Shown: in pieces, positions 1 through 64,000 of the stretch
Numbering within the stretch: position 1 is the stretch's first letter
Layout: every line of letters starts with the position of its first letter
Origin: an uncultured Gammaproteobacteria bacterium
GTDB taxonomy: Bacteria; Pseudomonadota; Gammaproteobacteria; Legionellales; Legionellaceae
Reading direction: 5' to 3'
NCBI GenBank assembly: GCA_963803545.1
Contig: CAWDMX010000001.1
Coordinates: forward strand, 753,013-817,012
Length of the DNA stretch: 64,000 nucleotides
Made by a program: the position numbers and the translations under genes
Notes under the pieces: generated by a model
Databases searched by the model: none
What the model was told of the DNA's origin: nothing
What the model saw: the letters and a program-made list of their open reading frames with translations, nothing else

Positions 1-1
1 A

Positions 2-1789
2 AAGCACGATGCTTCAATTGTATTTTGTTCAAAGCTAGATCAGCGCCATCAGGAATCACCACCCTACGGCGAGGACGCCGTTACAGACTTGCTCGAAAAA
101 ATTAAAGAATCCACGACTATAACCCTTGATTACGAACTCGTAGTGACGTTGCAGCCCGGTATACCGTTGCGCATGCGGGCGCTGGGTTCAAATAGTGGTT
201 TTCCGGAACGCCTAATCTCAGGAATGAATTATCCGCTGGATACCATTAAATTAATGCCAAAACAAACAGCTATGGCTTCAACGAGCAAGGCGGAGCCTCC
301 TGGACAAATCCAAGAACGCTACGAGTCGGATTTTATTGTATTTAGCGAGGATGAGGCTCTTGAACGCTCTACAGGCGCAACCAACTACCGGTTTATAAAA
401 CTCGGCGCTCCAGACAATAAAGACGAAGCCAACAGGGTTCACGTGCAAATAAAGTACGAATTAGGCGAATTGAATGCCCTTATTCGGTGGTTGCAAAACG
501 ACGAACAATCAAGCAATTCTGAAATTGAAATAGAAGAGGCACTCAAGAATGTAGACGGGCAATACAGCCCTATAGTGCGGCATGTTTCCGTGACTCACTA
601 TAATGAACGGATTAAGACAATTGTAGAAACGCAGAAGCGCGAACGGTATAAAGTTCAATTTACCCTGGAAGCGGTTCGCTCCTACGCTTTTTTGGACGCA
701 GAGTTACAAAAATCGGTAGTTATAGAGGGATTCAACTGCATCAAAAGTGGGGCTGCTTGCATTGAGACACTTTTAGAAAGAACCGACCTCAGCGCTTTAG
801 ATTGGCAAAGCGTATTAACGGATATTGAGGCGCTGATAGAGCTGGAAAGGCTCTATACAACCACTATTGGTTGCAGTTATTGGAGTGTTGCCTTGGCGTC
901 TTTAAAAGACGCCGCCAATACGCAGGCGTCTGAAGTTCTCAAATGCGGCGACTACCTATTGCCGGGGGAGCCGTCAAGATTCGTGACGCAACAAGCGCAT
1001 ACAATTGCCGTGAGCGATGCAAAGCCGCATCCTTCTGAGATTGAGAACAATGAAGGCTTTGGGATGCAAAAAGAACAATACGTGCGTTCGCTGTTGGAGT
1101 ATTTAGCTACAGAGCTGCGTAGAACGACCGACAATTGCACGGTATTGGCAATTGATAGCGAGGATTTTGCTCAAAAAAATTGGCAGGCGCGTGCTGAGGA
1201 TGTGGTGAGGACGATTAAAGACAGGTTGGGCGCAATTTCAGAGGATGCAGCCTCTGCTTCAAACGGTACTACGGCTTTAGCGGCGTATCAGTACGTAGGC
1301 CAATTAGAGGAAGCCGTGAACCAAGTGCGGTCATTGGTTCCGATAGTGGAATACAGCGAAGGATTATGCGACCTACCCGCGGGCAATTATACGGCTAGAC
1401 TAAACGATTACAGCGCTTTAATTGAGCGCTATAAAAGCACCGTACAAGCTAACCCACAATACCAAGCCAAGCTCTTTTTAGACAAAGCTAAAGCCTATTT
1501 AAATTCGACGGACCGAAAATGGCAGGTGGGGTTGCAGTGGACGACCCACGCCCTTAATGGGGTAAAAATTCCTAAAAATGTTGCGTTGCAGCTTGCGGTA
1601 ATTGATAAGGCTGAGACGACGGGCAACTACGTAAGCGCCCAGGCTGAGTTTTTACGGATTGGCACTGAAAAAAAACAGTCGTTTTGGTCGTCTAAAGGCT
1701 CCAATACCTATTTCAAAATGTACAGGTCTCCCCAGGTTCAACAAGCCATGGAACACGAGTTTGAGCACCCAACTTTTGGGACGTCCTAG
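2..1789 (+). CDS. hypothetical protein, 5' end outside window
   Basis: This frame is open from base 2 to the TAG at 1787-1789. The TTG at 89 in the ORF track is only the first possible start inside the window. No motif recognised. Confidence 0.5.
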   Translation, partial: KHDASIVFCSKLDQRHQESPPYGEDAVTDLLEKIKESTTITLDYELVVTLQPGIPLRMRALGSNSGFPERLISGMNYPLDTIKLMPKQTAMASTSKAEPPGQIQERYESDFIVFSEDEALERSTGATNYRFIKLGAPDNKDEANRVHVQIKYELGELNALIRWLQNDEQSSNSEIEIEEALKNVDGQYSPIVRHVSVTHYNERIKTIVETQKRERYKVQFTLEAVRSYAFLDAELQKSVVIEGFNCIKSGAACIETLLERTDLSALDWQSVLTDIEALIELERLYTTTIGCSYWSVALASLKDAANTQASEVLKCGDYLLPGEPSRFVTQQAHTIAVSDAKPHPSEIENNEGFGMQKEQYVRSLLEYLATELRRTTDNCTVLAIDSEDFAQKNWQARAEDVVRTIKDRLGAISEDAASASNGTTALAAYQYVGQLEEAVNQVRSLVPIVEYSEGLCDLPAGNYTARLNDYSALIERYKSTVQANPQYQAKLFLDKAKAYLNSTDRKWQVGLQWTTHALNGVKIPKNVALQLAVIDKAETTGNYVSAQAEFLRIGTEKKQSFWSSKGSNTYFKMYRSPQVQQAMEHEFEHPTFGTS

Positions 1790-1833
1790 GGGACGGCTTG
1801 AGATACAGTTAGGCGGGTTAAGGGAAGAATAAT

Positions 1834-2655
1834 GGCTTTGTCGCAAAAATATTTTTTTCAACAGAGGGATTTATTTTGGGCGAGTTTATGCTGCTAGTCC
1901 GTAGAACTGTTCAAAAATGGATTTATTTTCCGATTGGGTATGCTGTTTTTTTCTAAGCATGTGATGCAATTCAATGCCGGCTAACGTTGCATGCGCTGAA
2001 TTAAATGCCTTGAAGCCCTTCATTGGCTTGGTGATTTTCTTAATGAATCGATGGTCTTGTTCCACGATGTTATTGAGATATTTGATTTGTCTCACCGTGA
2101 GCTGAACGAAGAGTCCACCTAACATAAACAGCAGCGCTAATTGTAAATTAATTGTATTAATTCCAGCTTTGTTAGCACCACTTTTATCTATTGTTAGCTT
2201 GTTGGGCAAGCCATTATATCCGATGGCTTTCTCAAAAAATGCACATGCCGCAGGCTCATCCCTTTTTTCGGAAAGCATGAAATCAACCGTCTTACCTGCC
2301 TTATCAACGGCTCGATACAAGTAAACCCATTGGCCTTTCACCTTGATATAGGTCTCATCCATTCTCCATGAAATCCCAACAGGGCGCTTATAGCGCTTAC
2401 GAAATGTCTCTTCCAATTGGGGAGCATACTCAACAACCCAGCGATTAATCGTAGAATGATCCACTTTAAGACCACGCTCCAGAGCCAGCTCTTCAACATC
2501 GCGGTAACTTAAGTAATAGGCTAGATAGCATCTGACCAGCATTAAAAGAATGTTTTTCTTAAAATGACGCCATTTGAAACTAATCATATTAGTACGCCCT
2601 TGGTATTGAAGGCACCGATTGTAAATCAACCTTTATTTTTTTGCGACAAAGCGCC
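1834..2655 (-). mobile_element. IS6-family insertion sequence, apparently intact
   Basis: Terminal inverted repeats GGCTTTGTCGCAAAAA (1834-) and the complement of TTTTTGCGACAAAGCGCC (-2655) flank a single transposase gene. The size (~820 bp) is typical of IS6/IS26-like elements. Confidence 0.85.
1886..2587 (-). CDS. IS6 family transposase
   Basis: The N terminus MISFKWRHFKK and the motifs WRMDETYIKVKGQWVYLYRAVD and NNIVEQDHRFIKK are IS26-like DDE transposase signatures. Starting at Met15 of the track ORF gives about 234 aa. Confidence 0.9.
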   Translation of the reverse strand: MISFKWRHFKKNILLMLVRCYLAYYLSYRDVEELALERGLKVDHSTINRWVVEYAPQLEETFRKRYKRPVGISWRMDETYIKVKGQWVYLYRAVDKAGKTVDFMLSEKRDEPAACAFFEKAIGYNGLPNKLTIDKSGANKAGINTINLQLALLFMLGGLFVQLTVRQIKYLNNIVEQDHRFIKKITKPMKGFKAFNSAHATLAGIELHHMLRKKQHTQSENKSIFEQFYGLAA

Positions 2656-2871
2656 CTTTTTCACCAGGATCCCGGCCGGGGGTCCATTAGGGCGTATGCT
2701 TAGACATTCGAGTAATCTTAAAAGCAAAGAAAAACCCAGAAAGGCCTCAATCATTGCAAGGGCAAGAAAGTTATTAATGATCCTAAGGAGTGTTCCTCAG
2801 AGAAAAACTCCTTGGGGAACACGTTATGAATTAGCTATTAAAATAACCTGACTTAATATACAGATGCTACA

Positions 2872-3288
2872 TTAAAACCATTGGCAGGCACTAGGATTTC
2901 CTGCTTTGAAAGCGCACCTATAACCATGTTCACTATCTTGTTCAAAATTAGGAGGAATATTATTCACTGTAAGATTCGAATCATGTTTACCGACGTAAAG
3001 TTGAGCCGCACCATAAGTTGATGATTTTTTATATTCACAATTAATCATAGTAGGATGATTGGGTACAAAGTCTATAAAGACCCAGCTTGGTGTATCTTCA
3101 GGCATCTGCTGTATTGGGAAAATATTAACCCTTTCGAGGTAACTTAAACTCCATCCTGGAGCATTTAAGGTCCAATCCCCAGAGGGTAGGTGAGTAAAAT
3201 TTGCAGTTGACGGACACATGTCGCTTGCAAAGGATTCCAATGAAGTTAATAACAATGTAAAGATTAATATATTTTTTTTGATAGACAT
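2872..3288 (-). CDS. small secreted cysteine-containing protein (DUF3757-like, from memory)
   Basis: An AGGAG sits 7 nt upstream of the ATG at 3288. The signal peptide is MSIKKNILIFTLLLTSLESFA. The mature part starts with CP, has a mid CEY and ends with YRC...ACQWF. Confidence 0.6.
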   Translation of the reverse strand: MSIKKNILIFTLLLTSLESFASDMCPSTANFTHLPSGDWTLNAPGWSLSYLERVNIFPIQQMPEDTPSWVFIDFVPNHPTMINCEYKKSSTYGAAQLYVGKHDSNLTVNNIPPNFEQDSEHGYRCAFKAGNPSACQWF

Positions 3289-3838
3289 AATGCTCCTAAT
3301 GATTAGATTGGTAAAAATTATAGTTTCTTTACTACACAGCAAGCTTTAACTGTATTCTCCTTACCGATTATTTGGATATAGTCGTTATTAAAGCTCATCA
3401 ATACAAGCTCAATAATGATTGAAATATAATAACATTTTAAAATAACTACACAATTGCTAAAAATTAAAAATACTGTTTACAATACGTATGCAATCCTAAT
3501 GATGTAACTCTGATCGGCTAAGAGGGTATATTGGGGTTAAATTACAGAAACGGGGCAAAATCGTTTTTGCTCATTAATCCAATTTCAAAACTTTACAGCA
3601 GTATACGGACTCAATCTATTTAAGCAGCTAGCGAGAGCTGATAAATCAAGGTGTTAATTGTTTCCTCAGGGTATTTATCCAAATCAACCTGATTTTCAGA
3701 CTTTGAAAAATACTTGCTTGACCAAATTGATCGTCGAACGAGCGCCATGATATCCGAAAAGGTAAGCTCGCCTTTTTTGGTTTTGGCGCAGAAAATTGCT
3801 AAATTTGCTAGAATTCCCGCATTTTTCAGGAGTTGTGG

Positions 3839-4539
3839 ATGGTCAGCTTCAAATGGAAACATTTTAAACAGGACATCATATTGATGCTGGTGAGATGCTA
3901 CCTTGCTTATTCATTGAGCTATCGTGATGTTGAAGAACTGGCTTTGGAGCGTTGATTAAAAGTAGATCACTCCACTATTAATCGTTGGGTAATTGAATAT
4001 TCACCACAATTAGAGGCAATTTTTCGTAAACGTTACAAGCGTCCCACAGGAAATTCCTTGCGCATGGATGAAACCTATACAAAGGTAAAAGGTCAGTGGG
4101 TTTACCTGTATCGTGCTGTTGATAAAGAAGGCAATACGGTTGATTTCATGCTGTCAGAAAAGCGTGACGAGCCAGCAGCACGGGCATTTTTTGAGAAAGC
4201 GATTGGCTCAAGCGGTATTCCGGACAAGGTAACCATGGATAAAAGTGGTGCCAACAAAGCCGGCATTGACACTATCAACCTGCATTTAGCATTGCTGTTT
4301 ATGCTGGATGGAGTTTTTACCCAAATCACAGTTCGCTAGAGAAAATACCTCAATAATACTGTGGAACAAGACCATCGGTTTGTGAAAAAATCACCAAGCC
4401 TATGAAAGGATTTAAAGCGTTTCATTCTGCAGAAGCAACCTTAGCAGGGATTGAGCTGCATCACATGCTGAGGAAAGGACAACATAACCAGTCCTCCAAT
4501 CAAACTTTTTTTGAGCAGTTTTATGGACTTGCAGCATAA
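3839..4539 (+). pseudogene. IS6 family transposase pseudogene (degenerate second copy, element about 3779-4592)
   Basis: It translates as MVSFKWKHFKQ...YRDVEELALER, then an in-frame TGA at 3953-3955. The frame continues (RMDETYTKVKGQWVYLYRAVD) to a TAG at 4337-4339 that replaces a Gln, followed by a 1-nt deletion in the KKITKP region. Degenerate IRs lie at 3779-3795 and 4576-4592. Confidence 0.8.
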
Positions 4540-4761
4540 ACTAGCCCAGAATTCCTGTGTTTTACGCCTGTAATATTTTATGCGACAAAACCAGAATAAT
4601 TATTGCTATCGTGTAGTTGTTGCGTATAAAATAGACGCAAAACAAAAGAAGACGTTAAAAATATTGCTTGATTGCCAAAAAAAAGCGCATTATCCTGCGC
4701 TTGAAATTGATCCCGCACTATAATGTTTAAGCTCTATTTAATTGCATCGGTGGAGATTTGT

Positions 4762-5130
4762 ATGCATTTTTTTAAAAAAATTCTAATTCCTGCTGGATTG
4801 TGTTTTTCTTTATTAGGATTCGCCTCTAGTTGCCCTAACCCCAATGAGTTCCCTTTAAGTGCAGGGTTACCACCCTACCCATGGCATAAAAGCCGTTTAA
4901 CTCGGATTATATACGTGGATTCGCATACACGATTTTCAAAAGCGTCTATTATTGCAGCGGATGTCTACGGTAGTGGAGTGGTGTGCAGTTACGGTCAAGA
5001 ATCGGGTTCCAGATTCTCTATCGTTAAAATGGATGCCATTTGCGTTTCATCGCTTGATAAAAACGTTTGGAAAAAGAAATCGATCAGTTATGAATGCACC
5101 GCCTCGCTTGAAGAATGTTCCTTTTCCTAA
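4762..5130 (+). CDS. small secreted cysteine-containing protein, same family as 2872-3288
   Basis: A GGAG sits upstream of the ATG at 4762. The signal peptide is MHFFKKILIPAGLCFSLLGFA. The mature part starts with SCP, has a mid VCSY and ends with YEC...ECSFS. Confidence 0.6.
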   Translation: MHFFKKILIPAGLCFSLLGFASSCPNPNEFPLSAGLPPYPWHKSRLTRIIYVDSHTRFSKASIIAADVYGSGVVCSYGQESGSRFSIVKMDAICVSSLDKNVWKKKSISYECTASLEECSFS

Positions 5131-5387
5131 AGATAGATAGCGGGTATTGCAAACATGCCTACTCATTGCGCGCTTAGGTTCTGGCACAAAAAGCTGTCTA
5201 ATGGGGTCGTCTTCCTATTTTTTTGAACGAGGAACAATGGTCCGTTTTAAGTGGCGGTATTATAAGCATCAGATGGCATCGACATTATTGCGGGACAGAA
5301 TTTGAGTTGCGTGAGAACCAAAGTCTGTACGCTGAATACGCAGATGGGCATGCCAAATTTATAATTAAGATTTTGGCATCTGAATTA

Positions 5388-5753
5388 TTATTTATACAAT
5401 AATTCACTAAGCAATCTGATTAAAGTTGAGCGAGATTTGACGGCGAAAATCATTTCCGTAGGGATAATCAAGTCATTACGAGAAACCGTTAAGTGCTGTA
5501 AATTCACATTAAAGCATTTCTCTTTTATTAAGGCTTGAGCTTGATATTTTAATATATCAGACGTTTTATTAGCCGGCCCTTTACCTGTAATTTGATACAA
5601 AACAAAATGAACTCCAACTTGATGATATTGCTGGAGATAGCGTTCAATGGTTCGTCGTGACTTATTAAGAAGTTTGGCTGCGTTAATAATTGTAATTTTA
5701 CCTTGAGATAGAGATGGAGCACACAAAGACGAATGCAATGCTATTACGCACAA
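5388..5753 (-). pseudogene. N-terminal HTH fragment of a transposase (ISNCY/IS1202-like)
   Basis: The HTH-like segment ITIINAAKLLNKSRRTIERYLQQYHQVG is followed by GKGPANK, with no catalytic domain after it. An IS6-like FKWR fragment also lies at about 5236-5300. Confidence 0.35.
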
Positions 5754-6067
5754 ACAAGACTTGTAAATATTTGCGTAAAAAAATTGAGTGAGCTGTACCC
5801 ATAACTTTTAGAAAAAAGTACACCTATGATTGGATGTGTTGCAAAAACATCTAGACGAACGGATGAATTATTATAATAATGCGCGACTGAGTTAAGGAAG
5901 GATGCGCTGGAGTTGAACCTCCCAATATACTTTAATTGGTGATAAGTCGAATTGGGCGCAGAACGGTTTCCCTTGATAATGGCGTTACTATACCGGATTG
6001 ACACCTAACCATCACTACACCTATGCGGTGTCGCTCAATCGTACCTACGTGGCTTAAGGATAAAACC

Positions 6068-7624
6068 ATGCAACGAAAACAACTGCATTTTTTCAACAAG
6101 GTACTACGGACGGCTTTTTCCTTTTCCCTGATGCTCACAGGCGCTCAGGCAGCCAAACCTTTATGGACGTTTGTACCGCAAACACCAACCGAGATTACCG
6201 TAGATAAAGACAGCCGTTCCCAAGTTATATACACGGTGCAAAGTCAGTCCTCGAGAGCTAAAATACTGGTGATGAAACCTCTTGTTGGAATAAGTCAAAG
6301 CGCATCCTGTCTGCTTCCTGCTAAAGGAATGTGCACATTGACGCTCAATGTGAATGGTGCTAGCTTGCAAGGAAATGTCGTGGGTGGTCCTGTATTGTGC
6401 CAACAAGGTAATGAGTTGCAGTGTTACCAACCGAGCTCAACCAATATTTTACGTATTCGGTTAATAGAGCAGCCGTCCGTTCAGCAATTTACAGTCATAC
6501 CATCAGCGGATGCAAATGGCTCCATTGCCCCCACAACAACACAGATGGTCAATCTCGGCAGCAGCTTGACGTTTTCGGCAACGCCCAATACTGGCTACGG
6601 AGTTAATCAATGGTTGCTTGATGGAAATGTGGTGCAAAACGGCGGTACCACTTTTCAGTTGAACAATATCCAGGCTAATCATGCCGTAGAGGTACGCTTT
6701 GGCCAGACAACGTTGTCTCCTCTTACACAAATCCTGGCTTTGTCCATCAAAAGTTCTGGAGCTGACCCGGCACTAGCGGGCAATGCACGCACTATCCGCA
6801 TAGAGAATACAGGCTCAATACAAGCAAGCAACGTACAAGTGAGCATCCCGGCCTTTCCTACTGGAACGTCGATTACCGGTAATTCTTGTACGGGCATACT
6901 GAATGCCGGAGACACCTGCGACATTACTATCACTCCGGGCGCTAATGCTAGTTTGGATGCGGGAGCGAGTGTCTGTACTACAACACCTGGAACTGTTCCT
7001 GAGCCAACTGTTGTTACCATAACTTCAGATAATGCGCCATCTACAGACGTTAGCGTTTTAGTATTGGGATACGGTTGTATTTATCAAGGTGGTTTTTTGT
7101 TTTCGGTGGATGATACGACCATTAGTACCAGTAGTATCGGTGGGAAAGTGGCGGCGGTTATGGACCAGTCAACAGGGATCCCATGGGGACCTATCGTAGC
7201 CGTTGGAGGTATTAGTGAAACGTCTATGGCCGGTTTGGGTTCCTGTGATGGCAAAAATAATGGAGCATGCAATACAGGTCGCATTATTGCTGCGAACTTA
7301 GCGTCGCCCGTTGCCGCTCAGCTCTGCGATAACTTGGTCAGCGGTGGTTATAACGACTGGTTTATGCCGGCGACGTGTGAGTTGGGACGATTTACAGGTT
7401 TAGGTACGGATGCTGGTTGCGGCACTTCCAATCCCAATTTGTATACTACATTGCATATAAATAGCTTAGGCCAGTTTAGCAATCAATTCTATTGGAGTTC
7501 TACCGAGTTTTCAGGCGGCCCGTCGTTTTTCGTTTGGATCCAGCGTTTCGTTGATGGCAGCCAGAATGGTGCTAATAAGTCGGTCGCTCTTTCGGTTCGG
7601 TGCGTTCGGGCTTTTAGCCCTTAA
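6068..7624 (+). CDS. secreted protein with InlB B-repeat-like module and C-terminal DUF1566 (Lcl C-terminal-like) domain
   Basis: An AAGGA precedes the ATG at 6068 and the signal peptide ends in AQAAKP. The repeat is FTVIPSADANGSIAP...TPNTGYGVNQWLLDGN (about 6488-6700). The C terminus reads GGYNDWFMPATCEL...YWSSTE...SVRCVR (about 7310-7624). Confidence 0.7.
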   Translation: MQRKQLHFFNKVLRTAFSFSLMLTGAQAAKPLWTFVPQTPTEITVDKDSRSQVIYTVQSQSSRAKILVMKPLVGISQSASCLLPAKGMCTLTLNVNGASLQGNVVGGPVLCQQGNELQCYQPSSTNILRIRLIEQPSVQQFTVIPSADANGSIAPTTTQMVNLGSSLTFSATPNTGYGVNQWLLDGNVVQNGGTTFQLNNIQANHAVEVRFGQTTLSPLTQILALSIKSSGADPALAGNARTIRIENTGSIQASNVQVSIPAFPTGTSITGNSCTGILNAGDTCDITITPGANASLDAGASVCTTTPGTVPEPTVVTITSDNAPSTDVSVLVLGYGCIYQGGFLFSVDDTTISTSSIGGKVAAVMDQSTGIPWGPIVAVGGISETSMAGLGSCDGKNNGACNTGRIIAANLASPVAAQLCDNLVSGGYNDWFMPATCELGRFTGLGTDAGCGTSNPNLYTTLHINSLGQFSNQFYWSSTEFSGGPSFFVWIQRFVDGSQNGANKSVALSVRCVRAFSP

Positions 7625-7730
7625 AACACGTTTTTTCCTGTTCTTTTAGGGCTCTCACGCCCCCCTTGCCGTTAATACGCACTAAACGAAACGATGGGGG
7701 TTTTATTGGGCAAAACTGGGTACGGCTTTG

Positions 7731-8531
7731 TTACGGCGGGGATGCTTGCGACCGGCTGTTACCCGCAGCAGCTGTATTGCTTTGTTGTGTTTGACGTTGC
7801 TCAAATAAGGAATAGAAATCACTACGCGCGGACTTTGTTCGATGGAACGGGGATGCTTTCGCGTATTGACGCAGTTCTTTTGGCAGCAGCTGCCTAACCC
7901 GTGCAAACGACTCCTCATCGCTGCATTGAACTAGGATGCACCTAAGGCCGGTGCAACCGTCAAAGGCACCATCGCCAATAAACGTTAGTGAATCGGTTAG
8001 CGTAATGGTTGATAGACCCGTGCACTCCTCAAATGCATAAGCACCAATCGTTGTAAGCGACCCAGGGAAGACGATGGTCGTTAAACTGGAGCATTCGTAA
8101 AATGCGTATTTAGCAATCGTTTCTAGAGACCCAGGGAGCCTAATAAATGCTAGATTGTAACAACCAAAAAATAAATATTTATCAATAAGTGTTAGCGATT
8201 CCGGGAGGGTGATTCTATACAGACTGGAGCACCCTTCAAAGGCACTTTTTTTAATAGTTGTTAGCGATTCCGGGAGGCGAATCATCTCTAGCCCCGAGCA
8301 GCGGTGAAACGCTCGTTCACCAATAGTCACGATACCGTTTGGCAGGTGGATAGCGATTATATTTTTATTCTGAGCATAGGCGTTTTTGCCAATCGCAATC
8401 ACACCTTCAGGCAGGGGAAAAACGGTTGTCTCTTTAATCCCCGAAGGGATTGTTTGTTCTGCGACGATACAAAACACTGCGTAATCCTTTGCACCGGGAG
8501 CCGAATCAGTTTCGAGTGGGTTAGTATCCAT
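7731..8531 (-). CDS. BspA-type leucine-rich repeat protein
   Basis: There are seven to eight ~23-aa units of the pattern LP.SLT.IG..AF..C..L..I, which is LRR_5/BspA-like. The ATG at 8529-8531 is preferred over the TTG at 8543. Confidence 0.75.
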   Translation of the reverse strand: MDTNPLETDSAPGAKDYAVFCIVAEQTIPSGIKETTVFPLPEGVIAIGKNAYAQNKNIIAIHLPNGIVTIGERAFHRCSGLEMIRLPESLTTIKKSAFEGCSSLYRITLPESLTLIDKYLFFGCYNLAFIRLPGSLETIAKYAFYECSSLTTIVFPGSLTTIGAYAFEECTGLSTITLTDSLTFIGDGAFDGCTGLRCILVQCSDEESFARVRQLLPKELRQYAKASPFHRTKSARSDFYSLFEQRQTQQSNTAAAGNSRSQASPP

Positions 8532-8965
8532 TAAGGTTCTCAATTTGTTGTCAATGTGTATCTAATTGTAAATTAAAATTTAAAAGAAGGTAAATTTAAT
8601 CATTAATTAAACATTTACTAACACCGTATAAGGAAGTTGCGGTGTAAAGAGGTTTAATCGCCAACGTTTTAGACAACGGCAAACGTCGTTATCGGAGAAC
8701 CTTACCAGCAATCCTGTTTTAAAAAACAGTTGTCATGGTCAACCCAACGCCTCGTTTGCACGGTACGCAATGTTTTAAAAACGCAACCCGTAATCTTTTG
8801 TAACTTTTTATTAGGTTTGCTGCGTTCGTGCTTGACGATCGCCAATAGAACTTTGGATGTGATACAAAAAGTACACACTGTCGTTATAGTGACTTATTTA
8901 GTTCATTATGTTACTCTTATGCATTTTTTATCTGCATTTATGATGCGCTTTTCTAAGGTTTGACT

Positions 8966-28472: not shown

Positions 28473-28912
28473 GAGCGAGCCGGTGTATGAATAATATGAC
28501 GGATCACCCCCCAAATCACACATTCCGTATTGCCGGTAATGCGGATAGGAATTGCCGTGTTATCATCGGCAACAAGTTGAACGCGGCCGTTGGTCTTGCA
28601 AAGACGACGCACCATCCAATCACCACTGATAAACGCAACCACGCGATCGTTATGCGAGGGGGTAAGGCTTCGGTCTATGATGAGCAAATCGCGAGCGGTG
28701 ATATCGCTAAATCCAAAGTCGCTACTGGTTACTTTTAGAATAAACGTTGCGGCTGGATGCGGTATTAGAAATTCATTAAGATCCAAATGCGACTCTAAAT
28801 AATCATCCGCCGGAGAAGGAAAGCCGGCCTGCACACGACTGGCAAATAAGGGCAAAGGAAGAAAGTCGCTCGAAGCGACTCTATAAAAATCAAACGCGTC
28901 ACCGTGGTTCAT
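28457..28912 (-). CDS. umuD: UmuD-like protein with substituted Ser-Lys dyad
   Basis: LPLFASRVQAGFPSPADDY keeps the Ala-Gly cleavage site. The C-terminal LexA/S24-like fold aligns without gaps to E. coli UmuD. The gene overlaps umuC. Confidence 0.8.
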   Translation of the reverse strand: MNHGDAFDFYRVASSDFLPLPLFASRVQAGFPSPADDYLESHLDLNEFLIPHPAATFILKVTSSDFGFSDITARDLLIIDRSLTPSHNDRVVAFISGDWMVRRLCKTNGRVQLVADDNTAIPIRITGNTECVIWGVIRHIIHTPARSCTHL

Positions 28913-29304
28913 AAATGTGCTACTTATTTAGTTTAAAATAAAAATATAGAGCAGTAAGAACGTAATTTCTAGTAGAAAAATGCGGAGCACACCCGCAATA
29001 TCCGTAAGTTTCGATTTGCAAAGGGAAAAATAAATACAAATATTATTCTTGACATTGTCTTTATGTACGTTATTCAAGACAATACGTCATTTTCTGAAAA
29101 CAGCCTTATGATGGCGTATTATTTTGCAGCAATCTGTAAAGTAGCGCCCCTTTCCGCCATTAAAAAATATATTGAACAATAAAGAAAACCTAATAGAAAC
29201 AACAATATCAACAGCCTCGCTGTCGACGCGGTCCAATCTCGTCCTGAAAGACGAGATTTTTCGCGAAAAGCGGTTAAAACTCATGTTAAGAAATAATTGA
29301 TAAT

Positions 29305-29838
29305 TTACATTGATAAATTTAGGTTCGACGCAAATCCACATTCTAGACTTTGAATCAGCGATTTTAGAAAATCAAAACTTAAATTATATATTCCTGGAGA
29401 ACTTGTTTCTCTTGGACCCGCAATATTCAGAATTTTTACATTATTAAGATTTAACCATTGAGTAGTTTCTTTGATATTATTTTTTTTTGCGAGCATAAGA
29501 TTAATGATTAAGTAGGGTTTTTTTAACGTATTCACCTCCGATATTGTTACTATTGTTCCGTCTTGTACGTTTTTTGGTAAAGGAAGAGAGGGCACTAAAA
29601 TCAAGGTACCATCAGAATCACGTATATTTAAACAAGTACGTGTATCATAATTATGTTGCTCCGACTGAACATCGGTATCTACCTCAACCAAATTTTTAAA
29701 TTTGGCTGAAATTAAACCTGCTTCATTAATGCGTCCTTTCGGGCACCATCCTCCATACTGTACATTTAGGCCTATAGCCGCATCAAGCCCGGCTTGATCA
29801 ACCCCTGTTTGCCCACCGGTTATAATTTTTTCAATCAT
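29305..29838 (-). CDS. SLOG-superfamily protein of the putative molybdenum-carrier (YpsA-related) type
   Basis: Motifs are IITGGQTGVDQAGLDAAI...GGWCPKGR...RDSDGTLIL...NIAGPRETSSPGIY. Confidence 0.6.
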   Translation of the reverse strand: MIEKIITGGQTGVDQAGLDAAIGLNVQYGGWCPKGRINEAGLISAKFKNLVEVDTDVQSEQHNYDTRTCLNIRDSDGTLILVPSLPLPKNVQDGTIVTISEVNTLKKPYLIINLMLAKKNNIKETTQWLNLNNVKILNIAGPRETSSPGIYNLSFDFLKSLIQSLECGFASNLNLSM

Positions 29839-30127
29839 ATTTTTACCTGTTTATACTATTTAGAGGGCGTGAAATGATGATTAAAATTATAAAAATAACA
29901 CGCTTTAAAAATCTTTTATAGGTTAACTCGTGACAGTAAGGGCAATAATGCCGTGATTGGATGGCAAATAATAGGGCTAATAAAAGCATCATTTGCAGCC
30001 TCTCTGTTTCAAATTTTACAAACAGGCCTAAAGGGTAGGGGGATGAGAACGATAGGAAAAGGGAAGACGGCTAGAGTTGATAAAAGTACAGCGCGTGTTG
30101 TATTGGTTGAAAACTCCTCGATGGCTA

Positions 30128-30760
30128 TTAAAGCAGAGGCTCTTCTTCACCCGCCCATGGGTGATATTTTTTCATGACCGATACAAACAAATCGGATTCA
30201 ATTAGGCATTGCAACCATGTCTGCAAACCTAATAAAGGGGTTTGCCAAAACCAATCACGGTCAACCATCGCAAATTGACGGATGAAGGGAAATAAGGCCA
30301 CGTCAGCCAAGCTTATGCGTTCACCGAGCAACCACCGATGCTTGGTTAGCGCATTATTCAACGACTGCAAAAAAGGCATAGCTTGATTGCGATAGTAGAT
30401 AGCCTCTTGATCTTCTGAGCGTTGTGGGTATTTGTAATTATCCAAAATGGGCTTGAATTGATTGTCGTTCGTATCTATCCATTGCTTGATTTTTTCTTGG
30501 CCATGCTCCTGCAACCAATTGTCTGGATCAAAGCAGGCCAAAGCCCAATACATAATATCCAGGCTTTCATCAATCACCAGGCCATCATTAAGAACAAGAA
30601 CAGGTACTGTGCCTTTCGGCGAACGCGCTAACATCTGCGCGGGCTTTGTTTTTAGCACAACCTCACGAACACGCACGGTAATATTGGCGTAACGCAAGGT
30701 CATACGGGCACGGATAGCATACGGGCATCGTCTGAACGTGTATAACGTGGGATAGAGCAT
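30128..30760 (-). CDS. glutathione S-transferase family protein
   Basis: The thioredoxin-like N-domain reads LYTFRRCPYAIRARMTL...SPKGTVPVLVL.DGLVIDESLDIMYW and is followed by a helical C-domain. Confidence 0.75.
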   Translation of the reverse strand: MLYPTLYTFRRCPYAIRARMTLRYANITVRVREVVLKTKPAQMLARSPKGTVPVLVLNDGLVIDESLDIMYWALACFDPDNWLQEHGQEKIKQWIDTNDNQFKPILDNYKYPQRSEDQEAIYYRNQAMPFLQSLNNALTKHRWLLGERISLADVALFPFIRQFAMVDRDWFWQTPLLGLQTWLQCLIESDLFVSVMKKYHPWAGEEEPLL

Positions 30761-30836
30761 TTATTAGCGTATTGTAAATAATTGTCGTGTTTGGCAGTGT
30801 ATCCAGCCAGATAAACAGATGCAAGGGTTTGGCTGT

Positions 30837-31016
30837 TCATCGCGACTTACGTTGGTCTATCGCTGCTGCTCGGGACGAACTAAAATGAAAATTCGCTAAT
30901 TGAGCATCTTTCGCTTCTTTACCGGTAAATAATGATTTTAGAAATACAAGCCATTTGGGTTGTGGTTTCGCATCACTGTGTTTATGGATAATTTCTGTAA
31001 TTATACTTTTTAACAT
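30837..31016 (-). CDS. possible small ORF (59 aa), unknown function
   Basis: The ATG at 31014-31016 opens MLKSIITEIIHKHSDAKPQPKW..., ending at the TGA at 30837-30839. It is below the track cutoff and has no clear RBS. Confidence 0.2.
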   Translation of the reverse strand: MLKSIITEIIHKHSDAKPQPKWLVFLKSLFTGKEAKDAQLANFHFSSSRAAAIDQRKSR

Positions 31017-31161
31017 ATTTATTAAAAGACCAGGTTAGTCAAAAAAATTACATTATGGAGGCTAAACAGCGATTGTCAACCACCGGTTTTATCGGCGGAA
31101 ACGCTTACAAAAATTTATCATTATTTTGTATACGCAACTTTGTTGACCCTGCCCATTAGGC

Positions 31162-31506
31162 TCACGGTCGAAGATTGACTTTGTCGTCCAGTGAACTCAA
31201 GGGCAACTCGGACGCCTTTTCAACATAGGTTGCGAATGACTGGTGTGGCTTTACCCCGTCCCCAACAAGCCCGAAGCTTTCGAAATGAATGCCATTGATA
31301 TTTAGAATGAACCATAAGGAATTGGTCGTCTGCGTTTTGAAAAAACACCGTGAACTGTTGTCTTCGGTTCCGTCGCGTTTTACAGCTAAGACTACCAGGT
31401 TAATTTCAAGCACCGGCGTGAGTGCTTGAATAATTGCCTCGTCGACCCAAGAGATTGATTTGCGGTGGTAGGCTGTATATTCATCAATGAGTTGATTGCC
31501 TATCAC
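31162..31506 (-). pseudogene. OTU-like protease fragment (C-terminal half, His motif retained)
   Basis: WVDEAIIQALTPVLEINLVVL...NINGIHFESF parallels the OTU of the giant protein. The frame stays open upstream to a stop at 31618-31620 and contains no ATG. The only start is the GTG at 31506. Confidence 0.5.
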
Positions 31507-31666
31507 GTAATTTTGAAAATATTCTTTTCTGGCCTCAATAAAGTTGCACGCTAGCTCGCGCCAATTATCAACGCTATTGGAGCATGCAATCGTTTTTAAT
31601 GAACAGACTATTGCGTGCTAAAAAAAGCTGTCATCGACAGAACTTCTAAGTGTAGTGAGACTCTGT

Positions 31667-32206
31667 TTACGCCAACCTTTTGGTTTTCCCTTCTTCGTCG
31701 AACGCTGCGTCGGGCGTATTGATGGTTTTAAATAAGCCAAAGGATGAAGTTGATGCAACCCTCACAGGCGAAAAAGATTGTGTTTGAAGGATGATTGGAG
31801 AAACTCTAAGATTTGGCTCATGAGTTAACTCTGTTTCAAGCGCGGCTAATTCTTCTGATTTGGTTTTAATAAAGTCTTGAGCATTTAGTATAGTATGTTT
31901 TGCGAAACAATCAGAAAGTATAAGTAAACCCACAGCGATTCCGGGAATAACCATAGCTGTTATACCAAAAAGACCCGTTAAAAGTAAAGTTGCCGCAAAA
32001 AGAATTAAAGGAATAAGTACATAATGTGCTATTTGATGCCGTCGCACTTGATTATTGTTAGATAATTTTAGTTCTAATATTGGTCTTGGAAGCTCGTCGG
32101 CAAACGCCTTTTTTTTCTGAATTTCATCCCTTAAGAGGGCAATTTTTTTTTCAAGCTCCGTAGCTGTAGTTAAATCAGTGATACATTGATGAGATAAGTT
32201 CTTCAT
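31667..32206 (-). CDS. membrane protein with coiled N terminus and one long bilobed hydrophobic block
   Basis: TELEKKIALLRDEIQKKKAF is followed by HYVLIPLILFAATLLLTGLFGITAMVIPGIAVGLLILSDCFA, then a second helical part. Confidence 0.6.
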   Translation of the reverse strand: MKNLSHQCITDLTTATELEKKIALLRDEIQKKKAFADELPRPILELKLSNNNQVRRHQIAHYVLIPLILFAATLLLTGLFGITAMVIPGIAVGLLILSDCFAKHTILNAQDFIKTKSEELAALETELTHEPNLRVSPIILQTQSFSPVRVASTSSFGLFKTINTPDAAFDEEGKTKRLA

Positions 32207-32390
32207 TGCTTAAGTCCTAGTTAAAGGTGTTTAAAAAAATGTCTGGTTTATTTAGTTGCATTAATAATAGTTGCATTAATAACGCGTTTTTATATCATGA
32301 AAAAATTTTACTGTCCAATCCGTTTTTTAGACACGCTGCTCGGATTTAGTTGCATTAAACACGGCTGTTAGAGCAAATATGGCGCTGTCG

Positions 32391-32730
32391 CAAAAATAGT
32401 ACGATCGTAAGACCGATTTACTTTTAGGCGCGTTTATGCCGTCAGGCCGTAGCGCTGCAACCATTGAGCGGTGCCGCGTATGCCGGAGGTGATACTTATG
32501 CTTCAAACAATCAATAACAGTTTCAATTAAATTGCGCTGATCTAACCGTTGTTTTTCATCATCGGTTCTCACTAATTTTTTCTTCGTATTTTTCGTTTTC
32601 CTGTGATCAGTTTCAAGCTTTTTGTAAACAATTTCTTATCAACTCCCTTGTCACCAAATGCAAGTTCCTCAAGATCGCACATCAACGATCCAGGCACAGT
32701 ACGGTCACTGACATTACTTTTGGTTATTTT
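32391..32730 (-). pseudogene. IS982-family transposase remnant abutting a ~75-bp IS6 end fragment
   Basis: On the minus strand, GDKGVDKKL...LITGKRK and LIETVIDCLKHKYHLRHTRHRS are IS982-type C-terminal motifs. GGCGCTGTCGCAAAAA at 32391-32406, plus the last transposase codons (YGLTA*), matches the IS6 element end. Confidence 0.5.
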
Positions 32731-33838
32731 AAATGCTATTAATTCACAAGTTGATTAATAACAACACGGACTTTTAGACCAAAAAAAACCCGCCTACGGA
32801 TGTACGACCCTATGCTGCAATTTCTTTAAAAACTTGATTAGGTTTTGATACCTTAAGAAGGCACGCAGGAAAGCAACTTCCATCGGTATAAAATAGGCTG
32901 GTTTTTCGCCTACATTTGTATTGTGAGAACACGGCTAATGGCAAAATTGCTCGACTCATTAACGCAACAAATCGTTGATAGCGGGGGGTGATTCCGGAAA
33001 ATACTGTTTCCAATAAATCTGTAAAATTTCAATAGCCAACCATTTGGAACAAAATTTGGGTGGCGTAATTTCGCTAACCGATAAACAACAAGTAGGTCCT
33101 CGACTACCTTTTGTTGGGCTTGTTAATAGCGGTTGAGGCATACTTTATCTAATTCTTTGTAAAAATCGTCGATTTCGCAAAAAAGAGCGACTATCGGGCA
33201 CTCCATCAACATATTGAAATTACTTTTAAACGAGAAAAATCAGCATGTTAAGATCGGCAACTCTTTTTTCAATGGCTATGAAAATTCGAACTGGGCTTTT
33301 ATAAAGAAATCACAATTGATGATAGAGCGGATAGTTGTAGTGAAAAGGTCAGTTGGCTTCTTTTAAAACATATGTGGGGTTTTGAAAAACGGATAGTTAT
33401 CATTTGGAATTTACTAAAAAAAATTATCCAGGTGTTCGTATTATTGACATACACTCTAATGCGGCATTAGAAAAATTACCGCTACCTAAATTGAACATCA
33501 AAACAGATATTTTATCTAAGTATGAAATTTAAAAAATAAGGAAAATTTATATTTTACAATGTGGGATTAAAATTTTTTGCAACCAGTTAAAAATAAATGT
33601 ATTGGCTGCAGTCTAGACTGGTAAAGGGGTGTAGAGGTGTTCTTGGAAATATTGTACCCGTCTGAAAGGAACCTCTAGACGGATACAATATTATTTAGCT
33701 GCATTATGTACCAATAATCCTTAGCCGAATGCCATTGTTTTCCACAGAACGCCAGCTAGGCTTTAAAATATAAAACGGTTGACAAACGGCTACTTTAAGA
33801 TAGATTTGCGGGTTTTAATAATCACTCGTGAGCACTTT

Positions 33839-35248
33839 ATGATCATTAACGTACCTCAAGGCTATAGCGCCAGATTAATAGCAAAAGATTCCGCTTCTCT
33901 AGGCATTGAAGCGCTTTATACCGATGGTTTTTCTAGCTGCAACATCATTATCTGCTTGAGTGAAAAGCGTATTACCCTAATTCATGTTGATATAAAAATG
34001 CATTATGATGTTCTGAAAATAAAAAAAGAAATTGAATGGGTTGATAAACCCAACGAGTTCATTCTCTTGGCAAGAAGTGAATCCCCTATAAGGGACAATA
34101 TTACTCAGTTATTTGCAGAGTATTTTCCTGACAGGAAATTACAATCTAAAATAGTAACGGACGATTATGATGGAGTATCTGTTTCCTTTGCAAAAAATCA
34201 GGAAAACCAATTACATTCCCAAATAAGCCAATACCCCATGGAAATTAAGCCTGACGAGCTTTGTCGCCATCCTCAAGAAAAAAGGCTACTGGCTGTACAA
34301 AAGATTGAACAAATTATAGGTGTTGGATTCAGGGCAAGGCATCCTTTCAACTTTGTATCGCTTTTACAAGCAAGGCAATGCCATTTGTTTGACGGAAACG
34401 CTTGGGAATTCTTAGATAAGAACCATTTGAAAGTAGATGTTCCTGATGAGCAAACGAAATACATAATGAATACTTTTGATAAAGATAATCCTTTTATCAC
34501 GACTGCTCGCCTTTTAGGCGAGATTATTGATTCTGACAACGAAGGTACGGTTATATTGGAGCCCATAGCAGATATGTGCCTGAGCGTGGCTCCATATATT
34601 GAGTATTATTTGAACGATTTTGCAAACGAGGAAACATTGTTTTCTAGAAACTTTAAGGACTCTTTAGACTTTTATGAGGCCTCAGAAAAGCAAGATAAAG
34701 ATTTGAAAGACAAGTTATTAACGCTTATTACGCAAAAGGGGAATGTGTTTAAAGAAATAACTTCTGCTATAGAGGAATATAAATTAAATTCTAGAAACAC
34801 GATATTTAAGGAAAAAATAGTAGATGAATATGGAACGTTTGCTCGAAGTTATAAAGAAAGACACGCGTATACAGAGGCAGACATAGCCAATTCAAAGCAG
34901 TTGCAAGTAGCAAAAAAAATCGCGAGCTATGGAGCGTTGGCGTATCAAAAGAAAGATTATGTAAATGCAGAAGTATTTTTTAAAGATACTTTAAAAAAAA
35001 TGACCCTGTGTTGTACTAAAAATAATACTCAGTTAGCGATAGCGTATTACAATCTAGGACGCAGCTTGCAGCAATTAGAGCGTTTTGTGGAAGCGAAAAA
35101 ATATTTATCCTATAGTCTTACTCTTAAGAAGAATTTTACCAGCTCAAAACCAGAGCGTTTAAGTATAGAAAAAACAGAAAAAGCATTAGCCGACTGTCAA
35201 GAGCAACTCGCTCTTTCCGTGAATAAAGCTCCCAGTGCGTTTTCATGA
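33839..35248 (+). CDS. hypothetical protein with C-terminal TPR repeats
   Basis: The ATG at 33839 opens MIINVPQGY. The C terminus AYQKKDYVNAEVFFKDTL...AIAYYNLGRSLQQLERFVEAKKYLSYSL is TPR-like. Confidence 0.6.
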   Translation: MIINVPQGYSARLIAKDSASLGIEALYTDGFSSCNIIICLSEKRITLIHVDIKMHYDVLKIKKEIEWVDKPNEFILLARSESPIRDNITQLFAEYFPDRKLQSKIVTDDYDGVSVSFAKNQENQLHSQISQYPMEIKPDELCRHPQEKRLLAVQKIEQIIGVGFRARHPFNFVSLLQARQCHLFDGNAWEFLDKNHLKVDVPDEQTKYIMNTFDKDNPFITTARLLGEIIDSDNEGTVILEPIADMCLSVAPYIEYYLNDFANEETLFSRNFKDSLDFYEASEKQDKDLKDKLLTLITQKGNVFKEITSAIEEYKLNSRNTIFKEKIVDEYGTFARSYKERHAYTEADIANSKQLQVAKKIASYGALAYQKKDYVNAEVFFKDTLKKMTLCCTKNNTQLAIAYYNLGRSLQQLERFVEAKKYLSYSLTLKKNFTSSKPERLSIEKTEKALADCQEQLALSVNKAPSAFS

Positions 35249-35299
35249 CTTTAATTTGCGCGGTAACCAATGCGACAGTTTGCCACTAATACATGTTAT

Positions 35300-36000
35300 T
35301 CAGGATCGAAGGCTCATCCAGTAGCATGGATGGCGGTTCGGTTGCAAAAAATTAGAGAAAAGACTAAAAGTGTTGTCATTAAGAGTACGGATGGCAGTAA
35401 TATGCCCAGTTTCAAGGGGCGCATTTGTCGCTTGGCGTGTTAAACGACCTGCGTGCTCGTAGAGGTGAAGGCTTTTTAATTGCCAGTATCGATGGTTTAA
35501 AAGGATTTCCAGACGCCACCGCCAACGTGTTTCCAAAAACTGAAATTCAACTTTGTATCGTGCACCAAATCAGAAGTTCATTAAAGTCTGGGGTTAGTAA
35601 AGACCAGACTTTAATGAACGATTTAAAGCTCGTATACAAAGCCACAAGCAAAGACTTGGCCGAACATCACGTGCTTGAACTGGATGGTAAATGGCGCAAA
35701 AAATACCCCGCTGTTTTAAAGTCATGGAACGATAATTGAGAGGCTTTATCGCAGCTCTTGACGTATTCATAAGAGCTTCGACGCATTGTTTAGACAACTA
35801 ATATTGTTGAGGCTTTTCATCGACAGGTTCGAAAATACACCCAAAGCAAGGGCGCATTTCCCAATGAAAATGCCTTGGTAAAATTAACCTATCACGCTTG
35901 CCAAAAAATACTGAAAAAATAGAATCAGCCTGCGCGCGATTGGGCGCTGATTGCTTCACAACTCCAAGTATTTTTCGATGGAAGATTAAATTTGGGATTA
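35300..36000 (+). pseudogene. IS256-family transposase remnant
   Basis: VLNDLRARRGEGFLIASIDGLKGFPDATANVFPKTEIQLCIVHQIRSS is the IS256 core. The downstream TTNIVEAFHRQVRKYT lies in another frame, with stops between. Confidence 0.7.
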
Positions 36001-36108
36001 CGATAAATCAGGAGCTGACACAGTTAAATGAACGCTCTCATAGACAGGGATACTATCCCCTTGCTTGGTAAAATAGAACTCAACAGCATCTTATTTTTTC
36101 AATTCTTG

Positions 36109-36522
36109 TCATGAAATAATTTGTTCAATCTCGGGAGGAATAAACAGTGTTGATGCAGCATTAGGATTACTGTTAACGCATGTCGCGCTAAATATAGCCT
36201 TCATAATGACCTTTCCATCACTAACTCGCCTAATATCCTGCCTATGCGCCCAGTGGTAAGGTAGATCGTCTTGCGTTATTTTGCTTGTCACGATAAAGGT
36301 GTCGTTGGCAGTTAATGAATTCTTGAACTTCATCGTGCATGATGTCACGACTAATTTTAATCCTCTATTTGCAAAGTCAGTGTGATTGATATTCAAAAAC
36401 TCACCATGCTTGTGTCTAGCATGAGAAAGATAGATCATATAATTTGCATTATTTACAATGCCTTGAGCATCTAGTTCGTTATCACGAAGCTCCATCTCCA
36501 ATGAAAAATTATCTAAACTCAT
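36109..36522 (-). CDS. hotdog-fold acyl-CoA thioesterase (YbgC/4HBT-like)
   Basis: ELRDNELDAQGIVNNANYMIYLSHARH matches the 4HBT N-terminal catalytic region. The start is taken at MSLDNF. Confidence 0.65.
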   Translation of the reverse strand: MSLDNFSLEMELRDNELDAQGIVNNANYMIYLSHARHKHGEFLNINHTDFANRGLKLVVTSCTMKFKNSLTANDTFIVTSKITQDDLPYHWAHRQDIRRVSDGKVIMKAIFSATCVNSNPNAASTLFIPPEIEQIIS

Positions 36523-36599
36523 TAATACCTCTTTACAATGATATGCGCATATCATGTGTATGATTTCAATGCATCATTTTATGGTTAATATATACTATT

Positions 36600-37440
36600 G
36601 TAAAGAATTTTAGCATGAGCGATTCATCCATAAACGTATCAATTGGTCAAGGAATTATTGCGTATATTTGGGATTACACACCCTATTCTCTAAAAAATAT
36701 TGCCCATCTTTCTGGCTCACTGCTCGACTGTATCCGTAAAATTTACGGTCATGCCTCTGTTCCAAAAATTTTCAAATCAACGTTGCAACTACTTCACCCG
36801 AAAGCTCATACTCCAACCAACAACCTTCCTTGAGAACAGGTCAATTACTACAGCCAAGTATAAGCAGTCTTCTTGCGTGTGAATGCAGGTGATATCGGAT
36901 AGCTAAGCTTGATAAGGTTTTGCGACAGTAAGCTTGCGGTTACGTACATTTTCATATAAAAGTTTTTTGTGCTTGCTGTTTGTCGTTGCCTTATATTTCT
37001 TGCGGTAGCGAATAAAAACATAGCCTCTATCATTAGTCATTTGGTTTTTTTTAGACCAATAAGATAACCTAGTTCATTCGATACTTTTCTCATTCGACGA
37101 CCGCCATAAGTATATTGGCTCGCTTCAGAATTTTTTTAATCCACTCCAACATTTCTTGGCGCTCAGGATCTTCAGGAAGATTTTTTTGGCGTCAAAGCCG
37201 TTTGCTCTTGAATCGTTAGCTGAAACTCCAGGAAGGCGGCGAGGAAACAATGCTCATAATGCAACAAGCCCTCTAATCTCCTCGGGTTTTTTGTTTTTCG
37301 ACAACTCAATAATACCGAGTTTTAGCGGTGGTTTTAATTCCAAATGTATTATCTTGAATTTACAGAAGCTTACGGACATAACCAATGTGTATGGGGTTAA
37401 ACCCTCGGCAACCCTGTTTGAAATCTAACGAAAACAGGGC
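36600..37440 (-). pseudogene. IS3-family transposase remnant
   Basis: The minus strand reads [33 protein letters not shown] (integrase core) and YTYGGRRMRKVSNELGYLIGLKK, with several stops and frame changes. Confidence 0.55.
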
Positions 37441-37502
37441 GTAGTGTATGAAAAAAATTGAATCAAAATTCATAGATATTTTTTTGATGCGTTAAGGTTT
37501 AG

Positions 37503-38810
37503 TCATGAAGTAGACGTCATCCGCGCCTTAAAAGATTTCATCCCTGTGAAGATTGGATCTGCAATCTTTTCTGGGAAGTGGTTTGGTAACTCTGTTGAGA
37601 CCTCATCAATAGCAGAATCGATACGCTCGATAACTTGCTCAAAAATCTTAACAGCTTTTATTCTCGAGTATTGAACGTATTTTGCTGTTTCAATAAAATG
37701 TCTTTTTTGAATACCGTCAATCTTGTAATGACTATTTTTACCGTATAAAGCCATTGCCATTTTCAATTTTTTAAACGGTAGCTGTTTTTGTTTAATTAGG
37801 GGATAGGCTGAGATCATGTCGTATAGTGGGGTGAGCTTATAACCACCTTGGGGTTGTAGACTTACACTGAAATTCTTGGCATGCGCATCAATAGCACCAA
37901 GGCACCAGTTAACGACCTGAGCCCTGAAAAAATCATCTCGGTCTTTTTGAGGCTGTTGCGAACCATTAAGTAGCTGCATAACTTCTTTAATACCCGGCCC
38001 ACCATCAGACTGATATTTTAAATTGGGTGAGTATCCCAATGACTGGCATAGATCTTCCTGTGGCAATCTAAGAATATCCTGATGATCGCGACTCCATTTT
38101 CTATCAAATCTTTCAACAACTAATACTTTTACATCTTCGAATTGTAAGATTTTAGATTTTGCAACATTTAAACCAAATTTGCTGGCCAGTCGTAAACAGA
38201 GATGTTCATTTTCACAACTTTCACTTAAATCAATCCCTTGATGAGATAAATATCCAATAGGTAGTTTGAATATGTGGGTTGTTGGTGTAGGTCCAAATGG
38301 TTTATGCCATTCATTTTGATAATATAGGAAAGCGGTTTTTTCCTGAGCACCGGCTATCGAGATTCTAAACTCATCATCCTCTTTATTCATTCCCAGTGGT
38401 GAGGTTTGGTAAGAGCGTAAAGTACGAGCTATCTCGGCTTCACTAACAATTTTGCTTTTAATTTTCAGATGTTGATTTTGAGGAATATCTTCAACAATTT
38501 GTATCGCACCAACACAATCACTGCCAATTAGAGCCAATAGATCAAACGGTTGTGATGAACTTGCTTGAAAACGAGCTTGAATTCTGGCTCTTATCTGCGG
38601 ATTATCAGGAAGTAAGTTATCAAAAAAATTATAAACAACTTTTCCTGAGAACTTTTGCGTTACTAATGGTAGCGATAAAGAAACTGGGCGTGAATACGGC
38701 TTGGAAATCCAGTCAGCGACGTAGCAAAAACTCAAACCACCTGCATTATCTTGGGTAAGCTCCCCAACGAGCTCATTATTCATCAATATGTATAATTTAC
38801 GCATTACCAT
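37503..38810 (-). CDS. hipA: HipA-family serine/threonine kinase toxin
   Basis: Motifs are LYILMNNELVGELTQD...FFDNLLPDN..IRARI...DLLALIGSDCVGAI...ISIAGAQEKTA. At 435 aa it is full length. Confidence 0.85.
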   Translation of the reverse strand: MVMRKLYILMNNELVGELTQDNAGGLSFCYVADWISKPYSRPVSLSLPLVTQKFSGKVVYNFFDNLLPDNPQIRARIQARFQASSSQPFDLLALIGSDCVGAIQIVEDIPQNQHLKIKSKIVSEAEIARTLRSYQTSPLGMNKEDDEFRISIAGAQEKTAFLYYQNEWHKPFGPTPTTHIFKLPIGYLSHQGIDLSESCENEHLCLRLASKFGLNVAKSKILQFEDVKVLVVERFDRKWSRDHQDILRLPQEDLCQSLGYSPNLKYQSDGGPGIKEVMQLLNGSQQPQKDRDDFFRAQVVNWCLGAIDAHAKNFSVSLQPQGGYKLTPLYDMISAYPLIKQKQLPFKKLKMAMALYGKNSHYKIDGIQKRHFIETAKYVQYSRIKAVKIFEQVIERIDSAIDEVSTELPNHFPEKIADPIFTGMKSFKARMTSTS

Positions 38811-39043
38811 TCTATATCTTCATGAGTTTCCTGTTCTTTTTCAACAAGATTTATATTTAGATTAAGAGCAGACAGGATTCTAAATAAAGTATCAATTCGG
38901 CTATTATCAGGGCTATTCTCAAACTTTGAGATGGTATCTTGTTTTAAACCGACTAAATCTGCAACTTCAGATTGACTCATTTTGAGTTGCTTACGCTGGT
39001 CATTTAAATATAAGGCTAAATCTTTTGTTGAGTTGATGATCAT
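38804..39043 (-). CDS. hipB: HipB-like XRE-family antitoxin
   Basis: The HTH is LKMSQSEVADLVGLKQDTISKFEN. The stop overlaps the hipA start (ATGGTAATG). The start is taken at MIINSTK. Confidence 0.75.
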   Translation of the reverse strand: MIINSTKDLALYLNDQRKQLKMSQSEVADLVGLKQDTISKFENSPDNSRIDTLFRILSALNLNINLVEKEQETHEDIEW

Positions 39044-39083
39044 TATTTTCCTTTTCTTACCCCCAGTCGCCAATATTATTAAA

Positions 39084-39133
39084 TTTACCCTCATTTGCGG
39101 GTAAATTCAAATATATTTCCATTTGCGGGTAAA
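39084..39133. promoter_or_regulatory. candidate HipB operator(s)
   Basis: A palindrome TTTACCC-N8-GGGTAAA lies at 39084-39105. A second copy of CATTTGCGGGTAAA lies at 39120-39133. Both are 40-90 bp upstream of hipB. Confidence 0.4.
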
Positions 39134-39402
39134 AAAGTTGTTGCTATGCCGCACCTAAATTTTTATTTGATTTCCTAACAGCTCAAGTTGAGCTTAAGTA
39201 TCATGCACCCCAAAAACTAGACCAGCAAAATCTAAAAATTTAGGAGATACTCGCCTTTGTTCGGAGGTTACTATGCCAAAGAACAAAAAAGGGTCATCGG
39301 CTGCTAAATTTGAAATTGCATTACAAGCAATAAAAAATGAAACACCGTTGAATGAGATAAGTAAAAATTATGCGGTATACCCTACACGAATGAATATTAG
39401 GA

Positions 39403-40092
39403 TTATCCAGCATTAAGAGTACGGAAATTATTGGTTAACAAAGAATCAAGCTCTGTTTTGTATTGCTGAATATTTTCAAAAAAATCCAATGTTGTTTGCT
39501 TGAAAACGTTGAACTTCTCATAATATTTATTGTAGAGCACTTTCTTTTTCATAAATTTCCAAAGCCGTTCAATCAAGTTCAAATTTGGTGAGTATGGAGG
39601 TAAAAACACGAGCTGAATTTTGGATTTTTCTAAAAATTGACCGACTAATTTTGAGCGGTAATAGCGTGCGTTATCACCGATCACATAAATAATAATTGCT
39701 AAGGGATAAGCTGATTCAACCTGCTCTAAAAGTGCTATTGTTGACTGAGCATTTATGCGCTCATCTTCACGGGTTATTACAACGTGTGTATCTGCATCCA
39801 ATGCGCCATTGATATTGATGCGCTGACGTCCTGTATTACTTTTGATAATGTTGTCTTGTCCTTTCTTAATCCAGCCATAGGCCAACATGGTGTTATGTTG
39901 TGGATGCACCCCATCCATATACAAAACAGGGTCGTTTGAGCCTTTATGCTCTCGAAGAGCCGTAAGCTGTTTTAGAAACTGTTCCTGCTTCTCTTTATCA
40001 GCTTTTGCAGGAACCAGCTTCGATTTTTTATAAGTAAATTTTAGTCGGTGTAACAAATCGGTCATGCCGCTAACTGAATATAAAAACTCATA
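39403..40092 (-). pseudogene. IS630-family transposase, DDE half only
   Basis: YSVSGMTDLLHRLKFTYKK...YMDGVHPQH...GDNARYY...PPYSPNLNLIERLWKFMKK is present. The N-terminal third is cut off by the element starting at 40095. Confidence 0.75.
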
Positions 40093-40094
40093 TA

Positions 40095-41027
40095 TAGTTA
40101 ATTGAATTTTAAATGACCGATAAATTGTATATAATTGTCGTTTTTAACTTCGGTCATATTTATGGGACATTCAACAGATTTAAGAGGATCAGTTTTACGC
40201 TTCATTGATTCAGGAAACTCAATTAAGGCAGCATGTAAATTATTTAGTGTCAGTCGTTCATCAATCCAACGCTGGAGAAGCAGGTTAAGTAAATCAGGGA
40301 CAATAGAGCCCAAGCTACGAATAAAATCTCCCTATAAAGTGGATGCATCAGCTTTAAAGGCTTACATTTCCGCCCACCCTGATGCTTACCTCAATGAAAT
40401 TGCTGCGCACTTCAATGTCACTGCTTCAGGGATATCAAAAGCATTGCGTCGTCTGAAAATCACACGCAAAAAAAAACTTCGCTCTATGCTGAAAGAGATG
40501 AATCCAGACGACAAGAATTTGTAGAAATTATTTCACAATACCCATCAGAAAAACTGGTATACATTGATGAGTCTGGAATTGATAAGTTTATGTCTCGAGA
40601 ATAGGGGTGGGCCTTAAAAGGACAAAAAGTGATTGGTGAAATCTCTGGTAGACGCTATGCCAGGGAAAGCTTTGTGGCTGGGTTGAATGGGGGTCGGCTG
40701 ATTGCGCCGTTATGTTACACAGGTACCTGTGACACAATATTGTTTAATTTTTGGTTGGCTAATTTTTTATTACCCACATTAAACCAAGGTCACATTCTGG
40801 TGATGGACAACGCAACATTTCATAAATCAGAAGAAACGCGTCTACTTATCAATAATGCAGGATGTGAGCTACTTTTTTTGCCACCGTACTCGCCAGACCT
40901 TAATCCCATTGAAAAATGTTGGGCGAATCTCAAGAGTAAAATCAAAAAAGTTATTGCTCAATTTTCATCCCTGTCAGAGGCTGTTGATTATGCGTTTCAA
41001 ATAGATCAATTAAAATTCAAGTGACTG
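40095..41027 (+). mobile_element. Tc1/IS630-like element, copy A (inactivated)
   Basis: IRs are TAGTTAATTGAATTTT and the complement of AAAATTCAAGTGACTG, flanked by TA on both sides. Two frames (40135-40524 and 40629-41024) join across an A9 run at 40468-40476. There is an in-frame TAG at 40602-40604. Confidence 0.8.
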
Positions 41028-41081
41028 TAATACCCATTATTGATCTCTAACAGGCTCACGGATGAATTCTTAGGTTTTTCA

Positions 41082-41640
41082 TCAATACAAGATCTTAAAA
41101 CTTCGCTTTTTCCGCTTAGCTTTTAAAAATTTTTTGTTAAGTTTCCAAAATATCGTTTTACCATAAGCGGCTGTTGAATCATACTCATGATCGTATGCGC
41201 CTAAATCCGTTTCTTTTCGCTTGTGTGGTGGTTCATTAATAGAAAATAAATTATGGCTTGGGCTGGTAAATTCAAATCCATGTCGGTATTTGTAATGATG
41301 TTTTCCGCTTGCTTTTAAATCATACCCATCCCAAAAGCATCCTCCGTTAGCATAATCAAAACCATTATTCAGCGCGTTTCTGGCTGCCCGATAAGGCTTC
41401 TCAAAATTTTCTTCTATATCCGAGCACATCAGGTTTCTATAGCGATGGTTCCATCAGAAGTCACATAGGAAAACGAAGGAAATGCTTTAATTAATAAAGC
41501 CACTGATGATTTTCGAGCCGCATTCCTTCTTCTAATAACCGCATAGGCCATACCTGCCATCTCCTCATAATTATTCATAGTCGAGGATTCGCCATAAGCA
41601 ATGGCGGTTAGAAACTCAAACTCAAGTCTTAAAGCGTTTT
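41082..41640 (-). pseudogene. frameshifted gene; N-terminal part resembles SleB-type cell-wall hydrolase (weak)
   Basis: The minus strand reads TAIAYGESSTMNNYEEMAGMAYAVIRRRNAARKSS in one frame. The 115-aa ORF (GGCFWDGYDLK...) is in another. Confidence 0.3.
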
Positions 41641-41768
41641 ATGAGTATTTAGTTCTTTCTGGAAAAAAGAAGATGGTTGCGCTTACAGCATTGATGCGAA
41701 AAATCATTGTAATTGCCAACGCGCGATTAAGAGATGCAGATCTAACAAGATGTTTGGGAGTTAATTAA
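41640..41768 (+). pseudogene. 3' fragment of an IS110-family transposase
   Basis: SGKKKMVALTALMRKIIVIANARLRD resembles the conserved IS110 C terminus. Nothing upstream matches. Confidence 0.35.
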
Positions 41769-42152
41769 AATTATTATTCAGAAATAGTTGATTACCCTAC
41801 AACCACGAGAGGCTACACACAACAGTGGGAGATATATCCCCTGTGGCCTATGAAAAAGAATAATAAAAGTGCCCAAATTTGGTTGACCAGAACAATATTG
41901 ATTGTTACCGACAGTTGCTCTCAAAATAAATGCGTCCTAGGAATGCAAAACAAAGGTGGGGCAGCTAAAACCTAGTAATGACGGGGCGTCCCACTTATCC
42001 CCTATGTCCCGCCCATTTTTTATAAGCGTGCAACACGCATTAAATAAAATTAAATAAACATAATCTACGATGATTTCCGCAACGCAATATACTATAATTT
42101 ATGCAACATGATATACTATGATTTCAACAATAGTATTAATAGAGAAAAGATA

Positions 42153-43667
42153 ATGAAACCATCAGAAAAACTGGCTCAATCCTTAGAAATTTTACGAGAA
42201 ATACAGCAAAAAGGTAAATATACCATTCAATCAAAAAATATCAGCAGAACACATCGCGAACGATTGGTAGAAAATGGCTTTTTGGAAGAAGCTATCAAAG
42301 GTTGGTACATACCTGTCAAACCAGATGAGCAAAAAGGAGATAGTACCCCATGGTATACTACCTTTTGGAATTTTTGTGCCACCTATTTGAATGAACGATT
42401 TGATGATAATTGGTGTCTTTCTCCTGAACAATCCCTACTTATCCATGCAGAAAACTGGACTGTCCCTCAACAGTTGATAGTGCGAAGTCCAAGTGGAACA
42501 AACCGTAATATGGAATTGCCACATAACACTTCAATGTTTCAAGTACGCTATAAAATGCCAACACCAGAAGATATCGAGGTAAAACAAGATTTAAGATTAT
42601 ATGCACTGGCACCGGCTCTGATCTATTGCTCTCCCAAATTCTTCTCACAATATCCAACTGAGGCCAGGGCTATTTTATCTATGTTTAATAACGCCTCTGA
42701 CATACTTCATTATCTATTGGATGAAGGGCGTTCATGGATAGCTGGAAGACTAAGTGGTGCGTTTAGGAATATTGGAAAAACACAAATAGCAGGTGATATT
42801 AAAATGACCATGGAAAGTGCTGGGTATCAAGTACGCGAGGAAGACCCTTTCTGTACAGTTGCACCCATAGATTTCTCAAAGGGTAATAAACCACCTTACC
42901 GTAGTCGTTTAGAAGTGATGTGGCATGAAATGCGACAGCCTATCATCGATTATTTCCCAAAACCAAAGCACAAGATTACTAATACTGAAAAATATATAGA
43001 ATCCGTTGAAGAAGGCTACACCAATGATGCTTATCATTCTTTGTCGATTGAAGGCTATCAGGTCAGCGCGGAACTCATTGAAAAAGTACGCTCCGGCCAA
43101 TGGGGTCCTGATGCATTTGAAGATGATAGGAGTCAAGGAAATGCACTAGCTGCAAGAGGATATTGGCAAGCTTTCCAAGCCGTTGAAAAAAGTCTGGTTA
43201 AAGTACTGGAAGGAGAAAATCCGGGAAATATCATACAAAAAGATCATGGCAGCTGGTATCGAGAACTTTTTCAGCCCAGTGTTGTAGCCGGCCTATTAAA
43301 ACCAACCGATCTTGCTGGATATAGAAGAAACCCCGTATACATTCGACAATCAAAACATATTCCGGCCAGAGCTCAAATTGTCAGTGATTTAATGGAAGAA
43401 TTTTTTCAGTTAGTAAGTCAAGAGAATGATCCTGCTGTTCGAATAGTACTTGGTCATTTCTTTTTTGTATATATCCACCCATACCCTGATGGAAATGGTC
43501 GAATTGGGCGCTTTCTAATGAATGTGATGATGGCTGCTGGTCATTATCCTTGGACTATTATTCCAGTTGATAGACGAAATGAATATATGGAAGCTTTAGA
43601 GCAAGCCAGTGTTCAACAGAATATTATTCCATTCTGTAATTTTGTGGCTAGTTGCGTGGATGGTTGA
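42153..43667 (+). CDS. Fic-domain protein (class II, internal inhibitory motif)
   Basis: The Fic motif HPYPDGNGRIGR lies at 43476-43511. An upstream SLSIEG fits the (S/T)xxxE(G/N) inhibitory helix motif. The start is taken at MKPSEKL. Confidence 0.85.
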   Translation: MKPSEKLAQSLEILREIQQKGKYTIQSKNISRTHRERLVENGFLEEAIKGWYIPVKPDEQKGDSTPWYTTFWNFCATYLNERFDDNWCLSPEQSLLIHAENWTVPQQLIVRSPSGTNRNMELPHNTSMFQVRYKMPTPEDIEVKQDLRLYALAPALIYCSPKFFSQYPTEARAILSMFNNASDILHYLLDEGRSWIAGRLSGAFRNIGKTQIAGDIKMTMESAGYQVREEDPFCTVAPIDFSKGNKPPYRSRLEVMWHEMRQPIIDYFPKPKHKITNTEKYIESVEEGYTNDAYHSLSIEGYQVSAELIEKVRSGQWGPDAFEDDRSQGNALAARGYWQAFQAVEKSLVKVLEGENPGNIIQKDHGSWYRELFQPSVVAGLLKPTDLAGYRRNPVYIRQSKHIPARAQIVSDLMEEFFQLVSQENDPAVRIVLGHFFFVYIHPYPDGNGRIGRFLMNVMMAAGHYPWTIIPVDRRNEYMEALEQASVQQNIIPFCNFVASCVDG

Positions 43668-44039
43668 TAGCCAAAGATATTAATTTCCAAAAAAGATTTG
43701 TAAGTATTTTCGGGTGGCAACTTTGCCATACTTGTTGGATAGTTTCATCAACCGAGCTTTAACAAATTGATCGCGGTTTTTGGCAACCTTTAATTGTAAT
43801 TCGCTCACATCTTCCGTTGAATACTTTGCATTATTTAACAGACCTCTTTCGAAATTAGATTACTCTAACTCCATACGAGGTAAAATCTGTTATTTTTTTA
43901 AGTGAGCCTGAACGAAGAAACGTAGTATTACGGTTGAATTTAGAAAACAAACCTGAAGATATACGTTTCGCGAATGAAAATTAGGGATTTTTTTAAAAAA
44001 AATCTTGCAATATAAATTAATGAGATCATGCTATGGAGC

Positions 44040-44272
44040 ATGAACAAACTCACACTCACACCATCAGAAATCATCGCTCTGAGGCAAGCGCACTATGCCT
44101 GCAAAGACAAACGTGCCGCAGATCGAATAAAGGCTGTTTATTCTCTAGGGATAGGCTTCACAGTAGCGGATGTCGTAAATATTTTGATGTTGGATGAAGA
44201 AACGCTGCGCAATTATGTAAAACGGTAACAATCAGGTGGCATCAATGCGTTGATAACGGATCACTACTTAGG
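44040..44272 (+). pseudogene. IS630-family transposase N-terminal fragment
   Basis: After MNKLTLTPSEIIALRQAHYACKDKRAADRIKAVYSL...RNYVKR comes a TAA where Tyr is expected, then QSGGINALITDHYLG. The fragment is cut by the IS21 end at 44273. Confidence 0.6.
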
Positions 44273-44384
44273 TGTAAATCAGCATGCAAAAATGACCCCT
44301 TTAGAGGGGAAATCAGCGTCGAAAATTGACCCCCTAAATAATTGTTAAACTAACCGTTGGGATCACTCAACGGAGATGAGGGGG

Positions 44385-45896
44385 ATGTTAATTGTGGAAA
44401 CGATCGCAAAAATACGCACACGTTATCATGTTCAGAAACAAGGCATTAAGCAAATAAGCCGAGAGCTGAATTTATCGAGGAATACAGTAAGAAAGGTACT
44501 CCGTGAAGGACAAACTGCACATGTCTACAAACCAAGGCAAGTGGTCGCCCCAAGGCTTGAGGATTATAAGGAGCAATTGCAGTCCTGGCTTGAATTGGAC
44601 AATCAATTACCAAAGAAACAGAGATGCAGTGCCATGCGCTTGCACCAGCGTTTGCGGGAGTTGGGATATTCAGGCGCTTATGACAGCGTACAGCGCTATG
44701 TAAAGCAATGGATGCTGGATGATGGCAAGGTGGGCAAGGCATTTATTCCACTTTACTTTTCGCCAGGGGAAGCTTATCAGTTTGACTGGAGCGAAGAAGT
44801 TGTAGAGCTTGGTGGCGTTGCTCAGAAAATAAAGGTCGCACAGTTTCGTTTGTGTTACAGCCGCATGCTATTTGTGGCAGCGTTTCCGCGAGAAACACAG
44901 GAAATGCTGTTTGCAGCGCACGCACAGGCTTTTTCATTTTTTGGTGGAATCCCGCGTCGCGGAATTTATGACAACATGAAAACGGCAGTTGACGTGGTTT
45001 TTACTGGCAAGGAAAGAATGTTCAACAACCGATTTATCCAGATGTTAAGCCATTATCTGGTAGAACCCACAGCCTGTAGTCCCGCTGCTGGCTGGGAAAA
45101 GGGGCAAGTTGAAAATCAGGTTGGCAATGTTCGCGATTGGGTTTTTGTGCCCCGGCTAAAATTTAAGGACTTCAACGAACTGAACCGGCACCTGACGGAG
45201 CGCTGCCTGGAGATTTCCAAAACGCGTGCACATCCTGAAGCGAAAGACACTCGTATTTTTGAGATTTTTGAGCAGGAAGGACAGGTGCTTCGACAGATGG
45301 ATGCGCCATTTGACGGCTATATGGAGAAGAGCTGCCGGGTTAGCAGCACCTGTCTTGTTAACTTTGACCGAAACCGCTATAGCGTTGAATGTGCCTATGC
45401 ATACCAACCGGTCAGCGTGCGGGCTTATTCTGACAAAATTATAGTGAATTCAAAAGGCCGTGTCATCGCCGAACATACACGTCATTTTGGTCGGGATAAA
45501 ACCATTTATAATCCCTTGCATTACCTGCCACTGCTTGAGCAAAAGCCTGGAGCTATTCGCAATGGTGCGCCATTCCACGAATGGGTATTGCCCGATGGTC
45601 TTAAGAAAGTCAGGGAAATCCTGATGAAGGACAAAGATGGCGACAAAGCCGTTGTGTCAATACTTCTTGCGATTTCCACCCACGGTCTTGAAGCCGTTGA
45701 TGCTGCCTGCAAAACAGCCATTTCAGAGGCGCTCATAGGAGCTGATTATATTTTGAATCATTTAAACCGCCAGAAAGACAGGCCAACACCTTCTGAAATA
45801 ACGACGCCAGACTGGTTAAAACTGGCCAAAGAACCGATGCCCGATATGGTTCGTTACAATCAGTTGCTCAGAGGGGTTCGCCATGCCATACACTGA
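44385..45896 (+). CDS. istA: IS21 family transposase IstA
   Basis: Motifs are [39 protein letters not shown] and YQFDWSEE...[10 protein letters not shown]. Confidence 0.9.
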
Positions 45897-46611
45897 ACTG
45901 TTGTTAATGTTACGCAACCTGAAGCTTTATGGGATGGAAGAAGCGTTTACAGAAGCAAGCGAGCAACCAGGATTCAGTCAGCTGACCAAAGAGTCTCTTT
46001 TGTCAAATCTGGTTCGTGCTGAAATTGCCGACAGGCAGGCTCGCTCCATTAACTATCAAATGGGTACTGCCAAATTCCCTGTATACCGTGATTTGGACCG
46101 TTTTGATTTTGCATCGTCTGAAGTCAATGAAGAACAAATAAGAACGCTGCATGAAGGCAGTTTTATTCCTGCTAATCGTAATGTTATTTTTGTGGGCGGT
46201 ACTGGCAGTGGAAAAACTCATCTGGCGATTGCCATTGCCAGTCAGGCCATTAAAAACAGGTACAAGGCGAGATTTTTCAACGTAGTTGACCTTGTTAACA
46301 GACTCGAGGCCGAAAAGTTGGCCGGCAATGCAGGAAAACTCGCCGAGCGTTTGAAAATGGTTGATGTGGTTGTCCTTGATGAGCTGGGTTACCTGCCCTT
46401 CTCTCAGGCTGGAGGCGCATTGTTATTCCATCTTATCAGCAAACTGTATGAGAAAGTTTCACTCATTATTACCACCAACCTCAGTTTCAGTGAATGGGCA
46501 CAGGTCTTTGTTGACAAAAAAATGACAACCGCCATGCTCGACAGAGTTACACATCATTGCGACATCATTGAAACCGGAAACGAAAGTTACCGCTTTAAAA
46601 CAAGAAATTAA
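45883..46611 (+). CDS. istB: IS21 helper ATPase IstB
   Basis: The Walker A is [11 protein letters not shown] and the Walker B is VVVLDELGY. The gene overlaps the istA stop. Confidence 0.9.
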
Positions 46612-46932
46612 TTGCTTCTATATTTTACATTGTGACTATCACAGGGGGGGGGCAATTTTCGACGCTGACAGGGGGTCAATTTTGGATGCTGATTGACAAT
46701 TATTACTCTCCTCGAATTTAAATATTTAGTAAATACATGCAATTAAGAAATAGTGTCTTTTTTTTTAGCAAAAATGAGATTGACTTTTCTTTTGTCCTTT
46801 AGTAGCTTGCCCTCTGTAGAGTCTTTCTAAGGCTATCTACTAAAAAGAGGTTTATTGCAGGCTATTTTTAGGCCTCGATAAATTTTGACCACCTAGCTAG
46901 CTTTGTTAGTTGGGTTTTACTGTGGATTAATA

Positions 46933-47854
46933 TAGTGAATTAAAATTTAAACGATCCCCTGAAAAGCATGATCAATGGCCTGAGCTAATGTATCAAAATT
47001 AGCAATTTCATTCTTAATTTTCTTTTTTAAATTTGCCCAGCATTTTTCAATAGGATTTAAATCTGGTGAATAAGGGGGACGAAAGATCAAATCACAACCT
47101 GCGCCATTGATAATAGCAGCCGTTTCTGGGGATTTATGAAAAGCAGCATTATCCATTATAATGGTCTTACCACTTCCAATTTCAGGTAAGAGGAAATTAC
47201 TGAGCCAGAAGTTGAATAAAACACCATCCATAGTGCCTTGATAGCAAATTGGGGCAACCAGAGTTTTATGGATTAACCCCGCTACAAAACTTTCTCTAGC
47301 GAAGCGTTTACCAGACCTCTCACCAATAACTGTTTGCCCTCTCTCACTCCATGCGTGCTCCCTGGATACAAAGCTATCTATGCCTGACTCATCAACGTAT
47401 ACGATACTTTCAGGGTTCAAATGCTCTATGATTTCAATATAATGTTCGCGTTTATTAGGGCACCGCTCCTTGTAGAGCGAAGTCTTTTTTTTCGAGTTAT
47501 TTTTAACCGCTTCAATGCTGCATGAATAGCAGGGGCGGTAACATTAAAGTGAGAGGCTATCTCATTTAAAAACGAATCAGGATGCTCTTTAATAAAGGCT
47601 TTTAACTTATCTGAATCTATTTTGTATGGGTTGTGTGGACGACCAGCACCTACCAGTTGTCCTGTTTGATGTCTCAATCTCTTCCATTGCTTAATTGTCG
47701 TTGTACCAACTGAAAATAATGTACTCGTAGATTCGATCGTAGCTCCTGAATCTATATGGAAAAGTACTTTTTCCCTAAAATCTAATGAATAAGTCATAGT
47801 CTAAAAGCACTAATTATAACAAACATTTAAGACTTTTTAAATTTTAATTAACTA
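46933..47854 (-). mobile_element. Tc1/IS630-like element, copy B (apparently functional)
   Basis: IRs are TAGTGAATTAAAATTT (46933-46948) and the complement of AAATTTTAATTAACTA (47839-47854). A TA duplication is present on both sides. Confidence 0.85.
46947..47797 (-). CDS. IS630-like transposase encoded in two frames joined at an A AAA AAG site
   Basis: ORF1 is 47426-47797 (HTH; LKRLKITRKK). ORF2 is 46947-47420 (DDE; DNAAFHKS...PPYSPDLNPIEKCW). The ORF2 frame is open back through the A8 run at 47485-47492, so a -1 shift gives one product. Confidence 0.75.
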
Positions 47855-47869
47855 TAAAGAAGTTATGTT

Positions 47870-47968
47870 ATGAAAACAACTACAAAAACTAAAACCCTAA
47901 CTGTTTCTAAAATTTCTGCTGCAATTAAAATTGCCTTAAAAGCTTCTTTAATTACAGCTGTTCCTTAG
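47870..47968 (+). CDS. candidate precursor peptide (32 aa)
   Basis: The peptide is MKTTTKTKTLTVSKISAAIKIALKASLITAVP. A purine-rich AAAGAAG lies 7 nt upstream. It is the first ORF of the co-oriented cluster and is followed by a long hairpin. There is no homology evidence. Confidence 0.4.
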   Translation: MKTTTKTKTLTVSKISAAIKIALKASLITAVP

Positions 47969-47977
47969 TCTTTTTTT

Positions 47978-48029
47978 CAGGCGTAATATCACTCAAATTT
48001 ATTTTTTATTTGAGTAATATTATTGCCTG
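47978..48029 (+). promoter_or_regulatory. long imperfect hairpin between the small ORF and the E1-like gene
   Basis: The left arm CAGGCGTAATATCACTCAAAT (47978-47998) pairs with ATTTGAGTAATATTATTGCCTG (48008-48029), giving about 19 pairs with two small bulges. No U-tract follows. Confidence 0.5.
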
Positions 48030-48054
48030 AATTAATCGTAATAATGGTTTTTGT

Positions 48055-49119
48055 ATGACACAGATAAAATTGAATGAAAATTTGTATTTGCAACCTCATG
48101 AAAATGGAATAATTATTCATCTCCCTGATGATCAATCACTTAAAATTGAAGAAAAAGAATTTTTTATCGATTTACTTTATGAGATTAAAAAATCTGGAAT
48201 ACAGGGTAAAGAAGAAATTTATAAACAACTTTATTTTAAACATGATGTATCTGAAGACGAATTTAATGAGGTCTTTCAGATTTTAATTGATAATAATATT
48301 GTAAAATCTAAAACCGAATTCGCGCATACACTGTCGGATAAAGAATTAATAAAATTTGATAGACAGATCAAAAGTTTTGCTACTTTAAAAGGCAATAATA
48401 TTGATGATGCCATCCATTTTCAGGAAAAAATAAAGAACGCTCATGTGGGGATTTTAGGTGTTGGTGGTGTTGGTTCTTACGTAGCATATGGATTGGCTTC
48501 CATGGGTATTGGAAAACTAACACTTATTGATCATGATCACATTGAATTAAGCAATACCGCCAGACAAATGCTTTACAATGAAGATGATATTGGCAAACAA
48601 AAACTTGATGTTGCTGAGAAAAAGCTAAAACTAGTTAACCCAGATGCTGAGATTACTACAGTTAATCAAAGAGTAACTCGCCCCCAAGATTTAGAACTTT
48701 ATTTAGGCAGCCTTGATATTTTAATTTTGTGTGCAGATATACCAAGAGGCAAAATTGTATATGTCGTCGATGAAGCCTGCCAAAATAAACAGTGTCCATT
48801 TATTTTTGGACTACCTTCTTTTAACCAAATAACTTGTGGTCCGCTAATCATCCCTAACAAGACAAGAAGTTATAAAGAAATTTTCCCTAATCAATCTGAA
48901 ACACATGAAACAAATATTTCAGACTCAGAAAAAGAGAAAACTGATTTAATCAATTCTGGTTTAGTTGCAACCATTATTGATCCATACAATGCTATTGCTG
49001 GGAAACTTGTTGCTCTGGAAGTAATAAAATTTTTAACAAATTTTTTACCTTGCCAGCTAATTGATCGCGTGTTTAATTTCGATACCAATACATTAAATTC
49101 CTGTATTACTGAGGTGTAG
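48055..49119 (+). CDS. ThiF/MccB/PaaA-type E1-like adenylating enzyme with N-terminal ~110-aa extension
   Basis: Motifs are HVGILGVGGVGSYVAYGLASMGIGKLTLIDHDHIELSNTARQ and DILILCADIP. The N-terminal part is helix-rich (FFIDLLYEIKKSG...FQILIDNNIV). No CxxC zinc motifs were seen. Confidence 0.85.
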   Translation: MTQIKLNENLYLQPHENGIIIHLPDDQSLKIEEKEFFIDLLYEIKKSGIQGKEEIYKQLYFKHDVSEDEFNEVFQILIDNNIVKSKTEFAHTLSDKELIKFDRQIKSFATLKGNNIDDAIHFQEKIKNAHVGILGVGGVGSYVAYGLASMGIGKLTLIDHDHIELSNTARQMLYNEDDIGKQKLDVAEKKLKLVNPDAEITTVNQRVTRPQDLELYLGSLDILILCADIPRGKIVYVVDEACQNKQCPFIFGLPSFNQITCGPLIIPNKTRSYKEIFPNQSETHETNISDSEKEKTDLINSGLVATIIDPYNAIAGKLVALEVIKFLTNFLPCQLIDRVFNFDTNTLNSCITEV

Positions 49120-49120
49120 T

Positions 49121-50158
49121 TTGTCTTTTTCTTCTATTAAATTAACTGAACTTGTCAAACAAACAGGGAGTACACCTGTTAATTTATTTAATTTACTCTC
49201 TCTAGTGGAGCATAAAACGAATGTTCCACTGAGTACTGATTGGCAGATTTTTAAAAAAAATGACGACACTATTCTCTTGGAAAAAATATTTAAAGAGTAT
49301 GGCCCTAATAGTAACTTACAGAATGTATTTGACTATTTATTAGAGTGTGAATCTACATACTCAAACCTTCTATCCAGTTATTTAACACAATATCGAGATC
49401 AGAAGAAAAGTAAGAACGATCTTTTTCACAAGTATGGGTATAATTTAAAAAATTTAAAACAAGAGCCATGTCTTCATAGAGAGCAAGAGCAAGAACTTAT
49501 AAAAATTTGTCTTAAAAGAAATTATAAAAATAATATAATGCTCATCGGTGAATCTGGCGTAGGAAAAACCTTTCTTATTGCATCGATTGCTCATATTCTA
49601 AACTTAGACATTTACTACATAGACATTAGCAGCATATTATCTGGCTCTAAATATCGCGGCGAATTTGAAAAGAAATTTCACGATATTCTTAATGAGGCTT
49701 TAACTCACAGGAAAATTTTATTTTTTGATGAAGCTCATACGATACTAAATACCGGAAATTCTGACGGAGGAATATCTGGTGCTGATATATTAAAGCCTTA
49801 TCTTATGCTTGCAGACTTTCAAATGATAGGAGCAACGACAATCGATGAAGCAGCTATATTTGTTAACGATAAAGCTTTTGAAAGACGTTTTAATTTTATT
49901 CACCTTGAAGAGCTAACTGTAGAAAATACAAAAGAGATCATAAAAAGTAAGCATCAACAAATCAGTGATTGGGATCCTCTCCTTATAGATAAAATATTTG
50001 TATATTTAGGTAACACATTCAAGAGCAGAAACTACCCAGATAAAGCACTTGATTTTTTTGATTTTTATTTTTCTGGTGAAAAATTATCTTCGTTTAAAAT
50101 TGATGAAATGGAAAAAGTATTCAGCCTTTTTAATCGCATGAATAATATGTCAGTATAA
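49121..50158 (+). CDS. Clp-type AAA+ protein with N-domain-like region and D1 module only
   Basis: Motifs are NIMLIGESGVGKTF (Walker A at 49547-49570), ILFFDEAHTIL, GATTIDE and FERRFNFIHLEE, matching ClpA/B D1. The TTG start is 1 nt after the upstream stop. There is no D2 module. Confidence 0.8.
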   Translation: MSFSSIKLTELVKQTGSTPVNLFNLLSLVEHKTNVPLSTDWQIFKKNDDTILLEKIFKEYGPNSNLQNVFDYLLECESTYSNLLSSYLTQYRDQKKSKNDLFHKYGYNLKNLKQEPCLHREQEQELIKICLKRNYKNNIMLIGESGVGKTFLIASIAHILNLDIYYIDISSILSGSKYRGEFEKKFHDILNEALTHRKILFFDEAHTILNTGNSDGGISGADILKPYLMLADFQMIGATTIDEAAIFVNDKAFERRFNFIHLEELTVENTKEIIKSKHQQISDWDPLLIDKIFVYLGNTFKSRNYPDKALDFFDFYFSGEKLSSFKIDEMEKVFSLFNRMNNMSV

Positions 50159-50170
50159 GTTGGTTTATAA

Positions 50171-51394
50171 ATGCAATTATTCTACAGACTATTAATTTAT
50201 ACTATATTATTTTCAAGCATCAGAATGCTCGTGGGAGGCTACTCTTCTTTATATTTAACCAATCACGGGTTATCTATTGCGGATATCTCCTTTTTAAAAG
50301 CGTTTCAAGGAATAGTAATTGTACTTATTCAAGTTCCGGTAGGGGTGATCATTGATAGATGCAATAATAGGTTTCCTTTCATACTGATTTCAATTTTTCT
50401 TGCAGCCATTTGGATGTTTTTAACTGCCATAGGTAATACAACGTCTATTTTCTTTGCAGCAGAATTTTTTAATGGTTTGTCTTTGGCAATTTTTAATGCA
50501 GTGATGTTGCCTATCTTAGTTGAAACTTATTCTTATGAGACAGGAAAGGATGATTATAACTACACATTAGGCAAGTTTTTCAAATATCAAAACTTATTAA
50601 TGGTAGTGTCTGTACTTTTAGGCAGTGTTTTTGTAACGGTGGAGTCCAGATACGTCTGGTTTGTTGCCTCTTCTATTTTAACAATAATGGGGGTATTTTC
50701 TCTTTTAGCTAATGATTTAAAGAAATTTAATATCACTTCATCAAAAAAACCACTACTAAATAAAGCGAGGTTACACTTCAAGAATTTATTTAATGTATTG
50801 AAAGTTGAAAACGCCATTATTTTATTTATTGCTAATATCTCGCTGGTTACTGTGTTTCAAATTTTAGCTCAATTTTGGCAGGTAATCATTTATGATTATT
50901 TAGGTGAACATACTTCTAATGCAATAGTATATGGACTTATATTTGCCGTTATTTTAGTATTTCAAGCACTAGGATCATTCTTTGCTGAAAAGAAAAACTC
51001 ACTAAAAATAAGCTTGTTTTTTATGGCTTTTTTCGTTGCTACTACATGCTATCTAATGGGATATAACGGAAATGAAATCTATAAAATAATCCCTATTATC
51101 CTGTTTCTTTTTTGTTTTATTTTATTTAAATATCCTTCAATTATTATAAGCGCATTACTGCATAAAAATATCAGCAATGACATTAGGGCAACTTTTGATT
51201 CACTAATTAGTACAATTTCAATGTTGGTATCAATCGGCACATTTTATATGATTGGAATTTTACTCAATAACTTTGGAAATAAAGTAATTATTTTATCTTT
51301 GACATTTTTAATGATGACAAGTTTTTTTAGCACATTTCTATACGTGATTAAAACAAGATATAGCCTAAGAACTAGTTTAGTAACGAGTTCTTAG
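50171..51394 (+). CDS. MFS transporter (about 12 TM)
   Basis: The protein is hydrophobic throughout, with a central loop KKFNITSSKKPLLNKARLHFKN separating two six-helix halves. Confidence 0.8.
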   Translation: MQLFYRLLIYTILFSSIRMLVGGYSSLYLTNHGLSIADISFLKAFQGIVIVLIQVPVGVIIDRCNNRFPFILISIFLAAIWMFLTAIGNTTSIFFAAEFFNGLSLAIFNAVMLPILVETYSYETGKDDYNYTLGKFFKYQNLLMVVSVLLGSVFVTVESRYVWFVASSILTIMGVFSLLANDLKKFNITSSKKPLLNKARLHFKNLFNVLKVENAIILFIANISLVTVFQILAQFWQVIIYDYLGEHTSNAIVYGLIFAVILVFQALGSFFAEKKNSLKISLFFMAFFVATTCYLMGYNGNEIYKIIPIILFLFCFILFKYPSIIISALLHKNISNDIRATFDSLISTISMLVSIGTFYMIGILLNNFGNKVIILSLTFLMMTSFFSTFLYVIKTRYSLRTSLVTSS

Positions 51395-52443
51395 ATAACC
51401 ATTCCTTCTAATAAACTAACTGTCTCTTCCATTGGATTAATCTCGGCTAAACAGCTATAAGGCATTATCCACATTGGATCAGAGTGTCCAAAGTCCATAT
51501 TAACTACTACAGAAACTTGGAGTAATTGATATTCTTCAAATACGTCTAAAATGGCTTTTCCATAGTCTTTAAATTGCGGGACTAAGATATGCTGACCACC
51601 TGGCTTACTAAATAAAATGCCCCCTATCTTAGCCAGTATTCCTTGAGCCGCTAAGTTTCGTAAGAAACGTTTTAAAAATAATGGGGCTACACCTTCTTCT
51701 GAAGTTTCTAAGAAAAGAATACAGCCAGCCCAAACATCTAATGAAGGCCAAATTTCGGTGGCATTGATAAACTGTAATACTTCAACACAGCCGCCTAATA
51801 AACGTCCTTGAACTATTTTGTCAGTACATCCAATAAATTCCCATTTCATTTCGGGCTCAAGCTTTCTTTGGATCACTTGATTGGAAGGTTTTTGCCAATC
51901 TAAATATTCCTTAGTCCATCCCTCACTTGCTTTGGGAATGGGACCTATTTTATCCGTTGAAAAAAAACTCTGTTTTATCGCACTTACTGTGTACTCATGC
52001 ATTGCTGCATTTTCTGCGAAACCTGTCATTACCGAAGTACCATAAAAGCTTGCTATGCCCGCTTTTAAGCACATAAAATGCAAAACAGTACTGTCTGAAT
52101 AACCTAAAACTATTTTTGGGTTTTTACGAATGATTTCAAAGTCAATGTAAGGTAATAACCTTATGGCATCCTCTCCGCCAATCGTTGAGAAAATTCCTTT
52201 GATAGATGGGTCTAAAAACGCTTGCATTAAATCTTCTGCTCTAGCCTTGGGATTTCGGTATACCCAATCAGCATCTTTTAATGCATGGGGCATTTCAACC
52301 ACTTCCAATTCAAAAACAGATTCGATTCGTTGTTTACCTGCTTCATAACGATAAGGAAAAGCACCAGGGCCGCCCCATGAAGCACTGATCACTGCAATTT
52401 TATCTCCAGGATTCAATTTTTGAGGGAGAATTAATTGCTTCAT
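51391..52443 (-). CDS. S66 peptidase (LD-carboxypeptidase LdcA / MccF family)
   Basis: Motifs are LNPGDKIAVISASWG, IVLGYSDSTVLH (nucleophile Ser motif) and DFGHSDPMWIMP (His motif). The stop overlaps the MFS stop by 4 nt. Confidence 0.85.
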   Translation of the reverse strand: MKQLILPQKLNPGDKIAVISASWGGPGAFPYRYEAGKQRIESVFELEVVEMPHALKDADWVYRNPKARAEDLMQAFLDPSIKGIFSTIGGEDAIRLLPYIDFEIIRKNPKIVLGYSDSTVLHFMCLKAGIASFYGTSVMTGFAENAAMHEYTVSAIKQSFFSTDKIGPIPKASEGWTKEYLDWQKPSNQVIQRKLEPEMKWEFIGCTDKIVQGRLLGGCVEVLQFINATEIWPSLDVWAGCILFLETSEEGVAPLFLKRFLRNLAAQGILAKIGGILFSKPGGQHILVPQFKDYGKAILDVFEEYQLLQVSVVVNMDFGHSDPMWIMPYSCLAEINPMEETVSLLEGMVI

Positions 52444-52687
52444 CTATTTTATCCTTTAATAAACATAATAAAAACCAGTGAAGATATTAAAAAGCATAAT
52501 AAATAATACCTATCGCTAGTAATGTTGATATAGAGACACATGTCCCCATTCGAATTTGTTGTACATTCCCTTCTGTGAACATAAAGCTCATGCTTCTTAA
52601 AAAAGCAATAATTAACTTAAATGGGCCTCGAGAAACAAAATTAATTAAAGGATAAAGGAGAAAAGCAACAACAATGGAAAGCAGATC

Positions 52688-53885
52688 GGTAATCGTCCCT
52701 AAAAATAATTGATGCCAAAAGTAGAATTTTCTCGTACCCTTTACGCAGGAGATTCTGCATGAAAAAATCAAAATTTAGTGACAGTCAAATTATGTCGATC
52801 ATCAAGCAAAGTGAAGCATGCGTACCTGTTCCAGAACTTTGTCGTGAACATGGCATGAGTTCAGCAACGTTTTATAAATGGCGTGCAAAATATGGTGGCC
52901 TGGACTTGCCGATGATGACCCGACTAAAAGAGCTCGAGTCTGAAAATGCCCGTTTGAAGAAGATGTACGCTGAAGAGCGCCTAAAATCTGAGATTCTTCG
53001 CGAGGTGCTTGAAAAAAAGTAGTTAAGCCATCCAGTCGAAAGCAGCTTGCACAGAAAGCCGTGCAGGAAAAATTTATCTCCGTACGGATGGCCTGTTGTT
53101 TATTTAGCATTAGTGAAACTTGCTATCGTTACCAATTGAAGCTGAATGATGAAAATGCTCATATTGCAGACTGGTTGTTGCGTTTGACTAAAAATAATCG
53201 CAATTGGGGTTTTGGCCTTTGTTTTTTATATTTGCGTAACGTTAAAGGTTACAAATGGAACCATAAGCGTGTTTATCGTATTTATAGAGAGCTCGAGCTG
53301 AATTTAAGAATCAAACCCAAAAAGCGGTTAATTAGGGAAAAGCCAGAGGCGCTAACGGTTCCTCAAGCAATAAACGAATGCTGGTCAATGGATTTTATGC
53401 ATGATCAGTTACAAAACGGGCGTAGTTATCGTTTATTTAACGTGATTGATGACTTCAATCGAGAAGGCCTTACCATTGAAGCTGACTTCTCTTTGCCTGC
53501 TGAGCGTGTGATTAGGGCGCTTGATCAGGTTATTGAGTGGCGTGGTAAGCCTTTTCAGATACGTTGTGATAATGGACCTGAATATATCAGTCACTTGCTT
53601 ACACAATGGGCTGAAAAACACAAAATAACGCTATTGTTTATTCAGCCAGGCAACCCACAACAAAATGCCTATGTTGAGCGTTATAACAGAACCGTACGAT
53701 ATGATTGGTTAAACCAGTATTTATTTAGTACGATCGAGGAAGTTCAGAATATGGCCACAAAATGGTTGTGGTCTTATAACAACGAACGGCCTAACATGGC
53801 AATTGGAGGTATACCGCCCAGACAAAAACTGAAATTAGTAGCTTAGTTTCTACTTTTAGCGTCAGTTAAAAATGGGGGGATTACC
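52688..53885 (+). mobile_element. IS3-family insertion sequence, intact
   Basis: IRs of about 40 bp are GGTAATCGTCCCTAAAAATAATTGATGCCAAAAGTAGAA versus the complement of TTCTACTTTTAGCGTCAGTTAAAAATGGGGGGATTACC. A GATC direct repeat lies at 52684-52687 and 53886-53889. Confidence 0.85.
52759..53846 (+). CDS. IS3 transposase OrfA/OrfAB
   Basis: OrfA is 52759-53022 (HTH plus leucine zipper). The slippery A AAA AAG lies at 53013-53019. The -1 frame continues [23 protein letters not shown] into OrfB (53061-53846; DFMHD...DNGPEY...[10 protein letters not shown]). Confidence 0.9.
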
Positions 53886-54351
53886 GATCGTTTCTAGTTT
53901 TACCATACTCTCTTATAAAGTCAGATAAGACGCTTTGCTGTAAAGGGTGGTTAAAATATGTTTCTGAGGTATATAAGAACATATAGGCTAAGCTTAAAAG
54001 GGCATACAACATAAGTATTGTAATAAAGTAATAAGCTCCATTAGATAAAAAAATTCTTTCATTAATCTGTTGGGCTAAAGTTTTTTTAGTTGAGATTGCC
54101 AGATTAACTTCAGATCGAACGTGCAATGTTTGATGCAAGTAATCTTTAGAAAGTTCCTTGGTAGGCCACATACTATCAACCCATTTAGTGAAAAGTACAC
54201 CAATAACACTTACTAAGATACTTTGAAAAAGGGGCGACATGATGAGAATATTTCCTTACAAATGCTAAAGCGTCTTACTCCATCTTTCTACATTGCTTCT
54301 ACATGAGAATTTCAGAACTTCGGTGTTATTCGCCACAACCCTTATGTGGTG

Positions 54352-54427
54352 TGGCTCCCCGGGACGGGCTCGAACCGCCGACCTAATGATTAACAGTCAT
54401 CCGCTCTACCGACTGAGCTACCGGGGA
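54352..54427 (-). tRNA. tRNA-Asn (GTT)
   Basis: The reverse complement folds as a cloverleaf: acceptor TCCCCGG/CCGGGGA, D arm TAGCTCAGTCGGTAGAGC, anticodon loop CTGTTAA, T arm GGTTCGAGCCC, and an encoded CCA. Confidence 0.95.
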
Positions 54428-54481
54428 ATGTGGGCAGAATCTTAAATGGATTCTGGCTTTTGGTCAAGAGGTTATTGCAAT

Positions 54482-55660
54482 TTATTGACAAAATTTTTGT
54501 AACCGGTCCATGGCGTCGGTTAACAGGGGCATGCTTGTTGCGAAAGATAATCGAATACAGCCCTCACTCCCAAACGCGGAACCTGGGACTAGGGCAAGGC
54601 CGGACTGTTGCAGTAAAGTGTTGGCAAATTCTATATCGTTTTGGTAGCCTTTTTTTTCAATAATCGATTGCACATTGGGGAAAATATAAAAAGTTCCATC
54701 GGCCGGAATTACGTCGATTCCAGGTATAGCTATCAACCTGTCTATTAAGTAGTTGTGGCGTTGCTGAAAGGTTTGCACCATCTTATGTACGGTTTCTTGT
54801 TCACCATTTAAAGCCGCAACCGCGGCTTTTTGTGCAATGGAGCAGGGGTTGGAAGTGGATTGAGACTGGATAGTTTTCATCGCGTTGATTAAGGGAGCGG
54901 GGCCTCCGGCATAGCCTATTCTCCATCCGGTCATAGCGTAGGCCTTAGAAACACCGTTAAGCACGACCGTTCGGTCGTATAGCTCAGGGCAAACATTTAC
55001 AATATTTGCAAAGACATGAGACCAAATTATATGTTCGTACATGTCGTCGGTTGCGATATAAACGTGAGGGTTTTGTTGTAATATTTTGGCTAAGGAGGAA
55101 AGCTCTGCTGCGGTATAGGCCACTCCTGATGGATTGGACGGGCTGTTTAAAAATACCAATTTCGTTTTAGGGGTAATTGCACGCGACAATTGCTCTGCGT
55201 TAATTTTATAGTGCGCGCTGGAGTGTGCTTCAATAATTACCGGAGTTCCTCCCGCTAGTAAGACGATATCAGGATAGGAAACCCAATAGGGCGCGGGTAT
55301 GATTACCTCATCACCGGCTTCTATCAAAGCTTGGCACAAATTATAAATACTTTGCTTACCGCCTACGGAAACCAACACTTGGTTTAATGTGTAATCAAGA
55401 TTATTATCCCGCTTGAATTTGTCACAGATAGCCTGTTTTAACTCAACTATACCGTCAACAGGGGTGTATTTCGTAAACCCGTCCTTAATCGCCTGTATCG
55501 CGGCTTTTTTGATAGCCTGCGGCGTGTCAAAATCAGGCTCTCCAGTCCCTAGATTAATGATATCCAACCCTTGGGCTTGCATCTGCGAAGCCTTAGCCGC
55601 TACCGCTAAGGTAGGTGATGGTTTAACTTGTTGAACGCGGTTGCTAAGTATAATAGGCAT
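54482..55660 (-). CDS. class I pyridoxal-phosphate aminotransferase (aspartate aminotransferase type)
   Basis: Motifs are LGTGEPDFDTP, NSPSNPSGVAY and SKAYAMTGWRIGY (PLP lysine motif). Confidence 0.9.
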   Translation of the reverse strand: MPIILSNRVQQVKPSPTLAVAAKASQMQAQGLDIINLGTGEPDFDTPQAIKKAAIQAIKDGFTKYTPVDGIVELKQAICDKFKRDNNLDYTLNQVLVSVGGKQSIYNLCQALIEAGDEVIIPAPYWVSYPDIVLLAGGTPVIIEAHSSAHYKINAEQLSRAITPKTKLVFLNSPSNPSGVAYTAAELSSLAKILQQNPHVYIATDDMYEHIIWSHVFANIVNVCPELYDRTVVLNGVSKAYAMTGWRIGYAGGPAPLINAMKTIQSQSTSNPCSIAQKAAVAALNGEQETVHKMVQTFQQRHNYLIDRLIAIPGIDVIPADGTFYIFPNVQSIIEKKGYQNDIEFANTLLQQSGLALVPGSAFGSEGCIRLSFATSMPLLTDAMDRLQKFCQ

Positions 55661-55898
55661 CTGAACTCCAAAAAAATAATTACAAGCATTGGCACAATTG
55701 TATTCGCGGCTTTTTTAAATACGTCTAGCACTAAAAACCGAGTCACTAGGGAATTGCAATTTAGGGAAAAAATTTCTTAGGGAATTATTACAAAATATAG
55801 ATAGCTCGAAAAGAGTTTAATAGAAAGAAGTCTTCTCTTGGGAGGAAATCGACATTCTGTGTATAATAGCCGGTTTATTCCGTTTTATGTAAACTGTT

Positions 55899-64000: not shown

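Follow-up and report, generated by a model that had tools for sequence, protein, structure and literature searches.

The window, that is, the whole 64-kb stretch of DNA analysed, carries a gene cluster that opens with a 32-codon ORF and an RNA hairpin and continues with genes for an MccB-type ThiF enzyme, a Clp-like AAA+ ATPase, an MFS exporter and a convergent S66 peptidase, and an IS630-family element sits immediately 5′ of the small ORF. The features are listed below; labels such as L010 denote related loci from other genomes or metagenomes.

46780–46808, plus strand: candidate native promoter, conserved in L010, L011 and L014
46891–46915, plus strand: leader hairpin with a U-rich tail in the native 5′ UTR, a terminator-like match conserved in L010, L011 and L014
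46931–46932, no strand: TA target-site duplication, left copy (empty site in L010)
46933–47854, minus strand: IS630-family insertion sequence of 922 bp, recognized by Pfam domains, inverted repeats and absence in relatives
47797–47426 and 47420–46947, minus strand: transposase in two ORFs, split at a T8 run
47855–47856, no strand: TA target-site duplication, right copy (empty site in L010)
47857–47862, plus strand: Shine-Dalgarno remnant AAGAAG (AAGGAG or TGGAG in relatives)
47870–47968, plus strand: putative precursor-peptide ('A') gene, 32 aa with a C-terminal Pro, assigned by orthologs and a coding test
47976–48031, plus strand: RNA hairpin in the spacer that separates the A and ThiF genes, 22-bp imperfect stem and 9-nt loop
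48055–49119, plus strand: MccB-type ThiF/E1-like adenylyltransferase with an N-terminal peptide-clamp (RRE) domain (Pfam ThiF, 6.5e-48)
49121–50158, plus strand: single-module AAA+ ATPase of the Clp/Hsp100 D1 type with a unique N-domain of ~110 aa
50171–51394, plus strand: MFS exporter, with an MccC-like role and a position conserved in the family (Pfam MFS_1, 7.9e-17)
51391–52443, minus strand: convergent S66 serine peptidase of the MccF branch, probably for self-immunity (Pfam Peptidase_S66 and S66C)

The small ORF is translated as MKTTTKTKTLTVSKISAAIKIALKASLITAVP (32 aa) and closed by a TAG stop codon; it is co-oriented with the ThiF gene and separated from its ATG by 86 nt (47969–48054), the same gap that an earlier note on this DNA had given. 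The peptide ends in TAVP and contains no N, D, E, Q or C; its sole carboxyl group is the alpha-carboxylate of Pro32, a carboxamide is likewise absent, and the potential nucleophiles comprise six Lys and ten Ser/Thr residues. The conserved N-terminal stretch of the precursor reads MKTxxKTKTLTI. A beta-type periodicity was detected in the peptide (moment 0.40, p=0.02) as against a helical moment of 0.15 (p=0.61), which lends no support to the amphipathic helix that the earlier note had envisaged for the second half. Between the IS and the ThiF gene, no alternative small plus-strand ORF with a terminal Asn was found; the sole N-terminated ORF in this interval is a 14-aa GTG ORF on the minus strand, which was considered a chance occurrence, and no further conserved small ORF is available at the locus as a candidate substrate. 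Public database entries for the peptide are labelled just 'hypothetical' or 'uncharacterised' protein, and an exhaustive single-peptide search of 1.84 billion proteins returned 3 representative clusters only.

About 25 related clusters, ranging from Legionella to Firmicutes, have an equivalent small ORF directly 5′ of their MccB-type ThiF gene. Within Legionella the carriers are L. pneumophila, L. jamestowniensis, L. drancourtii and several Legionella MAGs; beyond this genus they include other Pseudomonadota, Fluviispira, Lachnospiraceae, other gut Firmicutes and Pseudolactococcus, while Priestia and Exiguobacterium carry the ORF on plasmids. Strong GGAGG-type ribosome-binding sites precede many of the ortholog copies, with a GGAG lying 7–8 nt 5′ of the ATG in relatives, and the 32-aa gene had already been called in the metagenomic loci of the IS-free relatives L009 and L010. 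The nine Legionella-type orthologs all have a length of 32 codons with zero indels, and their variable sites are distributed over the three codon positions as 15/10/23, with pairwise pN/pS of 0.07–0.49. The ORF is conserved at least as well as the first 300 nt of the ThiF gene, and the spacer is conserved less. Among the Legionella-type database variants, 14/14 kept the 32-aa core and the terminal Pro, and peptide motifs are common to different phyla; position 19 is Ile in the window peptide and Thr in the 14 other variants. These patterns indicate that the small ORF is a real, conserved gene under purifying selection, and that its most likely product is the precursor peptide for a Legionella antibiotic cluster resembling that of microcin C. 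The Lys/Thr-rich precursor ORF proposed in the earlier note was thereby upheld: homologous small ORFs precede the ThiF gene wherever the upstream sequence is readable, the substitution pattern is that of coding sequence, and the enzyme carries an MccB-type N-terminal peptide-clamp domain. That note would have abandoned its proposal had homologous clusters lacked any ORF or hairpin at this position, and both are present in relatives.

In a PDB sequence search, the best match of the ThiF enzyme was MccB (3e-29), followed by PaaA (4e-23). An AF2 model built from the family alignment (pLDDT 89) matched MccB in Foldseek with a TM of 0.80–0.81 over ~358 columns, covering the full length including the clamp domain, whereas PaaA gave a TM of 0.73 and ThiF/MoeB reached 0.59 over ~265 columns, restricted to the catalytic domain. 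The modelled enzyme is thus predicted to possess both the ThiF adenylation domain and the N-terminal clamp (RRE) that mark the MccB type. The residues corresponding to MccB R157, K170 and D214 do not vary among 17 family members, and no aligned member has the MccB CxxC zinc site. In the MAFFT alignment, the MccB Tyr239 column is occupied by Pro or Ser; Firmicutes members have a Tyr/Phe just after this column, which a one-residue shift would align, and the Legionella-type enzymes have no aromatic residue there.

The AAA+ protein (345 aa) matched ClpC1, ClpA and ClpB D1 in the PDB at 1e-34 to 1e-30, and its Walker A (GESGVGKT), Walker B (ILFFDE), pore loop (KYRG) and arginine fingers (ERRF) are invariant across 15 family members. 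It contains one AAA module and lacks a D2 module with the ClpP-docking loop. The possibility that its N-domain is a reduced Clp_N was rejected, as a profile of the N-terminal 110 aa searched against the PDB had an unrelated best match at E=0.06 and no Clp match; a single-sequence AF2 model of the protein (pLDDT 43) was not usable. Precursors encoded alongside this motor are long (22–35 aa), a co-occurrence that is possibly relevant to the role of the AAA+ protein. The S66 peptidase, which was kept with the cluster in all Legionella-type loci, matched a B. anthracis S66 protein at 1e-100 and MccF at 1e-25 to 1e-30, and LdcA at just 1e-4.

The ThiF-AAA-MFS core was identified in about 45 loci across phyla, where the variable fourth gene encodes an S66 peptidase, a HIT hydrolase or a GNAT acetyltransferase, the three known types of self-immunity against processed microcin C (PMC8323819, PMC7157772). 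No aaRS paralog that could serve as a resistance gene was found near the cluster. The GC content of the cluster is 32.1%, compared with 41.7% for the window, and the cluster is flanked by IS21, IS630 and IS3 elements, two IS elements lying immediately upstream of the ORF. Taken as a whole, the locus is best explained, with good though not full confidence, as a horizontally acquired, microcin-C-related RiPP operon in which the small ORF is the precursor gene.

The hairpin between the two genes begins 7 nt past the ORF stop. The 56-nt element at 47976–48031 folds at −22.8 kcal/mol (z=−8.3), and 0/200 dinucleotide shuffles were as stable; it refines to 22 bp the hairpin of ~20 bp that the earlier note had placed at 47978–48029. 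One hairpin arm occurs a single time in the 64-kb window, which speaks against the end of a repeated element, the outcome by which that note would have dropped the hairpin, and an Rfam scan of the hairpin gave no match. A stem-loop of at least 10 bp with −14 to −29 kcal/mol is present between the precursor gene and the ThiF gene in 22/24 loci, being absent in the two family loci L094 and L108, and the hairpin sequences are unrelated between lineages. RNAalifold gave no consensus when applied to all nine Legionella-type spacers, which contain a one-column register shift between two subgroups; these were folded separately instead, and pairs in which both sides had changed with pairing kept amounted to 2/22 and 9/25 in the two Legionella subgroups, both small samples. 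A structure is thus kept at a fixed position despite sequence change, as expected of a conserved cis-acting RNA within the limits of these small samples, and the comparison indicates that the hairpin is a conserved RNA element.

The mccA and mccB genes of E. coli are separated by an intrinsic terminator, which the mccA-bound ribosome activates and which yields an abundant, stable mccA transcript that is needed for production (PMC4231749). The earlier note had cited this precedent correctly and likened the present hairpin to it, an analogy favoured by the presence of the stem-loop in most loci, by the compensatory changes and by distant members: in Firmicutes, a U-tract visible by eye follows the stem at the equivalent place, making these hairpins canonical terminators. 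The Legionella-type loci that bear a hairpin differ in that the stem starts 5–9 nt past the stop codon, extends over 22–27 bp and has no U-tract. In the window the bases right after the stem are TTAATCGTAATA, in agreement with the lack of a U-tract pointed out in that note; the stem is stable, but its tail is UUAAUCGUAAUA, and the terminator scanner gave no call. Because the U-tract is absent, intrinsic termination is not established for the Legionella-type hairpins, whose mechanism may be partial termination, a 3′-exonuclease barrier or a ribosome-coupled switch. Position and conservation nevertheless favour, by analogy, a logic like that of mccA-mccB.

The element upstream of the ORF has the hallmarks of the IS630 family. 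Its ORFs contain HTH_Tnp_IS630 (1.2e-23) and DDE_3 (5.1e-29) domains in Pfam, as in IS630/Tc1-mariner elements generally; its terminal inverted repeats are short (46931–46951 and 47836–47856) and 95% complementary, and a TA duplication flanks it. Compared with other IS630/Tc1-mariner elements, it is small, and its transposase frame is split at the T8 run. Landing on TA with duplication of this dinucleotide is typical of the family. The nearest relative judged by the ThiF gene, represented by the metagenomic loci L009 and L010 with 96% identity, is free of the IS; L010 reads GGATTAA-TA-AAGGAGTTATGTTATG at the empty site, where the window junctions read GGATTAA-TA-[IS 46933-47854]-TA-AAGAAGTTATGTTATG. 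Since L010 keeps this empty site, the IS can be said to have landed on the TA and duplicated it; the element is absent at the equivalent site in L011 and L014 as well. The empty site also sets the exact IS boundaries at 46933–47854 and confirms the IS630-like element and the right inverted repeat with its TA that the earlier note had seen upstream of the ORF, the distance from the IS end to the ATG being 15 nt with the duplicated TA counted in. These comparisons indicate that the insertion is recent and strain-specific.

On the left flank of the IS, 235 nt (~46698–46932) are collinear with the region upstream of the cluster in L010, L011 and L014. They contain a candidate −35 box (TTGACT, 46780–46785), a 17-nt spacer and a −10 box (TAGCTT, 46803–46808), with TTGACA/TAGTTT and TTGACT/TAATTT as the versions in relatives; the consensus promoter scanner made no call at 46780–46808, and this site is a candidate native promoter on the strength of its conservation alone. 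The leader hairpin downstream of it shows a G.U to A-U change among relatives and has one stem mismatch in the window copy. The TA that took up the IS lies right before the Shine-Dalgarno sequence, and the insertion parted the operon from its candidate promoter and its leader. The earlier note had reasoned that the native promoter was either displaced or replaced by one reading out of the IS. The first part is sustained by the IS-free relative with 96% identity, whose promoter and leader correspond to the left flank of the IS; the second is not, as a consensus scan found no plus-strand promoter-like site between the IS end and the ORF. A promoter-like site at the IS end (47841 to 47813) faces the transposase gene, away from the ORF, and the only inward plus-strand site within the IS (47416–47443) is followed by a terminator-like hairpin (47464–47479), though some read-through from this site into the ORF is conceivable. 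With the conserved promoter and leader cut off by the insertion, expression of the cluster is probably abolished or much reduced. All its genes are intact, the four cluster genes being full length with 92–96% identity to those of IS-free relatives. The change of the Shine-Dalgarno sequence from AAGGAG in relatives to AAGAAG in the window, the leader mismatch and Ile19 would fit relaxed constraint after the insertion and are too few to serve as proof.

A comparison across the family showed that the C-terminal residue of the precursor varies among clades. It is Pro in all Legionella types (AVP, AIP, VLP, VQP and TTP), Fluviispira, Priestia and L098; Ala in L007, L096 and L106; Gly in L103; Arg in Pseudolactococcus, Exiguobacterium and L108; and Asn in L016, L095, L102 and L111/L112. 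Inside each clade the terminal residue is constant and the preceding residues are variable, and the enzyme active site is the same in all terminal-residue clades; an association of MccB Tyr239 or other active-site columns with the Asn terminus was sought, and none was found. Known McC precursors strictly require a C-terminal Asn (PMC8323819), and MccB uses the side-chain amide of Asn to build the N-P bond, passing through a succinimide intermediate (PMC12596934). The window peptide shares with MccA its place as a short, co-oriented ORF right before an mccB-type gene; it cannot be classed as canonical MccA, because the C-terminal Asn is absent, and for the same reason a nucleotide-linked product would need unknown chemistry.

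The cluster otherwise resembles the E. coli mcc operon and mcc-like clusters, which likewise combine a tiny ORF, a structured spacer and an MccB-type two-domain ThiF enzyme with an MFS exporter and a MccF-branch S66 peptidase, while HIT and GNAT proteins occur in sister clusters of the present family; the Asn terminus is common only to a few of its members. The differences are several: MccA of E. coli has 7 aa, whereas the window precursor has 32, a Pro end and no Asn, Asp, Glu or Gln; an AAA+ gene of the Clp-D1 type, itself invariant, separates the B gene from the C gene; the enzyme lacks the CxxC zinc site found in E. coli MccB; the Legionella hairpin has no U-tract; and the tailoring genes mccD and mccE are absent. 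A 'ClpA homolog' has been noted in some mcc-like clusters as an accessory gene and guessed to be an immunity hydrolase (PMC8323819 Fig. 6 item 8, Travin, Severinov and Dubiley 2021; repeated in PMC12250964). Those clusters are probably the Asn-terminal members of the ThiF-AAA-MFS family, for example L016, L102 and L112. In contrast to a guessed immunity factor, the AAA gene belongs here to the core and encodes a motif-intact translocase module. Because a terminal Asn was required, earlier surveys would have missed the present clusters, and the surveys reporting the 'ClpA homolog' accordingly left the Pro, Ala, Gly and Arg clades and all Legionella clusters uncovered; nothing on the Legionella cluster or on Pro-terminal precursors was found in the searchable literature. 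The Arg-terminal clade (Pseudolactococcus, Exiguobacterium and L108) may overlap with an uncharacterised Arg-terminal 'VEGR type' ThiF-RiPP cluster reported in Bacilli (PMC11256085).

A second group of relatives comprises PaaP/PaaA (pantocin A), EnfB (macrocyclic imide or amidation), IndF (indolylamide) and GrcB (thiolactone), in which an RRE-bearing ThiF-like enzyme acts on a short upstream precursor with carboxylate adenylation as the first step (PMC11256085, PMC12150305, PMC12596934). The Legionella peptide differs from their substrates in having neither the EEN motif nor a Trp nor a Cys/Glu pair; the internal Glu-Glu-Asn of PaaP is excluded by the lack of any Glu or Asn. The window enzyme is nearer to MccB than to PaaA (TM 0.80 vs 0.73), and none of the PaaA, EnfB, IndF, GrcB and VEGR systems has been reported with a Clp-type AAA+ partner. 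The points of biochemical interest are the non-Asn termini in MccB-type clusters and the AAA+ protein as a core partner.

Based on these comparisons, we infer that the peptide would be translated and modified in the following way. The N-terminal MKTxxKTKTLTI of the precursor would dock as an extended strand on the N-terminal clamp of the ThiF enzyme, which would then adenylate the alpha-carboxylate of Pro32, and the activated C-terminus would be turned into an exported product by a route without an Asn side chain. The immunity-type genes found alongside the family make a nucleotide-linked product the most likely outcome, an assignment that we make tentatively and at slightly below an even chance. 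The MFS pump would export the product and the S66 peptidase would protect the producer. The hairpin would most likely raise the short precursor transcript far above the enzyme message by partial termination and/or 3′-end protection, and the terminating ribosome may be linked to this effect, as at mccA-mccB.

A genuine precursor could also give rise to a product that is not a peptidyl-nucleotide. Adenylation of the C-terminus would then be transient, and attack by an internal nucleophile (Lys, Ser, Thr or the N-terminus) or by an external amine would produce a macrocycle or a C-terminal amide, as with EnfB, IndF and GrcB. The combination of terminal P, A, G, R or N with an identical active site suggests a chemistry independent of the Asn side chain; some ThiF-like enzymes are known to cyclise or amidate C-termini (PMC11256085, PMC12150305, PMC12596934), and the six Lys and ten Ser/Thr of the peptide offer possible nucleophiles. 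However, none of these nucleophiles is invariant in the family, the best-conserved Lys being R, N or T in some members, MccB is the closest enzyme both by sequence and by fold, and MccF-like S66, HIT and GNAT proteins are known defences against processed aminoacyl-nucleotides. A cyclised or amidated product is thus possible and, in our estimate, rather doubtful. Such a non-nucleotide product could be a signal or a membrane-active peptide.

The most far-reaching form of the nucleotide-linked reading concerns the terminal residue itself. The ThiF-AAA-MFS family would make Trojan-horse peptide antibiotics whose clade-specific C-terminal residue (Pro in Legionella and Ala, Gly, Arg or Asn in other members) becomes the warhead, a non-hydrolysable aminoacyl-nucleotide mimic directed against the matching aminoacyl-tRNA synthetase. 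The formation of this warhead would be independent of Asn and would require the Clp-D1-type AAA+ translocase. We regard this proposal as speculative and unlikely in its full form. The AAA+ protein might serve here, for example, in threading or releasing the long precursor.

The remaining explanations deny the peptide its role as an exported antibiotic precursor. One is that the ORF is only a regulatory leader acting by attenuation through the hairpin, so that the peptide is functionless and the true substrate lies elsewhere. Its richness in Thr and Lys recalls the leaders of amino-acid operons, the distance of 5–9 nt from stop to stem in the hairpin-bearing Legionella-type loci means that a terminating ribosome would overlap the stem base, and ribosome-controlled termination is known at mccA (PMC4231749). 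On the other hand, conservation of sequence, length and C-terminal residue extends well past the Thr/Lys codons, motifs are shared across phyla, and the enzyme has a dedicated peptide-clamp domain with no other conserved small ORF on offer; moreover, the regulated ORF of E. coli is itself the substrate, which makes both roles compatible. A function as leader peptide only is therefore very improbable. Still less likely is a role of the peptide as a small tag or adaptor of the AAA+ motor, in the way that Pup works with Mpa; it would then be activated at its C-terminus by the E1-like enzyme and ligated to a target, not exported. The E1-like enzyme and the disordered, Lys-rich peptide are indeed always accompanied by an invariant AAA+ protein of the unfoldase type with an intact pore loop, but the conserved core contains an MFS exporter with McC-type immunity genes alongside, an E2, ligase or protease partner is missing, the C-terminal residue differs by clade and forms no handle of the Gly-Gly or Gln/Glu type, and the enzyme is of the MccB/PaaA rather than the Ubl-activating type. 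That ORF and hairpin are products of chance or pieces of a mobile or repeated element beside the IS is barely credible: short ORFs and hairpins easily arise in AT-rich sequence and two IS elements do lie immediately upstream, but both features occupy the equivalent place in IS-free relatives and in other phyla, the ORF has a coding signature, and the hairpin, with its z-score of −8.3 and its compensatory changes, is unique in the window.

A microcin-C-related precursor operon remains our preferred reading of the locus. A C-terminal Asn defines microcin-C-type antibiotics, the MccB reaction using the Asn side chain to form the N-P bond. The present clusters form a coherent and widespread family in which MccB-type enzymes are paired with precursors ending in Pro, Ala, Gly, Arg or Asn, and which also brings a full McC-type export and immunity set together with an invariant Clp-like AAA+ motor. 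This raises the questions of which reaction an MccB-type enzyme carries out on a non-Asn C-terminus and why a RiPP pathway would need an unfoldase. The cluster also points to an unannotated bacteriocin-like locus in Legionella, L. pneumophila included, for which the IS-interrupted and the intact versions provide a natural on/off pair for the study of its expression and ecological role. If the terminal residue did prove to be the warhead, microcin C would change from a single-target (AspRS) curiosity into a programmable family.

The native 5′ region of the microcin-C-like operon, which is separated from the precursor ORF (47870-47968) by the inserted IS630-family element (46933-47854), carries two conserved features:

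46780-46808, + strand: conserved candidate promoter (TTGACT, 17 nt, TAGCTT)
46891-46915, + strand: leader hairpin, likewise conserved, whose tail is U-rich, downstream of the candidate promoter

The leader hairpin, which has one stem mismatch in the window copy, may serve as an attenuator upstream of the precursor gene. At the precursor ORF itself, codon 19 (47926 region) encodes Ile in the window versus Thr in 14 other Legionella-type variants of the 32-aa peptide, and the Shine-Dalgarno sequence at 47860 reads GAAG, where GGAG is found otherwise. Together, Ile19 and the altered Shine-Dalgarno may be early signs of decay following the IS insertion.

The transposase of the IS630-family element is distributed over two ORFs on the − strand (47426-47797 and 46947-47420), and the break between them falls at a homopolymer run:

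47485-47492: T8 run in the IS630-family transposase

The split at this run reflects programmed frameshifting or, alternatively, a mutation that inactivates the transposase. Another IS630-like copy, diverged at 66-70% identity, was found at ~40375-40999.

The cluster in the window is located in an island rich in mobile elements, and the island contains:

37503-38810, − strand: HipA toxin kinase
42108-43667, + strand: Fic-domain protein
44376-46611, + strand: IS21 element (istA/istB)
52759-53846, + strand: IS3-family element

The island is adjoined by core genes, namely an aminotransferase, uvrB, pepP and a ubiH-like gene. Separately, a single ORF of 3460 aa occupies 8960-19342 (+).

Among the related ThiF-AAA-MFS clusters of other genomes, variants were observed. 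In the Arg-terminal clade, whose precursor peptides end in Arg, a methyltransferase gene directly follows the MFS gene (8977-9855 in the Pseudolactococcus locus L017 and 7556-8431 in the Exiguobacterium locus L136), which suggests an additional, clade-specific tailoring step. The Priestia aryabhattai plasmid locus (L135) is the same gene set in a different architecture, with an AAA gene (2020-3975) encoding 651 aa, ~2 times the usual length, and with the AAA and MFS genes divergent relative to the precursor-ThiF pair.

Mobile DNA was also found at the cluster in other hosts. In Legionella drancourtii LLAP12 (L014, 1941-6756), the ThiF gene is split by a ~3.7 kb insertion that contains an ORF resembling UPF0236 transposases as well as a reverse transcriptase (RVT_1). 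Mobile DNA has thereby disrupted this cluster independently of the event in the window. An IS3 transposase (2639-3774) lies 325 nt upstream of the precursor ORF on Exiguobacterium pE73 (L136), and DDE_Tnp_1 and rve fragments (3037-4248 and 10544-11031) adjoin the L. pneumophila copy (L001). IS elements thereby flank the copies of other hosts as well. The cluster seems either to travel with insertion sequences or to be often targeted by them.

What the first reader, a model, noticed from the sequence alone, without database searches (positions are those of the whole stretch)
47870..52443. E1-like peptide-modification cluster with microcin C / pantocin gene logic but a precursor that fits neither class
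Four co-oriented, tightly packed genes and one convergent gene form the cluster. They are a 32-codon ORF (47870-47968), a ThiF/E1-like enzyme with a ~110-aa N-terminal extension (48055-49119), a Clp-type N+D1 AAA+ protein starting 1 nt later (49121-50158), an MFS pump 12 nt later (50171-51394), and an S66 LdcA/MccF-type peptidase convergent with a 4-nt overlap (51391-52443). Short peptide + E1-like adenylating enzyme + MFS exporter + oppositely oriented S66 self-immunity peptidase is the layout of microcin C loci (mccA, mccB, mccC, mccF). Peptide + E1-like + MFS is also the layout of pantocin A (paaP, paaA, paaC). Here, however, the candidate peptide ends in TAVP rather than the C-terminal Asn that MccB chemistry needs. 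It has no Glu-Glu-Asn core, there is no MccD/MccE or PaaB gene, and I know of no member of either class with a Clp-like ATPase. Product and chemistry therefore cannot be assigned. This may be an undescribed E1-dependent peptide antibiotic or toxin system.
Basis: partly seen in the sequence, partly recalled or inferred. Interest (0 to 1): 0.9.

Follow-up and report, generated by a model that had tools for sequence, protein, structure and literature searches.

The report
Peptide antibiotic-type operon with AAA+ partner
A mobile Legionella gene cluster encodes a small conserved peptide, a microcin-C-type activating enzyme, an always-present ClpA-like ATPase, an export pump and a resistance-type peptidase. 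It looks like an uncharacterised class of modified-peptide antibiotic or signal, and relatives occur in L. pneumophila, Streptococcus suis and gut Firmicutes.

Summary
All five ORFs exist exactly as described, and all domain calls hold except one: the ATPase has a ClpA/ClpC D1 ring but no detectable Clp_N domain.

The E1 is MccB-like, not ThiF/MoeB-like. This holds by sequence (E 3e-29) and by predicted fold (TM 0.80 over its full length, including the N-terminal peptide clamp).

The 32-codon ORF is real. It recurs upstream of every related E1, from Legionella to Firmicutes, and is under purifying selection (dN/dS 0.11-0.48). A conserved hairpin follows it.

Precursor, E1, AAA+ and MFS form an invariant core in 18 of 20 distinct loci. 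The gene after the pump varies: S66, HIT, GNAT, methyltransferase or ATP-grasp. Three of these are the enzyme classes that give immunity to microcin C.

The peptide's only carboxylate is its C-terminus, and the terminal residue is Pro here. In relatives it is Ala, Arg, Asn, Gly or Phe. MccB's Asn-dependent N-P chemistry is therefore excluded for this locus.

Most likely this is an uncharacterised RiPP class built on C-terminal adenylation with an obligate AAA+ partner. The product chemistry is unresolved.

The only literature trace found is a passing mention of "ClpA homologs" in some mcc-like clusters. In this genome an IS630 element sits 13 nt upstream of the precursor gene.

The parts
47870..47968 (+). 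Precursor peptide gene: MKTTTKTKTLTVSKISAAIKIALKASLITAVP. It has 32 aa, net charge +6 and no Asp/Glu, so the only carboxyl group is the C-terminal Pro.
   Evidence: ORF. Orthologous small ORFs lie upstream of every related E1. Substitutions follow a codon-level pattern and relatives keep a GGAG Shine-Dalgarno. dN/dS is 0.11-0.48. Composition.
47976..48031 (+). Intergenic stem-loop between the precursor gene and the E1 gene. It is probably a partial terminator or transcript stabiliser, as between mccA and mccB.
   Evidence: MFE -25.7 kcal/mol, z = -5.7, and 0 of 200 shuffles fold as well. A hairpin at the same place in four relatives has 4 compensatory pairs. The mccA-mccB terminator precedent is in PMC6385645.
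48055..49119 (+). MccB/PaaA-type E1-like adenylating enzyme. It has an N-terminal peptide-clamp (RRE) domain of about 110 aa and a ThiF-fold ATP-binding domain. The adenylation residues are intact, and the first Zn-binding CxxC of MccB is absent.
   Evidence: Pfam ThiF. PDB sequence ranking is MccB > PaaA > ThiF/MoeB. AF2 model pLDDT 91 and Foldseek TM 0.80 to full-length MccB. Invariant G135/G137/G138/G140, D161, N167, R170, Q171, K183, D228 in 18 homologues. Where MccB has GCYEC, this protein has RSYKE.
49121..50158 (+). Single-ring AAA+ ATPase of the ClpA/ClpB/ClpC D1 type, with a family-specific all-helical N-domain (about residues 1-100). It has no D2 ring and no Clp_N domain. Its gene starts 1 nt after the E1 stop.
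   Evidence: Pfam AAA and NCBIfam ClpA/ClpB D1. PDB ClpC1 E 1.4e-34. Invariant Walker A, pore-loop Y178-R179-G180, Walker B D203/E204, T239/T240, R255/R256 and R303..PDK in 15 homologues. Model and Foldseek. Clp_N comparison negative. Present next to the E1 in 18 of 20 distinct loci.
50171..51394 (+). MFS transporter, the presumed exporter of the modified peptide.
   Evidence: Pfam MFS_1 E 7.9e-17. An MFS gene follows the AAA gene in every related locus long enough to show it.
51391..52443 (-). S66 serine peptidase of the MccF-like (not LdcA-like) branch, convergent with the operon. It is presumed to be a self-immunity or product-processing enzyme. Ser-Glu-His motifs are present (GYSD 114, ETSE 246, FGHS 318).
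   Evidence: Pfam S66 plus S66C. PDB: BA3275 1e-100, B. anthracis MccF 5e-30, E. coli MccF 9e-25, LdcA 1.6e-4. It holds the same convergent position in all Legionella-type loci. The L009 copy is only 36% identical but belongs to the same subfamily. Motifs.
46931..47856 (-). IS630-like insertion that forms the left border. It is context, not part of the system. Its right inverted repeat ends 13 nt before the precursor start codon and so displaces the native promoter.
   Evidence: 21-nt inverted repeats 46931-46951 and 47836-47856. HTH_Tnp_IS630 and DDE_3 ORFs. Homology with relatives begins only about 13 nt upstream of the ATG.

Best explanation
This is a horizontally acquired biosynthetic operon for a ribosomal peptide natural product (RiPP). 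It belongs to an uncharacterised class.

Proposed mechanism, with each step marked as shown or inferred:
1. The 32-aa Lys/Thr-rich peptide is the substrate (inferred from conservation).
2. The N-terminal clamp of the MccB-like E1 binds the peptide. The ThiF domain uses ATP to O-adenylate its only carboxyl group, the C-terminal Pro. The fold and intact catalytic residues are shown; the reaction is inferred from the universal first step of E1/ThiF enzymes.
3. The activated C-terminus is converted into a stable C-terminal modification whose nature is unknown. It cannot be the Asn-dependent phosphoramidate of microcin C.
4. The translationally coupled single-ring ClpA-D1-type AAA+ ATPase has intact pore loops. 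It most likely grips and threads the extended peptide, either to feed it to or strip it from the E1, or to hand it to the pump. Strict co-occurrence and intact motifs are shown; the role is inferred.
5. The MFS pump exports the product (inferred).
6. The convergent MccF-branch S66 peptidase protects the producer by cleaving the C-terminal warhead (inferred by analogy).

Relatives replace S66 with HIT, GNAT or other enzymes. This suggests that the exported compound, or a processed fragment of it, is toxic inside cells. That is the logic of a Trojan-horse antibiotic.
For: E1:
- It is MccB/PaaA-like in sequence and full-length fold, including the peptide clamp.
- The adenylation residues are invariant.

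Precursor:
- It is conserved across phyla and under purifying selection.
- The MKT N-terminus is conserved.
- 10 of 16 predicted precursors lack any Asp/Glu.
- The terminal residue is fixed within subfamilies: Pro in all 7 Pseudomonadota Pro-type loci, and Arg in 3 of the 4 methyltransferase-linked loci (the fourth ends in Phe).
- A hairpin follows the precursor gene, as in mccA-mccB.

Core genes:
- The E1-AAA-MFS core is found in 18 of 20 distinct loci. Gene junctions overlap or leave gaps of 12 nt or less in nearly all of them, and the proteins have diverged in step.
- All AAA+ catalytic and pore-loop motifs are invariant.

Accessory gene adjacent to the core (after the pump unless noted):
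- S66 of the MccF branch.
- HIT, overlapping the MFS stop codon.
- GNAT Acetyltransf_3 and a second GNAT lying upstream of the precursor gene.
- These are the same three enzyme classes that detoxify microcin C (PMC8323819, PMC7157772).

Supporting context:
- MccB itself can O-AMPylate non-Asn C-termini, giving a reactive intermediate (PMC11118369).
- The cluster sits on a low-GC (30%), IS-flanked island near tRNA-Asn.
- Firmicute relatives sit next to Rgg or agr-type regulators, as RiPP clusters often do.
Against: - No product is known, and nothing here shows that the peptide is modified at all.
- No role for an AAA+ unfoldase in RiPP biosynthesis has a precedent. The only published remark treats such ClpA homologues as possible immunity proteins.
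- The S66 protein's closest solved relative (BA3275) has no assigned substrate.
- The HIT relative has a non-canonical HLHAK motif.
- The GNATs show no specific similarity to MccE. One of them may belong to a neighbouring YcaO cluster.
- Each accessory type is seen in only one or two subfamilies.
- In this genome an IS630 copy separates the operon from its promoter, so the operon may be silent.
- Decayed copies exist in L. drancourtii and in L118.
Confidence: 0.6

Rival explanations
1. Macrocyclic signal or bacteriocin of the GrcB/EnfB/IndF type. After C-terminal adenylation, a side chain of the same peptide (Ser/Thr hydroxyl or Lys amine) attacks to close a lactone or lactam ring. The product is a quorum-sensing pheromone or membrane-active peptide. 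S66, HIT and GNAT are incidental or act on the ring.
For: - Every non-Asn RRE-ThiF RiPP characterised so far is a cyclisation through the C-terminal adenylate (PMC11256085, PMC12150305, PMC12250964).
- Most precursors have Ser/Thr 4-7 residues from the end. Examples are ASLITAVP, ASLFCN, ASLLTA and GSVAER.
- Rgg or a complete agr set lies next to Firmicute members.
Against: - No nucleophile sits at a fixed offset. One precursor (L119...KMAVGDQF) has no Ser/Thr in its last eight residues.
- The window peptide has no Cys or Trp.
- This reading does not explain the recurrent hydrolase or acetyltransferase slot after the pump, nor the AAA+ partner.
Confidence: 0.2
2. Scaffold-peptide pathway to a small molecule, following pantocin or pearlin logic. 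The peptide is only a carrier. The E1 ligates or transforms something at its C-terminus. A carboxypeptidase (S66 here) then releases the small product, which the MFS pump exports, and the scaffold is recycled.
For: - PaaA is the second-closest solved relative, and pantocin A is a small fragment of a 30-aa precursor (PMC12250964).
- S66 enzymes are carboxypeptidases.
- Relatives carry an L-amino-acid-ligase-type ATP-grasp plus a U32 peptidase, or methyltransferases, after the pump.
- EnfB can amidate C-termini with free amines.
Against: - S66 is convergently transcribed, like an immunity gene, and is missing from most subfamilies.
- No gene in the minimal four-gene core could supply a building block.
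- Conservation covers the whole peptide, including the N-terminal MKT.
Confidence: 0.08
3. A true microcin C-type peptidyl-nucleotide with an N-P bond, made exactly as by MccB.
For: - MccB is the closest solved relative, and the MFS and MccF-like genes are present.
- Two gut-metagenome relatives do end in Asn: L098/L103 ...FCN and L104 ...VCN.
- These may be the 'mcc-like BGC with ClpA homolog' mentioned in the 2021 review.
Against: - The window peptide and all Legionella-type relatives end in Pro. They contain no Asn near the C-terminus.
- The succinimide route requires the Asn carboxamide (PMC6385645; PMC6495379).
Confidence: 0.04
4. The small ORF is only a regulatory leader peptide (a Thr/Lys-codon attenuator with a downstream hairpin). 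The E1 and AAA then act on something else, for example a ubiquitin-like or anti-phage conjugation system. Alternatively the genes are an accidental juxtaposition with a housekeeping LdcA.
For: - The N-terminus is Thr-rich and a strong hairpin follows.
- The E1 core gives partial hits to CBASS Cap2-type 'E1-E2' models.
Against: - The peptide is conserved along its whole length under purifying selection. This includes Firmicute versions that are not Thr-rich.
- The E1 carries a peptide-clamp domain.
- No E2, JAB or Ubl partner is present, and the PADLOC hits cover only about 100 residues of the core.
- Synteny holds across phyla.
- S66 is remote from LdcA.
Confidence: 0.03

Closest known systems
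Microcin C biosynthetic clusters (mccA-mccB-mccC, plus or minus mccD/E/F/H)
   Same: - A small precursor gene is followed by a hairpin.
- The E1 has the N-terminal peptide clamp. It is the best sequence and fold match (TM 0.80).
- An MFS exporter is present.
- An S66 peptidase of the MccF branch is transcribed convergently.
- Relatives carry HIT or GNAT genes in the same slot.
- The cluster is mobile and patchily distributed.
   Different: - The precursor is 32 aa and ends in Pro, not Asn, so the succinimide/N-P chemistry cannot run.
- The first Zn-binding CxxC of MccB is lost.
- There are no MccD/E genes.
- An AAA+ ATPase is an invariant extra core gene.
Pantocin A cluster (paaP-paaA-paaB-paaC)
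   Same: - The precursor is about 30 aa.
- The E1 is of the RRE-E1 type (PaaA TM 0.73).
- An MFS exporter is present.
   Different: - There is no Glu-Glu-Asn core. The window peptide has no Glu at all.
- There is no PaaB oxygenase.
- An AAA+ protein and an S66 peptidase are present.
Macrocyclising ThiF-like RiPP enzymes: GrcB (thiolactone), EnfB/enterofaecin (imide), IndF (indolylamide)
   Same: - RRE-ThiF enzymes act on the C-terminal carboxylate of non-Asn peptides.
- Firmicute members lie next to quorum-sensing regulators.
- The clusters are often flanked by transposons.
   Different: - Their precursors have defined Cys, Trp or WWIII-type motifs that are absent here.
- None has an AAA+ partner.
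- None is reported from Legionella.
ClpA/ClpB/ClpC (Hsp100) unfoldases
   Same: The D1 AAA+ module is present with Walker A/B, the KYRGEFE pore loop, Arg fingers and the small-domain R..PDK motif. Identity to ClpC1 D1 is 32-35%.
   Different: - It has a single ring of only 345 aa.
- There is no D2 ring, and therefore no ClpP-docking loop.
- There is no Clp_N domain and no middle domain.
- The N-domain is family-specific.
- The gene is always encoded beside an E1.
MccF / BA3275-type S66 peptidases
   Same: - Both S66 domains and the Ser-Glu-His motifs are present.
- The match to BA3275 is E 1e-100, and to MccF 1e-25 to 1e-30.
- Stand-alone copies also exist (L. nautarum), as is known for MccF homologues.
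   Different: - The substrate is unknown.
- The closest relative is BA3275, which is uncharacterised, rather than a validated MccF.

Membership tests
Microcin C-type BGC | MccB-type E1 with an N-terminal peptide-clamp domain | tested here: met
   PDB phmmer: MccB 2.8e-29, with the alignment running from residue 65. Foldseek TM 0.80 over about 355 columns to 3h5n/6om4.
Microcin C-type BGC | Precursor ends in Asn, which is required for the succinimide and the N-P bond | tested here: not met
   The window peptide ends ...TAVP. All 7 Pseudomonadota Pro-type relatives end in Pro. The requirement is stated in PMC6495379 and PMC6385645.
Microcin C-type BGC | Adjacent MFS exporter (MccC) | tested here: met
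   MFS_1 lies 12 nt after the AAA gene. Orthology to MccC itself was not tested.
Microcin C-type BGC | Immunity enzyme that acts on an aminoacyl-nucleotide (MccF, MccE-CTD or MccH) | tested here: inconclusive
   The S66 protein falls in the MccF-like branch, far from LdcA. However, its nearest relative is the uncharacterised BA3275. Relatives carry HIT (with an atypical HLHAK motif) or GNAT genes.
Microcin C-type BGC | Product is a peptidyl-nucleotide | not testable with these tools
   This needs LC-MS of the product.
Pantocin A-type BGC | Glu-Glu-Asn core in the precursor | tested here: not met
   The window peptide has no Glu, Asp or Asn.
Pantocin A-type BGC | PaaB-type oxygenase gene | tested here: not met
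   The five genes carry only ThiF, AAA, MFS_1 and S66 domains.
Macrocyclising TLAT RiPPs (GRC, enterofaecin, Ind) | Conserved internal nucleophile or motif (Cys; Trp; WWIII-type C-terminus) that captures the C-terminal adenylate | tested here: inconclusive
   The window peptide has no Cys or Trp. Ser/Thr occur near the end in most precursors but at variable offsets, and are absent from the last 8 residues in L119.
ThiF/MoeB sulfur-carrier activation | Beta-grasp carrier protein (ThiS/MoaD) ending in Gly-Gly, and an E1 without a peptide clamp | tested here: not met
   No such gene is present in any locus. The substrate candidate is a 32-aa peptide ending in Pro. ThiF/MoeB match only the core, at 1e-18 and TMq 0.6. 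All NCBIfam ThiF/MoeB scores are far below their cut-offs.
Clp/Hsp100 ATPases | D1 AAA+ module with Walker A/B, a Tyr pore loop and Arg fingers | tested here: met
Clp/Hsp100 ATPases | Clp_N domain | tested here: not met
   There is no PF02861 hit. hhalign of the N-domain profile against a Clp_N profile gives probability 0.2%.
Clp/Hsp100 ATPases | Second ring (D2) with a ClpP-binding loop | tested here: not met
   The protein is 345 aa and matches only D1 positions of ClpA/ClpC1.
LdcA housekeeping LD-carboxypeptidase | Close similarity to LdcA and a conserved chromosomal context | tested here: not met
   LdcA PA5198 scores 1.6e-4, against 1e-100 for BA3275 and 1e-25 to 1e-30 for MccF. The NCBIfam LdcA model scores 44.7 bits against a cut-off of 378. 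The gene lies on an IS-flanked island and moves with the cluster. Whether the genome has another LdcA could not be checked from one window.
E1-containing anti-phage systems (CBASS Cap2, Bil/Bub) | E2/JAB/Ubl partners and a full-length match to the defence E1 models | tested here: not met
   PADLOC hits cover only about 100 core residues of the 'E1-E2' models, and there are no partner genes.

The most novel reading that the evidence does not exclude
This is a new RiPP class. A microcin-C-type E1 works obligatorily with a dedicated single-ring AAA+ peptide translocase, which would be the first unfoldase-dependent RiPP pathway. The pair installs a C-terminal warhead on about 30-aa carrier peptides. 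The identity of the last residue (Pro, Ala, Arg, Asn, Gly or Phe in different subfamilies) sets the intracellular target. The family would then be a set of Trojan-horse inhibitors aimed at different aminoacyl-tRNA synthetases or similar enzymes. Each subfamily would be paired with its own detoxifying enzyme (S66, HIT or GNAT).
Probability: 0.15. Interest if true: 0.9.

Novelty: new variant of a known kind. Interest (0 to 1): 0.68.

Why it matters
- ThiF-like enzymes are a fast-growing source of new peptide chemistry, but every characterised case works alone. An invariant E1-AAA+ pair would add a new mechanistic element, ATP-driven peptide handling, to RiPP biosynthesis. It would also echo the E1/unfoldase pairing of ubiquitin-like systems.
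- The family occurs in pathogens and commensals: L. pneumophila strains, S. suis and human-gut Firmicutes. There it could drive interbacterial competition or signalling.
- The accessory genes hint at a toxic intracellular warhead that is not aspartyl-adenylate. That would make it a possible new antibiotic scaffold with ready-made resistance markers.
- The system is small, at four or five genes and a 32-aa peptide. It is directly testable by in vitro reconstitution.

Tried and rejected
It returned only Pseudolactococcus as a true member and gives no estimate of species distribution. Re-scanning metagenomes with the family-specific motifs ADTPRG and DPYNAIA worked.
2. The Clp_N assignment for the ATPase N-domain was tested three ways and rejected.
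3. The anti-phage E1 reading was rejected, because PADLOC gives only partial core hits.
4. A Rosetta-stone E1-AAA fusion was sought among the longer hits of the profile search. None was found, only a methyltransferase-E1 fusion, P0381.
5. Specific similarity of the accessory GNAT to MccE/RimL, and of the HIT to MccH, could not be shown. PDB and NCBIfam hits are generic, and the HIT motif is atypical.
6. An alternative tiny Asn-ending ORF between 47969 and 48054 was looked for by eye. Only a 4-codon MVFV ORF is present.
7. The P0031 context look-up failed because the protein was not on record. Whether the Zn-site-bearing outgroup E1s (P0030-P0033) also have an AAA partner is therefore unknown.
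8. Literature searches for a characterised E1+AAA RiPP, or for any Legionella microcin-C-like system, found nothing. The one exception is the single sentence on 'ClpA homologs' in PMC8323819. The figure and table that identify that cluster are not held, so its identity with this family is unverified.
9. The idea that the S66 gene was recruited independently in L009 was rejected. Despite only 36% identity, it belongs to the same BA3275-like subfamily.

Full report
**Observation.**
- Pfam assigns ThiF to residues 115-348 of the 354-aa protein (E 6.5e-48). It assigns AAA to the 345-aa protein, MFS_1 to the 407-aa protein, and both S66 domains to the 350-aa protein.
- NCBIfam aligns the ATPase to the D1 part of ClpA/ClpB/TssH. 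Every ThiF/MoeB equivalog score for the E1 is far below its cut-off.
- The four co-oriented genes have about 30% G+C. The S66 gene has about 37% and the flanking core genes (aspartate aminotransferase, uvrB) 40-46%.
- The block is bracketed by an IS21 element and an IS630-like element on the left and an IS3-type element on the right. It lies beside tRNA-Asn.
- Exact-sequence look-up places the window in an 820-kb Legionella contig close to L. drancourtii.

**The E1.** Against solved structures the best sequence matches are MccB (2.8e-29, aligned from residue 65 onward) and PaaA (4e-23). ThiF and MoeB follow at 1e-18 to 1e-19.
- An AlphaFold2 model built on 18 homologues has pLDDT 91.
- It superposes on full-length MccB with TM 0.80 and on PaaA with 0.73. 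ThiF/MoeB cover only the adenylation core.
- The roughly 110-residue extension is therefore the peptide-clamp (RRE) domain that defines the RiPP-type E1s.
- The nucleotide-binding and catalytic residues are invariant in the family (GxGxxG, D161, N167, R170, Q171, K183, D228). The enzyme should therefore be an active adenylase rather than a docking scaffold.
- Where MccB has its first Zn-binding CxxC (GCYEC), this protein has RSYKE.

**The small ORF.** About 33 full-length relatives of the E1 exist in the 5.8-billion-protein collection. I recovered their loci from L. pneumophila, other Legionella and Pseudomonadota MAGs, Pseudolactococcus reticulitermitis, Streptococcus suis, human-gut metagenomes and one high-GC contig.
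- Nearly every locus has a short ORF just upstream of the E1 that is recognisably related to the window peptide:

| Locus | Predicted precursor |
|---|---|
| window | MKTTTKTKTLTVSKISAAIKIALKASLITAVP |
| L. pneumophila | MKTSTKTKTLTISKVSNATKIATKASLITAVP |
| L009 | MKTSVQTKTLTISAISGAVKLALNATLSSVQP |
| L007 | MKTLVKSKILTITRSAINTSLVISGSQA |
| L098 | MMKTNVKTSSKVKAIIIASLFCN |
| L099 | MMKTNIKTNSQIKAIITASLLTA |
| Pseudolactococcus | MKTSHIVKVKVSAPIAVTTSTKIAAMASASER |
| L115 | MKTITQIKVAKPVVASTKTVVAAISYVADR |
| S. suis | MVKVKSLAKAKSSVSARIAARSIIVKA |

- Among five Legionella-type loci the DNA differs mainly at third codon positions, and relatives keep a GGAG ribosome-binding site. dN/dS is 0.11-0.48.
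- A strong hairpin follows the stop codon (47976-48031, -25.7 kcal/mol, z -5.7). It recurs in relatives with four compensatory pairs. This parallels the mccA-mccB terminator that keeps precursor transcript in excess (PMC6385645).
- The ORF is therefore a real, selected gene, and the best candidate for the E1's substrate.

**The ATPase.** It matches ClpC1/ClpB/ClpA D1 at 1e-30 to 1e-34. The model (pLDDT 82.6) aligns to D1 rings over about residues 100-345.
- In 15 family members the following are invariant: Walker A, the pore-loop Tyr-Arg-Gly (KYRGEFE), Walker B Asp-Glu, sensor-1 Thr-Thr, the Arg-Arg fingers and the small-domain R..PDK motif. This is what one expects of an active, substrate-threading ring.
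- There is no D2 ring and hence no ClpP-docking loop.
- The N-terminal 100 residues are helical but are not detectably Clp_N.
- An AAA gene of this family follows the E1 in 18 of 20 distinct loci that extend far enough. The junctions usually overlap or nearly abut, and the two proteins have diverged in step.
- The two exceptions are an IS66-truncated locus (L118) and a more distant plasmid-borne E1 that has an ABC exporter instead (L112).
- No E1-AAA fusion was found.
- The AAA+ protein is thus a core component of the system, not an occasional accessory.

**The variable slot.** An MFS gene follows the AAA gene everywhere. The gene after it changes with the subfamily and with the C-terminal residue of the precursor.

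| Subfamily / loci | Precursor C-terminus | Accessory gene (after the pump unless noted) |
|---|---|---|
| Legionella type | Pro | Convergent S66 |
| L007 | Ala | HIT, overlapping the MFS stop codon |
| L098/L103 | Asn | GNAT of the Acetyltransf_3 type |
| L005, L111, L115, L119 | Arg or Phe | Methyltransferase |
| L115/L117 | Arg | A further GNAT, upstream of the precursor gene |
| L107 | (not resolved) | ATP-grasp ligase plus U32 peptidase |
| L100 | Gly | Possibly a secreted phosphoesterase (weak) |

- S66 (MccF), HIT (MccH) and RimL-type GNAT (MccE C-domain) are the three enzyme classes known to detoxify processed microcin C (PMC8323819, PMC7157772).
- The window S66 matches B. anthracis BA3275 at 1e-100, MccF proteins at 1e-25 to 1e-30, and LdcA only at 1.6e-4. 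It retains the Ser/Glu/His motifs.
- Caveats: BA3275 has no known substrate. The HIT has HLHAK instead of HxHxH. The GNATs show no specific link to MccE.
- A near-identical stand-alone S66 exists in L. nautarum without the cluster, as is common for MccF homologues.

**What chemistry is possible.** The window peptide has no Asp, Glu, Asn, Cys or Trp.
- Its only carboxylate is the C-terminal Pro. The same holds for 10 of 16 predicted precursors.
- E1/ThiF enzymes activate carboxylates, so the C-terminus must be the site of action.
- The MccB route needs the Asn carboxamide and is excluded here. Pantocin chemistry needs Glu-Glu-Asn and is also excluded.
- MccB itself will O-AMPylate non-Asn termini, giving a reactive peptidyl-AMP that is captured by nucleophiles (PMC11118369).
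- The characterised non-Asn RRE-ThiF enzymes (GrcB, EnfB, IndF) all use an internal nucleophile to cyclise.
- In this family Ser/Thr lie near the C-terminus in most precursors, but at variable offsets. One precursor lacks them.
- Within subfamilies the last residue is fixed while its neighbours vary, and the last residue co-varies with the accessory enzyme. This resembles the one-residue 'core' logic of microcin C.

I therefore commit to C-terminal adenylation as the first step, and to export of a C-terminally modified peptide with producer protection. Whether the adenylate ends as a ring, an adduct or a nucleotide remains open.

**Role of the AAA+ (inference).** A single ring with intact pore loops, co-translated with the E1, most plausibly grips the extended, amphipathic, strongly basic peptide. 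It could deliver the peptide to the E1, extract it from the E1, or pass it to the pump. The published guess that ClpA homologues in mcc-like clusters serve immunity is less consistent with the protein's invariance, given that the recognisable immunity-type genes vary.

**Literature.** Two recent reviews of ThiF-like RiPP enzymes list four chemistries (microcin C, pantocin, GRC, enterofaecin). A genome-mining study of lactic acid bacteria lists six further precursor types. None includes an AAA+ protein or this precursor family. The only trace is one sentence about 'ClpA homologs (Fig. 6 (8))' in some predicted mcc-like clusters. The figure is not held, so I cannot confirm that it refers to this family, although the Asn-ending gut members would fit. 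No paper links Legionella to a microcin-C-like system.

**Abundance.** A profile search of 1.84 billion cluster representatives finds 1,536 RRE-E1-like proteins at E <= 1e-30. Only 9 of the top 150 carry both family-specific motifs and a further 24 carry one. The AAA-linked family is therefore small and patchy. It sits on mobile DNA, with IS elements here, a conjugative element in L115 and AbiE/IS neighbours in L. pneumophila.

**State of this copy.** All genes are intact. However, an IS630-like element with TA-flanked 21-nt inverted repeats ends 13 nt upstream of the precursor start codon. It replaces the upstream region found in relatives and weakens the Shine-Dalgarno sequence. No plus-strand promoter match lies between the IS element and the ATG. 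Expression in this strain is therefore uncertain. The L. drancourtii copy of the E1 is split.

**Verdict.** The locus belongs to an uncharacterised, AAA+-dependent variant of the MccB/PaaA-type RiPP clusters. It is a new variant of a known kind rather than a categorically new system, and its product chemistry is unknown.

Noticed in passing
window 46931-47856: An IS630-like element with 21-nt inverted repeats and TA at both ends has its transposase split into two ORFs. It is inserted 13 nt upstream of the precursor start codon. This removes the native upstream region and changes the Shine-Dalgarno from GGAG (in relatives) to GAAG.
   Followed up: partly
window 44311-46694 and 52684-53889: A complete IS21-type element (istA/istB 44376-46611) has 22-25-nt inverted repeats. 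An IS3-type element (orfA/orfB 52759-53846) has 16-nt inverted repeats. Together they bracket the cluster.
   Followed up: partly
window 54352-54427 (-): A tRNA-Asn gene lies next to the IS-rich island. This is a typical island integration site.
   Followed up: no
window 37503-43667: The neighbourhood to the left is a plasticity zone. It holds a HipA-type kinase toxin (37503-38810), further IS630 fragments (39403-41024) and a 519-aa Fic-domain protein (42108-43667) that could be a Legionella effector.
   Followed up: no
L092 7001-8002 (L. nautarum): A stand-alone S66 gene at 90% identity or more to the window's sits beside a Tn5 transposase remnant. No E1, AAA or MFS gene is nearby, so this looks like resistance without production.
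   Followed up: partly
L007 11236-11697: The HIT protein that replaces S66 in this relative has HLHAK instead of the canonical HxHxH motif. Its gene overlaps the MFS stop codon.
   Followed up: partly
L107 375-4060: A gut-metagenome relative is preceded by a complete agr-like set: AgrB, a GHKL histidine kinase and a LytTR regulator. It is followed by an L-amino-acid-ligase-type ATP-grasp and a U32 peptidase. Its candidate precursor (…EQSYEMITP) is acidic, unlike the others.
   Followed up: partly
L115 1-4563 and L117 1-6600: In these relatives the cluster lies directly beside a YcaO/nitroreductase (azoline-type) cluster with its own MFS and GNAT. The whole region is on a conjugative element, shown by T4SS pilin genes.
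   Followed up: no
L011 4501-11934: A more distant ThiF (30% identity) sits in a different operon. The gene order is a 64-aa ORF, a B12-radical SAM enzyme, an SBP_bac_5 protein, ThiF, a 509-aa ABC-like ATPase and an MFS transporter. This is another E1 paired with a P-loop ATPase.
   Followed up: no
L112 78-4517: A related E1 (36% identity) lies on a relaxase-bearing contig. It has an ABC exporter upstream and no AAA gene, which marks the outer boundary of the E1-AAA association.
   Followed up: partly
L001 6422-7120 (L. pneumophila): A divergently transcribed 232-aa protein gives a weak match to the N-terminal asparagine amidohydrolase family. It lies upstream of the cluster in all L. pneumophila loci. 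In the window, IS630 occupies that position.
   Followed up: no
P0381: This 669-aa protein fuses a SAM methyltransferase to an RRE-E1. It echoes the separate methyltransferase gene of the Arg-ending subfamily, and the MccB-methyltransferase fusions of cytidine-type microcin C.
   Followed up: no

What the first reader, a model, noticed from the sequence alone, without database searches (positions are those of the whole stretch)
49121..50158. Stand-alone Clp N-domain + D1 AAA+ module translationally coupled to the E1-like enzyme
The sequence matches the first nucleotide-binding domain of ClpA/ClpB/ClpC (GESGVGKT, ILFFDEAH, GATTIDE, FERRF). It is preceded by ~120 aa with a Clp_N-like flavour (VNLFNLLSLVEH). 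It stops after D1, so there is no D2 and no ClpP-binding loop that I can see. Its TTG start lies 1 nt after the E1 stop. A half-Clp unfoldase inside a peptide-modification operon is not part of the known microcin C or pantocin pathways. It could deliver or remodel the substrate, or act on a target.
Basis: partly seen in the sequence, partly recalled or inferred. Interest (0 to 1): 0.65.

Follow-up and report, generated by a model that had tools for sequence, protein, structure and literature searches.

The report
Half-Clp motor in peptide-antibiotic operon
This gene encodes a rare "half" Clp-type ATP motor that, in every genome examined, sits directly after a microcin-C-type peptide-activating enzyme and next to an exporter, so it is probably a core and still unstudied part of a small peptide-antibiotic factory.

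Summary
The ORF at 49121-50158 is real. It encodes a complete Clp/Hsp100 first ATPase module (D1). Walker A and B, the KYR pore loop, sensor 1 and the double arginine finger are all intact. There is no D2, no ClpP-docking loop and no D2 remnant downstream. The first ~110 residues are not a Clp N-domain. They form a six-helix domain with no sequence or fold match.

The gene is not a stray fragment. In 23 of 23 loci with upstream sequence, a D1-only homologue lies directly after an MccB-like E1 gene. The hosts are Legionella, Streptococcus suis, other Lactobacillales and unknown bacteria. The genes are usually translationally coupled, and an MFS exporter gene lies alongside. Upstream is a 23-36 aa precursor gene followed by a hairpin. 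Starting from the E1 side, only the two closest of 80 metagenomic relatives have the ATPase.

The family is rare: 9 of 185,579 species genomes.

The window's precursor ends in Pro, not the Asn that microcin C chemistry needs. An MccF-like peptidase is also present.

Reviews mention "ClpA homologs" in some mcc-like clusters and guess self-immunity. I found no experiments.

Best reading: a ring-shaped peptide-threading partner of the E1 and exporter. The mechanism is inferred only.

The parts
47870..47968 (+). Precursor peptide gene, 32 aa: MKTTTKTKTLTVSKISAAIKIALKASLITAVP. It has no acidic residue, so the C-terminal Pro carries the only carboxylate.
   Evidence: A small ORF lies at the same place in every cassette examined, with a shared K-x-K-T-x-T leader motif and a variable last residue: Pro, Ala, Arg, Asn or possibly Ile. 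No NCBIfam family matches it.
47976..48031 (+). Long stem-loop between the precursor gene and the E1 gene, probably an attenuator or transcript-stabilising hairpin.
   Evidence: Minimum free energy -25 kcal/mol, z = -6.6 against shuffles. A strong hairpin of different sequence sits at the same place in 11 of 12 loci and in L018, L022 and L103. In the Firmicute loci it is followed by a U-rich tract.
48055..49119 (+). MccB-like E1/ThiF adenylyltransferase, 354 aa, with an N-terminal extension of about 110 aa that partly aligns with the N-terminal region of MccB and PaaA.
   Evidence: Pfam ThiF 6.5e-48. The best solved relatives are MccB at 2.8e-29 (query 65-331) and PaaA at 4.1e-23. The CxxC that MccB has at GKTGCYEC is absent here (NKTRSYKE) and across the clade.
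49111..49123 (+). Translational-coupling junction: GAGGTG, then TAG (E1 stop), then T, then TTG (ATPase start).
   Evidence: Read directly from the sequence. The identical arrangement occurs in L001, L003, L011, L012 and L016. Other clades use an ATG start, and in most of them the ATPase gene overlaps the E1 3' end according to the gene calls.
49121..49450 (+). Family-specific N-terminal domain of the ATPase (residues 1-110), predicted as six helices. It is not Clp_N.
   Evidence: AF2 models. No Pfam hit. hhalign against Clp_N gives probability 0.1%. Foldseek best hit is E=3.9.
49457..50158 (+). Clp/Hsp100 D1 AAA+ module (residues 113-345). Walker A 49547-49570; pore loop KYR 49649-49657; Walker B 49715-49732; sensor 1 GATT 49829-49840; arginine fingers RR 49883-49888; RNYPDK 50027-50044.
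   Evidence: All the listed motif residues are invariant in 16 family members.
50171..51394 (+). MFS exporter, 407 aa, in the position that MccC occupies in microcin C clusters.
   Evidence: Pfam MFS_1 7.9e-17. An MFS gene lies directly downstream of the ATPase in the other loci with sequence there, often overlapping it. In L022 it is divergent upstream.
51391..52443 (-). MccF-like S66 serine peptidase, 350 aa, convergent with the MFS gene. Probable self-immunity enzyme.
   Evidence: Pfam Peptidase_S66 and S66C. The best solved relatives are 'MccC family protein Ba3275' at 1.4e-100 and MccF at 5e-30 to 9e-25. The only muramoyltetrapeptide carboxypeptidase (LdcA-type) entry in the list scores 4.9e-13. 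It is present in the Legionella-type loci even at 36% identity (L003), and an S66 gene lies about 3 kb away in L022.

Best explanation
**What it is (shown).** This is a stand-alone Clp/Hsp100 D1 AAA+ ATPase fused to a novel helical N-domain. It belongs to a rare family that is inherited as one unit with a specific clade of MccB-like E1 enzymes, an MFS exporter and a 23-36 aa precursor peptide. The order is precursor, hairpin, E1, ATPase, MFS. The Legionella type adds an MccF-like peptidase.

**How it most likely works (inferred).**
1. The ATPase assembles into a ring. Its arginine fingers would act on the neighbouring subunit, as in other Clp D1 rings.
2. It hydrolyses ATP and grips the Lys/Thr-rich precursor with its KYR pore loops.
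3. It acts as a core partner of the E1 and the exporter, not as an optional immunity factor. It would keep the long peptide extended and present it to the E1, or strip the C-terminally modified product from the E1's leader-binding domain. It would then pass the product to the MFS pump.
4. The N-domain would dock it to the E1 or to the leader.

**The E1 (inferred).** It must activate the C-terminal carboxylate, the only carboxylate in the window's peptide. The last residue is Pro here and Ala, Arg, Asn or possibly Ile elsewhere. The chemistry that follows adenylation therefore cannot be the Asn-succinimide route of microcin C in this clade. It remains unknown.
For: **Intact catalytic and substrate-gripping residues.** Walker A, Walker B, sensor 1, the RR fingers and KYR are invariant in 16 members. 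KYR or EYR is also kept in the more distant P0139, P0140, P0141, P0143 and P0150.

**Strict linkage.**
- E1 lies directly upstream in 23 of 23 loci that have upstream sequence.
- An MFS gene is adjacent wherever flanking sequence exists.
- From the E1 side, only the two best of 80 metagenomic E1 relatives (E 1e-58 and 8e-54) carry the ATPase. None of the 78 with E >= 1e-36 does.

**Translational coupling.** The ATPase is coupled to the E1, and in many loci to the MFS gene as well.

**Co-divergence.** E1 and ATPase identities correlate across 78 locus pairs, Pearson r = 0.91.

**Contrast with immunity genes.** Known immunity-type genes vary between loci. The S66 peptidase is found only in the Legionella type and near L022. 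An acetyltransferase-family gene is found in L005/L006 and in L102. The ATPase is universal.

**Precursor length.** Precursors here are 23-36 aa, against 7 aa for most microcin C precursors (PMC6495379 abstract). A long peptide fits a need for handling.
Against: - Ring formation, peptide binding and contact with the E1 or MFS are all inferred from homology and gene order.
- Linked genes co-diverge whatever their function, so r = 0.91 is weak evidence.
- No characterised RiPP pathway found in the literature searches uses an AAA+ unfoldase. MccB, PaaA, EnfB and IndF work without one.
- The most divergent member (L022) has HLR in place of the pore-loop KYR.
- The only published opinion is self-immunity (PMC8323819).
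Confidence: 0.45

Rival explanations
1. Self-immunity factor. The ATPase protects the producer from its own product or from processed intermediates. It might do so by extracting or unfolding an inhibited target, or by helping to clear toxic peptide. This is the guess made in reviews.
For: PMC8323819 lists 'ClpA homologs' among possible self-immunity genes of mcc-like clusters, and PMC12250964 repeats this. The cassette also carries other immunity-type genes, such as the MccF-like S66 peptidase, so immunity functions do cluster here.
Against: The reviews suggest hydrolysis of isoasparaginyl-nucleotides, which is not an AAA+ activity. Immunity genes in these clusters are variable, whereas the ATPase is universal in the clade and translationally coupled to the E1. 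An MFS pump, and in Legionella an S66 peptidase, already cover immunity.
Confidence: 0.2
2. Maturation helper. The D1 ring feeds the modified 23-36 aa precursor to a housekeeping protease that trims the leader, by analogy with the TldD/E processing reported for the long Yersinia microcin C-like precursor.
For: The precursors are long. No dedicated leader peptidase is encoded in the cassettes. Processing of a long precursor inside producing cells is indicated by the summary in PMC12250964, and TldD/E is named in the title of the paper it cites; that title is quoted from my own knowledge.
Against: The protein has no IGF/IGL-type ClpP-docking loop and no D2. No protease gene co-occurs. Unstructured peptides of about 30 aa do not normally need unfolding before cleavage.
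Confidence: 0.12
3. Target-mimic decoy. The product attacks ClpA, ClpB or ClpC, and the half-Clp acts as a sponge or resistant copy, as resistance genes in Clp-targeting natural-product clusters do.
For: Self-resistance genes related to the Clp target are reported for Clp-targeting natural products (titles and abstracts, for example PMC12607617 and PMC13243586).
Against: A decoy does not need an intact Walker B, arginine fingers and pore loop, yet all are invariant. The N-domain, which several ClpC1-targeting peptides bind (my own knowledge), is unrelated to Clp_N here. A D1-only protein cannot replace ClpA or ClpC function.
Confidence: 0.05
4. Decayed fragment of a full-length clpA/clpB, or a gene linked to the E1 by chance.
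For: None beyond its length being about half that of ClpA.
Against: There is no D2-like sequence in any frame downstream. The 334-358 aa architecture is conserved across Legionella, Lactobacillales and other bacteria. Linkage to the E1 is strict.
Confidence: 0.01
5. Ubiquitin-like conjugation or phage-defence module. The E1 would tag proteins with the peptide and the AAA+ would process the tagged proteins, in the style of Pup-Mpa, Cdc48 or Cap2.
For: The E1 gives weak hits to PADLOC E1-E2 models (1e-17) and the ATPase to IetA (1.8e-10). E1-plus-unfoldase pairings exist in ubiquitin and Pup biology (my own knowledge).
Against: The hits cover only the generic Rossmann and P-loop parts. No E2, JAB or beta-grasp gene is present. 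A conserved MFS exporter and a hairpin-followed precursor gene are bacteriocin/RiPP features. The closest solved E1s are MccB and PaaA.
Confidence: 0.04

Closest known systems
ClpA / ClpC / ClpB (class I Clp/Hsp100 unfoldases), D1 module
   Same: It is about 31-35% identical to D1 with the same fold. It has the same Walker A and B, KYR pore loop, GATT sensor 1, ERRF arginine fingers and R-x-x-PDKA-x-D small-subdomain motif.
   Different: It has no D2, no Clp_N, no middle domain and no ClpP-docking loop. Instead it has a novel six-helix N-domain and an aromatic C-terminal signature (YPDKALDFFDFYF). It is dedicated to a peptide-modification cassette rather than to general proteostasis.
Microcin C biosynthetic cluster (MccA-MccB-MccC, MccF immunity)
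   Same: The gene logic matches: a tiny precursor gene, a hairpin, an MccB-like E1, an MFS exporter and an MccF-like S66 peptidase. Distant cassettes of the same family (L018, L022) have Asn-terminated precursors.
   Different: The window's precursor is 32 aa and ends in Pro, with no Asn at all, so the Asn-succinimide route to the phosphoramidate cannot apply. The E1 lacks the CxxC seen in MccB. An AAA+ gene is inserted between the E1 and the exporter.
'mcc-like BGCs with ClpA homologs' noted by Travin, Severinov and Dubiley 2021 (PMC8323819, Fig. 6 cluster 8)
   Same: This is probably the same or a related cluster type: an MccB homologue with a ClpA-like gene.
   Different: It gets only a one-line mention with a self-immunity guess. 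That text does not describe the D1-only architecture, the strict linkage, the precursor family or the non-Asn termini. I could not see the figure or the supplementary table, so identity with this family is unverified.
Other ThiF-like RiPP enzymes: PaaA (pantocin A), GrcB, EnfB, IndF
   Same: They are E1-like enzymes fused to a leader-binding domain. They adenylate a peptide carboxylate, which a nucleophile then captures. Several act on non-Asn C-termini.
   Different: The precursor has no EEN motif and no conserved Cys or Trp nucleophile. None of those pathways has an AAA+ partner.
E1 plus unfoldase pairs (ubiquitin/Cdc48, Pup/Mpa). This is an analogy from my own knowledge.
   Same: A C-terminal-activating enzyme and a ring ATPase that grips an extended polypeptide operate in one pathway.
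   Different: No conjugation machinery is present, and the product is presumably exported through an MFS pump. The resemblance is functional only.

Membership tests
AAA+ ATPase, Clp/Hsp100 D1 type | Walker A GxxGxGKT, Walker B hhhhDE, sensor 1 and arginine finger(s) in a D1-like fold | tested here: met
   GESGVGKT, ILFFDE, GATT and FERRF are invariant in the family. TIGR ClpA gives 2.4e-39. Foldseek puts ClpC1, ClpA and ClpB D1 on top.
AAA+ ATPase, Clp/Hsp100 D1 type | Aromatic pore loop 1 (K-Y-R in D1) | tested here: met
   K177-Y178-R179 are present; Y178, R179 and G180 are invariant in 16 of 16 members. The exception is the distant L022 member, which has HLR.
ClpA/ClpB/ClpC orthologues (class I Clp/Hsp100) | Second AAA+ module (D2) | tested here: not met
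   The protein ends after the D1 small subdomain. Profile matches stop at ClpA residue 404. There is no D2 sequence downstream in any frame. Bit scores are far below the equivalog cut-offs, for example 135 against 993 for ClpA.
ClpA/ClpB/ClpC orthologues (class I Clp/Hsp100) | Clp_N double-repeat N-terminal domain (PF02861) | tested here: not met
   No Pfam hit. hhalign probability 0.1%. No Clp_N chain appears among the Foldseek hits.
ClpA/ClpC (ClpP-partner unfoldases) | IG[FL]-type ClpP-docking loop | tested here: not met
   No IGF, IGL or similar tripeptide occurs in the 345-aa sequence. In ClpA the loop lies in D2, which is absent here.
Microcin C-type peptide-nucleotide cluster | MccB-like E1 with an N-terminal peptide-binding domain | tested here: met
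   The best solved relatives are MccB at 2.8e-29, aligned from residue 65, and PaaA. Pfam ThiF 6.5e-48.
Microcin C-type peptide-nucleotide cluster | Precursor ending in Asn, the single-residue core needed for the succinimide and N-P bond | tested here: not met
   The window's peptide ends ...TAVP and contains no Asn. Legionella-type peptides end in Pro; others end in Ala or Arg. Only the distant L018 and L022 peptides end in Asn.
Microcin C-type peptide-nucleotide cluster | MFS exporter (MccC role) and, optionally, an MccF-type S66 immunity peptidase | tested here: met
   MFS_1 7.9e-17. The S66 protein is closest to MccF-family structures, not to the muramoyltetrapeptide carboxypeptidase (LdcA-type) entry.
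Microcin C-type peptide-nucleotide cluster | The product is a peptidyl-nucleotide with a phosphoramidate link | not testable with these tools
   This needs mass spectrometry of the product.
Pantocin A-type cluster | Precursor with a central Glu-Glu-Asn core, and a PaaB partner | tested here: not met
   The window's precursor has no Glu or Asn. No further biosynthetic gene is called between or beside the E1, ATPase and MFS genes.

The most novel reading that the evidence does not exclude
The E1, the D1-only ring and the MFS pump form one modify-thread-export machine. It would be the first ribosomal-peptide pathway that needs an AAA+ unfoldase. In this family the E1 would perform a new, non-succinimide C-terminal chemistry. 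The last residue (Pro, Ala, Arg or Asn) would be the variable warhead, possibly giving Trojan-horse mimics of different aminoacyl-adenylates aimed at different tRNA synthetases.
Probability: 0.3. Interest if true: 0.85.

Novelty: new variant of a known kind. Interest (0 to 1): 0.62.

Why it matters
- If the ATPase is a core partner, it adds a new type of component, a polypeptide-threading motor, to ribosomal peptide natural-product biosynthesis. It would also give a minimal single-ring Clp for mechanistic study.
- The non-Asn precursors, together with an MccB-like E1 and an MccF-like peptidase, point to unexplored C-terminal chemistry. They may also point to new antibiotic warheads.
- The cassette is mobile. 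It lies in a low-GC island flanked by IS elements beside a tRNA gene. It occurs in Legionella and in Streptococcus suis, so it may matter for competition among these bacteria.
- The system is small: four or five genes and one 32-aa peptide. It can be tested directly by heterologous expression.

Tried and rejected
1. **Clp_N homology of residues 1-110.** Pfam on 13 members, profile-profile comparison against a Clp_N alignment, and Foldseek of a separate AF2 model were all negative.
2. **Truncated clpA/clpB.** tblastn of nine full-length Clp proteins against the window finds only D1, plus P-loop noise in IstB.
3. **Canonical microcin C.** The precursor lacks a C-terminal Asn.
4. **Pantocin type.** There is no EEN motif.
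5. **Phage-defence or Cap2-like system.** PADLOC gives only generic Rossmann and P-loop hits.
6. **Named precursor family.** NCBIfam returns nothing for seven precursors.
7. **Literature for a functional study.** Five full-text searches and nine papers read yielded only two passing mentions of 'ClpA homologs'. The supplementary table of PMC8323819 is not held, so I could not identify its cluster 8.
8. **The 50-aa ORF between the E1 and the ATPase in the S. suis locus.** It has no Pfam match and no counterpart elsewhere. I treat it as doubtful.
9. **A precursor for the high-GC locus L101.** I could not identify one.
Full report
**Observation**

The ORF at 49121-50158 (+) encodes 345 aa. Residues 92-316 match the first nucleotide-binding module of ClpA, ClpB, TssH and ClpG/K and nothing beyond it. 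The TIGR02639 ClpA model gives 2.4e-39 over ClpA positions 158-404, and the bit scores lie far below the equivalog cut-offs. The best solved relatives are ClpC1, ClpB and ClpA D1, with E values from 1e-34 to 1e-30.

An AlphaFold2 model built on 16 family sequences has mean pLDDT 82. Its top Foldseek hits are D1 of ClpC1, ClpC, ClpA and ClpB.

The following motifs are invariant in all 16 aligned members:
- Walker A, GESGVGKT 143-150
- pore loop 1, K177-Y178-R179
- Walker B, ILFFDE 199-204
- sensor 1, GATT 237-240
- arginine-finger pair, R255-R256
- small-subdomain motif, R303-x-x-PDK

The E1 gene stops at TAG 49117-49119. The ATPase starts at TTG 49121, seven bases after a GAGGTG. The same GAGGTGTA(G/A)-N-TTG junction is conserved in five other Legionella-type loci.

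**What is not there**

- The protein ends about 30 residues after the PDKALDFFD helix.
- There is no D2, no IGF/IGL loop and no middle domain.
- tblastn of nine full-length Clp proteins against the window finds only D1 plus P-loop noise, with nothing D2-like in any frame downstream. The downstream DNA is filled by an MFS gene and an S66 peptidase gene.
- The N-terminal 110 residues are not a Clp N-domain. Pfam finds nothing in 13 members. Profile-profile comparison with a Clp_N alignment gives probability 0.1%. A separate AF2 model of six helices (pLDDT 73) has no Foldseek match better than E = 3.9.

**Surroundings**

The operon contains, in order:
- A 32-codon ORF at 47870-47968: MKTTTKTKTLTVSKISAAIKIALKASLITAVP.
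- A 22-bp-stem hairpin at 47976-48031, -25 kcal/mol, z = -6.6.
- An E1/ThiF-family gene at 48055-49119. Its best solved relatives are MccB (2.8e-29) and PaaA (4.1e-23).
- The ATPase gene.
- An MFS transporter gene at 50171-51394.
- A convergent S66 peptidase gene at 51391-52443 (-). It is closest to MccF-family structures (1.4e-100 to 9e-25). The only muramoyltetrapeptide carboxypeptidase entry in the list scores 4.9e-13.

The block has 30-31% GC, against 38-45% around it. It is flanked by IS21, IS630-type and IS3 elements and lies beside tRNA-Asn. It therefore looks like a mobile island.

The closest copies are in Legionella MAGs and L. drancourtii, with ATPase identities of 90-95%. The window is therefore probably from a Legionella.

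**Related loci**

- A protein search found about 18 clusters of 319-349 aa homologues before the hits merge into ordinary two-ring Clp proteins.
- An exhaustive profile search of 1.84 billion representatives lists about 13 full-length D1-only clusters in total (P0008, P0016, P0017, P0121, P0122, P0124, P0126, P0127, P0139-P0141, P0143, P0150).
- A DNA pattern for the family signature R-x-[YF]-PDK-x-[LI]-DF-x-D-[FL]-[YW] hit only 9 of 185,579 species genomes. Seven are Legionella or Legionellaceae and two are Lactobacillales.

I examined 26 loci, the window included. All 23 with upstream sequence have the E1 gene directly upstream of the ATPase. An MFS gene is adjacent wherever flanking sequence exists. 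It lies downstream, except in L022, where it is divergent upstream.

In non-Legionella clades, the gene calls show that the ATPase ATG usually overlaps the E1 3' end. The MFS start often overlaps the ATPase 3' end.

In the reciprocal test I used an E1 alignment to fetch 80 metagenomic E1 relatives. Only the two best (E 1e-58 and 8e-54) carry the ATPase next door. None of the 78 at E >= 1e-36 does.

E1 and ATPase identities co-vary across 78 locus pairs, r = 0.91.

**The precursor**

A small ORF with a shared K-x-K-T-x-T/I leader motif precedes the E1 in nearly every locus examined; none could be identified in L101, and L021 shows no obvious candidate. A strong hairpin of unrelated sequence follows it in 11 of 12 loci. 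The same holds in L018, L022 and L103. In the Firmicute loci the hairpin is followed by a U-rich tract.

The last residue varies:
- Pro in the Legionella type, L102 and L015.
- Ala in S. suis, L007 and L103.
- Arg in L005 and L009.
- Asn in the distant L018 and L022.
- Possibly Ile in L019 and L020, where the candidate ORF is less certain.

The window's peptide has no Asp, Glu, Asn or Gln. The only carboxylate the E1 can activate is therefore the C-terminal one. The Asn-dependent succinimide and phosphoramidate chemistry of MccB cannot apply. The E1 clade also lacks the CxxC seen in MccB at GKTGCYEC.

In Lactobacillales the cassette sits beside Rgg/RNPP-type regulators.

**Literature**

Travin, Severinov and Dubiley (PMC8323819) state that some mcc-like clusters encode [quoted passage not shown] as a self-immunity strategy. 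A 2025 review repeats this (PMC12250964).

None of the other sources mentions an AAA+ or Clp partner:
- ThiF-RiPP surveys and reviews (PMC11256085, PMC12150305, PMC12596934);
- the microcin C genome-mining papers (PMC4010828, PMC6495379);
- the streptococcal Rgg papers.

I found no functional study. The cluster type has therefore been glimpsed but not analysed.

**Mechanism**

*Shown:* the protein is a catalytically intact D1-type AAA+ module with a substrate-gripping pore loop. It is co-inherited and co-translated with an MccB-like E1 and an MFS pump, next to a conserved precursor gene.

*Inferred:*
- It forms a ring, hydrolyses ATP and threads or holds the 23-36 aa Lys/Thr-rich peptide.
- It acts as a core partner. 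It would present the peptide to the E1, or strip the modified product from the E1's leader-binding domain and pass it to the exporter.
- The novel N-domain would be the docking element.

I favour a core role (about 0.45) over self-immunity (about 0.2). The ATPase is universal and translationally coupled in this clade, whereas recognised immunity genes (S66 peptidase, acetyltransferase) come and go. The hydrolytic role suggested in the reviews is also not an AAA+ activity.

Lesser rivals are a feeder for a housekeeping leader protease (0.12), a Clp-target decoy (0.05), a ubiquitin-like or defence module (0.04) and a decayed fragment (0.01). The remaining weight is left unassigned.

The chemistry that follows adenylation of a C-terminal Pro, Ala or Arg is unknown. 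The MccF-like peptidase hints at an aminoacyl-nucleotide-like toxic moiety, but that is speculation.

**Verdict**

- This is a D1-only Clp variant dedicated to a distinct sub-family of microcin-C-like cassettes. It is a new variant of a known kind: mentioned in passing in the literature but uncharacterised.
- Interest is moderate to high, for three reasons. An AAA+ motor as a core RiPP component would be new. The non-Asn precursors imply new E1 chemistry. The five-gene system is easy to test.

Noticed in passing
window 44376-47797 and 52759-54427: The cassette is a 30-31% GC island in 38-45% GC surroundings. It is bracketed by IS21 (istA/istB 44376-46611), a split IS630-type transposase (46947-47797, - strand) and an IS3 element (52759-53846). 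It lies next to tRNA-Asn(gtt) at 54352-54427 (-).
   Followed up: partly
window 42108-43667 (+): A 519-aa Fic/DOC-family protein with the motif HPYPDGNGRIGR lies just upstream of the IS elements.
   Followed up: no
L013 (Legionella drancourtii LLAP12) 3508-7254: The E1 gene of the same cassette is split by an insertion of about 3.7 kb, so this copy is probably inactive.
   Followed up: no
L018 191-262; L022 4657-4728: Distant cassettes have 23-aa precursors ending in Asn (MIKIKTVTDIKLLDLVISKSFAN and MEITKVKTNIETDVLSETIALIN). Legionella-type precursors end in Pro and others in Ala or Arg. The last residue is the variable position of the family.
   Followed up: partly
L022 5966-6976: The most divergent D1-only member has HLR in place of the KYR pore loop and has lost the PDK motif. 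It still overlaps the E1 gene by 4 nt.
   Followed up: no
L005 and L006 8323-9205; L009 5488-6366: A 292-aa SAM-methyltransferase-like gene follows the MFS gene in two Firmicute cassette types. It is a possible tailoring enzyme.
   Followed up: no
L004 3664-4500; L009 883-1725; L103 3658-4563: The Lactobacillales cassettes sit next to Rgg/RNPP-type quorum-sensing regulators.
   Followed up: no
L004 5817-5969: In the S. suis locus a 50-aa ORF fills the 180-nt gap between the E1 and the ATPase. It has no Pfam match and no counterpart in the other loci.
   Followed up: partly
P0123 (749 aa): One high-scoring representative is a tandem of two D1-like modules after a long non-Clp N-terminus. Its context was not examined.
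   Followed up: no
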